Shown here piece after piece: positions 1-64,000 of a DNA stretch of 64,000 nt. A model generated the notes under the pieces. The model was not told the origin of the DNA. It ran no database searches and was given only the letters and a program-made list of their open reading frames with translations. The DNA lies in the IMG/VR virus record IMGVR_UViG_3300011113_000123, positions 64,001 through 128,000 of that record. The stretch is one strand, 5' to 3'. Position numbers and translations under genes: made by a program. The stretch is from a virus. Each line of letters opens with the position of its first letter. Within the stretch, counting starts at the first letter, position 1.

Positions 1-124
1 TATTCGTTGCATATAAAGCTATTCTGGTGCAACATGATTGATTTCATCATCGAAGTTAGAGAACTGATGCGCCAGCTTATGGGAAATAGACCGTACGGCT
101 AAATAGCTTCCGAAAGGAGGCCTC

Positions 125-745
125 ATGTTAGTTACGCATCAACAACTATGTCAGTTCTTTGAAGATACTGATGAACAATGGCTCGCAGAAGTGTTAGAAC
201 CGCTCAATGAAGTTCTAGCTTTCTACGAGATCAATACTCCCCAAAGAATCTCCATGTTCCTAGCTCAAGTTGGCCACGAGTCAGCAGGTATGTCGGTCAT
301 GGAGGAAAATCTAAATTATTCTGCTCAAGGCCTTAATAAGATCTTTCCAAAGTATTTCGCCCGCGCTGGGCGTGACGCGAATGCGTTTGCAAAGAAACCT
401 GAGCTCATCGCGAACGTAGTGTACGCAAGTCGTATGGGTAATGGTCCTCCTGAATCAGGAGACGGATATCGCTATCGCGGTCGTGGATTCATTCAGCTAA
501 CAGGTAAGTCTAACTATGCGGCATTCGCAGCTGATATGGAGATGTCGCTGGATGAAGTTGTACCTTGGCTTGAAACAGCAGAAGGCGCATGTTGGTCTGC
601 TGGTTGGTTCTGGGATTCCCGTGAACTGAACAAGTGGGCCGATAAGGGTGATATTGTAACAGTAACCAAAAAGATCAACGGTGGAACAATCGGTCTGGAA
701 GATCGTAAGCATCATTATGAAGAAGCTCTACACATTTTTTCATAA
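125..745 (+). CDS. GH19 (chitinase-like) endolysin
   Basis: FLAQVGHES, YRYRGRGFIQLTGKSNY and VTKKINGGTIGLEDR GH19 motifs; AGGAGG RBS. Confidence 0.92.
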   Translation: MLVTHQQLCQFFEDTDEQWLAEVLEPLNEVLAFYEINTPQRISMFLAQVGHESAGMSVMEENLNYSAQGLNKIFPKYFARAGRDANAFAKKPELIANVVYASRMGNGPPESGDGYRYRGRGFIQLTGKSNYAAFAADMEMSLDEVVPWLETAEGACWSAGWFWDSRELNKWADKGDIVTVTKKINGGTIGLEDRKHHYEEALHIFS

Positions 746-754
746 GGAGTTACG

Positions 755-1228
755 ATGCCTAGATTCGGTAATCCTGATCCAAACGAGGAACCAGTAAAAC
801 CACCAGTAGCAATGGATCAGCTAGATCCAGCCACAAAAGGCGCGGCTGCTAGACCAGAGTTCAGTTCGAGACCATCGTTCTCTGCTCCTGCGCCTGCAGT
901 TCCGCAACTATCAGAAGCAGCTCAGCTTGCCACTATTGAACTAGAAAAGCAGAAGTGGGAAGCGGAAAATAACAAGCAGAATGAAGATTGGATGGTCAAG
1001 AAGTGGCGACCCGCAATGGGTTGGTGCTATATGGTTATCTGCGTGCTCGACATGGCTATCTTTCCTATCATGTGGTCAGTCGCGCAGGTTATGGTTAAGA
1101 TGCCGCTTACTCAATGGAATCCTCTAACGCTACAAGGCGCTGGTCTATTCCATCTAGCAATGGGAGCCGTCCTTGGTATCGCCGCATGGTCCCGCGGCCA
1201 AGAAAAGATACAAGGTGTTGCAAAGTAA
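755..1228 (+). CDS. holin (3TM/GTA-holin-like) with long polar N-terminus
   Basis: KWRPAMGW motif then hydrophobic helices, ending ...GQEKIQGVAK; directly after endolysin. Confidence 0.7.
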   Translation: MPRFGNPDPNEEPVKPPVAMDQLDPATKGAAARPEFSSRPSFSAPAPAVPQLSEAAQLATIELEKQKWEAENNKQNEDWMVKKWRPAMGWCYMVICVLDMAIFPIMWSVAQVMVKMPLTQWNPLTLQGAGLFHLAMGAVLGIAAWSRGQEKIQGVAK

Positions 1229-1237
1229 GGAAATGAT

Positions 1238-1585
1238 ATGAACGTGAATCCTGTGAATGTAAATGAAGTGCAGAATGCTCAGTTGTCAGTCGTAATGCTT
1301 CGTCTATTGAATGGCGATGAGATTGTAGGTAAGGTTGGAGCAGTAGGTAACATGATCAAAGTCGTGAAGCCTGCTGCTGTCATGATTCAACCAACGGCTA
1401 CTGGTAAAGCAAGCATGGCGTTGGTTGACTTCATCCCTATGGCTAAGAACAAAGAAATCTTTCTCGATCCTCGCAACGTTCTTTTCACATACGAGCCCGA
1501 CGATCAGATCGAAGCTGCTTATCAGCAGAACTTCGGTTCGGGATTAGTGCTACCTAAGAAAGGGATCTTGACAACTGCGTCGTAA
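1238..1585 (+). CDS. Sm-like fold protein typical upstream of T4-like gp43
   Basis: LRLLNGDEIVG...YQQNFGSGLVLP pattern; position. Confidence 0.6.
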   Translation: MNVNPVNVNEVQNAQLSVVMLRLLNGDEIVGKVGAVGNMIKVVKPAAVMIQPTATGKASMALVDFIPMAKNKEIFLDPRNVLFTYEPDDQIEAAYQQNFGSGLVLPKKGILTTAS

Positions 1586-1596
1586 CGTGATAGAGT
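1568..1596 (+). promoter_or_regulatory. sigma70-type promoter for DNA polymerase
   Basis: TTGACA-N17-TAGAGT. Confidence 0.55.
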
Positions 1597-1602
1597 ATCA
1601 CT

Positions 1603-4122
1603 ATGACGAAATTCTACACGAATGCAATTGAGTACGGTAACAACATCCTCGTCCGCGGTTACGATCGCGGGCGCCCTTTCAATGAAAAGATTCCCTACAA
1701 ACCAACTCTGTTCCTACCGTCCAAGCGCAAGGATCTTGCGACGTGGAAAGACATCGTGGGTAACACGCTTGATCCTATGCCATTTGACTCTATGCGCGAT
1801 GCTAAGGATTTCATCAAGCGATACGAGGACGTCAGCAACTTCAAGCTGTATGGTATGCCTCGCTTTCTGTATGCGTATCTGAACGAAGAGTATCCTAACG
1901 AAATCGCATACGACCAAGATCTAATCAAGGTTGCGTATATCGACATCGAGGTTAGCTCAGAGTTTGGCTTTCCTACGGTTGAGCGCGCGTCTGATACTGT
2001 TACGGCTATCACGCTCAAGAAAGACGGCGTCTTCCATGTGTGGGGATACGGCGACTTCAGGCCCAATCGCAACGACGTTCAGTATTACCAATGCAACAAC
2101 GAAAAGGAACTGCTACTCAAGTTCCTCAGTGAGTGGAGCTTAGATTATCCTGATCTCGTGACTGGCTGGAACGTCACGTTCTTCGATATTCCTTATCTCG
2201 TTCGTCGTATGAGCGCGGTGCTTGGTGAAAACGAAGCAAAACGCTTTTCGCCATGGCGCATCTTTAAGGAACGTCGTGTTCGTACGAAGTTTGGTAAAGA
2301 AGAATCCGTCTACAACATCGCTGGCGTTGCTACTCTCGACTATCTCGAGATGTATCAGAAGTTCACTTATACTCAGCAAGAAAGCTACAAGCTCGATCAC
2401 ATCGCGTTCGTTGAACTCGGTGAGCGCAAGCTATCGTACGACGAATACGAAACGTTGCATGAGTTCTATATGAATGACTTCCAGCGATTCATCGAGTATA
2501 ACATTCGAGACGTTGAGCTCGTCGAAAAGCTCGACGATAAGATGAAGCTCATATCCATGGCTCTCGCGCTAGCGTACGACGCGAAGGTGACTTTGCTTGA
2601 TGTGTTCACACAAGTTCGTATGTGGGACGTTATCATTCACAATCACCTGTACAAGCAAGGTATCGCTGTACCTATCGAAGGTGGCGGATCTAAAGACGAA
2701 GCGTATGTTGGCGCGTTCGTCAAAGAACCTAAGCCTGGTGGATATGACTGGGTTATGTCATTCGACTTGAACTCTCTGTATCCGCATCTTATCATGCAGT
2801 ACAACATCTCTCCCGAAACGTTGCTGCGTGATGGTCGCAATCGCGCAGTGAAGATTGATGTAACAGTGGATGAACTGCTCGATGGTCATATCCCTGAAGT
2901 TCCAGAAGGATATGGTCTAGCTGCGAACGGCTGTTTCTTCAGCAAAGCGCGTCAGGGTTTCTTGCCTGAGATCATGGAGCGTATGTACAACGATCGTGTC
3001 GTCTACAAAGATAAGATGATCGCTGCTCAGAAAGATTATGAAAAGACTAAGTCTAAGCAAGCATCCAAGGATATCTCTCGATACAAAAACATGCAGCTCG
3101 CTAAGAAGGTTCAGTTGAACTCAGCTTACGGCGCGATTGGTAATCCTCACTTCCGTTTCTTCGATATCAATCAAGCGACGGCTATTACTCTTGGTGGTCA
3201 GCTATCTATCCGCTGGGCTGAAAACGAAATCAATAAGTATCTTAATAAGCTCCTAAAGACTAAGGATACGGACTATGTCATTGCTTCCGATACGGATTCG
3301 TTGTATATCAGTTTTGATAGACTTGTACAAGTGGTCTTTGAAGGTCGAGGATCGCAGCAAAGTGATCCTACAGCACAGAAGCAGAAAATCGTTGACTTTC
3401 TGGACAAGGTGGCTCGTGAAAAGATTGAACCTGTTATTGATGGGATTTATTCGGATCTTGCTGTTCGGATGGAAGCATTCTCGCAAAAAATGAACATGAA
3501 GCGTGAGGTTATCGCTGATCGTGGTATCTGGACTGCGAAGAAGCGATACATCCTCAACGTTCATGACTCTGAAGGTGTGCGATACGCCAAACCCAAACTA
3601 AAGATCATGGGCATCGAAGCTGTTAAGTCGTCGACTCCTGCTGTGTGTCGTCAGGCAATTATCGATGCGCTGAACATCATCATGTCTAAAGAAGAAGAGG
3701 ACTTGCATAAGTTCATCGCTGACTTCAAGTCTAAGTTCTACAAGCTGAGCTTCGAGGAAGTTGCGTTTCCGCGTTCCGTACAAGATCTAACTAAATACGC
3801 AAAGGAAACTAAGAGCATTCCTATCCACGTTCGTGGCGCGTTGCTCTATAACAATCTAGTCAAGAAGCTTAGTCTACAGAAAAAGTACGAGCTTATCAAG
3901 GATGGCGAAAAGATTCGCTTCTCATACTTGAAGATGCCTAATCCTGCTCGCGACAACGTGATTTGTGCGTTTTCATCTTTACCGTCAGAGTTCGACCTTG
4001 AAGAGTATATCGATTATGATATGCAGTTCGAGAAAGCGTTTATGGCTCCTCTCAACTCTATCCTTGAAGTGATTGACTGGCACTCTGAGAAGCGAAGCTC
4101 ATTGGAGGACTTCTTTTCATGA
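1603..4122 (+). CDS. 43: family B DNA polymerase (T4 gp43-like)
   Basis: DIE exonuclease, SFDLNSLYPH, KKVQLNSAYG, SDTDS, KKRY motifs; C-terminal SLEDFFS clamp-binding tail. Confidence 0.98.
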   Translation: MTKFYTNAIEYGNNILVRGYDRGRPFNEKIPYKPTLFLPSKRKDLATWKDIVGNTLDPMPFDSMRDAKDFIKRYEDVSNFKLYGMPRFLYAYLNEEYPNEIAYDQDLIKVAYIDIEVSSEFGFPTVERASDTVTAITLKKDGVFHVWGYGDFRPNRNDVQYYQCNNEKELLLKFLSEWSLDYPDLVTGWNVTFFDIPYLVRRMSAVLGENEAKRFSPWRIFKERRVRTKFGKEESVYNIAGVATLDYLEMYQKFTYTQQESYKLDHIAFVELGERKLSYDEYETLHEFYMNDFQRFIEYNIRDVELVEKLDDKMKLISMALALAYDAKVTLLDVFTQVRMWDVIIHNHLYKQGIAVPIEGGGSKDEAYVGAFVKEPKPGGYDWVMSFDLNSLYPHLIMQYNISPETLLRDGRNRAVKIDVTVDELLDGHIPEVPEGYGLAANGCFFSKARQGFLPEIMERMYNDRVVYKDKMIAAQKDYEKTKSKQASKDISRYKNMQLAKKVQLNSAYGAIGNPHFRFFDINQATAITLGGQLSIRWAENEINKYLNKLLKTKDTDYVIASDTDSLYISFDRLVQVVFEGRGSQQSDPTAQKQKIVDFLDKVAREKIEPVIDGIYSDLAVRMEAFSQKMNMKREVIADRGIWTAKKRYILNVHDSEGVRYAKPKLKIMGIEAVKSSTPAVCRQAIIDALNIIMSKEEEDLHKFIADFKSKFYKLSFEEVAFPRSVQDLTKYAKETKSIPIHVRGALLYNNLVKKLSLQKKYELIKDGEKIRFSYLKMPNPARDNVICAFSSLPSEFDLEEYIDYDMQFEKAFMAPLNSILEVIDWHSEKRSSLEDFFS

Positions 4123-4331
4123 AGAAAAAGACTAAGAAACCCGCAAGGAAACCAACTCGCAACGATCTAGATAAGATGTCGTATGAAAAGCGAGAACGAG
4201 TAAGAAAACAGCTAAGAAAAGGGGCTGTATATACAAGAGCGTTCAAGACACCACAATCATTCGGTGCAGCCAGTCCAGTTAGACATGTTCCGATTGAAGA
4301 GTATTTGAAAGAAATCAAGAGTGATTCGTGA
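4119..4331 (+). CDS. small basic hypothetical protein
   Basis: overlaps gp43 stop (ATGA coupling). Confidence 0.6.
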   Translation: MKKKTKKPARKPTRNDLDKMSYEKRERVRKQLRKGAVYTRAFKTPQSFGAASPVRHVPIEEYLKEIKSDS

Positions 4332-5130
4332 AATCTTAGTGCATCAGGTAGATGCTATGTCTCACGACAGCCGCGTAGCTGTTCTACTATCAGGCGGAGT
4401 CGATAGTGTATCTATTGCGTTTGCTGCGCATCGGCTCGGAAAGAAGGTAGTCGCTTACACGTTTCATCTCGATGGTCAGCCATCATATGATTCGCAGAAA
4501 GCAGTCGAGATCGCAAAGATCATGGAATGGGATTATCGTGTCGTGGTAGTCCCAACCAATAACGTAGAGCAAGACTTCATTCGTTTGGCTAAAGAAGTTC
4601 ACTGCGAAAAGAAAACACACTTCGAGTGTTGCTTTCCGTTTCTATACGTGTACCCACAGATCAAGGAGTATGAAGTTCTAAGTGGATGGGCTGCTGACGG
4701 ATACTATGGTGTATCGAAAAAAGCGAACATTCACTACAAGCATACGAAGGAAAAGTTCGACGAGTTTCGTAAAGACTACTTTGGTGCTAACAATCGCGCT
4801 GGATATATGTGGCATAAACGAATCGCGGAGAAGTTGCATAGCAAACGATTCATTGCTCCGTATCTAGATCCAGACGTTGCTAAGTTCTTTATGAGCAAAG
4901 ATTGGTATGAACTGAATCAGCCATATCAAAAGCATCATGTAGTCGAAGCATTCACTGAGTTCAAGCAGATTGGTGGTGTGAAGAAACATATCAATCTGCA
5001 ACTAGGATCAGGAATAGATAAGCTATTCGAGAAAGAAGTATTGAGCAACACCAATCTTAATTTTTACAATCGCAAGCGAGTTATGGACGTATGTCGTGAC
5101 TGGGCAAACAAAGGAGCAGAGTTGTGGTAA
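4321..5130 (+). CDS. PP-loop ATP pyrophosphatase, asparagine-synthase C-terminal-like
   Basis: LLSGGVDS PP-loop, SGWAADGYYG, APYLD. Confidence 0.8.
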   Translation: MIREILVHQVDAMSHDSRVAVLLSGGVDSVSIAFAAHRLGKKVVAYTFHLDGQPSYDSQKAVEIAKIMEWDYRVVVVPTNNVEQDFIRLAKEVHCEKKTHFECCFPFLYVYPQIKEYEVLSGWAADGYYGVSKKANIHYKHTKEKFDEFRKDYFGANNRAGYMWHKRIAEKLHSKRFIAPYLDPDVAKFFMSKDWYELNQPYQKHHVVEAFTEFKQIGGVKKHINLQLGSGIDKLFEKEVLSNTNLNFYNRKRVMDVCRDWANKGAELW

Positions 5131-5414
5131 AAGTGCCGCAGGAGTATGCTGACTTCGACTTCGGTTTCACTGGAGTTGATGAGAGTGAAATCAAACAAGA
5201 TGTTCTGAGAGAGCTGACTGCTAAGGACGAAGCTCTGTCAGCAAAGGAACTGGAGCTGGCTGATAAGGTAAAGACGCTTGAAGCTATCATCGTCCCTCTG
5301 CTGAACAACCTAATCAAGACAGCGGATAAGGAATACATCTACTGGCCTAATCGTAAAGAAAAGTGTCAGGATATGTTGGAAAAGGTATTGAAGACCACTA
5401 GAGGGGTCAAATGA
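5124..5414 (+). CDS. hypothetical protein
   Basis: ORF with AAGGAG RBS. Confidence 0.7.
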   Translation: MVKVPQEYADFDFGFTGVDESEIKQDVLRELTAKDEALSAKELELADKVKTLEAIIVPLLNNLIKTADKEYIYWPNRKEKCQDMLEKVLKTTRGVK

Positions 5415-5632
5415 GCACCAATATGATTCAGCTGAATCCTCCTATCCCTGTTATGACACCACAGGGTAGGGCTATAGCCCATTTCATTATCGACTATGGT
5501 ATGGAAAACGACTTGATGTGGGTTTGCTTTCAGGATGACACAGGAGAGTGCTGGACCTGGGAAAACGCCTACATCCGCGCTCGTACGAATCAAACCATTG
5601 GGCGTAGAAAGATGAGCAAGATCGATGTTTGA
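5411..5632 (+). CDS. hypothetical protein
   Basis: coupled ORF, GAGGGG RBS. Confidence 0.7.
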   Translation: MSTNMIQLNPPIPVMTPQGRAIAHFIIDYGMENDLMWVCFQDDTGECWTWENAYIRARTNQTIGRRKMSKIDV

Positions 5633-5804
5633 AGTAACAGAAGACAACTATCTCAGTTTCTTGACGCTTCATGGTCAGGACCCAGAATGCGCGCAACGAG
5701 TAGTAGAAACATATGATGGATCTGCGGGATATCATGAACTCCTATCAGTCCGCATATGGGTAGAAGCGTCAAAGATGCTTCTAAAGAAGCATGCTAACGG
5801 CTAA
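5625..5804 (+). CDS. 59-aa hypothetical protein (not in track)
   Basis: MFEVTEDNY...KKHANG fills the gap, overlapping both neighbours. Confidence 0.55.
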   Translation: MFEVTEDNYLSFLTLHGQDPECAQRVVETYDGSAGYHELLSVRIWVEASKMLLKKHANG

Positions 5805-6612
5805 CGTAGATCGTTGGCTTATTATGACGACGGGGATTGCTCTCTCCGTCGTTTCTGCGTGGTACTCAGTCACAGGTCTTACTGCTATTTTCGCTGGTGC
5901 ATACTGGGCTATCATAATCCTAGGAGGCACACTAGAGTTCGGTAAGATCATTCTAGCTTCGTGGCTCTACAGGAACTGGAAGTATATTCCGTTCCTCATG
6001 AAAGCATACTTCACGAGCGCGCTTATCATACTCATGGTTATCACTAGCATGGGTATCTTTGGTTTCTTATCCAAAGCTCACCTAGATCAAGTTGCACCAT
6101 CTGGTGATATAGTGGCTAAGATAGAACGCATCGATGATAGCATCGCGCGCGAGCGCACGCGCATCACGCGAGCAGAGCAGCAACTAACTCAGCTCGACAA
6201 GGCTATCGACTCTATCATAGATAGAAACAATCGTGCGCAAACTGCTCTACAGATACGCCAGCAGCAGAAGAAAGAACGTGATACGTTAGCTGCTGATATC
6301 AAAGATGCGCAGAAAGCCATTGACGTTCTGCTCGATGAAAAAGCTCCGCTCATGAAGAGCACTAGGGCTATCAAGTTAGAAGTTGGTCCTATTCGTTATG
6401 TGGCTGAGTTGATCTACGGAGAAAGCAATGAACGTGATCTAGAATCAGCCATACGCATTATGATACTTCTGCTCGTATTCGTTATTGATCCCCTGGCTGT
6501 GTTGTTGATTATTGCAGCCAGTAAAGAGGTACGTAAAGAAGTAGAGAGTATAGATGCTGTTGCCACCAACGGAGACCTATGGGAACCGATGATCCTGGAA
6601 AAGAAGTCTTGA
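5791..6612 (+). CDS. membrane protein with coiled-coil region
   Basis: N-terminal TM helices, coiled coil, C-terminal TM (IDPLAVLLIIAA). Confidence 0.8.
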   Translation: MLTANVDRWLIMTTGIALSVVSAWYSVTGLTAIFAGAYWAIIILGGTLEFGKIILASWLYRNWKYIPFLMKAYFTSALIILMVITSMGIFGFLSKAHLDQVAPSGDIVAKIERIDDSIARERTRITRAEQQLTQLDKAIDSIIDRNNRAQTALQIRQQQKKERDTLAADIKDAQKAIDVLLDEKAPLMKSTRAIKLEVGPIRYVAELIYGESNERDLESAIRIMILLLVFVIDPLAVLLIIAASKEVRKEVESIDAVATNGDLWEPMILEKKS

Positions 6613-6637
6613 CAATCGAACACTTACAGAGTAATAT
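6609..6637 (+). promoter_or_regulatory. sigma70-type promoter for uvsX
   Basis: TTGACA-N17-TAATAT. Confidence 0.55.
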
Positions 6638-6654
6638 GATAGTGGAGGTGAAAT

Positions 6655-7707
6655 ATGTCGCTTAAAGAAAAGTTGATTAAGAATAGCACGATTGAGTTTA
6701 CGGCTACTCTCGACAAGAGTAAGATCTTTACGAAAAAGGATATGGTCCAAACGACAGTGCCGATGATTAATGTCGCGCTATCTGGTTCAGTGGACGGTGG
6801 TATTACGCCAGGCATTACAATGCTTGCTGGTCCTTCAAAGCATTTCAAAACTGGCTTCGCGCTACTAATGGCTTCTGCCTTTCTGAAGAAGTATTCAGAT
6901 GGTGTGATCTTGTTCTATGACTCTGAGTTTGGTACGCCGCAAGCATACTTCAACACGTTTGGTATTCCATTTGATTCAGTTGTTCATACGCCAATCATGG
7001 ATGTGGAGCAGCTGAAGTTTGATATTATGAAGCAGCTAACTGCGCTTGAGCGCGGCGAGCATGTTATGATCGTCATTGATTCTATTGGTAACCTCGCTTC
7101 CAAGAAGGAAGTTGAAGATGCGCTAAATGAGAAGTCAGTTGCTGATATGTCTCGTGCGAAGCAGCTCAAGTCGCTGTTCCGTATGATCACTCCATATCTG
7201 ACACTGAAAGATATTCCTATGGTTGTGGTCAATCACACCTACAAGGAAATTGGTTTGTATCCGAAGGATATCGTCGGAGGTGGAACTGGTTCATATTACG
7301 GGTCAGATAACATCTGGATCCTTGGTCGTCAACAAGACAAGGATGGTACCGAGATCCAAGGCTATCACTTTGTCATCAACGTGGAGAAGTCACGCTATGT
7401 CAAAGAAAAGTCAAAGATCCCAATCACTATCTCATATGACGGAGGGATTAATCGTTGGTCTGGTCTTCTCGATGTCGCTCTTGATGGCGGCTACGTATCT
7501 AAGCCAAAGGTTGGATGGTACGCGCGAGTGGATCGCACAACAGGAGAAATCGTGCCTCCTAACATGCGAGCCTCAGATCTAGTTGATAACGGCGAGTTCT
7601 GGAAGACTATGTTCAAGGAAACGGACTTCGCTAAGTACATCAAGGAAAAGTATTCTATCGCGCACGGCGCAATCTTGTCGGAGGAAAACGAAGATGCTTC
7701 TGAGTGA
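6655..7707 (+). CDS. uvsX: UvsX RecA-like recombinase
   Basis: AGPSKHFKT Walker A, FYDSEFG, IDSIGNLASKKE. Confidence 0.96.
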   Translation: MSLKEKLIKNSTIEFTATLDKSKIFTKKDMVQTTVPMINVALSGSVDGGITPGITMLAGPSKHFKTGFALLMASAFLKKYSDGVILFYDSEFGTPQAYFNTFGIPFDSVVHTPIMDVEQLKFDIMKQLTALERGEHVMIVIDSIGNLASKKEVEDALNEKSVADMSRAKQLKSLFRMITPYLTLKDIPMVVVNHTYKEIGLYPKDIVGGGTGSYYGSDNIWILGRQQDKDGTEIQGYHFVINVEKSRYVKEKSKIPITISYDGGINRWSGLLDVALDGGYVSKPKVGWYARVDRTTGEIVPPNMRASDLVDNGEFWKTMFKETDFAKYIKEKYSIAHGAILSEENEDASE

Positions 7708-7900
7708 ATATTGGAGCGACGACAGAACGAAGAGAGCCGAAGTCCATAAGGACTCCGGCGACTTCTATGTTAAGTTCTACGAGGACGAAGAGCTGATTCT
7801 AACTGAGTCATATGTAGATAAGAGTCAAAGCTGGGCTGAAGCGGCTGCTGAAAACTATACGATGGGAATTAAGGTGGTGCAGAATGGCAAGCGTCGTTGA
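7694..7900 (+). CDS. hypothetical protein
   Basis: ATG at 7694 (MLLSEYWSDD) preferred to the upstream track start. Confidence 0.65.
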   Translation: MLLSEYWSDDRTKRAEVHKDSGDFYVKFYEDEELILTESYVDKSQSWAEAAAENYTMGIKVVQNGKRR

Positions 7901-8228
7901 CAATCCAGTCGCAGTGAAGTATAATCATATCACTCGCGAAGATGTACCAAAGTTCGTCTGCATCAAGATAGAGGAAGGCGAGTTTGAGGGTATCATCTAT
8001 CATTATGAAAACGTCAATGTCGGTGAAGAAACAGAAGATGGTGGTGCGCTGTTAAACTTTAACTATCACGTCGTCGAATCGTTTTTGGCTGAAGAAATGT
8101 TAACTGACAGCCTAAAGAAACGTTTCGAAGATACAGTCGCTGGTATTCTTTTCGACATTTTGGTTCAGCAAGTAGGAAGGATTGGGAATGAAGATCGAAC
8201 TGACGATTCTGAAGAATCTGGTTCATAA
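7884..8228 (+). CDS. gp40-like head vertex assembly chaperone
   Basis: acidic 114-aa protein in the uvsX-40-41 syntenic slot. Confidence 0.5.
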   Translation: MASVVDNPVAVKYNHITREDVPKFVCIKIEEGEFEGIIYHYENVNVGEETEDGGALLNFNYHVVESFLAEEMLTDSLKKRFEDTVAGILFDILVQQVGRIGNEDRTDDSEESGS

Positions 8229-9609
8229 CGAAGACTTCGCCCGCAAGACTCTACCATTCGTAAAAGAAAACTATTTCAGTGATTCGTCTGAGCGCTTGGT
8301 GTTCAGGCGAATCCATGACTTCATGACCAAGTATAATTCACGCCCGACGCGCGAAGCTATTGGTATTGAAATTGAGTCTAGCACGAACTTATCTGAAGAA
8401 GAGCACAAGCGTTCGCTGGAACTGGTTCGATCACTCGTCGAACCAGAGCCCGTCACGATGGATTGGCTTCTAGAATCTACGGAGGCGTTCTGTCAAGAGC
8501 GTGCAGTGTATAACGCTATCATGGATAGTATCTCTATCCTTGATGGCAAAGACAAGAACCGCACCAAGAACGCTATCCCTGAGATTCTATCAGAAGCTCT
8601 TGGCGTTTCATTCGACAGTCATATCGGTCACGACTTCATCGACGACTTTGAAGAGCGATATGACTATTATCATCGCGTAGAAGAAAAGCTCCCGTTTGAT
8701 ATTGAGTTGATGAACAAGGTTACTCGCGGAGGCTTGTCGCGTAAGTCTCTCAATATCATCCTTGCAGGCACGGGTGTTGGTAAAACTCTTGCGATGTGTC
8801 ACTTCGCAGCAGCTAATCTTGCGATGGGCAAGAACGTTCTCTATATCACTATGGAAATGGCCGAAGAGAAGATCGCCGAGCGTATCGATGCTAATCTGTT
8901 GAACATTGCTACAGAAGACATCAAGCAGCTTCCGAAGGAAATGTACGAAAACAAAATCAAGCGACTTCGAGCAAAGACTACGGGGAAGCTCATCATTAAG
9001 GAGTATCCCACTGCGTCGGCTCATGCTGGTCATTTCCGTCATGTTCTTAACGAGCTTAACCTCAAGCGCAATTTTGTTCCTGATATTATTTACGTTGACT
9101 ATCTTAACATTTGTTGTTCGTCGAGAATCAAGCCAGGAGTAAACGTTAACAGCTACACATACGTCAAGTCTATAGCCGAAGAACTGCGTGGGCTTGCAGT
9201 CGAGCGCAATTTACCTATCGTGTCAGCTACTCAGACAACTCGTTCTGGATATACCAGCAGCGATCCTGGGCTGGAAGATACTTCCGAGTCGTTCGGTCTG
9301 CCTGCTACAGCTGACTTCATGATCGCGCTCGTGCGTGACGAAGAAATGGATGAGCGTGGCCAGCTCATGGTAAAGCAGCTGAAAAATCGTTATAGCGATC
9401 CAGCGGAATACAAGCGATTCTTCGTTGGCGTCGATCGTATCAAGATGCGCCTGTTCGATCTCGAAGACTCAGCCCAAGAAGACATCATCGACGATAGTCG
9501 CGGTGGCAAAACCAAACGCTCTGAATCAGTCATGGACAACACCAAGTTCGGAATGGAAGATCGTGAACGCAACAAACCCAAATCCAAGTTCAGCGGCCTC
9601 AAGTTCTGA
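8188..9609 (+). CDS. 41: replicative DnaB-like helicase (gp41)
   Basis: AGTGVGKT, YITMEMAEEKIAERIDAN, VDYLNI, SESFGLPATAD. Confidence 0.97.
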   Translation: MKIELTILKNLVHNEDFARKTLPFVKENYFSDSSERLVFRRIHDFMTKYNSRPTREAIGIEIESSTNLSEEEHKRSLELVRSLVEPEPVTMDWLLESTEAFCQERAVYNAIMDSISILDGKDKNRTKNAIPEILSEALGVSFDSHIGHDFIDDFEERYDYYHRVEEKLPFDIELMNKVTRGGLSRKSLNIILAGTGVGKTLAMCHFAAANLAMGKNVLYITMEMAEEKIAERIDANLLNIATEDIKQLPKEMYENKIKRLRAKTTGKLIIKEYPTASAHAGHFRHVLNELNLKRNFVPDIIYVDYLNICCSSRIKPGVNVNSYTYVKSIAEELRGLAVERNLPIVSATQTTRSGYTSSDPGLEDTSESFGLPATADFMIALVRDEEMDERGQLMVKQLKNRYSDPAEYKRFFVGVDRIKMRLFDLEDSAQEDIIDDSRGGKTKRSESVMDNTKFGMEDRERNKPKSKFSGLKF

Positions 9610-9682
9610 GGGGCTAAATAATATCGTTCTTGACAACGACGATAATCTACGCTATGCTAGTCCAATAGTAAGAGGAGGTGTC

Positions 9683-10222
9683 ATGACCTCAAGATTGGAG
9701 TACGCCAAAAATAAAGCCAAGATCAGTATAACAGGCGGATCGCCTTTTAAGCGTAAGATGCTCAAACGAGCAGCCAGATGGATGCTAGGATATACTCTCG
9801 GCACCCGTTTAGCCAACAACATAACGCTGAAGATTCGTATCGATGACTCTTTGGTAAACACTAGGTTCTATGGTTCTGTCATCTGGGAAGACGATAATCA
9901 TCGACCAAGAAGTTACGACATGGAGTTATGCAACTATCTAACTGATAGAACATTGTTCAAGGTTCTTGCTCACGAGATAGTTCACATCAGACAGTATGCA
10001 ACCGGCGACCTTAAAGATCTAGCAACTCAAGCCAACTATTGTAAATGGAAAAACAAGCTCGTACAGGCTGAAGGCAAAGGTAGAATATCGTATTTCAAAC
10101 TGCCGTGGGAAATAGAAGCGAGACGTGATCAAGAGATCATCCTTAGAGAATGGAAAGAAACACACGGCTATCATTTCAGACAAAAGACTGGGGAGTTGTA
10201 TAGTGAGCGTGATAATCTATAG
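9683..10222 (+). CDS. zincin-like metallopeptidase
   Basis: LAHEIVHIRQ HExxH plus PWEIEA; promoter TTGACA-N17-TATGCT at 9630-9658 and GAGGAGG RBS fix the start. Confidence 0.75.
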   Translation: MTSRLEYAKNKAKISITGGSPFKRKMLKRAARWMLGYTLGTRLANNITLKIRIDDSLVNTRFYGSVIWEDDNHRPRSYDMELCNYLTDRTLFKVLAHEIVHIRQYATGDLKDLATQANYCKWKNKLVQAEGKGRISYFKLPWEIEARRDQEIILREWKETHGYHFRQKTGELYSERDNL

Positions 10223-10430
10223 CAGGGATGATTGCCCTTGGTGTGTTCGAGCTAAAGATATGTTGTATTCTATAGGAAAAGAATACGAAGAGATTAAGAT
10301 TGGTCGTGATCTCACGCGCGAGGAGTTCAAGGAACAGTTTCCAGAAGTTAAAACAGTACCATATATAATCATTGATGGAACCGCTATCGGTGGTTATGAA
10401 AATCTGTTATCACATTATAAGCTCTCATAG
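10203..10430 (+). CDS. glutaredoxin
   Basis: CPWC, TVP and IGGY motifs. Confidence 0.9.
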   Translation: MSVIIYSRDDCPWCVRAKDMLYSIGKEYEEIKIGRDLTREEFKEQFPEVKTVPYIIIDGTAIGGYENLLSHYKLS

Positions 10431-10497
10431 CTCAATTGGTTAGAGCCCGCCGCTCATAACGGTGTAGTTCCAGGTTCGAGTCCTGGTGGGAGCTCCA
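10421..10497 (+). tRNA. tRNA-CAT, probably Ile2 (lysidine type)
   Basis: cloverleaf, loop CTCATAA, CCA end; body resembles bacterial Ile2. Confidence 0.8.
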
Positions 10498-10513
10498 TTT
10501 AGTCTGAGGAATC

Positions 10514-10957
10514 ATGAAACTTCTTGTGCCGTTGAACTCTGAACTGATGCATCTACTCAATGATGATTCAGTTCGTCCTGAACTTAGTTATGCGTTTAGA
10601 ACATCAAATGGTCGAGAATGTTTCGTCCTAACGGAAGACGATCCTCGGGCTGTTATCTGTGTAGCATATACACATCAGGTTCCTACGACTGTAGAAGAGC
10701 TTGATGCGTATAGCTTCAATGATACCAACGATCCAAACGGTATAGCAGTTTTCTATACTGTTTGGTCGTACGGTAAAGGCGCTGGGCGCGATATTGTGTT
10801 CAGCGTAGTAGACCACATCAAGCACTTCAAGCCATGGGTCGGGCGATTCGTAACTCTCAGCCCCAAAACCGAGATGGCTAAAAAGTTTCATTTAAGCAAC
10901 GGTGCTTTCACACTCAGTGACAATATTGAGTCCGTGAACTACGAGTATCGCGTTTAA
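10514..10957 (+). CDS. hypothetical protein, possibly GNAT-like
   Basis: FYTVWSYGKGAGR and FHLSNGA resemble acetyl-CoA-binding motifs. Confidence 0.55.
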   Translation: MKLLVPLNSELMHLLNDDSVRPELSYAFRTSNGRECFVLTEDDPRAVICVAYTHQVPTTVEELDAYSFNDTNDPNGIAVFYTVWSYGKGAGRDIVFSVVDHIKHFKPWVGRFVTLSPKTEMAKKFHLSNGAFTLSDNIESVNYEYRV

Positions 10958-10980
10958 TCAGCCTGAGAAATAAATAAGAA

Positions 10981-11340
10981 ATGCGCAACATATTTACAGT
11001 CATTGCGCTGTCTGCTTTTGTTGGCGGATGTGCAACAACAGAAGCAGTCTCGAGTTCATATTATGTTAATGCGACTTGGTATGCTTGCTGCAATCGTACA
11101 GCAAATGGTGAGAAATTCAACCCAAACGGGATGACGGTCGCTCACAGAAGGTATCCTTTCGGAACCATGCTGAGAGTTACTAACCCAGACAACGGCAGGT
11201 CCATAGTTGTCCGAGTTAATGATCGTGGTCCATTTACGAAAGGCGTGGATCTAGACATATCGAGAGGAGGTGCCCAGCAATTGGGGATAATCAATAAAGG
11301 TCGAGCGAAAGTTCGAGTAGAACACTTAACGTCTAGATAA
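10981..11340 (+). CDS. RlpA-like lipoprotein (DPBB lytic transglycosylase)
   Basis: lipobox VGGC; TANGEKF, AHRRYPFGT, VRVNDRGPF, DISRGGA. Confidence 0.9.
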   Translation: MRNIFTVIALSAFVGGCATTEAVSSSYYVNATWYACCNRTANGEKFNPNGMTVAHRRYPFGTMLRVTNPDNGRSIVVRVNDRGPFTKGVDLDISRGGAQQLGIINKGRAKVRVEHLTSR

Positions 11341-11391
11341 GATACGTCATTATATCTTCCTTTCGTAGCGTAAGCCAAAATAGGAGATAAA

Positions 11392-12039
11392 ATGAGGCTA
11401 CTAAAAACATTAACAGTAATCTCTGCTGTTGTTCTAGCATCGACTGCATACGCAGCGCCTGGAAACCGAAACAGAGTTACACCAACACAAAATACAACCA
11501 CTACATACATTAACAGCGACGACGAATCTCATGCTTCTTACTGGACTAGAGAAAACAACATCACTAGAGTCACATTACAAGAGCATGTAGAAACTAGAAA
11601 TAGAGTAAAGAAAGTTGCACAAAGACCTGTGCAGCGAAAGTCAAATCCGGTGGTTGTAGCGAAGCAGTTTGAAGGTTTGGATGCCCGTAGGCATAGAGCC
11701 GCGCTTCGTAATCTAATGGATGTAGATCCTTTAAAAGTACCTTGGTGTGCAGGGTTTGTGAACGCAGTTCTTTATCGATCAGGAGTACAAGGAACTTCGT
11801 CACTGCAAGCTAGAAGTTTCCTGCACTGGGGTATGTCTACCAGGAATCCGCAGAAAGGTGATATTGTAGTTTTTACACGAGGAAAAGGTAACACTACTGG
11901 TCACGTTGGATTCTATATGGGACAAGAAGTTGTAGATGGCGTAAAGTATATCCTCGTTCTAGGTGGGAACCAGAACAAGGCTGTCAATGTCGCTTATTAT
12001 CCAGCAAACAGATTGCTTGGATTCCGCACATTTGGCTGA
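11392..12039 (+). CDS. secreted NlpC/P60-like peptidoglycan hydrolase (TIGR02594-like)
   Basis: signal peptide; PWCAGFV, GDIVVF, GHVGF, LGGNQ. Confidence 0.85.
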   Translation: MRLLKTLTVISAVVLASTAYAAPGNRNRVTPTQNTTTTYINSDDESHASYWTRENNITRVTLQEHVETRNRVKKVAQRPVQRKSNPVVVAKQFEGLDARRHRAALRNLMDVDPLKVPWCAGFVNAVLYRSGVQGTSSLQARSFLHWGMSTRNPQKGDIVVFTRGKGNTTGHVGFYMGQEVVDGVKYILVLGGNQNKAVNVAYYPANRLLGFRTFG

Positions 12040-12071
12040 TGATTAAGGAGGTGTGTTTTTTGTCATCAGTC

Positions 12072-12102
12072 GGGGAGGCGTGTGGTGCGCCTCCCCTTTT
12101 TT
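12072..12102 (+). terminator. rho-independent terminator
   Basis: GGGGAGGCG / CGCCTCCCC stem followed by T6. Confidence 0.9.
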
Positions 12103-12107
12103 GCGTT

Positions 12108-12115
12108 TATAAATA
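12108..12115 (+). promoter_or_regulatory. T4-type late promoter
   Basis: TATAAATA. Confidence 0.75.
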
Positions 12116-12153
12116 ACGTATAGCATCAACAGCTAATCAACGAAGGAACGGAC

Positions 12154-12471
12154 ATGAAGTCGTTTAGACAGTACTGCAACGAAGAGTTTTCTTATGTCGA
12201 AGAATCCTCAGAAGGTACAACTTTGAAGGATTACCCGCATCTCCATAAGCATGTTGCGGAAAAACAAAAGAAACAGAAACTTCCAGCCCATTTCATGCAT
12301 AATGTTGGCGATACTCCGGTACATCCTAAGTCTGCAGCTGCTCACAAAAAAGCAGACAGTGCTTTGTCTAGCGGGCATCCTACAGCAAAACGTCGCGCTG
12401 ACGACGTGTATCGCGGCACCTATGATTACGAGGGTTCAGCTGAACGTCGCGTCGCAAACGCAAAGAAGTGA
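12154..12471 (+). CDS. probable small internal head protein
   Basis: late promoter; MKSFRQYCNEE N-terminus resembles T4 internal-protein capsid-targeting leaders. Confidence 0.55.
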   Translation: MKSFRQYCNEEFSYVEESSEGTTLKDYPHLHKHVAEKQKKQKLPAHFMHNVGDTPVHPKSAAAHKKADSALSSGHPTAKRRADDVYRGTYDYEGSAERRVANAKK

Positions 12472-12497
12472 CGATTAATAGTCAAGGACAATAGATA

Positions 12498-13466
12498 ATG
12501 GCTAAAACGATTTCAATCGCTGTGGCAGCACGAATCAATGAAATTTCTGTTTTCAGATATGGTAGTCCTGCTAAGTATAGTTCTAGTGGCGGATTAGCCG
12601 CTAGAAGACAGCTGGAATCTGACATAGAGCCGTTTACTTCGAAAGAAGATATCAGCGAAATCGCAGATCAAGATGGTCGCGCGAAGCTGATGGTCGAGGA
12701 GTTTATCAAATGGGCTAAAAGCAACGGATACTCTGGATCCGTTGCTGATTGTTGGTGGACGGCAAAGCCAGGTGATTTGACTAGAGTAACAGGTAAAACG
12801 GTAGATTCGTCTAAGAATCCGACAGACGTGCTTTTCAAGTTCACTTCTGGTCCAGCTGGATCTGAAGGGTTTCTTGGTTTGTCTGCAAAGTCTACGGGCA
12901 AAGCTAAAGAAATTGGATTTAAGAATCCGGGTGTAGGAACGCTTGAAAATCTACTAGGTATCGAGCTATCACCTATTCTTAATGACTACGTCGCTAGAAT
13001 AGTTAAATTGCATAAGTTTTCTACGACAAGCTCGAAACGAAAAACTGAAATTAGAAGTTCTTCGAAGAAAGTTCAAGACTCTGTGGATGCAATGGGTTCT
13101 TTGGCTATGAAAGATCTAAGAGACGCTCTACTAAAAAAATATAAGGGTATCAAAGATCAGAATTTCATAAAGAACCATATACTAGATGACTGGATGAATT
13201 TTAAAACTGACGATAAGCAAAAGATCTTTCCTCCATACATAAAAGTGACTGGACAAGGAACAAAAGGTAGGTATACAGTATCTATCGTAGATCCTAATTC
13301 AAATTCTAAAATTGATTACATCAAATCTAATAAGATAACTTTTGAAGCAGTTGGTAACGAATCTATTGGTGTTAAAGCTGGAACACATCAGATTATGAAA
13401 ATTCGTTTTAAGTTTGAATCTCAAAAACTGGCTTCCTCTATGAAGTTATCTGGAGAACCTTGGTGA
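12498..13466 (+). CDS. hypothetical protein, possible PD-(D/E)XK-variant endonuclease
   Basis: NPTDVLFK...GLSAKS; Lys-rich, AT-richer than neighbours. Confidence 0.5.
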   Translation: MAKTISIAVAARINEISVFRYGSPAKYSSSGGLAARRQLESDIEPFTSKEDISEIADQDGRAKLMVEEFIKWAKSNGYSGSVADCWWTAKPGDLTRVTGKTVDSSKNPTDVLFKFTSGPAGSEGFLGLSAKSTGKAKEIGFKNPGVGTLENLLGIELSPILNDYVARIVKLHKFSTTSSKRKTEIRSSSKKVQDSVDAMGSLAMKDLRDALLKKYKGIKDQNFIKNHILDDWMNFKTDDKQKIFPPYIKVTGQGTKGRYTVSIVDPNSNSKIDYIKSNKITFEAVGNESIGVKAGTHQIMKIRFKFESQKLASSMKLSGEPW

Positions 13467-14695
13467 AAAAGCTGTCGACGTTCATCGCTGAGGAAAAGAA
13501 TCTGCATATGGAACACATCGAGGACTTGATCCTCAATGATGGCGTCGCTGGTGCAAAGCAAATCTTCAACTTTCTTATACAGATGCGCAACATGCTTGGC
13601 GGCAGCACCACAAAGAAAGTATCTGGAACTGTGAAGTGGGATGGTGCTCCTGCTATCTTTGCTGGTGTAGATCCTCGCGATGGAAAGTTCTTTGTAGCGA
13701 AGAAAGGCATCTTCAATAAGAACCCAAAGATCTACAAGACACAAGCAGATATCGACGCTGATCTATCTGGCGAATTGGCTGATAAGTTCAGCGTTGCTCT
13801 TCGTGAGTTCAGCAAGCTAGGTATCACGTCTGGTGTATACCAAGGCGATCTCATGTTCACGAAGGGAGATGTTAAAGCAGAAACGATCGACGGGAATAAA
13901 TACTACACGTTCCAACCAAACACAATCGTCTATGCTGTTCCAACTAACTCCGCGCTAGGTAAGACGATCGCTAAAGCAAGCATCGGTGTCGTATGGCACA
14001 CAACCTATACAGGCGACTCGTTCGAGAGCATGAAAGCATCATTTGGTAAGGGTATCGTCGAGAAGCTGAAACAAGTTGGTACGATCTGGATGGACGATGC
14101 TAACTATAAGGACGTCAGCGGAACTGCTACGTTCACAGCAGCCGAAACCGAAAAGTTCAACGCCATACTTTCGCAGGCTGGTAAGATTCTACAGGGATTA
14201 CCAAGCGAAGCTGTAAATGCGTTTTCCAGAGATTCAGAGTTACTGATCCGTGTCAAAACGTACAACAACTCTAAGGTACGAGCTGGCGAAAAGATTATGA
14301 ATACGACTTCACATGTTGCTGGCTTTATCCACTATATGAACGACTATTATCAAAAAGAAGAAGATAAGAAGAAAACGCCTGCTGGTAAGAACGCAGTGAA
14401 AGCTAAGAAAGCTCAGTCGTTTGGACCTATCGTACGAACACCACTGCTTCAGCTGAAATCCATATTTGATTTTATGAACCTGATTGTTGACGCCAAGATG
14501 ATGATTATAGCAAAGATGAATTCAGCAGCGAGTGTCGATACGTTCCTACGTACACGTCAGGGATTGAAGATCACTTCGCCTGAAGGATATGTTGCAGTAG
14601 ATCATTTGACTGGTGGAGCAGTAAAGCTAGTAGATCGTCTGGGATTCAGCCAAGCAAACTTTAGTCCAGACATTATCAAGGGATGGGAGAAATAA
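13463..14695 (+). CDS. conserved T4-like protein (DUF6267-like) with ligase-type nucleotidyltransferase motifs
   Basis: HMEHIED, TVKWDGAP, YQGDLMF, PEGYV, KLVDR. Confidence 0.75.
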   Translation: MKKLSTFIAEEKNLHMEHIEDLILNDGVAGAKQIFNFLIQMRNMLGGSTTKKVSGTVKWDGAPAIFAGVDPRDGKFFVAKKGIFNKNPKIYKTQADIDADLSGELADKFSVALREFSKLGITSGVYQGDLMFTKGDVKAETIDGNKYYTFQPNTIVYAVPTNSALGKTIAKASIGVVWHTTYTGDSFESMKASFGKGIVEKLKQVGTIWMDDANYKDVSGTATFTAAETEKFNAILSQAGKILQGLPSEAVNAFSRDSELLIRVKTYNNSKVRAGEKIMNTTSHVAGFIHYMNDYYQKEEDKKKTPAGKNAVKAKKAQSFGPIVRTPLLQLKSIFDFMNLIVDAKMMIIAKMNSAASVDTFLRTRQGLKITSPEGYVAVDHLTGGAVKLVDRLGFSQANFSPDIIKGWEK

Positions 14696-14696
14696 C

Positions 14697-14801
14697 ATGG
14701 AACTCATTATCGGATTCGCAGCAGGACTCATCGTAGGATGGAACTTCCTACCTCAGCCTACATTCATTAAAGGATGGATTGATAAGATTAGCGGTAAGTG
14801 A
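14697..14801 (+). CDS. 34-aa membrane peptide (not in track)
   Basis: MELIIGFAAGLIVGWNFLPQP...; GGAGA RBS. Confidence 0.6.
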   Translation: MELIIGFAAGLIVGWNFLPQPTFIKGWIDKISGK

Positions 14802-14827
14802 TATACTGACCCCTCGTAACACTACTC

Positions 14828-14856
14828 ATTATAATGGTTATATCTGAAGTTGTCAA
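14828..14856 (-). promoter_or_regulatory. perfect sigma70 promoter on the minus strand
   Basis: reverse complement reads TTGACA-N17-TATAAT. Confidence 0.7.
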
Positions 14857-14864
14857 GACGTTTT

Positions 14865-14872
14865 TATAAATA
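14865..14872 (+). promoter_or_regulatory. T4-type late promoter
   Basis: TATAAATA. Confidence 0.8.
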
Positions 14873-14874
14873 AA

Positions 14875-14938
14875 GGGAGCAGAAGGCTACGGCAATCCTG
14901 CTCCCAACTCATATGCGGTCAGGCCACGGCAATCCCGC
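14875..14938 (+). promoter_or_regulatory. tandem 5'-UTR hairpins with repeated AGGCYACGGCAATCC core
   Basis: GGGAGCAG..CTGCTCCC and GCGG..CCGC stems each enclose the same 15-mer. Confidence 0.6.
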
Positions 14939-14947
14939 GAGGATAAA

Positions 14948-17900
14948 ATGAAGAGCGTTGTATTCACATTCGGGCGTATGAATCCGCCTACGACAGGGCA
15001 CCAGCTACTGGTGAACAAACTGATCGCTCTCGCTCAAACGAGCAAGTCGACTCCTCGCGTTTACTTGTCACATTCAGTCGGCAAGAAAGATCCCCTTCCA
15101 TACGATAAGAAGATCGCGTTCGCTCGTGCAGCGTTTGGTGCTATCGTACGCAAATCAAACTCAAAGAACGTTATTCAGATTCTCAAGGATCTTGAAGAAG
15201 AAGGTTTCACTCACGTCACGATGGTCGTTGGGTCTGATCGCGTTCCTGACTTCACTAGACTACTCAACACATACAACGGCAAGGAATACACGTTCGAAAA
15301 GATTGACGTCAAGTCAGCTGGCGAGCGTGATCCAGACGCAGACGATGTGACAGGTATGTCAGCCAGCAAGATGCGCGCTCTAGCTAAAGACGAAAAGGTC
15401 GCAGAGTTTCTTCGCGGCGCTCCCAACACCCTCAAAGCAGCACAAGCCAAAAGCATGTATACGGCTGTGCGTAAGGCTCTACTAGGAGAAAATGTTATGG
15501 AATATGGCCATGACGAAAAGTTCCTCGAATTCATTTTCGAACAGGATACAAAGGAAGACGACGATCTGACGGATATGCCGTCGGATGGTGAGATCTCAAA
15601 GCACTTCGATTCACTGCATCCAGACGATCTTGATCTCGACGACGCTGATGCTATGATGCTCGATGTTATTCTCGGTAACGAAGAAGAAGAGGAAGAAATC
15701 AAGGAAGCCAAAGTTCTTTCGATTCAGCAGCGTCAGAAGCTATCTCAGCGCATGAAGGCTATGTCTAAGCGTCTAGCTCGTCTTCGTCAGATCAAAGCAA
15801 AGCAGATGCCAGCTCAGCAGCGCCTTCGCATGCGCGCGCGAAAAGCTGCTATTATGCTTCTTCGTAAGCGCGCAACAGGCAAGAAAGATCTAGATTACGC
15901 TTCTCTATCGAAGTCACAGCGCGTAGCAGTAGACACTGCTCTTGTTCAGCGTTTTGGTAATAGTCTCAACAGAATCGTAGATCGTCTATCAACACGTCTG
16001 CTCCCTCGCGTACGCAAGCACGCGCAGGAGTACGTTAAGAAAGCTCGTGAAGAAGTCAAGGAACAAACACTCGATCCAAAGACAAAGAAGCACGTTTCGG
16101 ATCAGAAGCAAGATAATCCTCTGAATCTTGATGCGCTCAAGCTGAACATCTTGAATACTGATCCACAGAAAAATGATCGTGCGGCACCAGATCCAAAGCA
16201 AGCTCATCTGCATAAGAATAAGAAGGCTACACACTTCTTTAAGACATTCGATGAAGGTCGTAAGAGTTCTGCTGATAAGGACGCTCGCGATGCTGGTGAT
16301 ACCAACATCATCTATCAGATGCGTAAGACTATTAATTCGCGCGGCGAGCATGAAACAGTGTTTGCTGATGGGCACAAAGCAAACGTTTCAATCGCAGACG
16401 CCAAGAAACTTCTAGCTAAGTTTGAAGCTATTCGTATGCCTGCTGATAAGCAAGAGTTCACTATCCAGGCTGGTAAGTCTCTTTCTTCATTCAAAAACGT
16501 GCTTGCTCATGGCGTGAAGCAAGAAAAGAAGAAGATTTCGCTTGGCGGTAAGAGCTTCAAAGAGTTTTATCTTGGTGTGGGTCGCTCGCGCACTGTTTCT
16601 GCATATGATAACGATGAACCACCAGGAACTCGTCGCGTTGCTGAAGCTAAGAGCGTTGGTGGCGTAGAGCCAGATGCGAACGATGATCCTAATGTTTCGC
16701 GTAAGCCTAATCCAAAGCTAGACCTGTTGCTTCGCCTTGGTCTAGCAGATACAGACGAGCTGCAGAAGTATCGTCGTGCGCTGCGTTCTAGCAAAAAGCA
16801 AGCTCTTGGTTCGCCTGAGATGCGTAAGAAACTAGCTGATCTGTTGGATAAGCTGATTGATATCGTTACAGGCGATCCATCAACTTATTCGCGCGTCAGA
16901 TACAAGGTACAGGCTCAGGAAGCTATCTCGCTTGTTAATAAGGCTGAAAAGTCTGGTGTAGACGTAACAGTACTAGCTGAAGTGTTCATGCGCGAGATCG
17001 CAGAAACAAGTGATAACAACAGAGCTTTCAATCGCGTGAACTCATTCATTGCTGGCGGGAAAGCTGCTGAATTAGACAGCGATCTGTCAGAAAAGGCAGA
17101 TTTGCCTCACAAGTATCGTGCTGGTCTATCAGACAAAACCGCTGCTGCAAGAAAATCGCATTGGGATAAGATGAACAAGCTGTCTGATCGCGATCCTCGC
17201 GCGTACGAGCCAGCACCTGGAGATGCGACTGCAAAAACAAAACCATCGAAGCACACGCTAAAGTACAAGAGAATGTACGGAGAAGAAGCTATGGACGAAA
17301 GTTCTGAAACAGGATTAGCTGCAAAAGCTAAGAAGTCTGGTGTTTCGCTCGGAACGCTGAAGAAAGTGTATCGTCGTGGCGTCGCAGCATGGAACTCTGG
17401 TCATCGTCCAGGCACAACTCCGCAGCAGTGGGGAATGGCTCGCGTCAACTCTTACATCACAAAAGGTAAGGGAACCTATCATGGCGCAGATAAGGATCTG
17501 CGTGAAGACGAGCTGAATGAAAAGGGTCCAGGTCTGTGGGCTAACATTCATGCAAAGCGTCAAAGAATCAAAGCTGGCTCTGGTGAGCGTATGCGTAAAC
17601 CAGGATCCAAGGGAGCACCTACAGCAGATCAGATTAGAGCAGCTAAGAGCGAAGAAACACAAAACGAAGGTCAAGCTAACTGGGCTAAAGCTCGTAAAGA
17701 AAACGAACGCTCTAGCGTTGCGTATCTGAATCGCGCAAAGAAGTCATACGTTGATCGTAGTGTGACTCCATATAAAGCTGACGACGCTAAGATTGCTGCT
17801 GATTCCATGAAGGATTTCGTAGCCAGAGGCGGTAAGATTCAGCAGCTTCCGCCTGGTAAAAAGACGATCAAGTCGCTCGTTAAACCTAAGAAGTATATGA

Positions 17901-18961
17901 CGCCTAATCAGGCTTCAAAGATTACAGAACAGAACATGACGACACATGATGCAGTTCCTCTCTCGAAGAGAGTGAAGCGCGTTAAGAGCTTCCATGCTTT
18001 CCATCCTCCAGTGAAGGAAACGGTGCAGCGTGATTCTGATATTAGAATGGTTAAAGTTCGTATGCCCGATGGAACTACCAAGTTCCGTAAAGAACGTGCG
18101 CCAGCTAAAGTTCAGCAGGAAATGTATACAGGTTCGGAGCCAACTACAACTAATCCAGCTGATCCAGCAAGTCGTTTCGTAGGAACTAATGCTATTCGTC
18201 AGACGTATGCTAATGTAACTCCTGGCCAGGGATCAGTTGCAGGTGAAATTGCAGTAGCGAAGTATGCGCCCGAAAAGGTCAACTACACATCGTCAATGGC
18301 TAAGAAGACGCATACAGAAGTGGATCAGTCTAAGGATAACCTGAGCAAGAAACACTTCAATGACATTCGCAAGGCTCTTGGTGGTATTCGTGAATCGCAT
18401 GATCTTAACGAAGCGTTTGCTGCTGGATTTGAACTAGCTCCATTCGCGCGCGATTATGGTATGACAGTTCAGTCAGCGTTTGAGCATCATCCAGACGTAG
18501 AACGTATGATGGACGAGTCCAATACCAAAACGACGAAAGCGATTGTTTATAAGGACAATAAGCCATTCGCTATATATCCAGATATGAAATCTGCTCAGAA
18601 AGAATACTATGGTAAGGATGGTTATTCTATCGGCACTGTATCTTTGAGTAAGTCTAAGGCTTTAAAGAAATTAAATCCAGGTCTCAAGATTGTTGAAGAC
18701 TCAATGGATGAAGCTACATATCAAGGGCGCAAAGTTCCACTTAACAAACCTATGAAGGGTGATGTTAAGAAGTCAAAAGTTTATGTTGATCCAGACGGCG
18801 ACGGCAAAGCTAAAAAGATCAACTTTGGTGATAAGAATCTAAGTATCAAGAAAGATCAACCTGCTCGTAAGAGATCATACTGTGCTCGCTCTAGCGGTCA
18901 GGGTAATTTAACTAAGAAAGATAGTGCCAACTATTGGTCACGTAGAGCATGGAATTGCTAA
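14948..18961 (+). CDS. 1337-aa multidomain late protein: N-terminal HIGH-family (cytidylyltransferase-like) domain plus basic modules; probable head-packaged polyprotein
   Basis: FGRMNPPTTGH, VVGSDR, SAGERDPD, MSASKMR; many hydrophobic-X-E linkers. Confidence 0.8.
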   Translation: MKSVVFTFGRMNPPTTGHQLLVNKLIALAQTSKSTPRVYLSHSVGKKDPLPYDKKIAFARAAFGAIVRKSNSKNVIQILKDLEEEGFTHVTMVVGSDRVPDFTRLLNTYNGKEYTFEKIDVKSAGERDPDADDVTGMSASKMRALAKDEKVAEFLRGAPNTLKAAQAKSMYTAVRKALLGENVMEYGHDEKFLEFIFEQDTKEDDDLTDMPSDGEISKHFDSLHPDDLDLDDADAMMLDVILGNEEEEEEIKEAKVLSIQQRQKLSQRMKAMSKRLARLRQIKAKQMPAQQRLRMRARKAAIMLLRKRATGKKDLDYASLSKSQRVAVDTALVQRFGNSLNRIVDRLSTRLLPRVRKHAQEYVKKAREEVKEQTLDPKTKKHVSDQKQDNPLNLDALKLNILNTDPQKNDRAAPDPKQAHLHKNKKATHFFKTFDEGRKSSADKDARDAGDTNIIYQMRKTINSRGEHETVFADGHKANVSIADAKKLLAKFEAIRMPADKQEFTIQAGKSLSSFKNVLAHGVKQEKKKISLGGKSFKEFYLGVGRSRTVSAYDNDEPPGTRRVAEAKSVGGVEPDANDDPNVSRKPNPKLDLLLRLGLADTDELQKYRRALRSSKKQALGSPEMRKKLADLLDKLIDIVTGDPSTYSRVRYKVQAQEAISLVNKAEKSGVDVTVLAEVFMREIAETSDNNRAFNRVNSFIAGGKAAELDSDLSEKADLPHKYRAGLSDKTAAARKSHWDKMNKLSDRDPRAYEPAPGDATAKTKPSKHTLKYKRMYGEEAMDESSETGLAAKAKKSGVSLGTLKKVYRRGVAAWNSGHRPGTTPQQWGMARVNSYITKGKGTYHGADKDLREDELNEKGPGLWANIHAKRQRIKAGSGERMRKPGSKGAPTADQIRAAKSEETQNEGQANWAKARKENERSSVAYLNRAKKSYVDRSVTPYKADDAKIAADSMKDFVARGGKIQQLPPGKKTIKSLVKPKKYMTPNQASKITEQNMTTHDAVPLSKRVKRVKSFHAFHPPVKETVQRDSDIRMVKVRMPDGTTKFRKERAPAKVQQEMYTGSEPTTTNPADPASRFVGTNAIRQTYANVTPGQGSVAGEIAVAKYAPEKVNYTSSMAKKTHTEVDQSKDNLSKKHFNDIRKALGGIRESHDLNEAFAAGFELAPFARDYGMTVQSAFEHHPDVERMMDESNTKTTKAIVYKDNKPFAIYPDMKSAQKEYYGKDGYSIGTVSLSKSKALKKLNPGLKIVEDSMDEATYQGRKVPLNKPMKGDVKKSKVYVDPDGDGKAKKINFGDKNLSIKKDQPARKRSYCARSSGQGNLTKKDSANYWSRRAWNC

Positions 18962-18976
18962 TAGAGGAGAAATGAA

Positions 18977-19240
18977 ATGAATGACGCTATTATCTTTGGT
19001 TCAATCGTAGCGATTGTTTTGTTCTTGGGTTGGCTTTGGTGGCCAAAGGAAGAAAAGAAGGAAGAGAAGAAAGAGGAAGCTCCAGCTGCTCCAGTAGAGC
19101 CAGTTGCTGCTCCAGTCGAGTCGCAGATCACTGATGCTGTTACTCAAGCTGCTCCTGTAGTGCCTGACGCACCTACAACAAAGAAGCCAAGAGCAAAGAA
19201 AGCAACTTCTGCTCCTAAGGTTACGAAGAAGGGAAAGTAA
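18977..19240 (+). CDS. membrane-anchored small protein
   Basis: N-terminal TM, Pro/Ala/Lys-rich tail. Confidence 0.7.
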   Translation: MNDAIIFGSIVAIVLFLGWLWWPKEEKKEEKKEEAPAAPVEPVAAPVESQITDAVTQAAPVVPDAPTTKKPRAKKATSAPKVTKKGK

Positions 19241-19241
19241 T

Positions 19242-19682
19242 ATGGATCCACTCGTAGAGTCGCTCAAGAAAGTTCTAGCGAGTAGCTTTTCTTTCTATCT
19301 GAAGGCGCACAACTATCACTGGAACGTAGAAGGTCATAGCTTCTCGGAGTATCACGCCTTCTTGGGTGATCTCTACGCAGAAGTCTGGGGTGCGGTTGAT
19401 CTCATCGCAGAACACATCCGCACTCTAGACGCATACGTTCCTGGTTCACTTACACGTTTCCAGCAGCTGACTTCAATCGAAGATGAGCTTGCAGTTCCAA
19501 CTAGCCGCATGATGATGGCTAAGTTGTTTGCTGACAATCAGCGCATTCTTAACGATCTGCAAGCAGCTCATGCTGTTGCTGAGTCTGCTGGTAAGCGTGG
19601 TATTGTAAACTTCCTTGAAGATCGCATCGACATTCATGAAAAGCATGCTTGGATGCTTCGTTCATTTACTAAAGGTGAATAA
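19242..19682 (+). CDS. dps: Dps ferritin-like protein
   Basis: KAHNYHWNVEG, DLIAEHIR, HEKHAWML. Confidence 0.92.
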   Translation: MDPLVESLKKVLASSFSFYLKAHNYHWNVEGHSFSEYHAFLGDLYAEVWGAVDLIAEHIRTLDAYVPGSLTRFQQLTSIEDELAVPTSRMMMAKLFADNQRILNDLQAAHAVAESAGKRGIVNFLEDRIDIHEKHAWMLRSFTKGE

Positions 19683-20998
19683 TGGCTCAGTTCAGAACCG
19701 ATACGAGTAGATATCTACCTAACTGCAACACGATCTTTGAGGTCGTGATGCTTGCGGATCCTTATGGGAATCGTATCGGTCCTGCTAATCCATCAGGTGT
19801 TGCTGTTGATGCGTTCGGGCGCGCTCGCGTGTCTATGCCGCTTACGCTGTTTGATTCTTCACATAGATATCGCGACAATGGTTTGTGGTCGACATCGAAC
19901 ACGGCAGGCACGACTTATGCGTTTAGTCAGAACGAAGGTCTAGTGAAGCTGAACGTAACAACTGGCGCAAATCAAGAAATCGTTCGCGAAACGATTAAGG
20001 TGTTTTCATATCAGCCAGGTAAATCGTTACAGATCATGAACACTTTTGTGATGGATAAGCCTAAAACTGGATTGAGACAGCGTGTTGGATACTTTGGTGC
20101 AAACAATGGTATCTATCTTGAGCAGTCTAACAGCGATATCTACTTTGTAGAAAGAAACTACACCAACGGAACGTTGAGAGAAAATCGTGTATCTCAAGCC
20201 AATTGGAATGTCGATACACTTCTTGGTAATGTTCCTTCGAGCCCATCGCATCTCACGCTCGACTTGACTAAAGCACAAATTTTGTTTACAGATATTGAGT
20301 GGCTTGGATTGGGAACGGTTCGTTGCGGATTCGTTATTGACGGACAACAAATTCACTGCCATTCATTTCATCACGCAAATGTGTTGGAAACGACTTACAT
20401 GACGACTGGCTCGTTGCCATTGCGTTATGAAATCAAAAACACAGCAGCAACTGCTAACAATAGCACGTTGAAGCAAGTATGCTCGACTGTTATTTCTGAA
20501 GGTGGATATGAACTACGCGGATCACAGCAGTCTGTAGAAACTACGATTGGTAGCCCAAAAGATTTACCGACAGCAGGAACATACTATCCTGTGATATCAC
20601 TACGACTAAAAGCGACGCCTAATCGATTAGACGCTATTGTTATCCTCACTGCGCTTTCGCTTCTTGGTATTACTAACAACGCAAACTATAATTGGCGTGT
20701 AGTTACGGGTGGAACAACAACAGGCGGCACATGGGTAGATGCTGGTTCTGACTCTGCTGTTGAGTATAACAAAACGGGAACAGGATTTTCTGGCGGAAGA
20801 GTTATGGCTAGCGGGTTTCTAAACGGTTCTGCTCAAGGTTCAACGCCTACAGATATTCTAAAAGAAGCGCTGTTCAAGTTTCAGCTAGAACGTAATGGTC
20901 TTACATTAGCACCATTTGAACTAACATTAGTTGCAGCATCAGATACAAACGGTGCAGATATCTATTCATCACTGGACTGGGAAGAGATTTCAAGATAA
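19682..20998 (+). CDS. probable virion structural protein (beta-rich)
   Basis: DAFGRARVS, YQPGKS, DIEWLGLGTVRCGF; late block. Confidence 0.65.
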   Translation: MAQFRTDTSRYLPNCNTIFEVVMLADPYGNRIGPANPSGVAVDAFGRARVSMPLTLFDSSHRYRDNGLWSTSNTAGTTYAFSQNEGLVKLNVTTGANQEIVRETIKVFSYQPGKSLQIMNTFVMDKPKTGLRQRVGYFGANNGIYLEQSNSDIYFVERNYTNGTLRENRVSQANWNVDTLLGNVPSSPSHLTLDLTKAQILFTDIEWLGLGTVRCGFVIDGQQIHCHSFHHANVLETTYMTTGSLPLRYEIKNTAATANNSTLKQVCSTVISEGGYELRGSQQSVETTIGSPKDLPTAGTYYPVISLRLKATPNRLDAIVILTALSLLGITNNANYNWRVVTGGTTTGGTWVDAGSDSAVEYNKTGTGFSGGRVMASGFLNGSAQGSTPTDILKEALFKFQLERNGLTLAPFELTLVAASDTNGADIYSSLDWEEISR

Positions 20999-21007
20999 GG
21001 AAAGCAA

Positions 21008-21259
21008 ATGTCATATAAGAGCTTAGAATCTGTTATTCGCGAAGCAGCTCGCGGTCCACAAAAAGAAAACAACGAAGTCGATGACGAAGGTAATATGGCT
21101 AAAGGTGAACTGCGTATGATCGCTTCGCGCGCGCAAGAACTTATTTCTATGCTCGACGACAACACTCAGCTTGAGGGATGGGTACAAAGCAAGATCACCA
21201 AAGCTGAAGATTACATCAACTCAGTATATGATTATATGAAAGGTCAGAAAGGAAACTAA
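21008..21259 (+). CDS. small late protein, probable head component
   Basis: EGNMAKGEL...WVQSKITKAEDYINSV. Confidence 0.65.
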   Translation: MSYKSLESVIREAARGPQKENNEVDDEGNMAKGELRMIASRAQELISMLDDNTQLEGWVQSKITKAEDYINSVYDYMKGQKGN

Positions 21260-21260
21260 T

Positions 21261-22493
21261 ATGTCAGTAGATCCAAAGAAGTTTGGTATCACGCCATCTC
21301 TCGTAGAAACAGTGAAGGAAGCTCTGAAGGGAAGTCAGCACAAGATTGACGTTGCTGAACCTAAGGGTAAGATCACTGGAGCAGACTTCAAGAAGTTGCG
21401 CGGTGAAACATCAGATCCAGTTGTTCAGAGTAACCTGGATAAGGTCAATGCAGTTGCAAGCGATCTTAAGAAGATGGCCTCTGAGCCAATTAAGCCAATG
21501 GGCTCTAAGACATCAACAACGAGTCTTCCTAAGGCTACGTTCAATCTGAAGCCACCTATGGGTGAAGCAGCGAAGCCAGACTTCCTCGATCTCGATAAGG
21601 ACGACAATAAGAAAGAGCCAATGAAGCATGCTGCAAAGCAGACTAAGGAAGAAGTCGAGCAGGTCGACGAGCTTTCCAAATCAACTCTTGGCTCTTATGT
21701 TAAGAAGGCTTCAGGTTCTGCTGCAACACATACTGGCGCAGCAGCTGCTTATGGTAGCTCTAGCAAGAGTCCAGATCCAAAGAAGATGGCGCAGCATCAA
21801 GCTGTAGCAACAAAAAGGTCAACAGGTATCGCGAAAGCAGTTGGTAAGCTCACTAAGGAAGAAGTTGAGCAAGTCGATGAACTTTCCAAGTCAACTCTTG
21901 GCTCTTATATCAAAAAAGCTAGTGGAAGAGTTGCAGATAAATCACGTCATGCGGGTGATATTGAAAACAGACGCGACGTTTCACCAGCAGCTAAAGAAGT
22001 TTTGGCAAAACAGAATAGAAAAGTTGATAATTCTTTAAAAGGAATTTCAAGAGCAACAGATCGTCTTGCAAAAGAAGAAGTCGAAATGACTGAAGCTGAA
22101 TCACAGGCTGCAAAGCAGATCGCTGCTAGAAAAGAAGCGATGAAGACGCACATTCAAAAAAAGATCGCTAATAAGCAGATGTCCGCGATGCAGGCTAAGG
22201 CTAATCAGCGTCTGAAGAGCATCAATGCTTCTAACGATAAGTGCAGCTGCGGCGACACGAATGAGTCAAAGATGAAGTGCGAGATGCACGGTGGTAAGGA
22301 TAAAGAAGCTAAGATGGGTCGCGAGAAAATCGAAGTGAATCCACCACTACGCGAAGCAGAAGATCTACCAAAGAAGGTAGTCACTAAGGGTCACGAAATC
22401 GCCAAGTCTCTAATCAAGAGCAAGGCAAAAGTTCGCGAGCCATATGCAGTTGGAATGGCTCAAGCTAAGAAGTCTGCTGGCATCAAGGACTAA
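21261..22493 (+). CDS. Lys/Ala-rich repetitive protein, probable internal head protein
   Basis: two KEEVEQVDELSKSTLGSY(V/I)KKASG repeats; X-X-E linkers. Confidence 0.7.
   Translation: MSVDPKKFGITPSLVETVKEALKGSQHKIDVAEPKGKITGADFKKLRGETSDPVVQSNLDKVNAVASDLKKMASEPIKPMGSKTSTTSLPKATFNLKPPMGEAAKPDFLDLDKDDNKKEPMKHAAKQTKEEVEQVDELSKSTLGSYVKKASGSAATHTGAAAAYGSSSKSPDPKKMAQHQAVATKRSTGIAKAVGKLTKEEVEQVDELSKSTLGSYIKKASGRVADKSRHAGDIENRRDVSPAAKEVLAKQNRKVDNSLKGISRATDRLAKEEVEMTEAESQAAKQIAARKEAMKTHIQKKIANKQMSAMQAKANQRLKSINASNDKCSCGDTNESKMKCEMHGGKDKEAKMGREKIEVNPPLREAEDLPKKVVTKGHEIAKSLIKSKAKVREPYAVGMAQAKKSAGIKD
21642..21920 (+). repeat. ~69-bp imperfect direct repeat, 210-nt period
   Basis: 21642-21710 vs 21852-21920, differing mostly at synonymous sites. 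Confidence 0.85.
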
Positions 22494-22549
22494 ATACTAA
22501 ACTATATCATGCCGAGTAGTCACTAACGAAAAGCGGAAAGGAAACGACT

Positions 22550-23287
22550 ATGCCACTTTGGGGTTTTTCAAGAGAGTCAACACAGGTAGCTTCTGGTGCA
22601 AACACAGTAGCTTCTATCGTTAAGGGTTATCGCCCACTTCCACGCGCATCAGGTTCGGAAGAGCCAGATGTTGGTGGAAACATTCAGAACGCTAACAAGC
22701 GCAACATAATTGCAACAACGGTTGGATGGGTTCGTCGTGTTAACAGACGCGATACTCACGGTAACCAGCGTCAGATTGATGAAGTTCTTGTAGCAGCTGC
22801 ACCAGGCGGCGGATTCTATTACACGTCAAACACACATCTAGGGCGCCCAGATATCGTAGAAATTTTCGTTAAGCCAAACGCAAACGGCGTTATCTCAGCG
22901 AACGTTTCTGCGAACTTGTATGTTGTGTTCAATATGCCAGTTCACCTACGCGCTTCTTCGAACGCGCTGTCGATCAACATTGCAAACACAGCCGGTGGTA
23001 ACAACGGAGTGGCGCGTATTGCTGCTTCTGCTGCTGCGCGCGCAAACGTTGCTAACAACGTTCTCGTGTTCACGATGCCTAAGCTACAGGGTCGCGCGGG
23101 ATCACTGAAGGCCACTTATCATATTAATGCTCAATCGATTCTTGTGACAGGTAATCCACTTTATAATCCAGAACAGGGAACAACCCATGCAGCTAACCTC
23201 GTAATCACAGGTGCAGTTGCTAACGGATTGTCAAACGGCTGGGGTGCTCGTATTACTGACTTCACAGTATCACCAAGAGGCGTTTAA
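22550..23287 (+). CDS. probable virion structural protein
   Basis: MPLWG start, Asn/Ala/Gly-rich; CTAAATA late-like element upstream. Confidence 0.65.
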   Translation: MPLWGFSRESTQVASGANTVASIVKGYRPLPRASGSEEPDVGGNIQNANKRNIIATTVGWVRRVNRRDTHGNQRQIDEVLVAAAPGGGFYYTSNTHLGRPDIVEIFVKPNANGVISANVSANLYVVFNMPVHLRASSNALSINIANTAGGNNGVARIAASAAARANVANNVLVFTMPKLQGRAGSLKATYHINAQSILVTGNPLYNPEQGTTHAANLVITGAVANGLSNGWGARITDFTVSPRGV

Positions 23288-23305
23288 TAGGATCGGAGTC
23301 GCTAG

Positions 23306-23686
23306 ATGGCTGACAAAAAGGTTACACAACTTACATCATTGACGACCACAGCGGCTCCAGATCTGCTGATGATCGTTGATGATCCAACGGGAACACCAGT
23401 ATCGAAGAAGATCACAGTAAAGAACTTCTTCGCTACTGTTCCCTCTAATACCGTATTTACTGCAAACGTAACTGCTTCTGGAAACAGAGTGCAGCTTGCG
23501 TCGAATGTAAACATCACCAAAACTCTTACAGCTAACACAGTCAAAATCACGTTTGGTTCTACACCAGCATCAAACAACGCAACGACTGTGGGTATGGCTG
23601 TAGGAGAGATGCGTTTTACTAATACATATCTTTACATTGCAGTAAACGCAACAACGATTAAGAGAGTAGCACTGAGCACGTTTTGA
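23306..23686 (+). CDS. probable virion structural protein
   Basis: MADKKVTQLT N-terminus, YLYIAV...KRVALSTF C-terminus. Confidence 0.65.
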   Translation: MADKKVTQLTSLTTTAAPDLLMIVDDPTGTPVSKKITVKNFFATVPSNTVFTANVTASGNRVQLASNVNITKTLTANTVKITFGSTPASNNATTVGMAVGEMRFTNTYLYIAVNATTIKRVALSTF

Positions 23687-24132
23687 TGATTGAGCCAATA
23701 CTTGAATTCTTGAAACAAAATAATGCAGCGAGCAATGGTCATAGCGGTCGTAACCTCATCGATCACTTAGTTGGGACCGCAGACCTACTAGCTCAATGGA
23801 ACTGTGATATGGATGTAGTATTGGCTGGCTTGTGTCATTCAGTGTACGGTACAGATTCATATCATACCGTTACCATAGATCATTCTAGGCGTGATGAGAT
23901 ACGCGCTTTGATTGGAGAAAGAGCAGAACGACTTGCGTGGGAATTTGGTAACAGAAAAAACCCACGCATCGTTTCGTTCTTACAGAATAATGAAATAGAC
24001 CTGATAGTTATTGAGTGCGCGAATCTGATCGAGCAACAAGTTGATCCTAGCCAATTAGCTGCTGCGACTGTTGTACAACTACCTGATAATGTTCAAAGAG
24101 CCGTTAACGATTACTTGGGGACATATCACTGA
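23683..24132 (+). CDS. HD-like protein (DUF6817-like)
   Basis: HSGRNLIDHL, AGLCHSVYGT, IGERAERL. Confidence 0.7.
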   Translation: MMIEPILEFLKQNNAASNGHSGRNLIDHLVGTADLLAQWNCDMDVVLAGLCHSVYGTDSYHTVTIDHSRRDEIRALIGERAERLAWEFGNRKNPRIVSFLQNNEIDLIVIECANLIEQQVDPSQLAAATVVQLPDNVQRAVNDYLGTYH

Positions 24133-24467
24133 TGTCAATAGAAGCAGCAGGATCATACGTTACAGCCAAAGCAGTATCCGCAGCAGGAGGAATGTTTGGT
24201 GGACTAGCAATGTTTGCGTTCATGAAACCTAAATCAATTTTAGACGCAACTATTCGCGGCGGCGTCTGCACAGGATCTGCTATCATATTCGCTCCCGTTC
24301 TTTGCGAGTATTTCGAAACATCACAATCAACGAATCATCTTCTAGCTGCTGGAGCAGTTATTGGGTTCTTAGCATGGGGCGTGCTGTCTATGACGGCGCG
24401 CTTTTTCATTAAGGCTGAAGCATCTAACAAAGATATTGTAGAGGCTGCAAAAGAAATAAAAAAGTGA
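24132..24467 (+). CDS. 3-TM membrane protein, holin-like
   Basis: three hydrophobic segments, charged C-terminus. Confidence 0.55.
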   Translation: MSIEAAGSYVTAKAVSAAGGMFGGLAMFAFMKPKSILDATIRGGVCTGSAIIFAPVLCEYFETSQSTNHLLAAGAVIGFLAWGVLSMTARFFIKAEASNKDIVEAAKEIKK

Positions 24468-24468
24468 G

Positions 24469-24858
24469 ATGAAAGGTAAATTGGACGATTCAAATTTCTT
24501 TCTTTATGCTGCACATCATTATCTAAATCCATGTGTGGACGAGCAAGAGTTCTTAGATGATTTGAACAGGATCAAGAACATTCGTAGGCTGATTGGTCGT
24601 TATGAAAAACACGGCGAGCTGAAGGAGCGATTGATACTGAATCATCTAATGGTGCTCTATAATGTGTTTGAACATAAAGCTATGACGCGAATGCTTGCGT
24701 TTAGGCTGTATGAGTTCTTACCCATACTCAAACCGTTTTTACTCTTGCTGAACTACTGGCCTGAGAAGATAACCGATATAGGATCAACTTGCGAAACGAT
24801 CAGATCAAACGATATCATCATGGATATGCGAGTAGTCGAAATCTTGAGGAAAATCTAA
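24469..24858 (+). CDS. conserved T4-like hypothetical protein
   Basis: YAAHHYLNP...EFLDDL...LKERLILNH. Confidence 0.75.
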   Translation: MKGKLDDSNFFLYAAHHYLNPCVDEQEFLDDLNRIKNIRRLIGRYEKHGELKERLILNHLMVLYNVFEHKAMTRMLAFRLYEFLPILKPFLLLLNYWPEKITDIGSTCETIRSNDIIMDMRVVEILRKI

Positions 24859-25172
24859 TGATCAAAGAAGATATGGGTGGAGGATTAGGTGGTGCACCTG
24901 GAAGCCCAACGACTAGCGGCATCGCTAACGTAGCAGGAGCGAACGTAAGCACTGATCCTGTTCACTGGAGCAAGCGTCAGCCTAAGATGGGCCCTAAGGG
25001 AACAATGAAGAAGTATGGTCAGCCTATGGTGTTCAAGGCTGTGCTTCGTCGTAAAGAAACTAACGAAGCAACTGTATACTATAAAGCTCTGGGTAAGCGC
25101 GTGAAGGCTGTAAGTCGCACCAGTGCCATGGGTAACGGAAGTGATGGATCGGGAGGAAACGGAGGGACATAG
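24858..25172 (+). CDS. hypothetical Gly-rich protein
   Basis: TAATG coupling to upstream gene. Confidence 0.6.
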   Translation: MIKEDMGGGLGGAPGSPTTSGIANVAGANVSTDPVHWSKRQPKMGPKGTMKKYGQPMVFKAVLRRKETNEATVYYKALGKRVKAVSRTSAMGNGSDGSGGNGGT

Positions 25173-25175
25173 CAC

Positions 25176-25637
25176 ATGGGTATAGGCATCAAGATAGCTA
25201 TAGCAGCTATCCTTTTTTCTGTTGTTTCTGGTGGATACTTCTACATTCAAGCTCTACAGGGTAAGCTAGAGGCGGCTGCTGAAGTGCAGCAGCGTATGGA
25301 AGGTGTGATCACCCAGCAGAAGATTGTAATGGAGCAGACCCAGCGCGACTTGAAACTCATGAACGAAATCAATCAGGATGTAGCCGAAAAGGCTCAGGCT
25401 GCACAGAATGAAGTTAACAATCTAAGCCGCAAACTGTCTCGTCTTGATAGCCTATCTAAGGCCCCTCCTAGCGAAACTGAAATGCGCGTCAATCGCGGAA
25501 CGCGAGATGCTTTGCGTTGTAATGAAATCGTGACCGGTTCACCATTGACAGCTGATGAACTAAGTGGTAAGATTAAGAATAATGTGTGCAATGACCTAAT
25601 CCAATCACTCCTACCAAAGAAGGAGCCAGCAAAATGA
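25176..25637 (+). CDS. i-spanin (Rz-like)
   Basis: N-terminal TM plus periplasmic coiled coil. Confidence 0.75.
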   Translation: MGIGIKIAIAAILFSVVSGGYFYIQALQGKLEAAAEVQQRMEGVITQQKIVMEQTQRDLKLMNEINQDVAEKAQAAQNEVNNLSRKLSRLDSLSKAPPSETEMRVNRGTRDALRCNEIVTGSPLTADELSGKIKNNVCNDLIQSLLPKKEPAK

Positions 25638-25975
25638 AAATCGTAGTTGCTGGATTGTGCGCCATGCTACTGGCTGGATGTAGCGAAACAGTGAAAGTGT
25701 TTGATAAGCCAGTATTGGTTGATAGAGCACAACTGATCCTTCCTCCAGTTCAGCCTATCAATCAGGGTGAGATGAAATGGATTGTTATTACCCCTGAGAA
25801 TTATGCTTCTAAAGTGAAAGAGCTGAGTGGAAGAGGCGATGTAGTCCTGTTCGCTCTTAACTCTCAAGGCTACCAGACGTTGTCTATGAACGTGGCTGAG
25901 ATGCGTAAGCATATTCAGCAACAGAACGCCGTGATCGCAGCCTATAAAGAATATTACAAACAGGATAAGAAATAG
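25634..25975 (+). CDS. o-spanin (Rz1-like lipoprotein)
   Basis: LLAGC lipobox, overlaps i-spanin. Confidence 0.75.
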   Translation: MKIVVAGLCAMLLAGCSETVKVFDKPVLVDRAQLILPPVQPINQGEMKWIVITPENYASKVKELSGRGDVVLFALNSQGYQTLSMNVAEMRKHIQQQNAVIAAYKEYYKQDKK

Positions 25976-25977
25976 TC

Positions 25978-26006
25978 TTGACAATCTTCCTTGAGCTTAT
26001 TATAAT
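25978..26006 (+). promoter_or_regulatory. perfect sigma70 promoter for primase
   Basis: TTGACA-N17-TATAAT. Confidence 0.8.
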
Positions 26007-26012
26007 GAACCT

Positions 26013-27020
26013 ATGTCTACTATCACTGATCACAAATATGCACAGATGATCTCGCACAAGCTTCTGCTGTTCAAGCGGAAGTCTGAGCGGGTCTATAACT
26101 TCCGCTGTCCTTTCTGTGGCGACTCACAGAAGAACAAATTGAAAACCAGAGGCTACCTGTTTGAGAAATCAGGTGGACTCATTTACAAGTGTCACAATTG
26201 CGATGTCGGTACTAATCTTGGTAAACTTATTGAGCTCGTTGATCCTGGTCTGGCCAAAGCGTACAGACTAGAGTCCTACAAAGAAAAAGTTTCTTCCAGC
26301 ACAGAAAGCGAAGCGTTCCTGATCCCTAAGACGGAAAAGGAACGTCCTTCTATCATTCTTGACGAGATGCTTCCGCGTCTCGATCAACTTCCTGCGCATC
26401 ATCGCGCAGTGCAATATGCCAAGTCGCGTAGTCTACCGAAAGATCGTTGGAATGATCTATACTACGCGCGAGATTTCAAAGAACTCGAAACGTTGAATCC
26501 AGCCTATGAGGGGCGTTTGGCATCAGACGAACGGCTAGTGATTCCGTTTCGACGCGAGGATAGGTTGCTCACTGGCGTTACAGGTCGCGCTATGGGTAAC
26601 TCATCCTTGCGATATGTTACCATCAGGATCACTGATGATCCGTTGATCTATGGTCTCGATCGCGTGATGCGTGGTAAAACTATATACGTCGTGGAAGGTC
26701 CTATTGACAGCATGTTCCTTGATAATGCTATCGCTGCCGGCGGGACTGACTTCCAACGAGCTCTATATAGTTTGAACGGCGAAAATGTTGTTCTTGTGTT
26801 CGACAACCAGCCGCGCAACAAGCAAGTTGTAAAGCGTGTCGAATCATATGTTCAACGTGGATACCCTATGGTTATATGGAACTCAAGCTGGACATATAAA
26901 GATATCAATGATGCTATACTCTCAGGACTTAGTGTTTCAGCAGTTGAGCATATACTAAATAAATCCACGTTTAAGGGTCTAGCTCTTAAACTCGCAATCC
27001 GAGATTGGAAAAAGTGCTAA
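26013..27020 (+). CDS. 61: DNA primase (gp61)
   Basis: CPFCGDS/CHNC zinc finger, VVEGPIDSMF TOPRIM, KDIND. Confidence 0.96.
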   Translation: MSTITDHKYAQMISHKLLLFKRKSERVYNFRCPFCGDSQKNKLKTRGYLFEKSGGLIYKCHNCDVGTNLGKLIELVDPGLAKAYRLESYKEKVSSSTESEAFLIPKTEKERPSIILDEMLPRLDQLPAHHRAVQYAKSRSLPKDRWNDLYYARDFKELETLNPAYEGRLASDERLVIPFRREDRLLTGVTGRAMGNSSLRYVTIRITDDPLIYGLDRVMRGKTIYVVEGPIDSMFLDNAIAAGGTDFQRALYSLNGENVVLVFDNQPRNKQVVKRVESYVQRGYPMVIWNSSWTYKDINDAILSGLSVSAVEHILNKSTFKGLALKLAIRDWKKC

Positions 27021-27080
27021 CGCAGACTCATACTCTGCGAACGGATAACTATTGTCTAAGAAGAAAAAACGGAGTTCCAT

Positions 27081-28988
27081 ATGTCTAATTCTCTACCGAC
27101 CCTCTATCAACAGTTTATTCATCTTTCGCGTTATTCTAGATTCTTGTGGGACGAGGGTCGTCGAGAAACTTGGAATGAAACGATTAGTCGTTTCTTTGAC
27201 TTCTTCGAAACGCATCTCAAGGATCAGCACAACTACGATATCAAGAAATATCGTGCTGGTCTCGAAGAAGCAGTTCTTTCGCAGAAGGTTATGCCTTCCA
27301 TGCGTTGCGTTATGACAGCAGGCGAAGCGCTCAAGCGCGAGAACGTCGCAGCATATAATTGCTCGTACGTCGCAGTCAATACGCCGCGAGCTTTCGATGA
27401 GATTCTATATGTTCTTATGAACGGAACGGGTGTAGGATTCTCAGTAGAATCAAAAGACGTTGAACAGCTACCTATCATTGCAGAAGATTTCCATCCCTCA
27501 GATACAACCATTTTCGTAGCCGACTCTAAGCTAGGTTGGGCTAAAGCTCTCAAAGAACTCATTCATCTTCTCTACTCTGGACAAATTCCTAAATGGGATC
27601 TCAGCAAGATTCGTCCAGCAGGAACTCCTCTTAAGACGTTTGGTGGTCGCGCTTCAGGTCCTAAGCCTCTCGATGCTCTTTTCAATTTCTGCGTTGATAT
27701 CTTCAAGAAGGCCGCTGGTCGTCGTTTGAATACGCTGGAAGCACACGACATCGTTTGTAAGATTGCTGACATCGTTGTCGTTGGTGGTGTTCGCCGTTCT
27801 GCTCTTATCTCTCTGTCAGATCTGAACGATGACCGTATGCGTATAGCCAAATCTGGTCAGTGGTGGGAAAACGATTCGCAGCGCGCACTTGCTAACAACT
27901 CAGCCGTGTACAAAGAAAAGCCAGACATGGGTTTGTTCATGGAAGAGTGGAAGTCTCTCTATGAGTCGAAGTCTGGTGAGCGTGGTATCTTCAATCGTGC
28001 TTCTGCAAGAGCTACTGTAATCAAGCACGGTCGTCGCGATCCGAACTATGAGTTCGGTACTAATCCTTGCTCCGAGATCATTCTACGCGATAAGGAGTTC
28101 TGTAATCTTACTGAAGTTATCATTCGCGAAACCGACACTCTCGAAACACTGAAGGAAAAGGTCTATTGGGCTACTATCCTTGGCACATGGCAGTCAACGC
28201 TGACGAACTTCCGTTATCTGTCTTCAGCGTGGAAGAAGAACTGTGAAGAAGAGCGTTTGCTTGGTGTATCTCTAACAGGAATCATGGACAATGACCTCAC
28301 AAACGGAAAGCTCCCAGGCCTTAGCGATCGCTTGGAACAGCTTCGTGAAGTTGCAGTCGCCGCGAATGCAAAGGTTGCTAAGGAGCTGGGTATTCCAGTA
28401 TCTGCTGCTGTTACCTGTGTTAAGCCTTCTGGCACTGTTAGTCAGCTTTGCGATAGTGCTTCTGGCATTCATGCTCGCCACAGTCCTTACTATATCCGTA
28501 CCGTTAGAGCTGATAAGAAAGATCCGCTCGCTGCACTGATGATTGATGCTGGTGTTCCAGTTGAAGATTGTGTGATGCGCCCAGACAACGTCTATGTGTT
28601 CTCTTTCCCAATGAAGGCTCCTGAGAACGCAGTGTTCCGCACAGACATGAGCGCAATCGAGCAGTTGGAACTTTGGGTTACGTATCAGGATCACTGGTGC
28701 GAGCACAAGCCTTCTGTCACTATCTCCGTCAAGGAACATGAGTGGCTCGACGTTGGTGCATGGGTCTATAATCACTTCGACAAGATGTCTGGTGTTTCGT
28801 TCCTTCCGTTCAGCGATCACGTTTATAAGCAGGCTCCTTATCAGGATTGCTCGAAGGAAGAGTACGAAGAATTCGCAGCTAAGATGCCTAAGATTATTGA
28901 TTGGGCCAAGCTCAGAGATTATGAAAAGACTGATACTACGACAGGAGCGCAGGAACTTGCTTGCGTGGCTGGCGGGTGTGAGATCTGA
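27081..28988 (+). CDS. nrdJ: class II (adenosylcobalamin) ribonucleotide reductase
   Basis: TNPCSEI, FCNLTE, TCVKPSGTVSQL, C-terminal ACVAGGCEI. Confidence 0.93.
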   Translation: MSNSLPTLYQQFIHLSRYSRFLWDEGRRETWNETISRFFDFFETHLKDQHNYDIKKYRAGLEEAVLSQKVMPSMRCVMTAGEALKRENVAAYNCSYVAVNTPRAFDEILYVLMNGTGVGFSVESKDVEQLPIIAEDFHPSDTTIFVADSKLGWAKALKELIHLLYSGQIPKWDLSKIRPAGTPLKTFGGRASGPKPLDALFNFCVDIFKKAAGRRLNTLEAHDIVCKIADIVVVGGVRRSALISLSDLNDDRMRIAKSGQWWENDSQRALANNSAVYKEKPDMGLFMEEWKSLYESKSGERGIFNRASARATVIKHGRRDPNYEFGTNPCSEIILRDKEFCNLTEVIIRETDTLETLKEKVYWATILGTWQSTLTNFRYLSSAWKKNCEEERLLGVSLTGIMDNDLTNGKLPGLSDRLEQLREVAVAANAKVAKELGIPVSAAVTCVKPSGTVSQLCDSASGIHARHSPYYIRTVRADKKDPLAALMIDAGVPVEDCVMRPDNVYVFSFPMKAPENAVFRTDMSAIEQLELWVTYQDHWCEHKPSVTISVKEHEWLDVGAWVYNHFDKMSGVSFLPFSDHVYKQAPYQDCSKEEYEEFAAKMPKIIDWAKLRDYEKTDTTTGAQELACVAGGCEI

Positions 28989-28990
28989 GC

Positions 28991-29146
28991 ATGGCAGAAA
29001 AAGATCTGTCCTGCCCTTGCGGAGAATACGATTATACAGTGATATACGAAAAACGTGGAAAGAAAGCTACTCCTCAGTTCTGTCCCTTTTGTGGGGCAGA
29101 CGCTGAGGAAGACGAGATACAAGAGTTAGAGGAAGATGATGAATAG
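28991..29146 (+). CDS. 51-aa zinc-ribbon protein with acidic tail (not in track)
   Basis: CPCG...FCPFCG...EEDDE. Confidence 0.7.
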   Translation: MAEKDLSCPCGEYDYTVIYEKRGKKATPQFCPFCGADAEEDEIQELEEDDE

Positions 29147-29852
29147 CGGCATATCTTTTATCATACCTTGTTACAACGAAGAGCAGTTCATTAGAGATTG
29201 TGTTCGTTCTATCAAAGAAGATACACAAGGTATGCCTAACATTGAGATCATCGTTATTGATAATAACTGCACTGATGCAACAGCAGATATCGCAAGAGAT
29301 GAAGGTGCGATTGTTATTAGCGAAGAACAAAAAGGCGTTGTCTTCGCTAGACAACGCGGCTATCTAGAATCTAAGTATGATCTAATAGCAAACATCGATG
29401 CTGACTCTAGGATCCCTTTGGGATGGACCAAAACTGCGCTTAGAACTATGTCTGATGAATCTGTTGTTGCAGTAACAGGTCCGCTGATTTATGATGACGC
29501 ATCTTTGAAACTTAGATTCGCAGTAAGATTATATTACTATCTTGCTTATATCAGTTGCCTACTGATTGGAGTATTTCTTCAAGGCGGAAATTGCTTGATT
29601 AGAAAGTCTGCGTTAGATGAATTGGGTGGTTATGATACTTCTGTAGCTTTTTATGGTGAAGATACCATGACTGCGAAGAGGTTAGAGCGTTATGGTAAAA
29701 TCAAGTTCAATATGAAACTGAATCTTTTCTCATCAGCAAGAAGATTGGAAAAGCAAGGCGTTCTGAAGACAACATGGTTATATCTCGTGAACTATTTGTA
29801 TGTGACTGTGAAGAACAAACCACATACTAACGAGTATAAGGACTTCAGATGA
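29136..29852 (+). CDS. GT2 glycosyltransferase
   Basis: IIPCYNEE, DNNCTD, NIDAD, GED. Confidence 0.9.
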   Translation: MMNSGISFIIPCYNEEQFIRDCVRSIKEDTQGMPNIEIIVIDNNCTDATADIARDEGAIVISEEQKGVVFARQRGYLESKYDLIANIDADSRIPLGWTKTALRTMSDESVVAVTGPLIYDDASLKLRFAVRLYYYLAYISCLLIGVFLQGGNCLIRKSALDELGGYDTSVAFYGEDTMTAKRLERYGKIKFNMKLNLFSSARRLEKQGVLKTTWLYLVNYLYVTVKNKPHTNEYKDFR

Positions 29853-30586
29853 AATCTTATAAGACAGTGTTCATTTCCGACATTCATCTTGGCACTAAAA
29901 TGTGCCAAGCACAAAATCTGCTAGAATTCTTCAAGACGTTTGAATGCGAAAGGATGTACCTTGTAGGAGACATCATTGATGGCTGGGCTATGCGAGGAAA
30001 GAAGTATTGGCCTCAACATCACAACGACGTTGTCCAGAAGTTACTAAGACGTGCAAGAAAAGGCACAGAGATTATCTATATTCCTGGTAATCACGACGAG
30101 TTCATGCGCGAATACTGCGATGCTGAGTTTGGTCATATGTTATTGCAGAAAGAAGCGGTGCATGTAGGCGTAGATGGTAAGATCTACTACGTTACTCATG
30201 GCGATCAGTTCGATGTCGTGATCACGAACGCCAAATGGTTAGCACATCTCGGTTCGTGGGCATATGACGTAAGTATTATGATCAGCCTAGGATTGAATAA
30301 GATACGTCATGCTCTAGGTATGCCCTACTGGTCTCTATCTTCATACCTTAAGCAAACTGTGAAGGAGTCTGTGAACTTCATCGGCAACTACGAAGAGACG
30401 CTTTCAGACTATGTTAGTAAGAAGGGTTACAATGGTATTATTTGCGGTCATATACACCATGCTAATATTCGTGATATTAGCAGCGTTAGATATATAAACT
30501 GCGGCGATTGGGTTGAAAGTATGACCGCTATCGTCGAGCATCATGATGGGCGTTTTGAACTAATAGAATGGAAATCAAATGAATGA
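29849..30586 (+). CDS. PlcP-like metallophosphoesterase (LpxH family)
   Basis: ISDIHLG, GDIIDGW, GNHDE, HGDQFD, CGHIHH, NCGDWVES. Confidence 0.85.
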   Translation: MKSYKTVFISDIHLGTKMCQAQNLLEFFKTFECERMYLVGDIIDGWAMRGKKYWPQHHNDVVQKLLRRARKGTEIIYIPGNHDEFMREYCDAEFGHMLLQKEAVHVGVDGKIYYVTHGDQFDVVITNAKWLAHLGSWAYDVSIMISLGLNKIRHALGMPYWSLSSYLKQTVKESVNFIGNYEETLSDYVSKKGYNGIICGHIHHANIRDISSVRYINCGDWVESMTAIVEHHDGRFELIEWKSNE

Positions 30587-30770
30587 ATCCCTGATGAGCA
30601 TCAATGAACGTTATAGCATGCTGCTCGATAAGTTTGAATCTATCCGCGCTAATGTTCATCTCGTTGCTGGTGAAGAGCTAGAGTTCGCTATGAAGGAAAT
30701 GGATAAGATAGAAACTATCTTGAAACAGCTTGAGGACCTATACCCAGAGGACGTTTCACGCCATATATAA
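30579..30770 (+). CDS. hypothetical protein
   Basis: coupled ORF. Confidence 0.6.
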   Translation: MNESLMSINERYSMLLDKFESIRANVHLVAGEELEFAMKEMDKIETILKQLEDLYPEDVSRHI

Positions 30771-30774
30771 CTGT

Positions 30775-31239
30775 ATGGCCAGTTATGATAATCCTTGGAC
30801 TTTTAACGGAATAGAGTTTGACAGTGAAGATATCGGGAACTCCTATGGGTTTGTGTATCTTATTACGACGCCAGAAGGCCAGAAGTATGTCGGAAGAAAA
30901 TACTTCTGGTCAGTCCGCAAAGTACGCGGAAAGAGTCGTCGCCAGCGATCTGAATCCGACTGGAAAACTTACTATGGATCCAGTGACGCCCTCAAGGCTA
31001 AGATCAAAGATTCTGACAAATCCCTCTTCAGACGCGAAATAATTTCTTTACATTCGACTAAAGGTGATGTGAACGTAACTGAAGTCCGACTACAATTTGT
31101 TATGAATGTGTTGGAGGACGAGTCTTTCATCAACGAAAATGTTAATGGTAAGTGGCATCGGCCTCCAGATCACATTGTCGCGAATCGTCGTATTTCTGCT
31201 GAGTACATGTTAATTTTTAGAAAGGATATAAATGTATAA
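30775..31239 (+). CDS. GIY-YIG family endonuclease
   Basis: YGFVYLIT...KYVGRK...SDWKTYYGSS. Confidence 0.8.
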   Translation: MASYDNPWTFNGIEFDSEDIGNSYGFVYLITTPEGQKYVGRKYFWSVRKVRGKSRRQRSESDWKTYYGSSDALKAKIKDSDKSLFRREIISLHSTKGDVNVTEVRLQFVMNVLEDESFINENVNGKWHRPPDHIVANRRISAEYMLIFRKDINV

Positions 31240-31462
31240 GAAACGATCAGGTTTCGTTAATGGTAGACCATTATATGGCTGGTCGACTGGTAAGCAAACA
31301 AAACCGAATGATTATTATAATCCTTATAAGCGCGATCCACACTTTACTGGTGGAATGAACCGAAAGATACATGAAAGCAAAAAGAACGGTCTTTATTGGT
31401 TGACAGATGAAGAAAGAGAACGTATGATACAGGAGTATATGGAGAACAAAGAAAATGAGTGA
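31232..31462 (+). CDS. hypothetical protein
   Basis: coupled ORF with RBS. Confidence 0.55.
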   Translation: MYKKRSGFVNGRPLYGWSTGKQTKPNDYYNPYKRDPHFTGGMNRKIHESKKNGLYWLTDEERERMIQEYMENKENE

Positions 31463-32012
31463 AACCGATTCTCTGCCCTCGCATCTAGGCGGACATCTCA
31501 ACAAGACGCATAACGATCGTGGTCTTCTCCAGTATCTTATTGGAGAATACAAAATCAAGTCGTTCCTTGACGTAGGTTGTGGTCCTGGTGGTATGGTCGC
31601 GCTCGCGGGAATGCGCGGGCTCGAAGCTGTTGGCATCGACGGCGACTGGGAAGTTCCTAAAGAGCCAGACACGAATATCGTTATCCACGACTTTACCACT
31701 GGTCCTTGCCTTCTGACGAAAGCTCAGTTTGATCTTGGTTGGTCTGTAGAGTTTCTAGAGCATGTCGAAGAGCGATACATGGATAACTACATGGCTGCGT
31801 TCCAGCGATGCAAGTATGTTGTATGCACTGCTGCGCCGCCAGGCTATCCCGGGCATCATCACGTAAACTGTCAGACTGAGGAATACTGGATTAAGAAGTT
31901 CGACAGTTACGGATTCGATTTTGATCTGCAACAGACAGTTACAATCCGCGCAATGTCTACTATGCAAAAGCCGTTCATGCAAACCACAGGAATGTTCTAC
32001 AGGAGACGATAA
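31455..32012 (+). CDS. class I SAM-dependent methyltransferase
   Basis: LDVGCGPG, GIDG, SVEFLEHV. Confidence 0.88.
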   Translation: MSETDSLPSHLGGHLNKTHNDRGLLQYLIGEYKIKSFLDVGCGPGGMVALAGMRGLEAVGIDGDWEVPKEPDTNIVIHDFTTGPCLLTKAQFDLGWSVEFLEHVEERYMDNYMAAFQRCKYVVCTAAPPGYPGHHHVNCQTEEYWIKKFDSYGFDFDLQQTVTIRAMSTMQKPFMQTTGMFYRRR

Positions 32013-32719
32013 TGAACTACAACTCAATGGATGTCGCTTCAATTAGAAGCAAGATTGCGTATGACGAAGGTCTGCGCAATTTCATGTTGCAAGTATATAA
32101 CTACATGACGTTTGCGCTTGCGCTCAGCGGTCTCGTAGCACTCGGTGTATCTATGTCGCCGACGCTCATGGCTGGCATCTGGGGATCGCCGCTCAAGTGG
32201 GTTGTAGTGTTTGCTCCGTTGGCTATGAGCTTGGGCTTCATGTTCATGGTTGACAAGATGTCTTCGGCTACAGCCAGACTATTCCTGTTTGCGTTTGCTG
32301 CTGCGATGGGATTGAGTCTCAGTTCTATCTTTGCCATCTATAAGATGGGTAGCATCATCCATGTGTTCTTTATCTCGGCTGCTACGTTCGGGGCTGCTTC
32401 GTTGTATGGTTACACAACGAAAAAGGACTTGACAAGCATGGGATCATTTTTTATAATGGGAGCTATTGGTATTGCTATCGCAAGCGTGGTTAATCTGTTC
32501 CTACAGAGTTCAGCCTTCGCTTTCGTTATCAGTATCCTTGCTGTTCTTGTGTTCACTGGCTTGACTGCGTATGATACTCAGCAGATCAAGCAAACGTATG
32601 ATGAAACTGAAGGCGACGAGCGACAGAAGGCAGGCGTGATTGGTGCGCTGATGTTGTACATGGACTTTATCAACATCTTCGTCCATCTGCTACAGATCCT
32701 TGGAGATAAGAAAGAATGA
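32012..32719 (+). CDS. Bax inhibitor-1/YccA family membrane protein
   Basis: YGYTTKKDL, GLTAYDTQ, GALMLYMDFIN; about 7 TM. Confidence 0.92.
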   Translation: MNYNSMDVASIRSKIAYDEGLRNFMLQVYNYMTFALALSGLVALGVSMSPTLMAGIWGSPLKWVVVFAPLAMSLGFMFMVDKMSSATARLFLFAFAAAMGLSLSSIFAIYKMGSIIHVFFISAATFGAASLYGYTTKKDLTSMGSFFIMGAIGIAIASVVNLFLQSSAFAFVISILAVLVFTGLTAYDTQQIKQTYDETEGDERQKAGVIGALMLYMDFINIFVHLLQILGDKKE

Positions 32720-33444
32720 TGGAACCTATTCGTATTTTCGTAGGCACCTCCTCTAACAACGAGGACGCCGAAGCTGAAATGGTTCTGGAGTATACGCTCC
32801 GTAAGAACACCACAGTCCCTCTTGATATTACGTGGATGCGTCAGACCCACGACGAGAACAGCATCTGGGGTGGCTGGGAAACTCGTCGTTGGTCGACTCC
32901 GTTCAGCGGATTCCGTTGGGCTATCCCTGAAGCATGTGATTTCACGGGACGAGCTATCTACATGGACGTAGATCAGCTGAACCTGCGCGATATCTCAGAT
33001 CTATTCTGTATTGACCTTGAGGGTCGTCCGATGGCTGCGCGTCGTGGTGCTCGCTTTGGTGGGCACGAGTTTTGTGTTATCCTTATGGACTGCGAGAAGC
33101 TCGGTGACATGCTACAGCCAGCTGCACGAATGAAACGTAATGCAGACGCGCACCATCGTTATATCGGTATGTTCTCAGGAAGCGACTACGTTCTTGATCT
33201 AGATCCGCGTTGGAACTGTCATGATGGAGATGGTCGTGAGATTGCTGATATCTGGCATCTACATTATACCGACATGGCTACGCAACCATGGAAGCCAGCC
33301 TGGTATACGGGCGTTCCATGCGAGCATCCGCGTCAGGACCTAGTTAAGTTGTGGCATGATACGCGAGCAGAAGCTGCTCTGAATGGTTGGGCTCCGCATC
33401 TCAATAATGAAGTTTATGGTGATTACAGGATTATTGGTCGATGA
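32716..33444 (+). CDS. GT-A glycosyltransferase (GT8-like)
   Basis: STPFSGFRW, AIYMDVD, WNCHD, LHYT. Confidence 0.8.
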   Translation: MMEPIRIFVGTSSNNEDAEAEMVLEYTLRKNTTVPLDITWMRQTHDENSIWGGWETRRWSTPFSGFRWAIPEACDFTGRAIYMDVDQLNLRDISDLFCIDLEGRPMAARRGARFGGHEFCVILMDCEKLGDMLQPAARMKRNADAHHRYIGMFSGSDYVLDLDPRWNCHDGDGREIADIWHLHYTDMATQPWKPAWYTGVPCEHPRQDLVKLWHDTRAEAALNGWAPHLNNEVYGDYRIIGR

Positions 33445-34160
33445 GACTATTTGCTTCATGCGATTCCGTTTATCTTAATCAACACGCTCCCGCGTTGATT
33501 GCTTCGGCTGCATATGCCGAGAACTCTATTCATCTGCATGTGATTCAGCCGAAGCATGAGGACTTTGAATTCCTAGATCATTTGTCTTCACGATACAACA
33601 AGATCGTTGGTTGGCCTCAGAGCGAGTTTACATATTCGACTGCGCCTATGTGGACTGAAGCTAAAGAGAGCGAATCGCGTCGAACTGTGTATGCTACAGA
33701 TCGTTTCCTTTCTGTCATGACGCAAATGATCGCACGACCAGATCAGTATCTTATCATTGATACTGACTGTCTCATCATGAAGCACATCAGCGAAAGTGAT
33801 TTGCATGGTGATGTGGGTCTGTTCCTTCGTGATCCGCTGCCAGGAACTGTTGGATGGGAAGCGCAAGGTACTCGTTGTGCCGCAGGCGCAGTCTATTACT
33901 CTTCGCGTTCTATAGAGTTCGCTCAAGCTGTTGCTAAACGTATTCGTCAGGGTCCGCTCGCATGGTTCCTCGATCAGGTTGCTATCAGCGAAACGTATGC
34001 GGCGATGAAGGATCGTTATAGATATCAATACTTCGACGGAAACTTCATGGATTGGGAGTTCAAGGAAGGAACGACGATCTGGACAGGCAAGGGTCCACGC
34101 AAGTATGATAATCCAACGTATGTGGCTAAGAAGTGTTATTACGACGGGATGATGAGATGA
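33441..34160 (+). CDS. GT-A nucleotide-diphospho-sugar transferase-like
   Basis: IIDTD, WFLDQ, IWTGKG. Confidence 0.7.
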   Translation: MRLFASCDSVYLNQHAPALIASAAYAENSIHLHVIQPKHEDFEFLDHLSSRYNKIVGWPQSEFTYSTAPMWTEAKESESRRTVYATDRFLSVMTQMIARPDQYLIIDTDCLIMKHISESDLHGDVGLFLRDPLPGTVGWEAQGTRCAAGAVYYSSRSIEFAQAVAKRIRQGPLAWFLDQVAISETYAAMKDRYRYQYFDGNFMDWEFKEGTTIWTGKGPRKYDNPTYVAKKCYYDGMMR

Positions 34161-35116
34161 GGAAGATTGCGTTTTTGTTTCCACGCCTTGACGTTACTTT
34201 CAAGGAAGGTCATGTTCCCCAAGCGAGAGGACCGATTCCTCCGATTCGTGTTCACTGGCAGAAACTAGCTGATCGCGTTGTAAACGCACATCGCCTTAAA
34301 GGTGATATGGTGCAGTTCATTGAAAAGCCCTTGTGGCAGTTTACTACGGAGTTCGTGGAATCATTAGACGTTGATATCGTATACGTTCCGCATAAGTCAA
34401 CGGACACGTTCCCAGTCTTTAATAAGGAAGTCCGTTATTATATGCAATCAGTGTTCCCTTTCCAGTTCTATATCGACTCGAAGGGGTTCGCTGGTGGCGC
34501 TTCAAGATATCCGTTTGACTTTGATCGGGATCGTGAAGTGCCGCATGGTAGCTTCTATTCTCAGATGATCGCTCGCGCGCTCACGGGAGAAAGTAAGTTC
34601 GATCAGCCATCTAAAAAGAATCTAAGCCTACCCAACGATTTCGTTCTGTATCTGTGTCAGATCCCGCATGATGAGACTATCAAGTATCATTCAAACGTAA
34701 CTGTCGAACAAGCAGTTGAAACAACTTGTAAGGCTACAGAACAGCTAAATATCCCACTATACGTTAAGGGTCATCCAGTCAATCCCATGAGCATGGTCAA
34801 TCTTATGACCATCGCTTCGCGATATAGACACACCAGATGGATTGAGGATGTTAACATTCATGATTTGATCCCTCACGCGCGAGCAGTCGTAGTCGTGAAC
34901 TCTGGAACTGGTATGGAGACGCTACTTCATAAGCGTCCTATTGTTACTTTCGGGCGTTGTGAGTATGATTGTGTGAGTAATCAAGCTACGACTGATAACA
35001 TCGTCGATATCCTCAGGGATCCTAAATTCGACGAGAAAGAAGTACGAGCGTTTTTCGAGTCGTGGTACGAATGGACCTACGACACAAGAAACAGTAAATC
35101 TTTTGAACGACTTTAG
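34157..35116 (+). CDS. capsule polysaccharide (KpsS/KpsC-like) GT-B protein
   Basis: CQIPHDE, VKGHP, VNSGTGMETLL. Confidence 0.75.
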   Translation: MRKIAFLFPRLDVTFKEGHVPQARGPIPPIRVHWQKLADRVVNAHRLKGDMVQFIEKPLWQFTTEFVESLDVDIVYVPHKSTDTFPVFNKEVRYYMQSVFPFQFYIDSKGFAGGASRYPFDFDRDREVPHGSFYSQMIARALTGESKFDQPSKKNLSLPNDFVLYLCQIPHDETIKYHSNVTVEQAVETTCKATEQLNIPLYVKGHPVNPMSMVNLMTIASRYRHTRWIEDVNIHDLIPHARAVVVVNSGTGMETLLHKRPIVTFGRCEYDCVSNQATTDNIVDILRDPKFDEKEVRAFFESWYEWTYDTRNSKSFERL

Positions 35117-35125
35117 GAGGCTAAC

Positions 35126-35491
35126 ATGGCATATTGGGGATACCATCTTCTTCTAGATTGCGCAGAACTTGACAACGCAGCAATCACGAGCTATGATACT
35201 ATCTACGCTTTCACGAAGCGCCTCGTCAACGATATCGACATGGTTGCTTACGGTGAGCCACAGATCGTAAACTTTGGATCTGGTAATAAGGCTGGATACA
35301 CTCTTGTTCAGCTGATTGAAACATCTAACATCGTTGCTCACTTCGTACCTGATGATGGTATGGGTGGAAACGCAATGTACCTTGACGTTTTCTCTTGTAA
35401 GGAGTATGATGATCAAGTTGTTATCGCTTTGGTCAAGGAATATTTTGGCGCTAAGTATGTTCGTCCGAACTTCTTGACAAGACAAGCGTGA
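35126..35491 (+). CDS. speD: S-adenosylmethionine decarboxylase proenzyme
   Basis: GYHLLLD, LIETSNI autocleavage region, YLDVFSCK. Confidence 0.85.
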   Translation: MAYWGYHLLLDCAELDNAAITSYDTIYAFTKRLVNDIDMVAYGEPQIVNFGSGNKAGYTLVQLIETSNIVAHFVPDDGMGGNAMYLDVFSCKEYDDQVVIALVKEYFGAKYVRPNFLTRQA

Positions 35492-35516
35492 CGCGGTACA
35501 ATGAACAATAAAGATT

Positions 35517-35591
35517 GCGGGTATAACTCAGAGGTAGAGTGTCAGCCTTCCAAGCTGTTCGTCGCAGGTTCGAATCCTGTTGCCCGCTCCA
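35517..35591 (+). tRNA. tRNA-Gly(TCC)
   Basis: cloverleaf + CCA; promoter TTGACA-N17-TACAAT at 35474-35502. Confidence 0.92.
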
Positions 35592-35704
35592 ACTTTCTTG
35601 ACTGGTGTAAAATCACTATGTCATTGATCCTCTGCAACTGGATGGCTATCTCTGCTGGCATCATGTTGTGGATTTATAATGTTGTCTTCAACTAAGGAGT
35701 AAAT

Positions 35705-36232
35705 ATGAAGAATACAGTTATTGCGTTCGCTCTGCTGGCTAGCACTGTTGCTGCTAATGCTACAGACATCTCAAGCATTCCTTCGCGTCTGAGCCCTGCC
35801 GCTCCAGTTGCTGCGCTCGTATCTCCGCCTAAGTTTTGGGTCGGCGTCAACGGCGGTGCTTCTGTAACTAATGGTCTCAACTCCGATTCTCCGTGGAACG
35901 TCGGTGCTGTCGCTGGATATAACTTCTTGAGCTTTGGTCCAGTTTCTGTCGGAGCGGAAGCCGCATATGACTACGTCAAGGGTGGTACTCAGGAAGTTGG
36001 TGGCAATGCAGTCGCTTCTGTCGGTATTGGTTTATTCTCACCATATGCTCTCGGCGGCATTGGATATCGTTGGACCGACTTTGGTAACGAGCGTATCTGG
36101 ACTGTTGGTGCGGGTCTGAAGTATTCTATCGCTCGTAATCTCGAGGTTGATACTCGTTATCGTCGTATCGAAAACTGGGATCGCACGAATCATGATGATC
36201 GTGTAACTCTCGGCGTGAACTACAAGTTCTGA
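35705..36232 (+). CDS. outer-membrane beta-barrel protein (Omp25/RopB-like)
   Basis: signal peptide, amphipathic strands, C-terminal GVNYKF. Confidence 0.85.
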   Translation: MKNTVIAFALLASTVAANATDISSIPSRLSPAAPVAALVSPPKFWVGVNGGASVTNGLNSDSPWNVGAVAGYNFLSFGPVSVGAEAAYDYVKGGTQEVGGNAVASVGIGLFSPYALGGIGYRWTDFGNERIWTVGAGLKYSIARNLEVDTRYRRIENWDRTNHDDRVTLGVNYKF

Positions 36233-36351
36233 TGGCACAGGCCGCATATATAATTGCGGCTCTGCTGTTCTTGACGGCTGGGCTTATGCTTTGGATAGCA
36301 TTCGGTCCAGCCGTTTTCCTTTCCTATCTAGCGTATTCGTTCATGTGCTAA
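36232..36351 (+). CDS. 39-aa hydrophobic peptide (not in track)
   Basis: TGATG coupling; MAQAAYIIAALLFL... Confidence 0.5.
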   Translation: MAQAAYIIAALLFLTAGLMLWIAFGPAVFLSYLAYSFMC

Positions 36352-36352
36352 T

Positions 36353-36430
36353 GCCCGCGTAGGCCAACTGGTTAGAGTCAAGAGACTTAAAATCTCTAAA
36401 GTGTCGGTTCGAATCCGACCGCGGGTACCA
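36353..36430 (+). tRNA. tRNA-Leu(TAA), short variable region
   Basis: loop CTTAAAA, CCA. Confidence 0.88.
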
Positions 36431-36475
36431 TAGCTTTGGCTAGACCATAACGGAAGCGTAACAATAGGGGGGCCC

Positions 36476-36504
36476 TTGACAATTATCCCCTTACCCGCTA
36501 GAAT
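36476..36504 (+). promoter_or_regulatory. early sigma70 promoter
   Basis: TTGACA-N17-TAGAAT. Confidence 0.8.
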
Positions 36505-36582
36505 CAGTAAATGGATAGCACCCCGCTACCCCCACCCTATAGCTACGCCCTAGCTATAGCTACCCCGTATAAGGATTTTCTT

Positions 36583-36732
36583 ATGGACCTCGAGTCAATC
36601 TACCGCGATTTTCAAGCCCTCGCTTCTGTAGCTGAAAAGGTTACGTTCCTTAAGCAATTAGCTACGCTTAACCTGCCCTACGATATCAATTACGAAGCGC
36701 TCATTTCCGCTTGGGAACGTAACGAAAATTGA
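36583..36732 (+). CDS. 49-aa hypothetical early protein
   Basis: AAGGA RBS before MDLESIY. Confidence 0.6.
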   Translation: MDLESIYRDFQALASVAEKVTFLKQLATLNLPYDINYEALISAWERNEN

Positions 36733-36787
36733 TACAAAAAAGTTGAAAAAACTCCAAAAAACTTTTCCGAGTAAAATCAGTGACTTA
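36719..36787 (+). repeat. A-tract + IHF-consensus element, copy 1
   Basis: TTGATACAAAAAAG...AAAAAACTTT...AATCAGTGACTTA, repeated at 57866-57924. Confidence 0.75.
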
Positions 36788-36813
36788 GTGCTAACCCTTT
36801 GTTTTTACAAGGC

Positions 36814-36842
36814 TTGACAACCAGCCTGATACCGTATACAAT
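36814..36842 (+). promoter_or_regulatory. early sigma70 promoter
   Basis: TTGACA-N17-TACAAT. Confidence 0.8.
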
Positions 36843-36876
36843 CATATATGTAAGGTCGAGTTAAGGAGTTCAGCGT

Positions 36877-36981
36877 ATGTCAGCCACCGATATCCTAGTC
36901 GTGTTCAGCCCCCTCCTCGTTCTGGTCACGATCATGTTCATCGGGTTTACCTACGTTCATTACCTCGATAACCGCCCTTGA
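36877..36981 (+). CDS. 34-aa membrane peptide (not in track)
   Basis: TAAGGAG RBS, own promoter, single TM. Confidence 0.65.
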   Translation: MSATDILVVFSPLLVLVTIMFIGFTYVHYLDNRP

Positions 36982-37006
36982 CAATCTTTCTAGCGCCCGC
37001 TAGAAT
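36978..37006 (+). promoter_or_regulatory. early sigma70 promoter
   Basis: TTGACA-N17-TAGAAT. Confidence 0.8.
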
Positions 37007-37040
37007 CAATAATGTACCAACTTGTGGAGACCTGTATATC

Positions 37041-37637
37041 ATGGCTATCAAACTCAACCCCGCTAAAGCTCAGTTCGTTATCGATCTGCTCAAGTCTAAC
37101 TCCAACCGCTTCACGCCTGCTCAGCTTCTGTCTGCGACTGGTAACGAGCGTCGCGCTCGCTCCGCTCTCAGCCATGCTCGTATGGCTGGCATTGTGCTCG
37201 AGGCTGTCCGCGACAGCGGTCGTGCAGTGACTGCGTATGTCGCGAACGGATCGCTCCCCTCGCTTCCTGCGAGCGCTGCGAAAGCGTCTCGTGCGAAGTC
37301 CGCTAAGTCTGCGAAGACTGCTCGCGTAGCTGCGACTCCCAAGGTCAAGGCTGCACCTGCGGTCAAGACCAAGCGTGTCGCTAAGGCTAAGGCTGCTCCC
37401 GCCGCTGCTCCCGTCAAGTCTGACGAGGAAGTTGCTGCGATCAAGGCTAAGAATCTCGAGACTATGCGCGAGGTTTCTCAGCGTCACGCCAAGTTCGAGG
37501 ATCGTCTGACCCCCGAGCAGCGCGCGATCCGCAAGGAGTTCTACGCCGAGGAAGAAGCCATCGCTCGTATGGAAGAGCAGGCTGCGTTGCGCGCCAACGC
37601 TCCGTCCTTCCTGTTCAAGGAATCGTATTCCGAGTGA
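37041..37637 (+). CDS. early protein with HTH-like N-terminus and Ala/Lys/Pro-rich histone-H1-like linker
   Basis: GGAG RBS; AAKASRAKSAKSAK...AKAKAAPAAAP. Confidence 0.7.
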   Translation: MAIKLNPAKAQFVIDLLKSNSNRFTPAQLLSATGNERRARSALSHARMAGIVLEAVRDSGRAVTAYVANGSLPSLPASAAKASRAKSAKSAKTARVAATPKVKAAPAVKTKRVAKAKAAPAAAPVKSDEEVAAIKAKNLETMREVSQRHAKFEDRLTPEQRAIRKEFYAEEEAIARMEEQAALRANAPSFLFKESYSE

Positions 37638-37665
37638 TCGCTTGATTTAACAGTACCACGGGCCC

Positions 37666-37694
37666 TTGACAACCATATCTGCCCGTGGTATCAT
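37666..37694 (+). promoter_or_regulatory. early sigma70 promoter inside an inverted repeat (37641-37703)
   Basis: TTGACA-N17-TATCAT. Confidence 0.75.
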
Positions 37695-37719
37695 TAAATC
37701 AAGTTCAATGAGGTTCGCT

Positions 37720-45099: not shown

Positions 45100-45576
45100 A
45101 TGATGAAAAACATGAATCTAGATGAAGTCCGCGAGTTCATTCGTAACACTTCTGACGAAACTTGCATCTATATCGGCGCTGACAGTGAACGCTATTGTGG
45201 AAAAAATAATCTGTGGTACGCCGACTACACGCTGGCTGTCGTGATTCACTACGACGGATCGCGCGGATGTAAGGTGTTTGGTAAGATGGAAACCGAACGC
45301 GACTATGATCAGCGTAAGGATCGTCCAGCTTATCGCTTAATGAACGAAGTGTATAAGGTTGCTCAGCTATACATGGATCTGGCTGAAGCGATTGGAGATA
45401 GACACGCTGAAGTTCATCTCGATATCAACCCTGATATTATCCACGGCAGCAGCTGCGTGGTGCAGCAAGCTGTCGGATACATTCGAGGAACGTGTAACGT
45501 TGTGCCTCGAGTGAAACCCGACGCTTTTGCTGCTTCTTATGCAGCTGATAGATTAAAGGAGATTCTTACCGCATGA
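45100..45576 (+). CDS. RNase H-like YkuK (DUF458) protein
   Basis: YIGADSE, RLMNEV, EVHLDIN, AASYAAD. Confidence 0.85.
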   Translation: MMKNMNLDEVREFIRNTSDETCIYIGADSERYCGKNNLWYADYTLAVVIHYDGSRGCKVFGKMETERDYDQRKDRPAYRLMNEVYKVAQLYMDLAEAIGDRHAEVHLDINPDIIHGSSCVVQQAVGYIRGTCNVVPRVKPDAFAASYAADRLKEILTA

Positions 45577-46163
45577 TTACGATAGAAAACTTCATCCTCC
45601 AATATGATAATCTTTTCTCAGCTCAGGAGTGCCAGCAGTTCATCGATTCATTCAATCGTATGGAGCGCGCTGGCTTCACGATCAGTCGTCAGAAAGAAGG
45701 AAATTCGTCGACTGTAAAGAAAGACGATCAGTTCTACTTCTCAGATTTCTTGTCTGGAATGGAACTGGATATATCTGACATAGCACCATTCAAGATGATG
45801 ACGGAGCGTTTCTGGAATAACGTATATCCAGCTTATGCTGAGCAGTATGGCGCTTTGAATCAAATGGCAAACATGACGGTTCGTTTGGCTAAGATTCAGA
45901 AGACTGAGATTGGTGGCGGATATCACATCTGGCACAATGAAGATGATACGCCACAAAACATGCGTCGCGTGGCTACGTTCATTCTGTATCTAAACGATGT
46001 GGATGAAGGCGGAGAGACGGAGTTCTTGTATTACCCAAAGCGAGTTAAGGCTAAAACTGGCAGATTCATTCTGTGGCCTGCTGGCTACACCCACACTCAT
46101 CGCGGCAATCCGCCAATCAGCAATACCAAATATATCGTCACTGGCTGGATGGAAATGACTTGA
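45573..46163 (+). CDS. 2OG-Fe(II) oxygenase
   Basis: WHNED, YLNDVDEGGETEF, HTHRGNPP, KYIVTGW. Confidence 0.9.
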   Translation: MITIENFILQYDNLFSAQECQQFIDSFNRMERAGFTISRQKEGNSSTVKKDDQFYFSDFLSGMELDISDIAPFKMMTERFWNNVYPAYAEQYGALNQMANMTVRLAKIQKTEIGGGYHIWHNEDDTPQNMRRVATFILYLNDVDEGGETEFLYYPKRVKAKTGRFILWPAGYTHTHRGNPPISNTKYIVTGWMEMT

Positions 46164-46188
46164 CAACCTGACCTTTTGTGCATATAAT
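46160..46188 (+). promoter_or_regulatory. perfect sigma70 promoter
   Basis: TTGACA-N17-TATAAT. Confidence 0.8.
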
Positions 46189-46213
46189 TGATATTGTCAT
46201 GAGGGGTCAGTAT

Positions 46214-46606
46214 ATGGCTATCTTACCAATCTACTACACCACTACCAACATGCGTAAGCGTAAGACTCGTAAGCCAACTCAGGCTATGATTGAGTCTCAG
46301 CGTAAGACACAAGAGTTGCTTGATCGTGTAGGCTATCGTAAGCCAACCAAAACGACTAAGAAATTCACATACTCACTCGAAGTAGAGTCTAATGCAGCTC
46401 CTATGTCTAACACCATTCCTGGTGGCATAGCTGCCAAGCGTGATAAGCTGAACGATCATAAATGGAAACGTGGTGCAGAAGAGTCTGCTGCTACTGTCAA
46501 AGCTATCGAGGATAAGGCTAAACGTCTTGCTCCTGCATTCAACAAAGGTGCAGTGCAATATATCACTGATGAAACTGATGCTAAGTATCTTGGGAGGAAG
46601 GTATGA
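46214..46606 (+). CDS. basic hypothetical protein
   Basis: GAGGGG RBS; APAFNKGAVQYI. Confidence 0.75.
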   Translation: MAILPIYYTTTNMRKRKTRKPTQAMIESQRKTQELLDRVGYRKPTKTTKKFTYSLEVESNAAPMSNTIPGGIAAKRDKLNDHKWKRGAEESAATVKAIEDKAKRLAPAFNKGAVQYITDETDAKYLGRKV

Positions 46607-46788
46607 ACTTGAAGTATCCAGCTCTATTTATTCTGCTTGCTGCTGGGTTAGGATTGATCAGCGTTGTCTATAAGATAGCGATAACGTTCTGGTCTGACGA
46701 TATGCTGCTAGTGTTCTGCGTTGGTTGTATGTTCGTGTCAGAATACCTGTCATGGATTAACTATTGGATGGAAAGGTACTGGAAATGA
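46603..46788 (+). CDS. small membrane protein
   Basis: two hydrophobic segments. Confidence 0.6.
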   Translation: MNLKYPALFILLAAGLGLISVVYKIAITFWSDDMLLVFCVGCMFVSEYLSWINYWMERYWK

Positions 46789-47033
46789 TTTTGACTAAGG
46801 AAGCGCTCGCTGAAATGCTTCGTGGTGATAAGCTGGAAGTATGTTTCACAAAGAAGGATGGCACCAATCGTGTTATGAACTGCACGTTGCAGGAAAACTT
46901 CCTACCTGTGTTTCAGGGTGCAGAAACTCGTAAGGAGAATCCCGAAGTGCTTGCTGTTTGGGATATAGATAATAATGGATGGCGTTCGTTTCGCCTCGAT
47001 TCTATTACTTCTGTGAGGATTGTTAATGACTAA
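46785..47033 (+). CDS. WYL-like/SH3 beta-barrel protein
   Basis: FTKKDGTNRVMNCT, VWDIDNNGWRSF. Confidence 0.8.
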   Translation: MILTKEALAEMLRGDKLEVCFTKKDGTNRVMNCTLQENFLPVFQGAETRKENPEVLAVWDIDNNGWRSFRLDSITSVRIVND

Positions 47034-48030
47034 ACTGAATATCGTCGGACTGAAAAACTCTGCAACCAAAGCTAAAGATATGGAGCCAGCAGAGAACGGA
47101 ACGTATGCTCATATTGGTTCCAAGGGTGGAACTGAGCAGATGTACGAAGGGCTCATGGCTCGACTACCTACAGAACTGACTGATAAGTTCAATATCATCT
47201 GCTCGCGCGTGCGCGAAGAAAATATCAGCAAGACTAAGAAGAATATCCTATGGCTCCACGACACATGGGATGATCCAGAGTCGCAGCACCTAAAGGATCG
47301 TAAAAGCCTTGACCGATTCGAGAAACTCGTATTCGTATCACACTATCAGCAATCTACTTACAATCTCGGGCTTGGAGTACCCTATGACAAGGGCGTCGTT
47401 ATCCAGAACGCGATCGTTCCTATCGAGCCTCATGAGAAGCCGCAGGGATCGACAATCAACCTTATCTATCATACCACTCCACATCGCGGACTGGAACTTC
47501 TGATTCCTGTATGCGAGTTCCTTGCTGATAAGGGATTAGACTTCCATCTCGACGTATATTCGTCGTTCAGTATCTATGGATGGCCTGATAGAGACGCTCA
47601 GTTCCAAAGCGTATTCGAGCGTATCAAGAATCATCCTAAGATGACGTATCATGGCTTCCAGCCAAACTCCGTTATCCGCGAAGCTCTGAAGAAGGCGCAC
47701 GTATACACGTATCCGTCGATTTGGCCTGAGACTTCTGGTATCTCAGTGATCGAGGCTATGAGCGCTGGCTGTAACGTTATCTGCCCAACGCTGGCTGCGT
47801 TACCTGAGACTACAGCCAACTTCGCGGTTCAGTATGGCTGGACTGAGGATAATAACAAGCACGCCAATATGTTCGCTGGCATCCTAGCCATGGTTATCCA
47901 GCAGTATCGTAGCCAATTCAACCAAGAGCGGCTCAAGTTCCAGAAAGCCTACTTTGATTCGTTCTACAATTGGGATACTAGAGCTAGACAGTGGCAGGAC
48001 TTCCTAACCTCCCTGAATAGGGGCCCTTGA
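47026..48030 (+). CDS. GT4-like glycosyltransferase
   Basis: GGTEQ, YHTTPHRGL, YPSIWPETSGISVIEAMSAG. Confidence 0.88.
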   Translation: MTKLNIVGLKNSATKAKDMEPAENGTYAHIGSKGGTEQMYEGLMARLPTELTDKFNIICSRVREENISKTKKNILWLHDTWDDPESQHLKDRKSLDRFEKLVFVSHYQQSTYNLGLGVPYDKGVVIQNAIVPIEPHEKPQGSTINLIYHTTPHRGLELLIPVCEFLADKGLDFHLDVYSSFSIYGWPDRDAQFQSVFERIKNHPKMTYHGFQPNSVIREALKKAHVYTYPSIWPETSGISVIEAMSAGCNVICPTLAALPETTANFAVQYGWTEDNNKHANMFAGILAMVIQQYRSQFNQERLKFQKAYFDSFYNWDTRARQWQDFLTSLNRGP

Positions 48031-48055
48031 CAATTACCCTGCCGCGTGGTATGAT
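48027..48055 (+). promoter_or_regulatory. sigma70 promoter
   Basis: TTGACA-N17-TATGAT. Confidence 0.8.
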
Positions 48056-48078
48056 AGATATAGTGAGAGGAGTGATTC

Positions 48079-49224
48079 ATGGCTAAGAGCTTACTCAAGT
48101 CTGCGCCCATCAAGAAGAAACGTACTATCACGCCACGCGGTTTCGACGCCAAGCATATGGGCGACGAGCCTTCTTGGGAAAATCAGTTTCTCGTAGATGA
48201 TGACGAGCGTCAGTCGATGCTCGGTCGTGCATACAATTGGTACAACTATTTCTACGAGGCTAAGACTGGGCGCAAGTGGCTCGTCGAGTATATGACAGAG
48301 CAGGGTATGTCCAAGGCTGCTATGTCGATGACCAATCGCGTGTCAGACGCGAAACTCAGCTCGACGATGTGTAATACTGCGCGCATGCTGTCGATGGGTC
48401 TGGAAGACAAGAAGCTTCAAGAGAAGCTGAACAACTATCTCGTCACTCTCGTCGAGCAGGGAGTTGCTATCGCTAAAGCTGAAAAGGCTGCGGCTGCTAA
48501 GGTAGCTCCCGCATATGAAAAGAATCCTGCGGCTGATCTTATCGCTACCATCGAAGAGATGATCGACCACGATCCCGACGAGGAATGGCGCAATTCTTTC
48601 TATAGCTGGCTCAAAGATACGAAGCAGGTCAAGCCGACTCAGGCTCGTGCGATCGCTGACTACTATCGCCCGTGGCTTGAAGAGCTGCGCGAAGTGGCTA
48701 CGACCAAAGACGCTGAACTCAAGTATGCGTATCGTCATCTGAATAAGAAAAAGCTCAAGGAACGTATCGCGCTGTTCACTGGCATCGTCAACGATTGCGA
48801 GTCTCTGGTATCCAATAGTCGTAAGACTGTCGCGCGCAAGCCGCGTAAAACTAAGCCTAAGACGGCTGACAAGATCGTATCCAAGATTAAGTTCCAGAAG
48901 GAAGATACCAATCTTAAGATCGTTTCTGTTGATCCTACAAAGATCGTAGGCTCTACTGAGCTCTGGGTGTTCAATACTAAGTACAACGTCCTTGCTCATT
49001 ATGTTGCTGGCGCTGGTGGGCTTTCCATGAAAGGCACTACGCTCCAGAACGTGAGCGATACATCCAAACAGAAGAAGCTGCGTAAGCCCGCAGATATTCT
49101 GCCTAAGATCACTGGCAGCACGGCTAAGGCTGCTGAACGTACATTCACTTCAATCAAGACTAAGGAAAGCGACCCTAATGGGCGAATCAACGAATACTGC
49201 ATCATCCTTCGCGCAGTCAAGTAA
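48079..49224 (+). CDS. conserved T4-like hypothetical protein
   Basis: AYNWYNYFY, LWVFNTKY, KKLRKP, NGRINE. Confidence 0.8.
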   Translation: MAKSLLKSAPIKKKRTITPRGFDAKHMGDEPSWENQFLVDDDERQSMLGRAYNWYNYFYEAKTGRKWLVEYMTEQGMSKAAMSMTNRVSDAKLSSTMCNTARMLSMGLEDKKLQEKLNNYLVTLVEQGVAIAKAEKAAAAKVAPAYEKNPAADLIATIEEMIDHDPDEEWRNSFYSWLKDTKQVKPTQARAIADYYRPWLEELREVATTKDAELKYAYRHLNKKKLKERIALFTGIVNDCESLVSNSRKTVARKPRKTKPKTADKIVSKIKFQKEDTNLKIVSVDPTKIVGSTELWVFNTKYNVLAHYVAGAGGLSMKGTTLQNVSDTSKQKKLRKPADILPKITGSTAKAAERTFTSIKTKESDPNGRINEYCIILRAVK

Positions 49225-49549
49225 TGTTCTGCGCTTTCCTAAGAAAAGCATAAGAACTATCCTACCAGATGAAGATCAAGAAGCTCGTGATGCGGCGCGT
49301 CGTTTGTATGTTGATGAGGTGGTAGAGTCATATGCTTCTCATTTGGCTAACAAGTTGGCTCAGCAAGGTTTCGATGTGTTCCATGATGCGTTCGACAAGC
49401 ATTTTGGCTTTACGATGGAAGCCTTTAGGTCTACGTTGCTTTTGACGATGGAACTGGATCATCCGTTCCAGGAGATCGTCGAGCAAACGGTACAGACGAT
49501 TAAGGATGTTCGCCCAATTGAAGTCGAAGACGATTTCGATCCAGCTTGA
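49178..49549 (+). CDS. hypothetical protein
   Basis: ORF filling the gap. Confidence 0.6.
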   Translation: MGESTNTASSFAQSSNVLRFPKKSIRTILPDEDQEARDAARRLYVDEVVESYASHLANKLAQQGFDVFHDAFDKHFGFTMEAFRSTLLLTMELDHPFQEIVEQTVQTIKDVRPIEVEDDFDPA

Positions 49550-49574
49550 CAACCACGCATAGATAGTATATGAT
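49546..49574 (+). promoter_or_regulatory. sigma70 promoter heading the rnh-to-TET/TAGT gene run
   Basis: TTGACA-N17-TATGAT. Confidence 0.75.
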
Positions 49575-49597
49575 ACTATCATGCAATGGAGTTCGTT

Positions 49598-50461
49598 ATG
49601 ATTCTCGTAGATTTTAGCCAGGTCATGATTTCTAACATCATGATGCAGCTAGCCAACAATGAGAGCAAGCTCGAAGAGGATATGGTTCGCCATATGGTTC
49701 TATCGAGTCTGCGTCTATACAAGCGCAAGTTTGGCGCTGAGTACGGCGAGATTGTTATCTGTGCCGACGGTCCTTCGTACTGGCGTCGTGAGATCTATCC
49801 TCACTACAAGGCTGGTCGTCGTAAGGCTCGTGACAAGTCGCAGCATGACTGGTCGCTGATCTTCAATGCACTGCATAAGATCCGTGATGAGATCGCTGAC
49901 AATATGCCTTATCCTGTTCTGCGTTTCGAGCGTGCGGAAGCTGACGACATCATCGGTGCTCTGTGTCACCAGTTTGGTATGCACGGCATGCTCACTGATC
50001 CCAAGATCCTTATCATCTCAGGTGACAAGGACTTCGCTCAGCTGCAGAAGTATGATAACGTCCAGCAGTATAGCCCTATCACTAAGAAGTTCATCGTGCC
50101 TGATGTGAATCCTGAGCGATTCAAGCAGTATCATATCCTGCAAGGTGACGTTGGTGACGGCGTACCTAACTTCTTATCGGCTGACGATACGTTCGTATCT
50201 GGTGGTCGTCAGAAGCCTCTTCCCAAGAAAAAGCTCGAAGAGTGGACGCTGATGAATCCAGAAGAGTTCTGTCAGGGTGAAATGTTGCGCAATTATCACA
50301 GAAACAAAATGATGGTCGATCTTGATTGCATTCCTGACGATCTACAGAAAGAAATCGTATCTGCGTATGCTACATACAATCGTAATCCACGCAGCAAGAT
50401 CTTCAACTACTTCATCGAACATCGCCTGCGTCAACTAACTGAAGCCATCTCGGAGTTCTGA
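49598..50461 (+). CDS. rnh: T4 RNase H (5'-3' exonuclease)
   Basis: ILVDFSQ, YWRR..YK..R, EADDII, SGDKDFAQL, GDVGDGVPN. Confidence 0.95.
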   Translation: MILVDFSQVMISNIMMQLANNESKLEEDMVRHMVLSSLRLYKRKFGAEYGEIVICADGPSYWRREIYPHYKAGRRKARDKSQHDWSLIFNALHKIRDEIADNMPYPVLRFERAEADDIIGALCHQFGMHGMLTDPKILIISGDKDFAQLQKYDNVQQYSPITKKFIVPDVNPERFKQYHILQGDVGDGVPNFLSADDTFVSGGRQKPLPKKKLEEWTLMNPEEFCQGEMLRNYHRNKMMVDLDCIPDDLQKEIVSAYATYNRNPRSKIFNYFIEHRLRQLTEAISEF

Positions 50462-50462
50462 T

Positions 50463-50660
50463 ATGACTAGCTTTATGATCGCTGTTCAAATATGTCTGAC
50501 GCTACTGGTTACTGGCGGCATGACTTATCTCATGATTAAGAACGTCGTCGTCGAAGACGTAAAGAACGTCACTCAGTATCAGAAATTCGTGGCTGTGTTG
50601 CTTCTTATCCACGCCGTCCTCGGTCCTATCGCCCTCATCAATCTTATCTGGAGTTACTAA
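50463..50660 (+). CDS. small membrane protein
   Basis: two TM segments. Confidence 0.6.
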   Translation: MTSFMIAVQICLTLLVTGGMTYLMIKNVVVEDVKNVTQYQKFVAVLLLIHAVLGPIALINLIWSY

Positions 50661-51079
50661 TGATCGATCTGAATAAGTATGCAGAATTCGTCATGGCTGT
50701 TACGAGCAAGGAAAGCCGCGAAACGCAGGTTTTCATTGACAGGATGAAGGAACTCCAGTATCATGATGAAGATAGCAGGAGCAAGCTCAATCTGTCGTTG
50801 CTGATTACTGCTATGATTGGGCTTACCAGCGAGGCTGGTGAAGCGCAAGAGATTCTCAAGAAGGTTCTGTTTCAGGGTAAGCCGTTCACTGAAGATACTC
50901 GTCAGCATCTCAAGAAGGAGCTTGGTGATGTGATTTGGTACTGGATCAATGCTTGTAATGCTCTTCAGCTCGATCCCAATGAAGTCGTGGCTGAAAACGT
51001 GAAGAAGCTCGAAGCTCGCTATCCTGGCGGCAAGTTCGATGCGTACTACTCCGAAAATCGTAAAGAAGGCGATATCTAA
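50660..51079 (+). CDS. MazG-like nucleotide pyrophosphohydrolase
   Basis: SEAGEAQE, KELGDVIWY, NVKKLEARYP. Confidence 0.9.
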   Translation: MIDLNKYAEFVMAVTSKESRETQVFIDRMKELQYHDEDSRSKLNLSLLITAMIGLTSEAGEAQEILKKVLFQGKPFTEDTRQHLKKELGDVIWYWINACNALQLDPNEVVAENVKKLEARYPGGKFDAYYSENRKEGDI

Positions 51080-51387
51080 TGTCCAAGCTCGTTATGGTCG
51101 ACGTTCTTTCTTCGTTTCGTTTGCGCTACGTAGTTCGTGCAAACACTGTTGAAGACGCGCTCGATGAAGTTGTGATGCGCGAAAACGATGCTGACTTCAA
51201 GGAGTTCAGTCAGAAGCACCTCGAACCAACAGCGATCATCGATCATCGCGAAATCACTGAAGAGGAGTATCTTCAGATCTTCAGTGAAGACAACGACTAT
51301 CTGAAGACCTGGACGGACGAGCAGAAGAGGAATTATATCAACGTGATTGACTATTACGAACAGAAGGAGAATAAACATGGCGCTTGA
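51079..51387 (+). CDS. hypothetical protein
   Basis: coupled ORF. Confidence 0.7.
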   Translation: MSKLVMVDVLSSFRLRYVVRANTVEDALDEVVMRENDADFKEFSQKHLEPTAIIDHREITEEEYLQIFSEDNDYLKTWTDEQKRNYINVIDYYEQKENKHGA

Positions 51388-51940
51388 TACCAATAAGTGC
51401 ATGGCAAATATCGTATCGAAGATTGAAGCACAGACTACCGTCGAAAAGCAGGTTGAGTTTCTTCAGTTGCATAGTTCATATGCTTTGAAGGCTGTACTGG
51501 GTTATGGTATGGATCCGAACGTGAAGTGGTTGCTTCCTGATGGTGATCCGCCGTATCGCGGTTTGTTTGACGCTTCTGACCAGGAAGGTCGTTTCTATGT
51601 CGAGTGCAAGAAGCTGATCTATTTCGTTGATAGTGAAGAAGGTCGTCAGGTTAAGCAGATCAAGCGTGAACAGTTGTTCATCCAGGTGCTTGAGTCTATT
51701 GATGCTCGCGACGCGAAGCTGCTTCTTCGCATGAAGAATCGTCAGATCAATATCAAGCCCGAAGCTATCGCTCAGGCGTTCCCTAACATGTGGGAAGCGT
51801 GGGGTCGTACTGTTGCGAAGCCGGTCGTGATCCAGGAGGTAGCTCCTCAGGAAACTCCTTTTCGTACCGAAGAAGCAGAAGTTCCTGTCAAGCGTGGTCG
51901 CGGGCGCCCTAAGGGTTCTACTAAGAAGGAAGTAGCATGA
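51377..51940 (+). CDS. conserved T4-like protein with C-terminal AT-hook
   Basis: WLLPDGDPPY, KREQLFIQVLES; KRGRGRPKGS. Confidence 0.75.
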   Translation: MALDTNKCMANIVSKIEAQTTVEKQVEFLQLHSSYALKAVLGYGMDPNVKWLLPDGDPPYRGLFDASDQEGRFYVECKKLIYFVDSEEGRQVKQIKREQLFIQVLESIDARDAKLLLRMKNRQINIKPEAIAQAFPNMWEAWGRTVAKPVVIQEVAPQETPFRTEEAEVPVKRGRGRPKGSTKKEVA

Positions 51941-52515
51941 ACACCGCCTTTATCATTGGTAACGGAACGAGTCGCTCTGACTTCGACCTAAAGAGGCTCA
52001 AGCCTTATGGAACGATCTATGGATGTAATGCGCTTTATCGTGATTTCCCTGATCACTCTATTCCTGACTTCCTCGTTGCTATTGATGACGGTATTATTGC
52101 AGAGATAGAATTCAGTAGGTTCCCGTCTAATCGTTTCATCGTTCCACCGATTGATGAGCGCTGGGAACCTTCTGAGTGTAACATCGGTCGCCCTCGTAGC
52201 AACGCTGGTATGAATGCTATGCGTGAGGCTATCAAGGCTGGGCATAATCAGCTGATCTGTCTTGGGTTTGACTTCCTCATTGGTGGTAAGAATCAGTTCT
52301 TGTCGAATCTGTATGACGGCACCGAGAACTATGGTCCAGACACTCGCGCGAGCGCGGGAGACAATCCTGGTCGTGTCAACTATCTTCAGTGGTTGGTACG
52401 TAAGCATCCAGACGTTGACTTTATCTTTATCTATCCAGATATCGAAAATGTGACAGTGATTAACGGCGATAATGTCTATTACAACACATTTGAAAAACTC
52501 TTGAAACATACATAG
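51937..52515 (+). CDS. glycosyltransferase-like Rossmann protein
   Basis: IIGNGTSR, YGCNALYRD, LGFD, NLYDGT. Confidence 0.65.
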   Translation: MNTAFIIGNGTSRSDFDLKRLKPYGTIYGCNALYRDFPDHSIPDFLVAIDDGIIAEIEFSRFPSNRFIVPPIDERWEPSECNIGRPRSNAGMNAMREAIKAGHNQLICLGFDFLIGGKNQFLSNLYDGTENYGPDTRASAGDNPGRVNYLQWLVRKHPDVDFIFIYPDIENVTVINGDNVYYNTFEKLLKHT

Positions 52516-52544
52516 CATCGTAGAAATTAAAGAAGGAGAGTGCT

Positions 52545-53954
52545 ATGGTTAAGAAAATCTATCTTGAACATTCAGATCGAAACAAGATGGATCACTTGTT
52601 GGGTAAGTTCCTCGATCACGACTGCTATGATCTAGTGCTCACCGAGGATACCGATGTTTACGAACCACTGACTCAGTTGCAGATTGACCAGGGCGAAACA
52701 CACAGCGAAAAGAATCTGCTATGTAAGTTCCGTAAAGGTGTGTTCAGCAAAGAAATGACGGACGCGGCATATAAGGCGCTGCGTTCTGGTGCCATCATGT
52801 CAGACAATCGTGGTCTTGCTGCTGGTATCTTTCGCGACACAGCATATCAGAAGCTGCCTGACGGCGAAGGTTCTCGTCGTTGGGTTACAGAGCGCGAGAG
52901 AGCTGTCCTTCAGTATATGTTGAAGGATTCTCCTAAGACTGTTAATGAAGAAGATCAGTTAGAAGAGATCTATAAGAGTAATCCAGACACTCCTCTTCAG
53001 GGGCGCGGTTCTGGAGCGCATAAAGCTAAGGGTGATATTGGCGCAGGTGCTATCTGGATTGTTAACAAGTCGAAAGACTTTGTTTTCGATGACTGGTACA
53101 ACTCTGTAAAAGATAAGAGCCCGGCTGAGCGTCGTATGGCTGCGGATCATATTCTCAATGATCTAATCTCAGACACGACTTATGCTAACGGTGTTCGCTC
53201 AGGCGTTGGTGGCTTCATGGATCGTTATCCGCGTATTCCGTTCTGTCGCGAGACAGGTTGGAGTGCGAGCCATCATAAGCTATACGAAGCTGCGCTTCCG
53301 TTGTTTGAACAGGCTTCGAAAGTGTTCGAGGAAAATCTACCAGTGCGCTTTGCTGGTCAGATGGAAGCTATGAAGCAGCTTGGTCCAGATTGGCAAATCG
53401 GTAACACGCCATACACTACTCTAACCATCAATCGCGACTTCCGCACAGCTGCTCATCGCGACGTTGGTGATCTGTGTGAGTCGTGGGAGTCTCATGCAAA
53501 TCCACGCGGCTTCTCGAATCTGCTAGTATTAGACAACGGAAAGAGCTATAATGGATTCTATCTTTGCTTCCCTGAGTTTCGTGTAGCGGCTGATATTCGT
53601 GCTGGCGATATGATTATGATGAACGCACATCGTATTCATAGCAACAGCCCAGCCTTCGACTACGAAGAAGGCTTCGAGCGTATGTCAGTTGTGATGTACT
53701 TCCGCGAGTCTATGCTGGAGTGTGGTAGCCGTAAGTATGAAGATACACGTCGCAGCTTCGTGTACATGCGCGCGAACAACAAAGAACATCCTTTGTGGAA
53801 AGAAGGATGGAATGGTGTATCGCCTGGAATGTGGGATACTGAAGAATGGGGTGAGTACCTCGGAAACAATGGTCTCACTGACGAAGCAGAAGAAGTCCTA
53901 AGTAAGATTGGTAAGAGTGATCGATTAGTAACTCTCGAAGATTACTTTGCATAA
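52545..53954 (+). CDS. TET/JBP-family 2OG-Fe(II) nucleic-acid dioxygenase
   Basis: TTLTINRDFRTAAHRD (HxD), IHSN, ERMSVVMYFRE; CRETGW. Confidence 0.88.
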   Translation: MVKKIYLEHSDRNKMDHLLGKFLDHDCYDLVLTEDTDVYEPLTQLQIDQGETHSEKNLLCKFRKGVFSKEMTDAAYKALRSGAIMSDNRGLAAGIFRDTAYQKLPDGEGSRRWVTERERAVLQYMLKDSPKTVNEEDQLEEIYKSNPDTPLQGRGSGAHKAKGDIGAGAIWIVNKSKDFVFDDWYNSVKDKSPAERRMAADHILNDLISDTTYANGVRSGVGGFMDRYPRIPFCRETGWSASHHKLYEAALPLFEQASKVFEENLPVRFAGQMEAMKQLGPDWQIGNTPYTTLTINRDFRTAAHRDVGDLCESWESHANPRGFSNLLVLDNGKSYNGFYLCFPEFRVAADIRAGDMIMMNAHRIHSNSPAFDYEEGFERMSVVMYFRESMLECGSRKYEDTRRSFVYMRANNKEHPLWKEGWNGVSPGMWDTEEWGEYLGNNGLTDEAEEVLSKIGKSDRLVTLEDYFA

Positions 53955-53969
53955 ATCAAGAGGTCGTTA

Positions 53970-55532
53970 ATGTATTGCGTGATTCCTGCGGCAGGGCGCG
54001 GTGTTCGTTTCAACGAACTAGGTAAGAACTATCCGAAGTGCGTCCTGCCATATAAAGATATTCCAATCATCGTTCATAACATTAGACTGGCTCTCGATTC
54101 GGGAGCCAGAGAAGTTTCTATAGTCGTCGGTCATCAGGGTGATAAGATTCGTGAGATCGTCGGAATGTACTTTCCGGAAGATCCGCGCATCATCTTCTCG
54201 GAGTATCAAGAAACAGCCTCAATAGGTGGTCCTGGCGTTTCAATCTACTGCGGTATCCCTGATGACATCGGTGATGAGTCTGTCCTGATTCTTCTTTCCG
54301 ATATCGTCGTAGAACATGTTTTGATTAACAATTCTAAAACATCCTGGATTTCTGTTCAGCAAGTTCCTGATTGGGAACGCTGGTGTATGGCTGAGACTAA
54401 AGATGGAACAATCGTAAAGTTCCACGATAAGCCGCGCGATATGCCTCCGACTAGTCATGCGGTCAGCGGAGTCTATTACTTTAGAAACGCATCGTTGTTC
54501 CGTAGTTGTTTGATTGATGCTATCAAAGATACTCGTTATGGCGAAGTTCAGATTTCTTCAGCGATGTCGCGCTATATGGAAAAGGAATCTATCTATACGA
54601 AGCCAATCAGGATCGTCGATTTCGGTACGTTGCAAGAGTATCTCGAGAATCGTGGTGTAAAGAACTCGCGTTCGTTCAATACGCTCTATCATTCTGGTGA
54701 TGAAACTACGATCACGAAAACATCTGTTGCTCATCCAGAAAAGATTCATGCGGAAGCTAACTGGTACGACAATCTTCCGACGCCTATCAAGATGATGACA
54801 CCTCGCATCTTTGATAAGACGTTGTATGGTGATCGACCAATGTATACGATGGAGCGTATCGACAGCCCTACGTTGCGTGAGCTATATCTGTATCTCGAAT
54901 CTGATCCTATCTTCTGGGCTGAAATCTTTACGAAACTCTTTGATCTAACCGACAAGTTCAAGTTCTACACGAAGCCTGGTAAGCCAGAGTTCTTCGATCG
55001 TGTCGTAGACAAGACGTTCTCGAGATTCACAGAAGTCGATGCTGATCTCATAGAGAACGACGATCATGCGTTCATGAACAAGTTCTATGAAATGAATCAG
55101 CAGGGTATGTTCAACGTATTCCCTGACTCCCTGTTCCATGGCGACTTCTGCTTCTCTAACATCTTCTATCATCCAGGCAGCAAGCATATCAAGTTCATCG
55201 ATCCGCGCGGCGACGCGTATGGTAACATCTTGTATGACTTGGCTAAGATCACACATTCAGCATACTACCCATACGATTATGTTGATGCGGAACTCTATCT
55301 AAATAAGAGTGGCGAAAAGCTATACATCTTCGATAGTGGCAAAGAAGTCGCTCGCGAAGCGTACAAGAAGCTCTTCGTTGCCAAATACGGTGAGTCAACG
55401 TGGCAGATCAATTTGTTCTTGACAGCTACTCTGTTTTTGAGTATGATTCCCTTACACTCACACAATAAGGTCAACCAAGAGTTATTCTATGCGCTCTATC
55501 GTAAGGCGGCCGCAGACAGCGGATTTGTTTGA
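53970..55532 (+). CDS. sugar-phosphate nucleotidyltransferase fused to APH/choline-kinase-like domain
   Basis: IPAAGRGVRF...PK, DFGT; HGDFCFSNI, IDPRG, YDLAK. Confidence 0.9.
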   Translation: MYCVIPAAGRGVRFNELGKNYPKCVLPYKDIPIIVHNIRLALDSGAREVSIVVGHQGDKIREIVGMYFPEDPRIIFSEYQETASIGGPGVSIYCGIPDDIGDESVLILLSDIVVEHVLINNSKTSWISVQQVPDWERWCMAETKDGTIVKFHDKPRDMPPTSHAVSGVYYFRNASLFRSCLIDAIKDTRYGEVQISSAMSRYMEKESIYTKPIRIVDFGTLQEYLENRGVKNSRSFNTLYHSGDETTITKTSVAHPEKIHAEANWYDNLPTPIKMMTPRIFDKTLYGDRPMYTMERIDSPTLRELYLYLESDPIFWAEIFTKLFDLTDKFKFYTKPGKPEFFDRVVDKTFSRFTEVDADLIENDDHAFMNKFYEMNQQGMFNVFPDSLFHGDFCFSNIFYHPGSKHIKFIDPRGDAYGNILYDLAKITHSAYYPYDYVDAELYLNKSGEKLYIFDSGKEVAREAYKKLFVAKYGESTWQINLFLTATLFLSMIPLHSHNKVNQELFYALYRKAAADSGFV

Positions 55533-55881
55533 ACTTAGCCTCGTGGTTGATCTGGACCACACACTATGCGTTGGCGATCTTAGTATAGCGAGTTCAGCTG
55601 AACGATACGCCAACGCAAAGCCAATTGCAGAAACAATCAAGAAATTACAAGAAGCGTACAGTAACGGCTGGTACATCACCATTCTTACTGCACGTCATAT
55701 GCGTTCTTGTCAAAACGATGCAGAGTTTGCGTTCGAGAAGCTAGGTAAGATCACTGAAGACTGGCTTGATCGACACGACGTTCCCTTCGATCAGCTTGTC
55801 TTTGGTAAGCCATATGGTATGTGGTACATCGACGATAAAGCAATGACACTGGATACCTTCCTACATGAATTCCAAGCCTAA
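55525..55881 (+). CDS. small HAD phosphatase (capsule-biosynthesis phosphatase type)
   Basis: DLDHT, TAR, FGKP, YIDDKA; probable TTG start. Confidence 0.85.
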   Translation: MFELSLVVDLDHTLCVGDLSIASSAERYANAKPIAETIKKLQEAYSNGWYITILTARHMRSCQNDAEFAFEKLGKITEDWLDRHDVPFDQLVFGKPYGMWYIDDKAMTLDTFLHEFQA

Positions 55882-56695
55882 GATTATCATCACTACGTTC
55901 ATGCGCGAGGACAAGCAGAAAGCTGTGTTCCAGATTCCTGCTTCGCTGCATGAAAACGTTTATATGTTCACTCGCGAAGATCGCGTCGATGAGCTGCGTA
56001 AGTATGTTCCCGAAACGATTCGCATCATCGGTAATCCGATGGATATCGACGGTATCGCTGATATCCGTCAGCGTTGTATCGATCATGTTCCGAAGGGTAA
56101 GGTGTGGTTCATCGACGATCTCGCTACGTTTGGTTGGCGCGATCAGAATCTAAAGCAGTTCAACGATATGCCCGAGCAGAAGTTCGTTGAGATGTATGCC
56201 ACGCTCGACAAAATGCTCGACGACTATATGCAAGTCGGTTTCTCAGCTCGTGGTGGCAACAATCACGTGACTGATCCGTTCAAGGAAGTTGGTCGTGCAT
56301 ACACCACATATGGATTGCGCTCAGACTGGATGGAGCGTGAGGATATTCGATTCGATGGTATGTATCGACAGAATCCTAACGTGAAGCTCTACGAAGACTA
56401 CTGGATCACGCTCTCCATGCTGACCAAGGGTTTCAAGAACGCTATCATCTACGACTATTTCTTCAACTACACTCACAACAACACAGGCGGCAATTCTACG
56501 TTCCGTACGCTAGAACTCCAGGAGCAAGCCGCTCACGAACTCCATAGACACTTCCCACAATTCGTCACAGTAGAAACGAAGGAAGGGGTATGGGGAAAGA
56601 TGGGCATGGAGAATCGTAAGGAAGTTCGCATTCAATGGCAGAAAGCATATCAAAGCTCACAGGTCACTAACACGCTCGACTCGTTCTTCGAATAA
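55865..56695 (+). CDS. TET-associated (TAGT-like) GT-A glycosyltransferase
   Basis: GIADIRQ, FIDD, YEDY, GGNSTFR, KEVRIQWQKAY; in an operon with TET/JBP. Confidence 0.8.
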   Translation: MNSKPKIIITTFMREDKQKAVFQIPASLHENVYMFTREDRVDELRKYVPETIRIIGNPMDIDGIADIRQRCIDHVPKGKVWFIDDLATFGWRDQNLKQFNDMPEQKFVEMYATLDKMLDDYMQVGFSARGGNNHVTDPFKEVGRAYTTYGLRSDWMEREDIRFDGMYRQNPNVKLYEDYWITLSMLTKGFKNAIIYDYFFNYTHNNTGGNSTFRTLELQEQAAHELHRHFPQFVTVETKEGVWGKMGMENRKEVRIQWQKAYQSSQVTNTLDSFFE

Positions 56696-56706
56696 CAGGA
56701 AATCCT

Positions 56707-57159
56707 ATGAACACCGGAATAGGCTATGTCGAATATCGTAATCTGTTTGAGGGCATCCGTAGAGAAAAGCCAGGAGACGAAAGATATCTAATCTACTTCG
56801 GTCGAGCCCATGTTCAAGATCACATAACTAAAGTTGTTTCTAGGGGCCCACTGAAGATTGGTCGAGGAAAGTTCGCAACTGCTCTGATGCGCGGGAGGAA
56901 TCAGCCTGGAGTAGACTTTCGCATATATTCAGAAATCATCGTTCCTTACAATCAAGACACATACGATTGTGAACAACTGATAAAGTCTGTTCTGAAACAT
57001 CGTAACATGAAGATGTCGCAGAACCAGCAGGAACTTTATGATATCAGAGACGAAGAGCTCGAACAAACAGTCAGCGCGATAGTTGAAATCATAAAGGCAG
57101 AAATGCCTGACATCAAGCTGCTGGAAGTTAACAACTACTTTCTAAAAAAGGAAACCTAA
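56707..57159 (+). CDS. hypothetical protein, possible GIY-YIG/T5orf172-like nuclease
   Basis: YLIYF...LKIGRG...R...CEQ...ELY spacing. Confidence 0.45.
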   Translation: MNTGIGYVEYRNLFEGIRREKPGDERYLIYFGRAHVQDHITKVVSRGPLKIGRGKFATALMRGRNQPGVDFRIYSEIIVPYNQDTYDCEQLIKSVLKHRNMKMSQNQQELYDIRDEELEQTVSAIVEIIKAEMPDIKLLEVNNYFLKKET

Positions 57160-57533
57160 TGGACACTCTCATGACCGCAGTGCAAATCGTGATTGCCCTT
57201 GGTATCGGTTACTTCGTAGGTAAGATACTCGCAGGATTCGTTAGCGCATATTTTGCAAAGAACGAAGAACCTGTTATGATTGGAAGTGTGTCTGGTGATG
57301 ACGTACTGGATTTCGATAAGAGCGAAGTCCCGTTCATTCCTGTTCGTATCATTAAAGAGCACAACCAGTATTACGCTTGGTTCTCTGTGAACGAAAAGTT
57401 CATTGGTCAGGCGACTACCATCGAAGAGATCCATAAAGCGGCTTATGAGCAGGTTCTCAGGCAGATGGGGCTTCGGTGCGTGTTCACCCAGGAAAAGATC
57501 AAGGCTAAGCCCAAGACGAAAAAAGGGCCTTGA
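57159..57533 (+). CDS. membrane-anchored hypothetical protein
   Basis: N-terminal TM. Confidence 0.7.
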   Translation: MDTLMTAVQIVIALGIGYFVGKILAGFVSAYFAKNEEPVMIGSVSGDDVLDFDKSEVPFIPVRIIKEHNQYYAWFSVNEKFIGQATTIEEIHKAAYEQVLRQMGLRCVFTQEKIKAKPKTKKGP

Positions 57534-57558
57534 CAATTAATCCATAGTCAGCTACAAT
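57530..57558 (+). promoter_or_regulatory. early sigma70 promoter
   Basis: TTGACA-N17-TACAAT. Confidence 0.8.
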
Positions 57559-57584
57559 TAAGAGTTAGCTATGGAGAAACGTAA

Positions 57585-57869
57585 ATGTCAAAAGTAAACG
57601 CGCTAGTTTCCAAGTATAACGCCCCTAAAGCTAAGTATAAGGGTGGTGTAGCTAAGTTCGATCCTAGTAAAAAATGGGTCGAATATAGCTTAGATTTAAT
57701 CGAAGCCAAGCGTTTACTTCAAGTCGCTGATTTTACTACTAAATTCGACCTAGTAAAAGTAATAAATCAAATCGAGAATAAAGTAAAGTTCCACGAAAAT
57801 CATGTAGATTTTGATTTCAATTCTGCGCTAAGAAACTTACGTTTAGCTCGCAAATTGTTACGTATGTAA
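57585..57869 (+). CDS. basic hypothetical early protein with skewed composition
   Basis: GGAG RBS; TA-rich, TG/CA-poor. Confidence 0.7.
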   Translation: MSKVNALVSKYNAPKAKYKGGVAKFDPSKKWVEYSLDLIEAKRLLQVADFTTKFDLVKVINQIENKVKFHENHVDFDFNSALRNLRLARKLLRM

Positions 57870-57950
57870 CGAATTTTGATACAAAAAAGATCAAAAAACT
57901 TTCCCTAGTGAAATCAGTGACTTACGTATAAGCTACTGATTTTGCTAGGG
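57866..57950 (+). repeat. A-tract + IHF-consensus element, copy 2, within an inverted repeat
   Basis: AATCAGTGACTTA (57912-57924) facing TAAGCTACTGATT (57929-57941), flanked by CCCTAG/CTAGGG. Confidence 0.75.
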
Positions 57951-57971
57951 TTTTTTCTTAGGGTAGCGCCA

Positions 57972-58000
57972 TTGACAATCAGCCAGGAACCCCGTAGAAT
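57972..58000 (+). promoter_or_regulatory. early sigma70 promoter
   Basis: TTGACA-N17-TAGAAT. Confidence 0.8.
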
Positions 58001-58030
58001 GTAAATATGATGAATCGAAAGGGAAATCAA

Positions 58031-58276
58031 ATGGAATACGAATCTTTCTTCGAGAACGCCCGCCTTGCTCGCGCCAAAGAGCGCGCCGCGAAGCTCGAAC
58101 TGATCGCTGCTGTCGAGCAGTATAGCATCCTGCTGGACAACTACGAGCTCCAGCCTGACAATCACTCCAAGAAAGCGTTGCAGGATTTCCTGAAGCGATT
58201 CCCGAATATCGCGAACTACGATTCCAAGGGTAACTGGATTGGAAACGTTCGTAACGAAAATGGTTGGGTTGCGTGA
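58031..58276 (+). CDS. hypothetical early protein
   Basis: own promoter and AAAGGGA RBS. Confidence 0.7.
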   Translation: MEYESFFENARLARAKERAAKLELIAAVEQYSILLDNYELQPDNHSKKALQDFLKRFPNIANYDSKGNWIGNVRNENGWVA

Positions 58277-58277
58277 C

Positions 58278-58306
58278 TTGACAATCAGCCACTAGCCAGG
58301 TAGAAT
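58278..58306 (+). promoter_or_regulatory. early sigma70 promoter
   Basis: TTGACA-N17-TAGAAT. Confidence 0.8.
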
Positions 58307-58330
58307 GAACATATGATGAAAGGAAACGAC

Positions 58331-58666
58331 ATGAATATCGCCTCTGACCTCGAAGCCGCCCTCCAGAAGTATATCGCCCACATTAAGGCTGACTATGCCG
58401 GCTGGGGCGAGCGTTCGACTATTCGCGAAGAGATGATCCGCGAGTTCGACGCCTCCGTTCGCTACGAGCTTCATCGTAAGTTTATCAAGGTTATCACTGG
58501 ACCGCAGACTGGCGTTCACTCGTTTATCATGCTGGCTGACGACGGTAAGTTCAAGCGCGGCGACATTCTCAAGGCGGCTAGCTGGAAAGCTCCGGCTAAG
58601 AACTTCGCTCGTGGTAATGTGCTGGCTGGACAGCTTGATCGTGTCCGTTGGACGGGAGCTCTCTAA
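58331..58666 (+). CDS. conserved phage early protein
   Basis: VHSFI...GDILKAASWKAPAKNFARGNV. Confidence 0.8.
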   Translation: MNIASDLEAALQKYIAHIKADYAGWGERSTIREEMIREFDASVRYELHRKFIKVITGPQTGVHSFIMLADDGKFKRGDILKAASWKAPAKNFARGNVLAGQLDRVRWTGAL

Positions 58667-58896
58667 TGAAATATGATCTGGCTAAAGTCACCAAGGTTTA
58701 TATGGGCAAGGATCGCCACTGTCGGTGCGGTTGTGGTGGCGAATACGTGGAACGCGGCGACGCCAAGTTCGACCTTCGCTTGAAGCGGTTCATTAAGATG
58801 TGGTGCGACTACACTCCCGCTCAAGATGACATGGGCGACAACTCGCTGAACGTTTCCTATGGGCAGAATCGTGCTCTTACCGTTTATTTCGACTAG
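58666..58896 (+). CDS. hypothetical protein with CRCGCGG motif
   Basis: TAATG coupling. Confidence 0.7.
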   Translation: MKYDLAKVTKVYMGKDRHCRCGCGGEYVERGDAKFDLRLKRFIKMWCDYTPAQDDMGDNSLNVSYGQNRALTVYFD

Positions 58897-58900
58897 GCCC

Positions 58901-58929
58901 TTGACAACCACGTCTGCTCGGTATAGAAT
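58901..58929 (+). promoter_or_regulatory. early sigma70 promoter
   Basis: TTGACA-N17-TAGAAT. Confidence 0.8.
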
Positions 58930-58953
58930 GATCATATGGTGAAAGGAAACGAC

Positions 58954-59190
58954 ATGACCGCTGCTGAAGTTCTCCGCCTTGTCGCTAAGGTTAATTTCAT
59001 CAAGATGGATGATCTTGACCGCGAAGCGTATTCTGGCGTCGAGTCTGACGACGCGATGATCGGCTATAATCTCGTCATCGACGACCATGAAGTTGAGTAC
59101 GTCATTATCCTTGACGGAAATAAAGTTTGCCTTATTAACGAAGAAGGCTATGAATCTCAGTACATCCTCGGTGACAATATCTTCGCTTAA
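58954..59190 (+). CDS. acidic hypothetical early protein
   Basis: GAAAGGAAACGAC-ATG leader. Confidence 0.7.
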   Translation: MTAAEVLRLVAKVNFIKMDDLDREAYSGVESDDAMIGYNLVIDDHEVEYVIILDGNKVCLINEEGYESQYILGDNIFA

Positions 59191-59208
59191 TCCAACCTGG
59201 AGATTGCT

Positions 59209-59388
59209 ATGACTGTCAATGAAGCCGTTGCTCTCGCTGCCCGCCTCGAGTCGCTTATCCGCCGCGCTGATATGTTTGGTAAGGATCGCACCTGCATCCT
59301 CGAAGAAATCAACGATATCGCGTTTGACTTGCGCGACTATGCTGACCGCCTTGACGAGGCTATGGAGGAGTTGCTCTGTGATGAGTGA
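59209..59388 (+). CDS. 59-aa hypothetical protein (not in track)
   Basis: GGAG RBS, MTVNEAVALAARLE. Confidence 0.65.
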   Translation: MTVNEAVALAARLESLIRRADMFGKDRTCILEEINDIAFDLRDYADRLDEAMEELLCDE

Positions 59389-59584
59389 TACGTTCCTATC
59401 TGCTGAACCAGTTTCTTCTCGCGAGGAAATCATACAAGAGTTGTATGATCGTTTGCGCGCTGTTCGTCGAGCACTCGACGCGAAGTTTCCAGTCTACGAC
59501 GACTTTGAAGTAGGTATCAATTGTCGTTTGGCTAACGAAGAGATGTGGCTGGAAGATCTACTCGATAAGATCGAAAGGAGCTGA
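59381..59584 (+). CDS. hypothetical protein
   Basis: GGAGGAG RBS before MSDTFL. Confidence 0.65.
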   Translation: MSDTFLSAEPVSSREEIIQELYDRLRAVRRALDAKFPVYDDFEVGINCRLANEEMWLEDLLDKIERS

Positions 59585-59586
59585 GC

Positions 59587-59751
59587 ATGAAGTATAGAAT
59601 CGCTTTCGCCGCTGCGCTTGGGTTCGTGTTCACGGGCGTATGTCTGTTCGTGTTTGGTACGGAGTATGGTATGATCGTGGGTCTTCTGGGTTCAGCTGTT
59701 CTAGGTTTTGTCAGCGATGGTATCTATAATCGTATATTCGGAGCACGGTAA
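59587..59751 (+). CDS. 54-aa membrane protein (not in track)
   Basis: AAGGAG RBS, two TM segments. Confidence 0.65.
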   Translation: MKYRIAFAAALGFVFTGVCLFVFGTEYGMIVGLLGSAVLGFVSDGIYNRIFGAR

Positions 59752-59969
59752 TGCCTTACAAGGAAGTATGGGTCGACGAAGACGATATCAAAGATTTCCA
59801 TGACGATGATCTTGTCGACGAGCTTGAACGTCGTGGATATATCGTCATGCGAAAGGGTACCAGCGAAGACCTGCTGTTCAAGATCAAGCAGTCATATATA
59901 ATTGACTCACCCGATGACTTCCGTAAGTTCATCGAGCAATTTCTAAAAGATCATGGGCATCATGTATGA
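59751..59969 (+). CDS. hypothetical protein
   Basis: coupled ORF. Confidence 0.7.
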   Translation: MPYKEVWVDEDDIKDFHDDDLVDELERRGYIVMRKGTSEDLLFKIKQSYIIDSPDDFRKFIEQFLKDHGHHV

Positions 59970-60208
59970 CTAACAGAGAAATGATTCAGACTCGGTTCTA
60001 CGAGTTTATCTTTAAATCTATGGACGACATGCGGACTCTGAATCCTGAGCTCAAGGAAGCAGAGGCTGCATATATCGTCATGACTGCTGCGTTCGACGCT
60101 CTTTCCAAGACGTGGATGAACGCATACGGCGCGAAGTACATGGCTGAATACTTTTATCGAGTTGCAGATCAGTATGTCGATCTTTCTAATGAGGAAGTTG
60201 CTAGATGA
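59966..60208 (+). CDS. hypothetical protein
   Basis: coupled ORF. Confidence 0.7.
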   Translation: MTNREMIQTRFYEFIFKSMDDMRTLNPELKEAEAAYIVMTAAFDALSKTWMNAYGAKYMAEYFYRVADQYVDLSNEEVAR

Positions 60209-60798
60209 CTAAGATTATCGGAATCTGTGGATTGATTGGCTCTGGTAAGAATACCGCAGCTGAGCATCTCATGCGCGAACATGATTACCTTGGTATTTCC
60301 TTCGCTGAAACGCTGAAGGACGCAGCAGCCTGCATCTTTGGCTGGGATCGTGATATGCTTGAAGGCGCGACAGCAGCAGATCGTCAGACGCGCGAGCTCA
60401 AGGATGAATGGTGGAGCGAACGGCTAGGCTTTGATGTTTCGCCGCGTTATATGCTACAGTTTCTCGGAACTGAAGTGATGCGCAACAATCTCCATACTGA
60501 TATCTGGGTGTTGGCTACCGAGCGGCACATCATCGAAATGGCGCAGGACTATCCTTGGGCTAAGTTCGTGATCAGTGACGTTCGTTTCCCTAACGAAGTA
60601 GCCATGATCCGTAGGCTTGGCGGAAAGGTTATTCACGTTCGTCGTGGCGATCTTCCCGAGTGGTTTGGTCAAGACCCCGAAGATATCCATGCGTCAGAAA
60701 CTGCGTGGAACAACGAACGCTTCGACGCCACGATTCGTAATGATGGCACAGTTGAAGAGTTGAATCAAAACATTGACAATCTGCTCAAAGAGTGGTAG
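60205..60798 (+). CDS. 1: deoxynucleoside monophosphate kinase (gp1-like)
   Basis: GLIGSGKNT, SFAETLK, PRYMLQFLGTE, ISDVRFPNE, HASE. Confidence 0.92.
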   Translation: MTKIIGICGLIGSGKNTAAEHLMREHDYLGISFAETLKDAAACIFGWDRDMLEGATAADRQTRELKDEWWSERLGFDVSPRYMLQFLGTEVMRNNLHTDIWVLATERHIIEMAQDYPWAKFVISDVRFPNEVAMIRRLGGKVIHVRRGDLPEWFGQDPEDIHASETAWNNERFDATIRNDGTVEELNQNIDNLLKEW

Positions 60799-60801
60799 AA
60801 T
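60773..60801 (+). promoter_or_regulatory. sigma70 promoter
   Basis: TTGACA-N17-TAGAAT. Confidence 0.75.
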
Positions 60802-60824
60802 ATATGTAATGATGGAGCTTGGTT

Positions 60825-61205
60825 ATGAACGTTGGCGATGTGGTTACCATTCGAGTTCGCGATTGTCGTAATGCCTCGATCTACGCGGCTGGCGTAGTGC
60901 GTGAGTTCAGTGAGTATACGGGCAAGATCCTGGATAATCCTAAGTGGGTATCCAGCGATTCCGTTTGCATTTCAACGGGCGATACTGCGTTCCCGTTCCG
61001 TATCATCGATCGCGAGCGCATCGTCAGTCTGAACGAAGCTCCTGTTATCCATACGCCTGTTGCTACTCGCAGCGAAACTTTCATTGTCCCAGGCTCCAAG
61101 CCAGGAGCCACGTATACTGTCACGCGCGATGGCTCCGCCTGGAGCTGCACTTGCGTTGGCTTTGGTTTCCGTAAAGACTGCAAGCATATCAGGGAGTGCA
61201 AGTGA
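60825..61205 (+). CDS. SWIM zinc-finger protein
   Basis: WSCTCVGFGFRKDCKHI. Confidence 0.82.
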   Translation: MNVGDVVTIRVRDCRNASIYAAGVVREFSEYTGKILDNPKWVSSDSVCISTGDTAFPFRIIDRERIVSLNEAPVIHTPVATRSETFIVPGSKPGATYTVTRDGSAWSCTCVGFGFRKDCKHIRECK

Positions 61206-61486
61206 TGAGATACTCGTTGATCCGTGAACGCGATGGTGTTGGTGACTCTGGTCCTATGTGTCAGATTCTAGACTATGAATCATGGAAACCGATTGAAGGC
61301 GAAACGTATCCGCGAGTAGGATGCGGTGTTCGTGTTGGTTCATACATCGCTCGCACATATAGTGGACAGGATTGGTGGCAGTGTACTCCTATCACAGAAA
61401 TCCTTGAAGAGTCTGTAGATGATGAAGGCTATAGGACTGTGAGGTTCAAGACTCGTAACTCTGTCTATACCTGGAAGGAGTTTTGA
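61205..61486 (+). CDS. hypothetical protein
   Basis: WWQCTPITEI...FKTRNSVY. Confidence 0.7.
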   Translation: MRYSLIRERDGVGDSGPMCQILDYESWKPIEGETYPRVGCGVRVGSYIARTYSGQDWWQCTPITEILEESVDDEGYRTVRFKTRNSVYTWKEF

Positions 61487-61487
61487 T

Positions 61488-61817
61488 ATGACGCACTCCA
61501 TGAAAGAGATGAACACTCGTTTGCTTTCTGATGGTATTAAGAAAGACGTTGACGATAACAGAATCGTATACTATAAGAACGAAGTAGAGATCCTGCTGAA
61601 AGAGATTGCTCGTCTACGTGAAAAGTGCGATCGCCAGGCTCATATCCTTCGTAGGCTGACGCCCGAGAGTTATCCAGGAACTATGTTTATCTCAGGTGTT
61701 CTGGGAAAGACTGATCAGAATCGTATGCCAGAGAAGCTGCTTGTAGTGCCTGGTTATGGTGTTGAGTTTGCATACGTCTATGAGCGCACTGATAAAACGT
61801 TTGGCGCGGAGTGGTAA
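61488..61817 (+). CDS. hypothetical protein
   Basis: AAGGAG RBS. Confidence 0.7.
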   Translation: MTHSMKEMNTRLLSDGIKKDVDDNRIVYYKNEVEILLKEIARLREKCDRQAHILRRLTPESYPGTMFISGVLGKTDQNRMPEKLLVVPGYGVEFAYVYERTDKTFGAEW

Positions 61818-62068
61818 TGTTTACGCCATACGAAAAAGAACACTACGACTTTCTTGACAGTCTGATGTTCGAACTGTATGATGAACAGACTCGCAACCTG
61901 ATCTATGACTTCTATGATAAGTATGATGTGAAAGCATATCTTCCTCGACAGCTGGATCGAAAGAACTGGCTTGAGTACATCATCGAGTTTAGAGAACTGT
62001 CACTGTCTACCGATAGGTTTAAGATAGTTATCGAAGGTGATAGACATTCTATATGGAAGATTGACTGA
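61817..62068 (+). CDS. hypothetical protein
   Basis: coupled ORF. Confidence 0.65.
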   Translation: MFTPYEKEHYDFLDSLMFELYDEQTRNLIYDFYDKYDVKAYLPRQLDRKNWLEYIIEFRELSLSTDRFKIVIEGDRHSIWKID

Positions 62069-62271
62069 TGAATAACAACATAGTGAATTTTCCTGATAAC
62101 AAGATTGTTCGTGAGGTAACAGCAGTCTCATTTGAGAAGATACAGAAGTTCATTCTGTATCATAAGATTGCAGAAGAATGTGATGCAGAATTTGGTGACT
62201 CTGGAACAGTCGTTTTTCCTAATATAAATTGTTTCGAAAAGTTCTGTGAGAAACTATTGGAGTCAAAATGA
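62068..62271 (+). CDS. hypothetical protein
   Basis: coupled ORF. Confidence 0.6.
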   Translation: MNNNIVNFPDNKIVREVTAVSFEKIQKFILYHKIAEECDAEFGDSGTVVFPNINCFEKFCEKLLESK

Positions 62272-62483
62272 TTGACGAACAACTGTATAAAGACACAGAT
62301 GTCAGAGTGATCGATCAGCGTATTGGTATGGGTATCGGTGGTCTCAATACAGTTGTTCGTCTGTATCATAAGCCGACTGGTATTCTGATTGAGATGCCTA
62401 AACTACTTAGTAGTGATTACTACAATAAAATGCTGGCGTTTGAGATGCTGCAACATGCTCTAACAAAGTTGGCGGGTGAATGA
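62268..62483 (+). CDS. mini-protein resembling release-factor domain 3, lacking GGQ
   Basis: DVRV...GGLNTVVRLYHKPTGILIE...S.YYNK..A..ML. Confidence 0.6.
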   Translation: MIDEQLYKDTDVRVIDQRIGMGIGGLNTVVRLYHKPTGILIEMPKLLSSDYYNKMLAFEMLQHALTKLAGE

Positions 62484-62707
62484 GATACTTTTCATACAAC
62501 GAATATGTCGAAGACGCTAATGCTAACTCAGTTGTTACACTGTCAGAAGAAGACATTCGCAGAGATTACTGGACATTTTGGTACGGTAAGATGTGTGAAA
62601 AGTATGGCAAAGAGCATGTTGATGCTACTTATTGTTTTGAAGACTGCTTAGATGATTGGATTGTAGTCAATTGGGCATGGGAGGTGAGCGATGAGCGACA
62701 CAGTTAG
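62480..62707 (+). CDS. hypothetical protein
   Basis: coupled ORF. Confidence 0.7.
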   Translation: MRYFSYNEYVEDANANSVVTLSEEDIRRDYWTFWYGKMCEKYGKEHVDATYCFEDCLDDWIVVNWAWEVSDERHS

Positions 62708-62906
62708 AATTGAATACATGATGCTCAGTGAGCAAGGAATCGTTATCATGAACTGGACCACAGCTCAGGGTGGCGTTGAAAACAACCCGCAGATCTACGT
62801 TCCCCGCGCATTGGATGTGAAACGCAGTCTCAGCCCTAATCCTAGCACTAGTCGCGTCCGTGTTATCAGCGAACAAACTAACCGTATTGTGGATATGTTC
62901 CCATGA
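62691..62906 (+). CDS. hypothetical protein
   Basis: GGAGGT RBS. Confidence 0.7.
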   Translation: MSDTVRIEYMMLSEQGIVIMNWTTAQGGVENNPQIYVPRALDVKRSLSPNPSTSRVRVISEQTNRIVDMFP

Positions 62907-63349
62907 GTGAAGATAATCTCGATGATGCCCTTGAAGGGCTTCGACAAGCATTCGCAGACCATGACGCGGAACTTGCTAAGATGGCCGACGAATGCGATCC
63001 AGAAGTCAAGCTCGCTGTGACTAAATGGGTTATGAAGCACATCGTCGAGCACGCGCGCGAGGGAGGCAGCTATCGCTATCTCATCTATGATCGACTGGGC
63101 TTTGGTCCAGAAGCATACGCTCCGCTTTGCTCTGATGGGCTGACTATCAGCAACGAGTTTGATCTCGATACTGTTCCGCAAGCTCGTGCGGCTTTGGCTG
63201 CTGGAGATCATGACGAGCTGAAGAAAATCTTGAGCTGCTGCGATGAGCCAGGATGCTACGACGAAATCAGCGCGGGATGGCCATCTCCTAACGGATATCG
63301 CAGCACCTGCAGCAAACACTATCAAGAAGGAAATCGCAAGGATGAATGA
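62903..63349 (+). CDS. hypothetical protein with C-terminal Cys/His cluster
   Basis: GSYRYLIYDRLGFG; CDEPGC...CSKH. Confidence 0.7.
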   Translation: MSEDNLDDALEGLRQAFADHDAELAKMADECDPEVKLAVTKWVMKHIVEHAREGGSYRYLIYDRLGFGPEAYAPLCSDGLTISNEFDLDTVPQARAALAAGDHDELKKILSCCDEPGCYDEISAGWPSPNGYRSTCSKHYQEGNRKDE

Positions 63350-63953
63350 TATCATCGTCGCCGATGATCTGTTACCGATTGAAACACATCAGAAACTGTA
63401 TGATCATATTAAGAAGCTGAACATGTCCAACGAATGGAGTAGTGTCAGCGACAAGAATAGGGCGTGGCACTGGAATTACGTGTTCCATAACTCTAAGCAG
63501 TTCATGCCTGCGATGGATCATACTCAGTACGAAGCTCTCAAGGAAAGCCATCCGTTCGTTGCTGATCTGTGGGATCATATAAGCGAAGCGGCTAATTCTA
63601 GAGTCGGAGCACTGGAGCCTCTACGAATCTATATGAACTGCAATCCGTATGGAACGAATGGATACATCCATCAAGACGACGGAGATATGACTGCGGTTTA
63701 TTATGCGTGCCCAGAATGGGATACGGAATGGGAAGGCGGAACGTGTTTCTATAAAGAAGAAAATGGAACGTATGATGCTATCCATTATTCTTCATACAAG
63801 CCAAATAGGCTAGTCTTGTTCAAGGCTTCTACGCCACACAGAGCTATGCCTGTAGATCGATCATGTAGGCTTCCAAGATATGTAATCGCTATGAAGCTAC
63901 AGTTCGACGTTAATGATCCGGAATATGCAAATAGGTTCTATAATGAAAAGTGA
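63342..63953 (+). CDS. 2OG-Fe(II) oxygenase
   Basis: IHQDD, WEGGT, NRLVLF, PHRA, RYVIAMK. Confidence 0.88.
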   Translation: MNDIIVADDLLPIETHQKLYDHIKKLNMSNEWSSVSDKNRAWHWNYVFHNSKQFMPAMDHTQYEALKESHPFVADLWDHISEAANSRVGALEPLRIYMNCNPYGTNGYIHQDDGDMTAVYYACPEWDTEWEGGTCFYKEENGTYDAIHYSSYKPNRLVLFKASTPHRAMPVDRSCRLPRYVIAMKLQFDVNDPEYANRFYNEK

Positions 63954-64000
63954 TCTCGAACTTCTTGTCGAATATGACATGTATGTTAATGGCTTTGATC

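Follow-up and report, generated by a model that had tools for sequence, protein, structure and literature searches.

Predicted post-replicative thymine hypermodification by a TET/JBP-glycosyltransferase cassette of a T4-like phage

A T4-like aquatic phage carries the gene of a TET/JBP dioxygenase among genes for sugar-nucleotide enzymes and a glycosyltransferase, which raises the question of which DNA base is modified, and with which sugar. The cassette lies in a 64,000-nt stretch of DNA (hereafter, the window) from a 157.6-kb source genome whose record is linear and 90% complete, so that a gene could be missing from it. We infer both the base and the sugar from sequence comparisons. They suggest that the cassette probably performs post-replicative thymine hypermodification, in which TET would generate 5-hydroxymethyluracil (5hmU), phage enzymes would supply a sugar, arabinose or heptose, and a TET-associated glycosyltransferase (TAGT) would yield glycosyl-5hmU.

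Organization of the locus

The cassette (51377-56695, plus strand) encodes a DUF6433 protein, ORF192, the TET/JBP protein, a fusion of an NTP-transferase with an APH-like kinase, a HAD phosphatase, and TAGT, all on the same strand and abutting or overlapping one another. An initial annotation had described the five genes from 51937 on, and all of them were found there, as were the T4-type RNase H (rnh, 49586-50461) and MazG (50660-51079) genes that it had reported upstream. The start that it gave for the operon did not hold, as the conserved unit begins one gene earlier, with the DUF6433 gene (51377..51940, plus strand; PF20025, E 8e-21). The frame of that gene is opened by a TTG at 51347, and its likely start is the ATG at 51377.

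The TET/JBP protein is a predicted thymine dioxygenase

The TET/JBP (5mYOX) gene (52545..53954, plus strand) encodes a protein of 469 aa that scores 52 bits against PF12851 (cut-off, 34.9) and whose fold matches CcTet, NgTET1 and TET2. An HxD...H...RxS signature had been noticed earlier, and residues H304, D306, H362, H365, R379 and S381 are invariant across 24 homologues. This long form equals the short form plus an insert of ~110 aa at the "variable insertion" (vi) position and a C-terminal extension of ~70 aa ending in a clamp-type tail. Both additions set it apart from the phage thymine dioxygenases of 5mYOX clades C1 and C2 (O'Toole et al., PNAS 2026, PMC13229309), which are about 290 to 300 aa long, and no long T4-like form was identified among the enzymes assayed in that study. 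The two systems share a TET/JBP gene without an adjacent C5-MTase, and the GT, APH-like and HAD neighbors seen here are all among the co-occurring families there. However, no ParB partner is present in our locus, which has the conserved DUF6433 and Maf/CstII-like pair upstream instead.

The catalytic core is 39 to 40% identical to ParB-linked TETs, 34% to the P12024L type and 25% to an MTase-coupled enzyme. In the TET tree, the MTase-coupled proteins separate on a branch of length 2.69 (support 100/100), and the long form (95/87) groups with the ParB-linked and P12024L types; these clade proxies were set by gene context and do not map onto the published clades A to D. A C5-MT gene adjoins TET in 63 of 72 Melnitz-type loci and ParB does so in 30 of 36 HTVC112P-type loci, while neither adjoins TET in the long-form loci (0/111). 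The premise that phage TETs usually pair with a neighboring C5-MTase has become outdated, with C5-MT co-occurring in just 6% of 5mYOX pathways (PMC13229309). From its sequence, the protein is a predicted thymine dioxygenase. Its fold and clade leave oxidation of 5mC possible, because published phage T-dioxygenases also oxidize 5mC in vitro.

The only C5-MTase homologue of the genome resembles CmoX

This dual ability of T-type 5mYOXs would suit a cytosine route. In that route, either a distant C5-MTase homologue, using SAM, or a Dcm-like enzyme of the host would supply 5mC, TET would oxidize it to 5hmC, and glycosylation would follow, on the model of the MT/TET/GT clusters (Burke 2021, PMC8256090; Pyle 2023, bioRxiv 10.1101/2023.12.21.572611). 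All phage TET-plus-GT products demonstrated so far sit on 5hmC, and the genome does have a PF00145 (C5-MTase-family) gene. It is the sole one, located 65 kb upstream of the cassette and outside the window; within the 64,000 nt of the window no C5-MTase was found, as first reported. The encoded protein matches SpCmoX (PDB 8YF3) over its full length (E 9e-104) and keeps the SPPC motif and the signature Arg at the R350 position, and its gene overlaps that of a CmoA homologue. SpCmoX accepts carboxy-SAM only and refuses SAM (PMC12783734). Judging by these similarities, the gene is a CmoX orthologue that should make 5-carboxymethylcytosine rather than 5mC, and the genome would thus hold no source of 5mC. 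Cytosine should then be dealt with separately, by the CmoA/CmoX pair.

The C5-MTase-family gene is kept in the lineage of this phage (its own genome, G001 and G011). Its nearest relatives outside that lineage (~42% identity) are MTases that directly adjoin 5mC-type TETs, which favors the cytosine route. Against it, the CmoX homologue is distributed independently of TET: the CmoA/CmoX block also occurs in the 100%-complete genome G038, which has no Tet_JBP, and no C5-MTase was found in six complete genomes with the TET family (DLP_6, Cr30, C48C1, S-CBWM1, G023 and G024). Two of these, DLP_6 and S-CBWM1, have the same TAGT, HAD, nucleotidyltransferase and kinase set, and PF00303 was not found in either. 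A search of our genome (157.6 kb, 90% complete) for MTase and thymidylate-synthase paralogues returned the CmoX-type PF00145 gene, and neither a thymidylate-synthase-family gene nor a pre-replicative hydroxymethylase.

The modules served by orthologous TETs also argue against cytosine. A 79%-identical TET of relatives occupies the same slot behind the same DUF6433-ORF192 core and is followed by AADT (PF18724) and P-loop kinase (PF18751) genes, one or both of which are present in 35 of the 73 long-form loci with sufficient downstream sequence. In all characterized cases, the substrate of these enzymes is 5hmU (PMC8989533). Since orthologous TETs feed such 5hmU-specific modules, 5hmU is the favored product of the TET studied here. 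The TETs of close relatives (L011-L013, L060) are found in exactly the TET_JBP + 5-HMUDK + AADT clusters described by Lee et al. (NAR 2021/22, PMC8989533), for which thymine oxidation was likewise inferred from a missing 5mC gene; our locus differs in having a sugar module in place of the AADT/kinase module. With the MTase-coupled TETs forming a distant clade, we regard the cytosine route as improbable. The earlier proposal of post-replicative oxidation, possibly of thymine, gains support from these indirect tests: no 5mC source or pre-replicative hydroxymethylase, MTase-free relatives, the TET tree, the gene-context census and the AADT/kinase modules.

The sugar genes resemble those of arabinosylating phages

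The fusion gene (53970..55532, plus strand) codes for a predicted AfhE-type bifunctional enzyme, with an N-terminal, RmlA/GalU-like sugar-1-phosphate nucleotidyltransferase (PF00483) and a C-terminal APH-like sugar-phosphate kinase (PF01636). The next gene (55489..55881, plus strand) codes for an AfhF-type HAD-IIIA phosphatase (TIGR01689, E 9e-18), and both assignments agree with the first calls. The fusion is 22% identical to a protein of the arabinosylating phage LC53 over ~430 aa covering both domains (E 2e-14), and the two have HGD..N and FIDPRG motifs in common. The HAD is 31% identical to the neighbor of that protein (E 9e-13); its best PDB match is 1xpj (E 7e-14), also the top match listed for the HADs DLP3 gp81 and RB69 gp51 (PMC13326640). 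The sugar genes are thus homologous to and syntenic with an AfhE/AfhF-type pair, which makes UDP-arabinofuranose in arabinosylating phages (PMC13326640). This homology supports a phage-made, non-glucose sugar, as the initial annotation had surmised, and by analogy we infer that the donor carries D-arabinofuranose derived from host arabinose-5-phosphate, heptose being the alternative. With identity to the LC53 fusion of only 22%, the sugar may differ.

The UDP-D-arabinofuranose pathway of RB69, DLP3, HY126 and LC53 (NAR 2026, PMC13326640) has the same bifunctional architecture with a small 1xpj-like HAD directly downstream. The arabinosyl-5-hydroxycytosine phages, however, employ a thymidylate-synthase homologue to prepare 5-hydroxy-dCMP ahead of replication, whereas the acceptor here would be made by TET, and they use GT-B arabinosyltransferases and their own arabinose-5-phosphate isomerase. 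Our cassette has TAGT, and no such isomerase was found in the phage genome, unlike those of RB69, DLP3 and LC53, the last of which has the isomerase gene next to the fusion gene.

The missing isomerase and the low identity would fit a donor other than NDP-arabinose, such as an NDP-heptose or another non-pentose sugar, with thymine still oxidized and glycosylated. Heptoses, too, are activated by way of kinase, phosphatase and nucleotidyltransferase steps, and the HAD has similarity to phosphatases of the GmhB type. Contig 53 yields heptosyl-5hmC through a bifunctional HAD/APH enzyme, a cytidylyltransferase and a GT (Burke 2021, PMC8256090; Pyle 2023, bioRxiv 10.1101/2023.12.21.572611); in E. 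coli, 5hmC received heptose and di-heptose only with all three. There, as presumably here, the donor sugar comes from a kinase, a phosphatase and a nucleotidyltransferase of the phage, and a GT transfers it to DNA. Nevertheless, contig 53 combines a HAD-kinase fusion with a free cytidylyltransferase, whereas our nucleotidyltransferase-kinase fusion with a free HAD directly downstream is the AfhE/AfhF layout, and the direct sequence matches go to phages reported to have arabinosylated bases, such as LC53. A non-pentose donor therefore appears unlikely to us, though less so than the cytosine route. The MT/5mYOX/GT clusters, to which contig 53 belongs, also have a dioxygenase create the hydroxymethyl acceptor after replication; they differ from our cassette in having a SAM-type C5-MTase, a TET of another clade, 5hmC rather than the predicted 5hmU as acceptor, and a T4-beta-GT-like GT-B enzyme rather than a TAGT.

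TAGT and the clamp-binding-type tails

The last gene (55865..56695, plus strand) matches TAGT, as claimed, with 29.4 bits against PF20691 (cut-off, 27.5) and E 1e-43 against phrog_842. The TAGT tree places it with the proteins of DLP_6 and of a ParB-linked locus, outside the clade accompanying MTase-coupled TETs. The protein ends in ...NTLDSFFE (56669-56692, plus strand) and TET in ...LVTLEDYFA (residues 458-469; 53916..53951, plus strand). The TET tail shares a [ST]L[ED]x[FY]F ending with the gp43-like DNA polymerase of the phage (839 aa; 1603..4122, plus strand; phmmer against the Melnitz polymerase, E 1e-281), which ends in ...SSLEDFFS. Such polymerase-like tails are found on TET, TAGT and AADT homologues and never on those of the fusion, the HAD or ORF192. 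A complex model of the TET tail with the phage clamp trimer scored 0.64, compared with 0.02 for the best control, and placed the interface at residues 458-469, with at least 76% of contacts agreeing between runs and a partner pLDDT of at least 81. In the calibration, 58 of the 80 solved complexes attained this mark, as did 2 of the 110 mismatched pairs. Because a similar clamp-peptide complex has already been solved, the score indicates likeness rather than proof of binding.

These tails bear on whether the sugar genes and TAGT might act on a protein or the host envelope, leaving TET alone to set a sparse, epigenetic-type mark. Phage genes for glycosyltransferases and NDP-sugars are often directed at other targets, this phage has a separate GT1-family gene 4 kb upstream, and the T-dioxygenases described in the literature modify just a fraction of thymines, with sequence-specific contexts. 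However, the TAGT family is defined by its association with TET, which it abuts in many unrelated phages with differing gene orders; TAGT has the tail type of TET and polymerase, which the sugar enzymes lack; and in relatives the same slot is filled by DNA-acting AADT/kinase modules. A target other than DNA seems very unlikely.

Proposed pathway and its relation to base J

In the pathway that we favor, the long-form TET, held on new DNA by its clamp-binding-type tail, would hydroxylate thymine to 5hmU. In parallel, the kinase would phosphorylate a host sugar phosphate to the bisphosphate, from which the HAD would strip the distal phosphate, and the transferase would activate the resulting sugar-1-phosphate to an NDP-sugar, a logic shown for homologues. 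TAGT would finally add the sugar to the hydroxymethyl group, giving a base-J-like glycosyl-5hmU. The formation of kinetoplastid base J by JBP1/2 and JGT follows the same order, with oxidation of thymine in DNA by a TET/JBP enzyme and then O-glycosylation. Base J, which marks about 1% of T, takes its glucose from the cellular UDP-glucose pool, whereas the donor here would be phage-made and both DNA-acting enzymes have clamp-type tails. The predicted glycosyl-5hmU is undescribed, as the initial annotation had supposed, but it had overrated the novelty of the pathway type: work that appeared from 2021 to 2026 already covers thymine dioxygenases of phages, the glycosyltransferases that partner them and the logic of sugar activation.

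The conserved upstream pair and promoter-like sites

The DUF6433 and ORF192 genes lie immediately 5' of TET in 53 of the 53 loci of its subclade, and ORF192 keeps its place right before TET whichever downstream module is present. The C-terminal tail of the DUF6433 protein is basic and contains an AT-hook-like RGRGRPKG sequence, the core of which occurs in 23 of 53 homologues. The AF2 model of ORF192 (51937..52515, plus strand; pLDDT 88) has a Maf/CstII (GT42/DUF115-like) fold, matching the Maf glycosyltransferase 5mu5 (Z 11.9, 161 aa aligned) and the CstII sialyltransferase (Z 10.3), in agreement with its description as GT-like. It also matches thiamin and hydroxymethylpterin pyrophosphokinases (Z 8 to 9). 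Residues 1-36 match CstII in sequence (E 0.017), and no invariant His was found in the ORF192 family. For the pair, an accessory or DNA-targeting role is conceivable; alternatively, ORF192 could act as a second transferase.

Five sigma-70-type promoter-like sites, identified by consensus matches only, occur on the plus strand in 9 kb, including one ahead of rnh (49546-49574). Another of the five, a near-consensus site (TTGACA, 17 nt, TATGAT; 11/12 matches) at 55419..55447, plus strand, lies within the fusion gene, at its 3' end and just 5' of the HAD and TAGT genes.

A dioxygenase cassette in an early-type transcription region

In this T4-like virus, whose record is 157,580 bp long and approximately 90% complete, with the window covering bases 64001-128000, the cassette consists of six genes that abut or overlap on the + strand. 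The first two encode a DUF6433 protein (ORF from 51347, likely start 51377, end 51940; PF20025, E = 8e-21) and ORF192, assigned on fold evidence (51937-52515). They are followed by genes for a TET/JBP dioxygenase of 469 residues (52545-53954; PF12851), a 520-residue protein that joins an NTP_transferase to an APH-like kinase domain, called here the fusion (53970-55532; PF00483 and PF01636), a HAD-IIIA phosphatase, or HAD (55489-55881; TIGR01689, E = 9e-18), and a TET-associated glycosyltransferase, TAGT (55865-56695). Genes for a T4-type RNase H (rnh, 49586-50461) and MazG (50660-51079) lie upstream. Profile matches and coordinates thus bear out the initial annotation, which had reported a cluster of TET/JBP, fusion, HAD and TAGT genes downstream of rnh and mazG. 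A megablast search with the cassette gave no match to annotated phages; relatives emerged only in protein-level searches.

The description of the cassette as a self-contained operon has to be revised. No terminator-like sites of note were found between its genes, and near-consensus sigma-70-type sites are located upstream of rnh (49546) and of the HAD gene (55419), arguing that the cassette does not stand alone but lies within a longer early-type transcription region. A stretch of 9 kb contains five sigma-70-type sites on the + strand, each with an intact TTGACA and 11/12 matches (49546, 50736, 55419, 57530 and 57972), and the interval from 49546 to 58000 holds 19 promoter-like sites in total, compared with an expectation of 14.4 from shuffles. 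The cassette does not contain the T4 late-promoter word TATAAATA.

The TET groups apart from methyltransferase-coupled enzymes

The TET matches the PF12851 profile over residues 234 to 388 with 52 bits (curated cut-off, 34.9), and in a six-frame search of the genome (54.2 bits) it was the only Tet_JBP protein found. Across 24 homologues (41 to 82% identity), H304, D306, H362, H365, R379 and S381 never vary. The HxD...H iron ligands and the 2-oxoglutarate-binding Arg are carried on a TET-type jelly-roll fold, the AF2 model (pLDDT 79.7) matching CcTet, NgTET1 and TET2 in Foldseek searches (1e-8, 1e-6 and 3e-6, respectively). The nearest named relatives, found in T4-like phages, are labelled "SNF2 DNA repair protein"; identity to the TET is 37% for Stenotrophomonas phage DLP_6, 34% for phage C48C1, 33% for Caulobacter phage Cr30 and 28% for Synechococcus phage S-CBWM1.

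Three short TETs chosen by gene context served as references: Melnitz gp6, encoded directly downstream of a cytosine C5-methyltransferase (C5-MTase) gene, HTVC112P gp18, encoded directly downstream of a ParB-like gene, and P12024L gp26, whose gene has no adjacent C5-MTase or ParB gene. They are 25, 39 to 40, and 34% identical, respectively, to the catalytic domain of the TET. The 469-residue type, or long form, corresponds to the short form with an insert of ~110 residues and a C-terminal extension of ~70 residues, the insert occupying the place of the "variable insertion" domain defined by O'Toole et al. (PMC13229309). We rejected the N-terminal 230 residues as a domain of their own, because their motifs are common to short TETs and the extra length lies in the insert and the extension.

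IMG/VR was scanned with the TETs, and the neighboring genes were scored with iterated profiles. A C5-MTase gene adjoins the TET gene in 63 of 72 Melnitz-type loci but in none of the 111 long-form loci; similarly, a ParB homologue is adjacent in 30/36 HTVC112P-type loci and 0/111 long-form loci. In a maximum likelihood tree of 39 representatives (414 columns), the MTase-coupled enzymes are set apart from every other sequence by a branch of 2.69 (support, 100/100); long-form TETs make up a clade of their own (95/87), placed next to the ParB-linked and P12024L types. The TET thus combines the absence of an adjacent C5-MTase with a thymine-type grouping, as thymine dioxygenases do, the clade proxies being our own, set by gene context, and not the sequences of PMC13229309 or the published clades A to D. 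It has neither the adjacent ParB-like activator of the ParB-dependent thymine-dioxygenase subclass nor the adjacent SAM-dependent C5-MTase of the MTase-coupled clade A/B (PMC8256090).

No evident phage route to 5-methylcytosine

The initial annotation had proposed a search of the remaining genome for MTase or thymidylate-synthase paralogues. The former yielded a single PF00145 gene, outside the window (genome 50950-52089), and no thymidylate-synthase-family gene was found in the record. The earlier observation that no C5-MTase gene adjoins the cassette stands, as the PF00145 gene is located 65 kb upstream of the TET gene and is of the CmoX type. Its product matches SpCmoX (8YF3) over its full length (E = 9e-104, 350 bits), the next match, M.HaeIII, reaching only 74 bits. 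Aligned with SpCmoX, it keeps the SPPC motif ("gsppc") and an Arg at the R350 position ("igRmv"), this signature Arg standing in place of Asn304 of M.HhaI, and its stop codon is overlapped by the gene of a CmoA homologue (4iwn and 4gek, ~1e-17; TIGR00740, 6e-23). SPPC, the Arg and a neighboring CmoA, the hallmarks of CmoX, are therefore all present. SpCmoX accepts carboxy-SAM only and produces 5-carboxymethylcytosine (5cxmC) at GC sites (2025; PMC12783734). By homology, the CmoX orthologue translationally coupled to CmoA (genome 50950-52769; locus L001:1441-3260) predicts 5cxmC in the phage DNA. The gp46-like/deformylase/CmoX/CmoA block is common to relatives and is also found in a 100%-complete 155-kb genome without Tet_JBP.

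As the sole PF00145 gene is of the CmoX type and no thymidylate-synthase-family gene was found, the phage has no evident route to 5-methylcytosine (5mC) or to a pre-replicative hydroxymethyl pyrimidine. An action of the TET on 5cxmC was set aside, because this base was introduced as TET resistant. Host methylation may supply 5mC to the TET. The complete genomes of DLP_6, Cr30, C48C1 and S-CBWM1 lack PF00145, as do 35 of another 36 IMG/VR records with a TET, two of them 100%-complete genomes that have terminal repeats. DLP_6 (gene order TAGT-HAD-fusion-TET) and S-CBWM1 (TET-TAGT-HAD-nucleotidyltransferase-kinase) have the same enzyme set as our phage, and PF00303 is missing from both. Judging from gene content, thymine is the sole 5-methylpyrimidine that these two phages can themselves offer to the TET. 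Conversion of thymine to 5-hydroxymethyluracil (5hmU) by the TET is predicted. For DLP_6, Cr30 and S-CBWM1, no published work on DNA modification was found.

An asparagine-synthase-domain ORF is located just after the DNA polymerase gene (window 4324-4785, genome 68324-68785, locus L298; PF00733, E = 5e-15; open frame of 273 residues). It could encode a CmoY-like amide ligase extending 5cxmC, or an unrelated PP-loop enzyme.

The sugar branch

The fusion has an RmlA/GalU/MurU-like N-terminal domain and a C-terminal domain bearing APH kinase motifs, with no sequence-level match of the kinase domain to PDB sequences. Full-length homologues are encoded by DLP_6, by T4-like enterobacterial phages and by Enterococcus phages, in the last next to a thymidylate-synthase homologue. 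Serratia phage LC53 is listed as a carrier of arabinosylated 5-hydroxycytosine (NAR 2026, PMC13326640), and its fusion homologue is flanked by an arabinose-5-phosphate isomerase and a small "capsule biosynthesis" HAD. In pairwise comparisons, the two fusions are 22% identical over ~430 residues covering both domains (E = 2e-14), and the HAD is 31% identical to the LC53 neighbor (E = 9e-13). A nucleotidyltransferase-kinase followed by a small HAD is the architecture of the UDP-arabinofuranose pathway pair AfhE/AfhF, and the gene order is that of LC53. The best PDB match of the HAD, 1xpj, is also the top match of the AfhF analogues of DLP3 and RB69 (PMC13326640). AfhE phosphorylates arabinose-5-phosphate at C1, AfhF strips the 5-phosphate, and AfhE then forms UDP-arabinofuranose (PMC13326640).

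At 22% identity to the LC53 fusion, arabinose-5-phosphate and UTP are candidate substrates only. Unlike AfhE/AfhF-type clusters, which encode their own isomerase, this genome has no arabinose-5-phosphate isomerase (SIS domain, PF01380) in its 90%-complete record, and the sugar phosphate must therefore be host derived. Alternatively, the transferred sugar may be a heptose, since a phage HAD/APH/cytidylyltransferase/GT set has delivered heptose to 5-hydroxymethylcytosine (5hmC) in E. coli (bioRxiv 10.1101/2023.12.21.572611).

The TAGT gene, two genes downstream of the TET gene in the same cassette, was assigned by PF20691 (29.4 bits, marginally above the cut-off of 27.5) and phrog_842 (E = 1e-43); its product has no meaningful match among PDB sequences. 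Homologues are encoded beside or near the TET in DLP_6, S-CBWM1 and many metagenomic loci. In a TAGT tree, those of MTase-coupled TETs form one clade (SH-aLRT 94), and the TAGT of this phage falls in a separate, starred clade with those of DLP_6 and a ParB-linked locus, which lends modest additional support to the MTase-free grouping.

In the arabinosylation region of LC53, a chorismate-mutase-domain gene adjoins the thymidylate-synthase homologue (locus L247:8838-9877), and no CmoA was seen there. Chorismate mutase yields prephenate, the co-substrate of CmoA-type enzymes. The closest fusion homologue outside T4-like phages (30% identity, full length) is that of Enterococcus phage 9183 (locus L248:3412-7845), in a cluster with the order thymidylate-kinase/TS-homologue/dUTPase/HAD/fusion/406-residue ORF. 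This arrangement suggests that Enterococcus phages of the 9183 kind may make a pre-replicative glycosylated pyrimidine.

Alternative modules follow a conserved core

DUF6433, ORF192 and TET genes occupy the same slot in 36/36 close relatives (TETs 72 to 87% identical), and three alternative types of modules follow. In this phage, it is the sugar module (fusion, HAD and TAGT). Loci L005 and L006 have an SDR epimerase/dehydratase and one or two TAGTs, and loci L011 to L013 and L060 have a 257-residue ORF, an amino-acid:DNA transferase (AADT; PF18724, E = 1e-20) and a P-loop nucleotide kinase (PF18751, E = 5e-12). We then took all 73 long-form loci whose sequence continues for at least 3 kb past the TET gene, disregarding our ad hoc "APHk" profile label, which was contaminated by HAD sequences. 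Next to the TET, AADT and/or kinase were found in 35 loci, the fusion/HAD/TAGT set in 18, SDR with or without TAGT in 7, TAGT only in 4, and no recognized module in 9.

In all characterized systems, 5hmU is the substrate of the kinase/AADT pair, and thymine oxidation had been inferred by Lee et al. for such TET_JBP contigs (PMC8989533). The complete genomes G023 and G024 encode TET, AADT and kinase but neither a C5-MTase nor a thymidylate-synthase homologue; thus, 5hmU must come from the TET there.

The predicted fold of ORF192 is confident (pLDDT 88). It resembles the Maf glycosyltransferase 5mu5 (Z 11.9, rmsd 3.5, 161 residues) and the CstII sialyltransferase 1ro7 (Z 10.3, 175 residues), followed by thiamin and hydroxymethylpterin pyrophosphokinases, which share the superfold (Z 8 to 9). 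Its first 36 residues match CstII (E = 0.017), and the protein has the GT42 (CstII)/Maf fold together with the N-terminal GNG motif that binds nucleotide. The catalytic general-base His of CstII is H188; in an alignment of 20 ORF192 homologues, no His is conserved throughout. ORF192 is not a ParB-like activator, as it has a different fold and no similarity to the HTVC112P ParB. Its presence beside the TET with any module makes a place in the sugar branch less likely than a role as a general partner in oxidation or as a shared additional transferase. The DUF6433 proteins have a basic C-terminal tail, which is AT-hook-like in 23/53 homologues.

Clamp-type tails

A tail of the [ST]L[ED]x[FY]F type is present on only 4 of the 207 ORFs of the genome, those of the DNA polymerase (...SSLEDFFS), the TET (...LVTLEDYFA), the TAGT (...NTLDSFFE) and a 186-residue protein encoded right after the sliding-clamp gene (genome 60878-61438, locus L299:878-1438; ...TLEEFLEIA). 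The last is not the gp55 homologue, which is encoded at genome 46932-47474. In relatives, the tail recurs on homologues of the TET, TAGT and AADT; fusion, HAD, kinase, ORF192 and DUF6433 proteins never carry it. When the phage clamp trimer was modeled in complex with TET residues 395 to 469, residues 458 to 469 lay on the clamp, with a score of 0.64 (0.02 for the best control); the runs had at least 76% of contacts in common, and the partner pLDDT was 81 or higher. During calibration, 58/80 solved complexes and 2/110 mismatched pairs attained the mark. As a clamp-peptide complex of a T4-like polymerase has already been solved, this result indicates likeness rather than proof of TET binding. 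The tails suggest how "post-replicative" enzymes get to all new DNA.

The predicted base

Our functional statements draw throughout on homology, gene context and phyletic pattern. We propose, tentatively and with more doubt than confidence, that virion DNA carries an undescribed arabinofuranosyl (or other non-glucose glycosyl) 5hmU, which a TET and a glycosyltransferase, both tethered to the clamp, would install at the replication fork. CmoA/CmoX would also carboxymethylate cytosine, so that both pyrimidines would be hypermodified by two independent post-replicative systems, and the slot after the TET would be an exchangeable socket (sugar, epimerase-sugar and amino-acid modules) diversifying the thymine adduct among near-identical phages.

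Several elements are already published (2021-2026). Phage thymine dioxygenases have been described, frequently with GT, APH and HAD neighbors, and most pathways of such TET/JBP-type dioxygenases (5mYOX) lack a C5-MTase, with 5hmU as the probable product (PMC13229309). DNA glycosyltransferases that use phage-made donors, and the arabinose activation pair AfhE/AfhF (2026; PMC13326640), are known as well. The accessible portions of the cited 2021-2026 papers contain no demonstrated glycosyl-5hmU in a phage, no AfhE/AfhF-type pair coupled to a TET, no long clamp-tailed TET with DUF6433 and Maf-like partners, and no three-way module exchange behind one orthologous TET.

If the proposal is true, phages produce a base related to base J, using a sugar that they synthesize themselves; this would represent a new natural DNA base and make 5hmU a new acceptor for the recently found arabinose-activation enzymes. 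Three modules alternating behind one orthologous dioxygenase constitute a natural experiment on the diversity of DNA camouflage against restriction and other DNA-targeting defenses. The chemistry is directly testable, since the cultured Stenotrophomonas phage DLP_6 and Synechococcus phage S-CBWM1 have the same enzyme set, and in practical terms, new DNA glycosyltransferases could be gained, as well as a thymine dioxygenase for labeling or sequencing chemistry.

Genes flanking the cassette

Upstream of rnh (window 43529-49549) are genes for a radical SAM protein (43529-45097), followed by an RNase-H-like protein, a 2OG-Fe(II) oxygenase (45573-46163), a GT1-family glycosyltransferase (47020-48030) and a 381-residue ORF without family. 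The GT1 gene and the 381-residue ORF are kept in relatives regardless of the module after the TET. Directly 3′ of the TAGT gene, a 150-residue ORF (window 56707-57159) has a weak, below-cut-off match to T5orf172 (GIY-YIG-like; E = 0.003) and is without counterpart in all 36 related loci. Possibly, the ORF encodes a mobile endonuclease that sits on the border of the exchangeable module.

Follow-up and report, generated by a model that had tools for sequence, protein, structure and literature searches.

Putative clamp-binding tails on a TET/JBP-type dioxygenase and a TET-associated glycosyltransferase of a T4-like phage

Results

Gene cassette and C-terminal tails

The window, that is, the whole stretch of 64,000 nucleotides that we analysed, comes from a T4-like myovirus (157.6 kb) which encodes gp45, gp44/62, gp55 and gp33. 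It contains the gene of the DNA polymerase gp43, which is about 51% identical over its full length to cyanophage and Melnitz gp43, and a cassette with a TET/JBP-type dioxygenase (TET) and, 1.9 kb downstream of it, a TET-associated glycosyltransferase (TAGT; Table 1).

Table 1. Positions of the cassette genes, of the tails, and of the polymerase and clamp genes of the same phage
Feature	Position	Strand	Remarks
gp43, family-B DNA polymerase, 839 aa	1603..4122	+	C-terminal heptapeptide (4099-4119) taken as reference clamp-binding-type tail
DUF6433 protein	51347..51940	+	PF20025, 8e-21; C-terminal AT-hook-like GRGRPKG stretch
192-aa ORF	51937..52515	+	no Pfam match; tail absent
TET/JBP-type 5-methylpyrimidine dioxygenase, 469 aa	52545..53954	+	PF12851; core to about residue 454, coil 455-463, tail residues 463-469 (53931-53951)
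Bifunctional nucleotidyltransferase and APH-like kinase, 520 aa	53970..55532	+	PF00483, PF12804, weak PF01636; tail absent
Small HAD-like phosphatase, 130 aa	55489..55881	+	DxDxT motif; Hydrolase_3 E 0.013, below cut-off
TAGT, 276 aa	55865..56695	+	PF20691; core to conserved W-x-K-A-Y, short linker, tail (56672-56692)
gp45, sliding clamp	L004:10185-10850		just upstream of the window; adjoins gp44/62

The dioxygenase belongs to its Pfam family with 52 bits (cut-off 34.9, residues 234-388). Its residues H304, D306, H365 and R379 are invariant in alignments of 20 to 32 homologues, and from the alignment we read them as the probable HxD...H iron triad and 2OG-binding arginine. The match of the TAGT to its own family is marginal (29.4 bits, cut-off 27.5), but it passes the cut-off and the gene is linked to TET, which places it in the family; PF20691 is found in many of its homologues as well. 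The 520-aa enzyme may be read as a supplier of NDP-sugar, analogous bifunctional enzymes having been described (PMC13326640), and the HAD-like phosphatase probably belongs to the sugar supply too. The DUF6433 gene is the conserved first gene of a DUF6433 - ORF192 - TET block, as seen from the synteny of more than 15 related loci; the 192-aa ORF, conserved in position and at its end, lies directly upstream of TET in every relative that has a homologue. A megablast search of the cassette against phage records gave zero matches.

A sequence-only reading of the window had claimed that the dioxygenase and the TAGT both end in a peptide of the kind that ends gp43. The translations bear this out exactly: gp43 ends in SLEDFFS, TET in TLEDYFA and TAGT in TLDSFFE, and the three ends have the pattern [ST]L[DE]x[FY]F plus one residue in common. 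The same reading held that the two sugar-supply enzymes lack such a tail, which is true of the 520-aa enzyme and of the terminus of the HAD-like protein, with the small caveat that the latter has a motif-like TLDTFL six residues before its C-terminus. Coming straight after the HAD 'YIDDK' strand, and being no more than half conserved among relatives, this stretch probably belongs to the fold. A 64-aa ORF that ends in LLDVFF (17284-17478 of the genome) was also considered as a tail carrier; it is probably spurious, because it is nested in a longer minus-strand ORF.

Clamp system of the phage

In PHROGs, gp45 matches phrog_223 (4.6e-62), gp44 matches phrog_168 and gp62 matches phrog_225. In PDB, gp45 matches RB69 gp45 (1b77, 3.6e-16) and T4 gp45 (1czd, 8.4e-15), and PF09116 is present in its homologues. 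A profile search of the genome with PF02916, the model of the gp45 N-domain, gave no match and so missed the gene that PHROGs and PDB detected. Taken together, the sequence matches and the adjoining clamp loader gp44/62 identify the protein as a T4-type sliding clamp.

In T4, gp43, gp55 and gp33 have common, interchangeable hydrophobic-acidic C-termini that bind gp45 (PMC2988020), so that the premise on which the tails had been likened to clamp ligands holds. It does not carry over to gp55 and gp33 of this phage, neither of which has a gp43-type tail: a basic extension forms the end of gp55, and the last residues of gp33 are SRLPI. The phage also encodes a C5-methyltransferase (PF00145), which acts on DNA and yet has no tail.

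Conservation and modularity of the tails

Among near-full-length TET homologues, 41 of 116 end in the strict motif; among TAGT homologues, 54 of 67 do so. It persists down to about 40% identity. In the alignments of both families the linker ahead of the tail differs in length and sequence, and the homologues that have no tail end directly after a complete catalytic core. A TET subclade that is 72-79% identical to the dioxygenase of this phage has lost the canonical tail and ends in LGLEPAH or LGLEQTF; the TAGT of that subclade retains it. On a TET tree built without the tail, the tail state changes at least 16 times, which is a rough count as the strict pattern misses relaxed tails. Judging from these homologues, the tail is evolutionarily dispensable.

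Tail conservation only in T4-like homologues had been proposed as a check, and in the homologues and loci examined the tails are indeed restricted to T4-like genomes. For example, they are absent from the TET homologues of S-CBWM1, HTVC112P and P12024L and from the TAGT homologues of RSL1, LuckyBarnes, PhiJL001 and ctUhy936; four phages with tail-less homologues have no T4-type replisome within what was examined. One further contig has the same TET - NTP-transferase - small ORF - TAGT cassette, in which the tails are absent, and we did not find T4-type replication genes in the 16 kb of it that were read. The T-even TAGT homologues, alpha-GT and ba-gt that we checked lack a gp43-like tail, and the T-even gp43 examined ends in SLDFLFG. 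The TAGT of another phage (L116), without a close relative in IMG/VR, ends in SLFDMF.

We compared the tail of TET with that of gp43 from the same genome in 31 genomes or contigs that have both (25 unique tail pairs). On average, 4.44 of the 6 core positions are common to the two, compared with 4.06 after shuffling (p 0.0016, a rough value since the permutation ignores relatedness). Unusual variants come in pairs: DLF in TET goes with DLF in gp43 in one locus (L055), D-[IL]-DEFF is found in both in another (L043), and in Cr30 both gp43 and the TAGT-like protein end in DLSxLF.

Census of tailed proteins in related loci

With a motif this short, a resemblance by chance or composition has to be considered, and the excess within this single genome is modest: 4 of 225 ORFs end in the strict pattern against 0.49 expected (Poisson P about 0.0016), the fourth of them being a baseplate protein. 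When 80 related IMG/VR loci are taken together with this genome (1264 ORFs), on the other hand, the motif ends 105 ORFs against 3.1 expected. Given this excess, the conservation to about 40% identity behind variable linkers and the agreement with the resident gp43 tail, we conclude that the tails of TET and TAGT are not due to chance, an explanation whose probability we consider negligible.

The carriers in the census are TET (47), gp43 (26) and TAGT or TAGT-like proteins (9). Furthermore, we find about 9 GT-B glycosyltransferases (PF00534), about 4 GNAT proteins (PF00583) and about 3 amino-acid:DNA transferases (ADDT, PF18724), these counts coming from ORFs grouped by size and position with one Pfam-tested representative per group, and one Dam methylase (PF02086). 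The heptapeptide occurs on at least 6 unrelated folds, and all its carriers are enzymes of DNA-modification families except gp43, a baseplate family and two unassigned ORFs. The exception of the T4 baseplate protein family PF12322, which has the conserved end G-[LIM]-[SA]-DFF, means that the motif is incompletely specific.

Structure predictions

In the AF2 models, mean pLDDT is 83 for TET and 91.8 for TAGT, falling to 55 and 53, respectively, in the last block. Both tails lie outside the confident fold, with coil between them and the core and a short helix drawn in each. Low pLDDT, coil and alignments agree in that the tail is joined by a variable, flexible linker. The short helices would suit an intramolecular element (a lid, an autoinhibitory segment or a dimer contact) that resembles the gp43 tail by accident, and ParB-dependent phage 5mYOX enzymes do need a C-terminal extension for activity (PMC13229309). 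We consider this explanation very unlikely, as one and the same heptapeptide sits on unrelated folds, the cores of tail-less homologues are complete, and the tails themselves are predicted with low confidence beyond a coil.

Modelling of the tails with gp45 had been suggested as a check as well. It was run for the TET tail, and the predicted complex of three gp45 chains with TET residues 440-469 scored 0.59, the best of 3 controls reaching 0.01; contacts agree to at least 97% between runs, and partner pLDDT is at least 54. In the benchmark of this score, 58 of 80 solved complexes reach the mark, as do 2 of 110 mismatched pairs; passes scoring 0.60 or less include just 7 of the 80 solved complexes, yet both of the passing mismatches. 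The support from this prediction is thus weak, and the score may reflect memorisation by the predictor, since a similar complex has already been solved (1b8h).

This weak result, the occurrence of the motif in a baseplate family and its absence from gp55 and gp33 of this phage would all fit a tail that binds not gp45 but another common partner (the clamp loader, gp32, a protease adaptor or a packaging factor), or that acts as a turnover signal. This is unlikely, in our view: the motif equals the tail of the resident gp43, and the gp43 tails of T4 and RB69 have been shown to bind gp45 (PMC2988020); it follows the gp43 variants genome by genome; and its carriers are, with the exceptions named above, DNA-modification families.

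Discussion

We consider it likely that the tails of TET and TAGT are peptides which bind gp45 and so keep enzymes of post-replicative modification attached to clamps on phage DNA. By sequence, the two heptapeptides fall into one class of short linear motif with the tail of the phage's own gp43. Like that tail, they stand at the extreme C-terminus and are hydrophobic and acidic, as is a T4-type clamp-binding epitope. The suggestion that both enzymes ride the clamp is strengthened by comparison, in that the tails are conserved, modular, recurrent and track gp43; as to the physical contact, the tails would most likely bind gp45, going by these sequence comparisons. Related phages have this tail on several further kinds of DNA-modifying enzyme as well, so that hypermodification is probably the work of clamp-tethered enzymes.

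In the mechanism that we propose, the tails would dock in the hydrophobic pocket of the gp45 sliding clamp. Clamps would be loaded by gp44/62 at primer-template junctions and remain on new phage DNA, and the trimeric clamp, with three sites, could hold TET and/or TAGT via their flexible tails. Tethering would raise the local concentration of both enzymes and allow one-dimensional DNA scanning behind the fork, and modification might gain in speed or completeness. The tail-less C5-methyltransferase of the phage would write 5mC, which would be oxidised to 5hmC and glycosylated, the NDP-sugar coming from the two enzymes without tails whose genes lie between those of TET and TAGT.

It had also been proposed that docking on the clamp restricts post-replicative modification to phage DNA and so works as a self/non-self targeting mechanism. 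Since gp45 is loaded by the phage replisome only, tethering would concentrate the enzymes on phage DNA that is being replicated, and the tails are confined to T4-like genomes. However, the substrate is already set by a phage C5-methyltransferase without a tail, a cost of host DNA modification is not evident, and a close TET subclade has dropped the tail. Moreover, a 2026 study reports that modification levels are not chiefly set by the gp45 interaction of T4 alpha-GT (PMC13216743). We found no support for this part of the sequence-only reading and think it unlikely; a restriction to phage DNA would at most come as a by-product.

A more general rule may be put forward tentatively, as a possibility that we somewhat doubt. 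In T4-like phages, enzymes that act on the DNA polymer in post-replicative hypermodification would carry clamp-binding tails, either SLEDFF-like (gp43 type) or TLDI- or TLDV-like (gp33 type), enzymes of soluble precursors would have none, and the gp45 trimer would serve as a tool-belt for a modification line of several steps behind the fork. The enzymes in question would be the dioxygenase, GT-A and GT-B glycosyltransferases, the amino-acid:DNA transferase, GNAT, Dam and perhaps a 5-hmdU DNA kinase. If the rule is true, the presence of a tail predicts which modification steps occur on DNA. Tail presence could help to separate DNA-level from nucleotide-sugar steps when modification clusters are annotated. 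A clamp tether would be a concrete and testable answer to the question of how hypermodification enzymes find a phage genome and cover all of it within minutes; genetics is possible in cultured phages with tailed TET and GT genes, namely Stenotrophomonas phage DLP_6 and Caulobacter phage Cr30.

Comparison with known systems

As in T4 gp43, gp55 and gp33, we see a hydrophobic-acidic peptide at the extreme C-terminus behind a variable linker in a phage that encodes gp45 and gp44/62. Unlike in T4, the putative clamp ligands are base-modification enzymes instead of replication or transcription factors, and gp55 and gp33 have no gp43-type version. The case of T4 alpha-GT is similar in that a phage DNA glycosyltransferase meets the replicative clamp and modification is thought to follow replication: it co-purifies with gp45 (Sommer et al. 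2004, cited and confirmed in PMC13216743). On the other hand, it belongs to another family (PF11440), and the functional weight of its gp45 contact was found to be small. Because the T-even alpha-GT examined has no gp43-like tail, that contact must be of another kind.

In gene content, the phage resembles described phage pathways with C5-methyltransferase, TET (5mYOX) and glycosyltransferase (PMC8256090; bioRxiv 10.1101/2023.12.21.572611): C5-methyltransferase, TET/JBP enzyme, glycosyltransferase and NDP-sugar supply with an APH-type kinase. In these two reports, nearby clamp and clamp-loader genes are noted, keyword look-ups for a clamp-binding tail found no mention, the enzymes are purified with C-terminal His tags, and the TET and GT assays are run without clamp or loader. 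With a tag on the tail and no clamp or loader, native activity or processivity may have been underestimated where a tail is present. ParB-dependent phage T-dioxygenases (PMC13229309) likewise are 5mYOX enzymes that need an accessory protein of DNA-clamping type and have a C-terminal extension; their partner, however, is a ParB-like CTPase and not the replicative clamp, and the extension is a domain and not a heptapeptide. We found no earlier report of clamp-type tails on TET or TAGT in the literature.

In eukaryotes, DNMT1 binds PCNA through a PIP-box, which couples a DNA-modifying enzyme to replication; this peptide is N-terminal, and as motif, clamp and biology all differ from those of the phage, the likeness is an analogy only. 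With T4 alpha-GT and DNMT1/PCNA as precedents, clamp-tethered TET and TAGT enzymes would be an extension of a known principle and not a new one.

Clamp-type tails in this genome

Judged by its genes, the source of the parent IMG/VR record (157,580 bp; the window is its bases 64001-128000, with almost all genes on the + strand) is a T4-like phage with a complete clamp system. The clamp-loader genes gp44 and gp62 and also regA lie just upstream of the window, together with the gene for the sliding clamp gp45; gp55 and gp33 (PF16805) are encoded too.

The sequence-only reading had reported similar tails on gp43 (SLEDFFS), the TET/JBP-type dioxygenase (TET; TLEDYFA) and the TET-associated glycosyltransferase (TAGT; TLDSFFE), and the translations give them exactly as written. 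All three have the form [ST]L[DE]x[FY]F plus one residue. A strict pattern for tails of this gp43 type ends 4 of the 225 ORFs of this genome, against 0.49 expected. TET passes the PF12851 cut-off, and TAGT passes that of PF20691 only marginally. Two proteins are encoded between them, one a fusion of a nucleotidyltransferase with an APH-like kinase, the other small and HAD-like; the pair follows the logic of NDP-sugar supply known from other phage DNA glycosylations (PMC13326640). That these two lack a tail is true of the 520-aa enzyme; in the HAD-like protein an internal TLDTFL stands six residues before the end, and we treat it as part of the fold, since it adjoins a core strand of the HAD domain and shows only partial conservation. 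A C5-cytosine methyltransferase is encoded in this genome too, which fits a pathway from 5mC via 5hmC to glycosyl-5hmC (PMC8256090). In the AF2 models (mean pLDDT 83 for TET and 91.8 for TAGT) the last block, which follows a coil, falls to 55 and 53, respectively, in agreement with a short linear motif.

Positions of the features discussed (L-numbers denote loci read)
Feature	Position	Strand	Remark
gp43, family-B polymerase, 839 aa	window 1603-4122	+	~51% identity, full length, to gp43 of marine cyanomyoviruses and Methylophilales phage Melnitz
gp45	L004:10185-10850, just upstream of window		phrog_223 at 4.6e-62; also matches solved RB69 and T4 clamps
186-aa ORF	L004:10878-11438, genome 60878-61438	+	between gp45 and gp44; ends TLEEFLEIA; no Pfam/PHROG family
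Gene group	window 43529-48030		upstream of RNase H and MazG
Radical-SAM protein	window 43529-45097
2OG-Fe(II) oxygenase	window 45573-46163
GT-B glycosyltransferase, tail-less	window 47020-48030
DUF6433, then 192-aa ORF	window 51347-52515		directly before TET
TET	window 52545-53954	+
TAGT	window 55865-56695	+
150-aa ORF	window 56707-57159		directly after TAGT
gp33 homologue	L118, genome 136399-136632		ends SRLPI
Baseplate protein, PF12322	L006:3829-4536, genome 143829-144536	-
Cassette of contig SDBT01007472.1	L117 7302-10771
Nonlabens phage P12024L genes	L015 4718-6113

Several neighbouring genes deserve mention. The 192-aa ORF, which has no known family, and the gene for a DUF6433 protein ending in an AT-hook-like GRGRPKG form a block immediately before TET in more than 15 related loci; the 192-aa protein may be an unrecognised TET partner. 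The 150-aa ORF, with a weak T5orf172 (GIY-YIG-related) match under the cut-off (E 0.0032), may represent a gene of the homing-endonuclease type on the edge of the cassette. The group upstream of RNase H, which also includes an RNaseH-like protein, may form a second modification or metabolic module. In the family of the 186-aa ORF the core ends in KYNT, and an SLEDFF-like extension is added only in a subset that includes this phage's member; this protein may be a further clamp ligand.

Distribution of the tail

The best 120 TET homologues include 116 of near full length, and the strict motif ends 41 of these, some only ~40% identical; others end in xLDI (10) or LGLE(P/Q) (27), and the remainder have different tails or none. 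For TAGT the figure is 54 of 67 homologues of near full length. The alignments of both families show a catalytic core that stops at a conserved point, a variable linker and tail-less members that end directly after the core, a pattern characteristic of short linear motifs. On a TET tree built blind to the tail, its state changes at least 16 times. The subclade nearest after the closest relatives (72-79% identity, same synteny) ends in LGLEPAH or LGLEQTF, and its TAGT retains the tail.

The tails are much broader than the sequence-only reading saw. We called ORFs in 80 IMG/VR loci with TET relatives and took the expectation from the internal frequency of the motif, which ends 105 of the 1264 ORFs against 3.1 expected. 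By Pfam family, the carriers are TET (47), gp43 (26), TAGT and TAGT-like proteins (9), about 9 GT-B glycosyltransferases (~447 aa, encoded immediately downstream of TET), about 4 proteins resembling GNAT acetyltransferases, about 3 PF18724 amino-acid:DNA transferases, one Dam-type methylase and one 385-aa protein without a family; for the GT-B, GNAT and transferase groups one or two representatives each were Pfam-tested and the other members assigned by size and position beside TET. On a separate T4-like Logan contig, TAGT ends in SLFDMF and a 5-hmdU DNA kinase in DLFSF. The only clear non-DNA carrier is the T4 baseplate protein family PF12322, with a conserved end G-[LIM]-[SA]-DFF in this phage and its relatives, and the pattern is therefore not perfectly specific.

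Where TET and gp43 occur together (31 genomes or contigs, 25 unique pairs), the TET tail shares 4.44 of 6 positions with its own gp43 tail versus 4.06 in shuffled pairings (p 0.0016), a match that is indicative only, with relatedness uncontrolled. Rare variants are more telling: one locus (L055) has DLF in both tails, another (L043) D-[IL]-DEFF in both, and in Caulobacter phage Cr30 gp43 ends in DLSSLF and a TAGT-like protein in DLSKLF. Cultured phages are concordant, with tailed gp43, TET and TAGT in DLP_6 and tailed gp43 and TET in C48C1.

The xLDI and xLPI ends of some TETs resemble a gp33-type tail, a lead and not a result. The C-terminus of T4 gp33 is a clamp epitope (PMC2988020), and gp33 homologues end in TLDV in C48C1 and QLDV in a further genome (G010).

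Homologues without the tail

The tail was looked for and found absent in the TET homologues of S-CBWM1, HTVC112P and P12024L and in the TAGT homologues of RSL1, LuckyBarnes, PhiJL001 and one 40-kb myovirus. On the NCBI metagenome contig SDBT01007472.1 the four genes of the cassette recur (a short TET, NTP-transferase, small ORF and TAGT), with no tail on any of them and no T4-type replication genes within the 16 kb read. It seems that the cassette passes from one phage type to another and acquires tails in T4-likes. The expectation that the tail is conserved only in T4-like homologues agrees with these controls, but T-even and Acinetobacter TAGT homologues and the LGLE-type TET subclade also lack it, so it is not universal among T4-likes.

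In the small siphovirus P12024L, TAGT ends in QLEIF and the adjacent methyltransferase in QQTLF. Both are similar to QL[SD]LF, the beta-clamp motif of bacteria, and a version of the tail directed at the host clamp might serve phages that rely on host machinery for replication.

Probable clamp binding and known systems

A predicted complex of the tail with this phage's gp45 had been proposed as a check. For the gp45 trimer with TET residues 440-469 the score is 0.59 versus 0.01 for the best of 3 controls (contact agreement at least 97%, partner pLDDT at least 54). Among 80 solved complexes, 58 reach the score mark, but only 7 of them do so at 0.60 or less; among 110 mismatched pairs 2 reach it, both in that low range. 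Since RB69 gp45 with a polymerase peptide is already solved (1b8h), the pass may reflect memory; the model lends weak support, as a likeness and not as binding.

The premise that the tails of T4 gp43, gp55 and gp33 bind gp45 is borne out by the literature, where they are also mutually interchangeable (PMC2988020). Because the comparative evidence is joined by this established homologous interaction, the best explanation, and in our view a probable one, is that TET and TAGT ride the clamp; the binding itself we infer. The further idea of self/non-self targeting is not supported.

The phage TET/GT papers (PMC8256090; bioRxiv 10.1101/2023.12.21.572611) record genes for the clamp and its loader in the vicinity of the clusters and describe enzymes with C-terminal His tags, and a keyword search of these papers found no mention of the tails. 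We found no earlier account of clamp binding in phage hypermodification in the CC-licensed PMC and bioRxiv literature; a report elsewhere is possible.

T4 alpha-GT is known to bind gp45 (Sommer 2004, as cited, and confirmed in 2026, PMC13216743), yet, unlike TET and TAGT here, the T-even alpha-GT end that we examined has no gp43-like tail. The 2026 study concluded that the alpha/beta ratio is set mainly by expression signals, not by the alpha-GT-gp45 interaction (PMC13216743). If TET and TAGT ride the clamp, the tool-belt principle already known for clamps would extend to an entire class of phage enzymes for DNA hypermodification.
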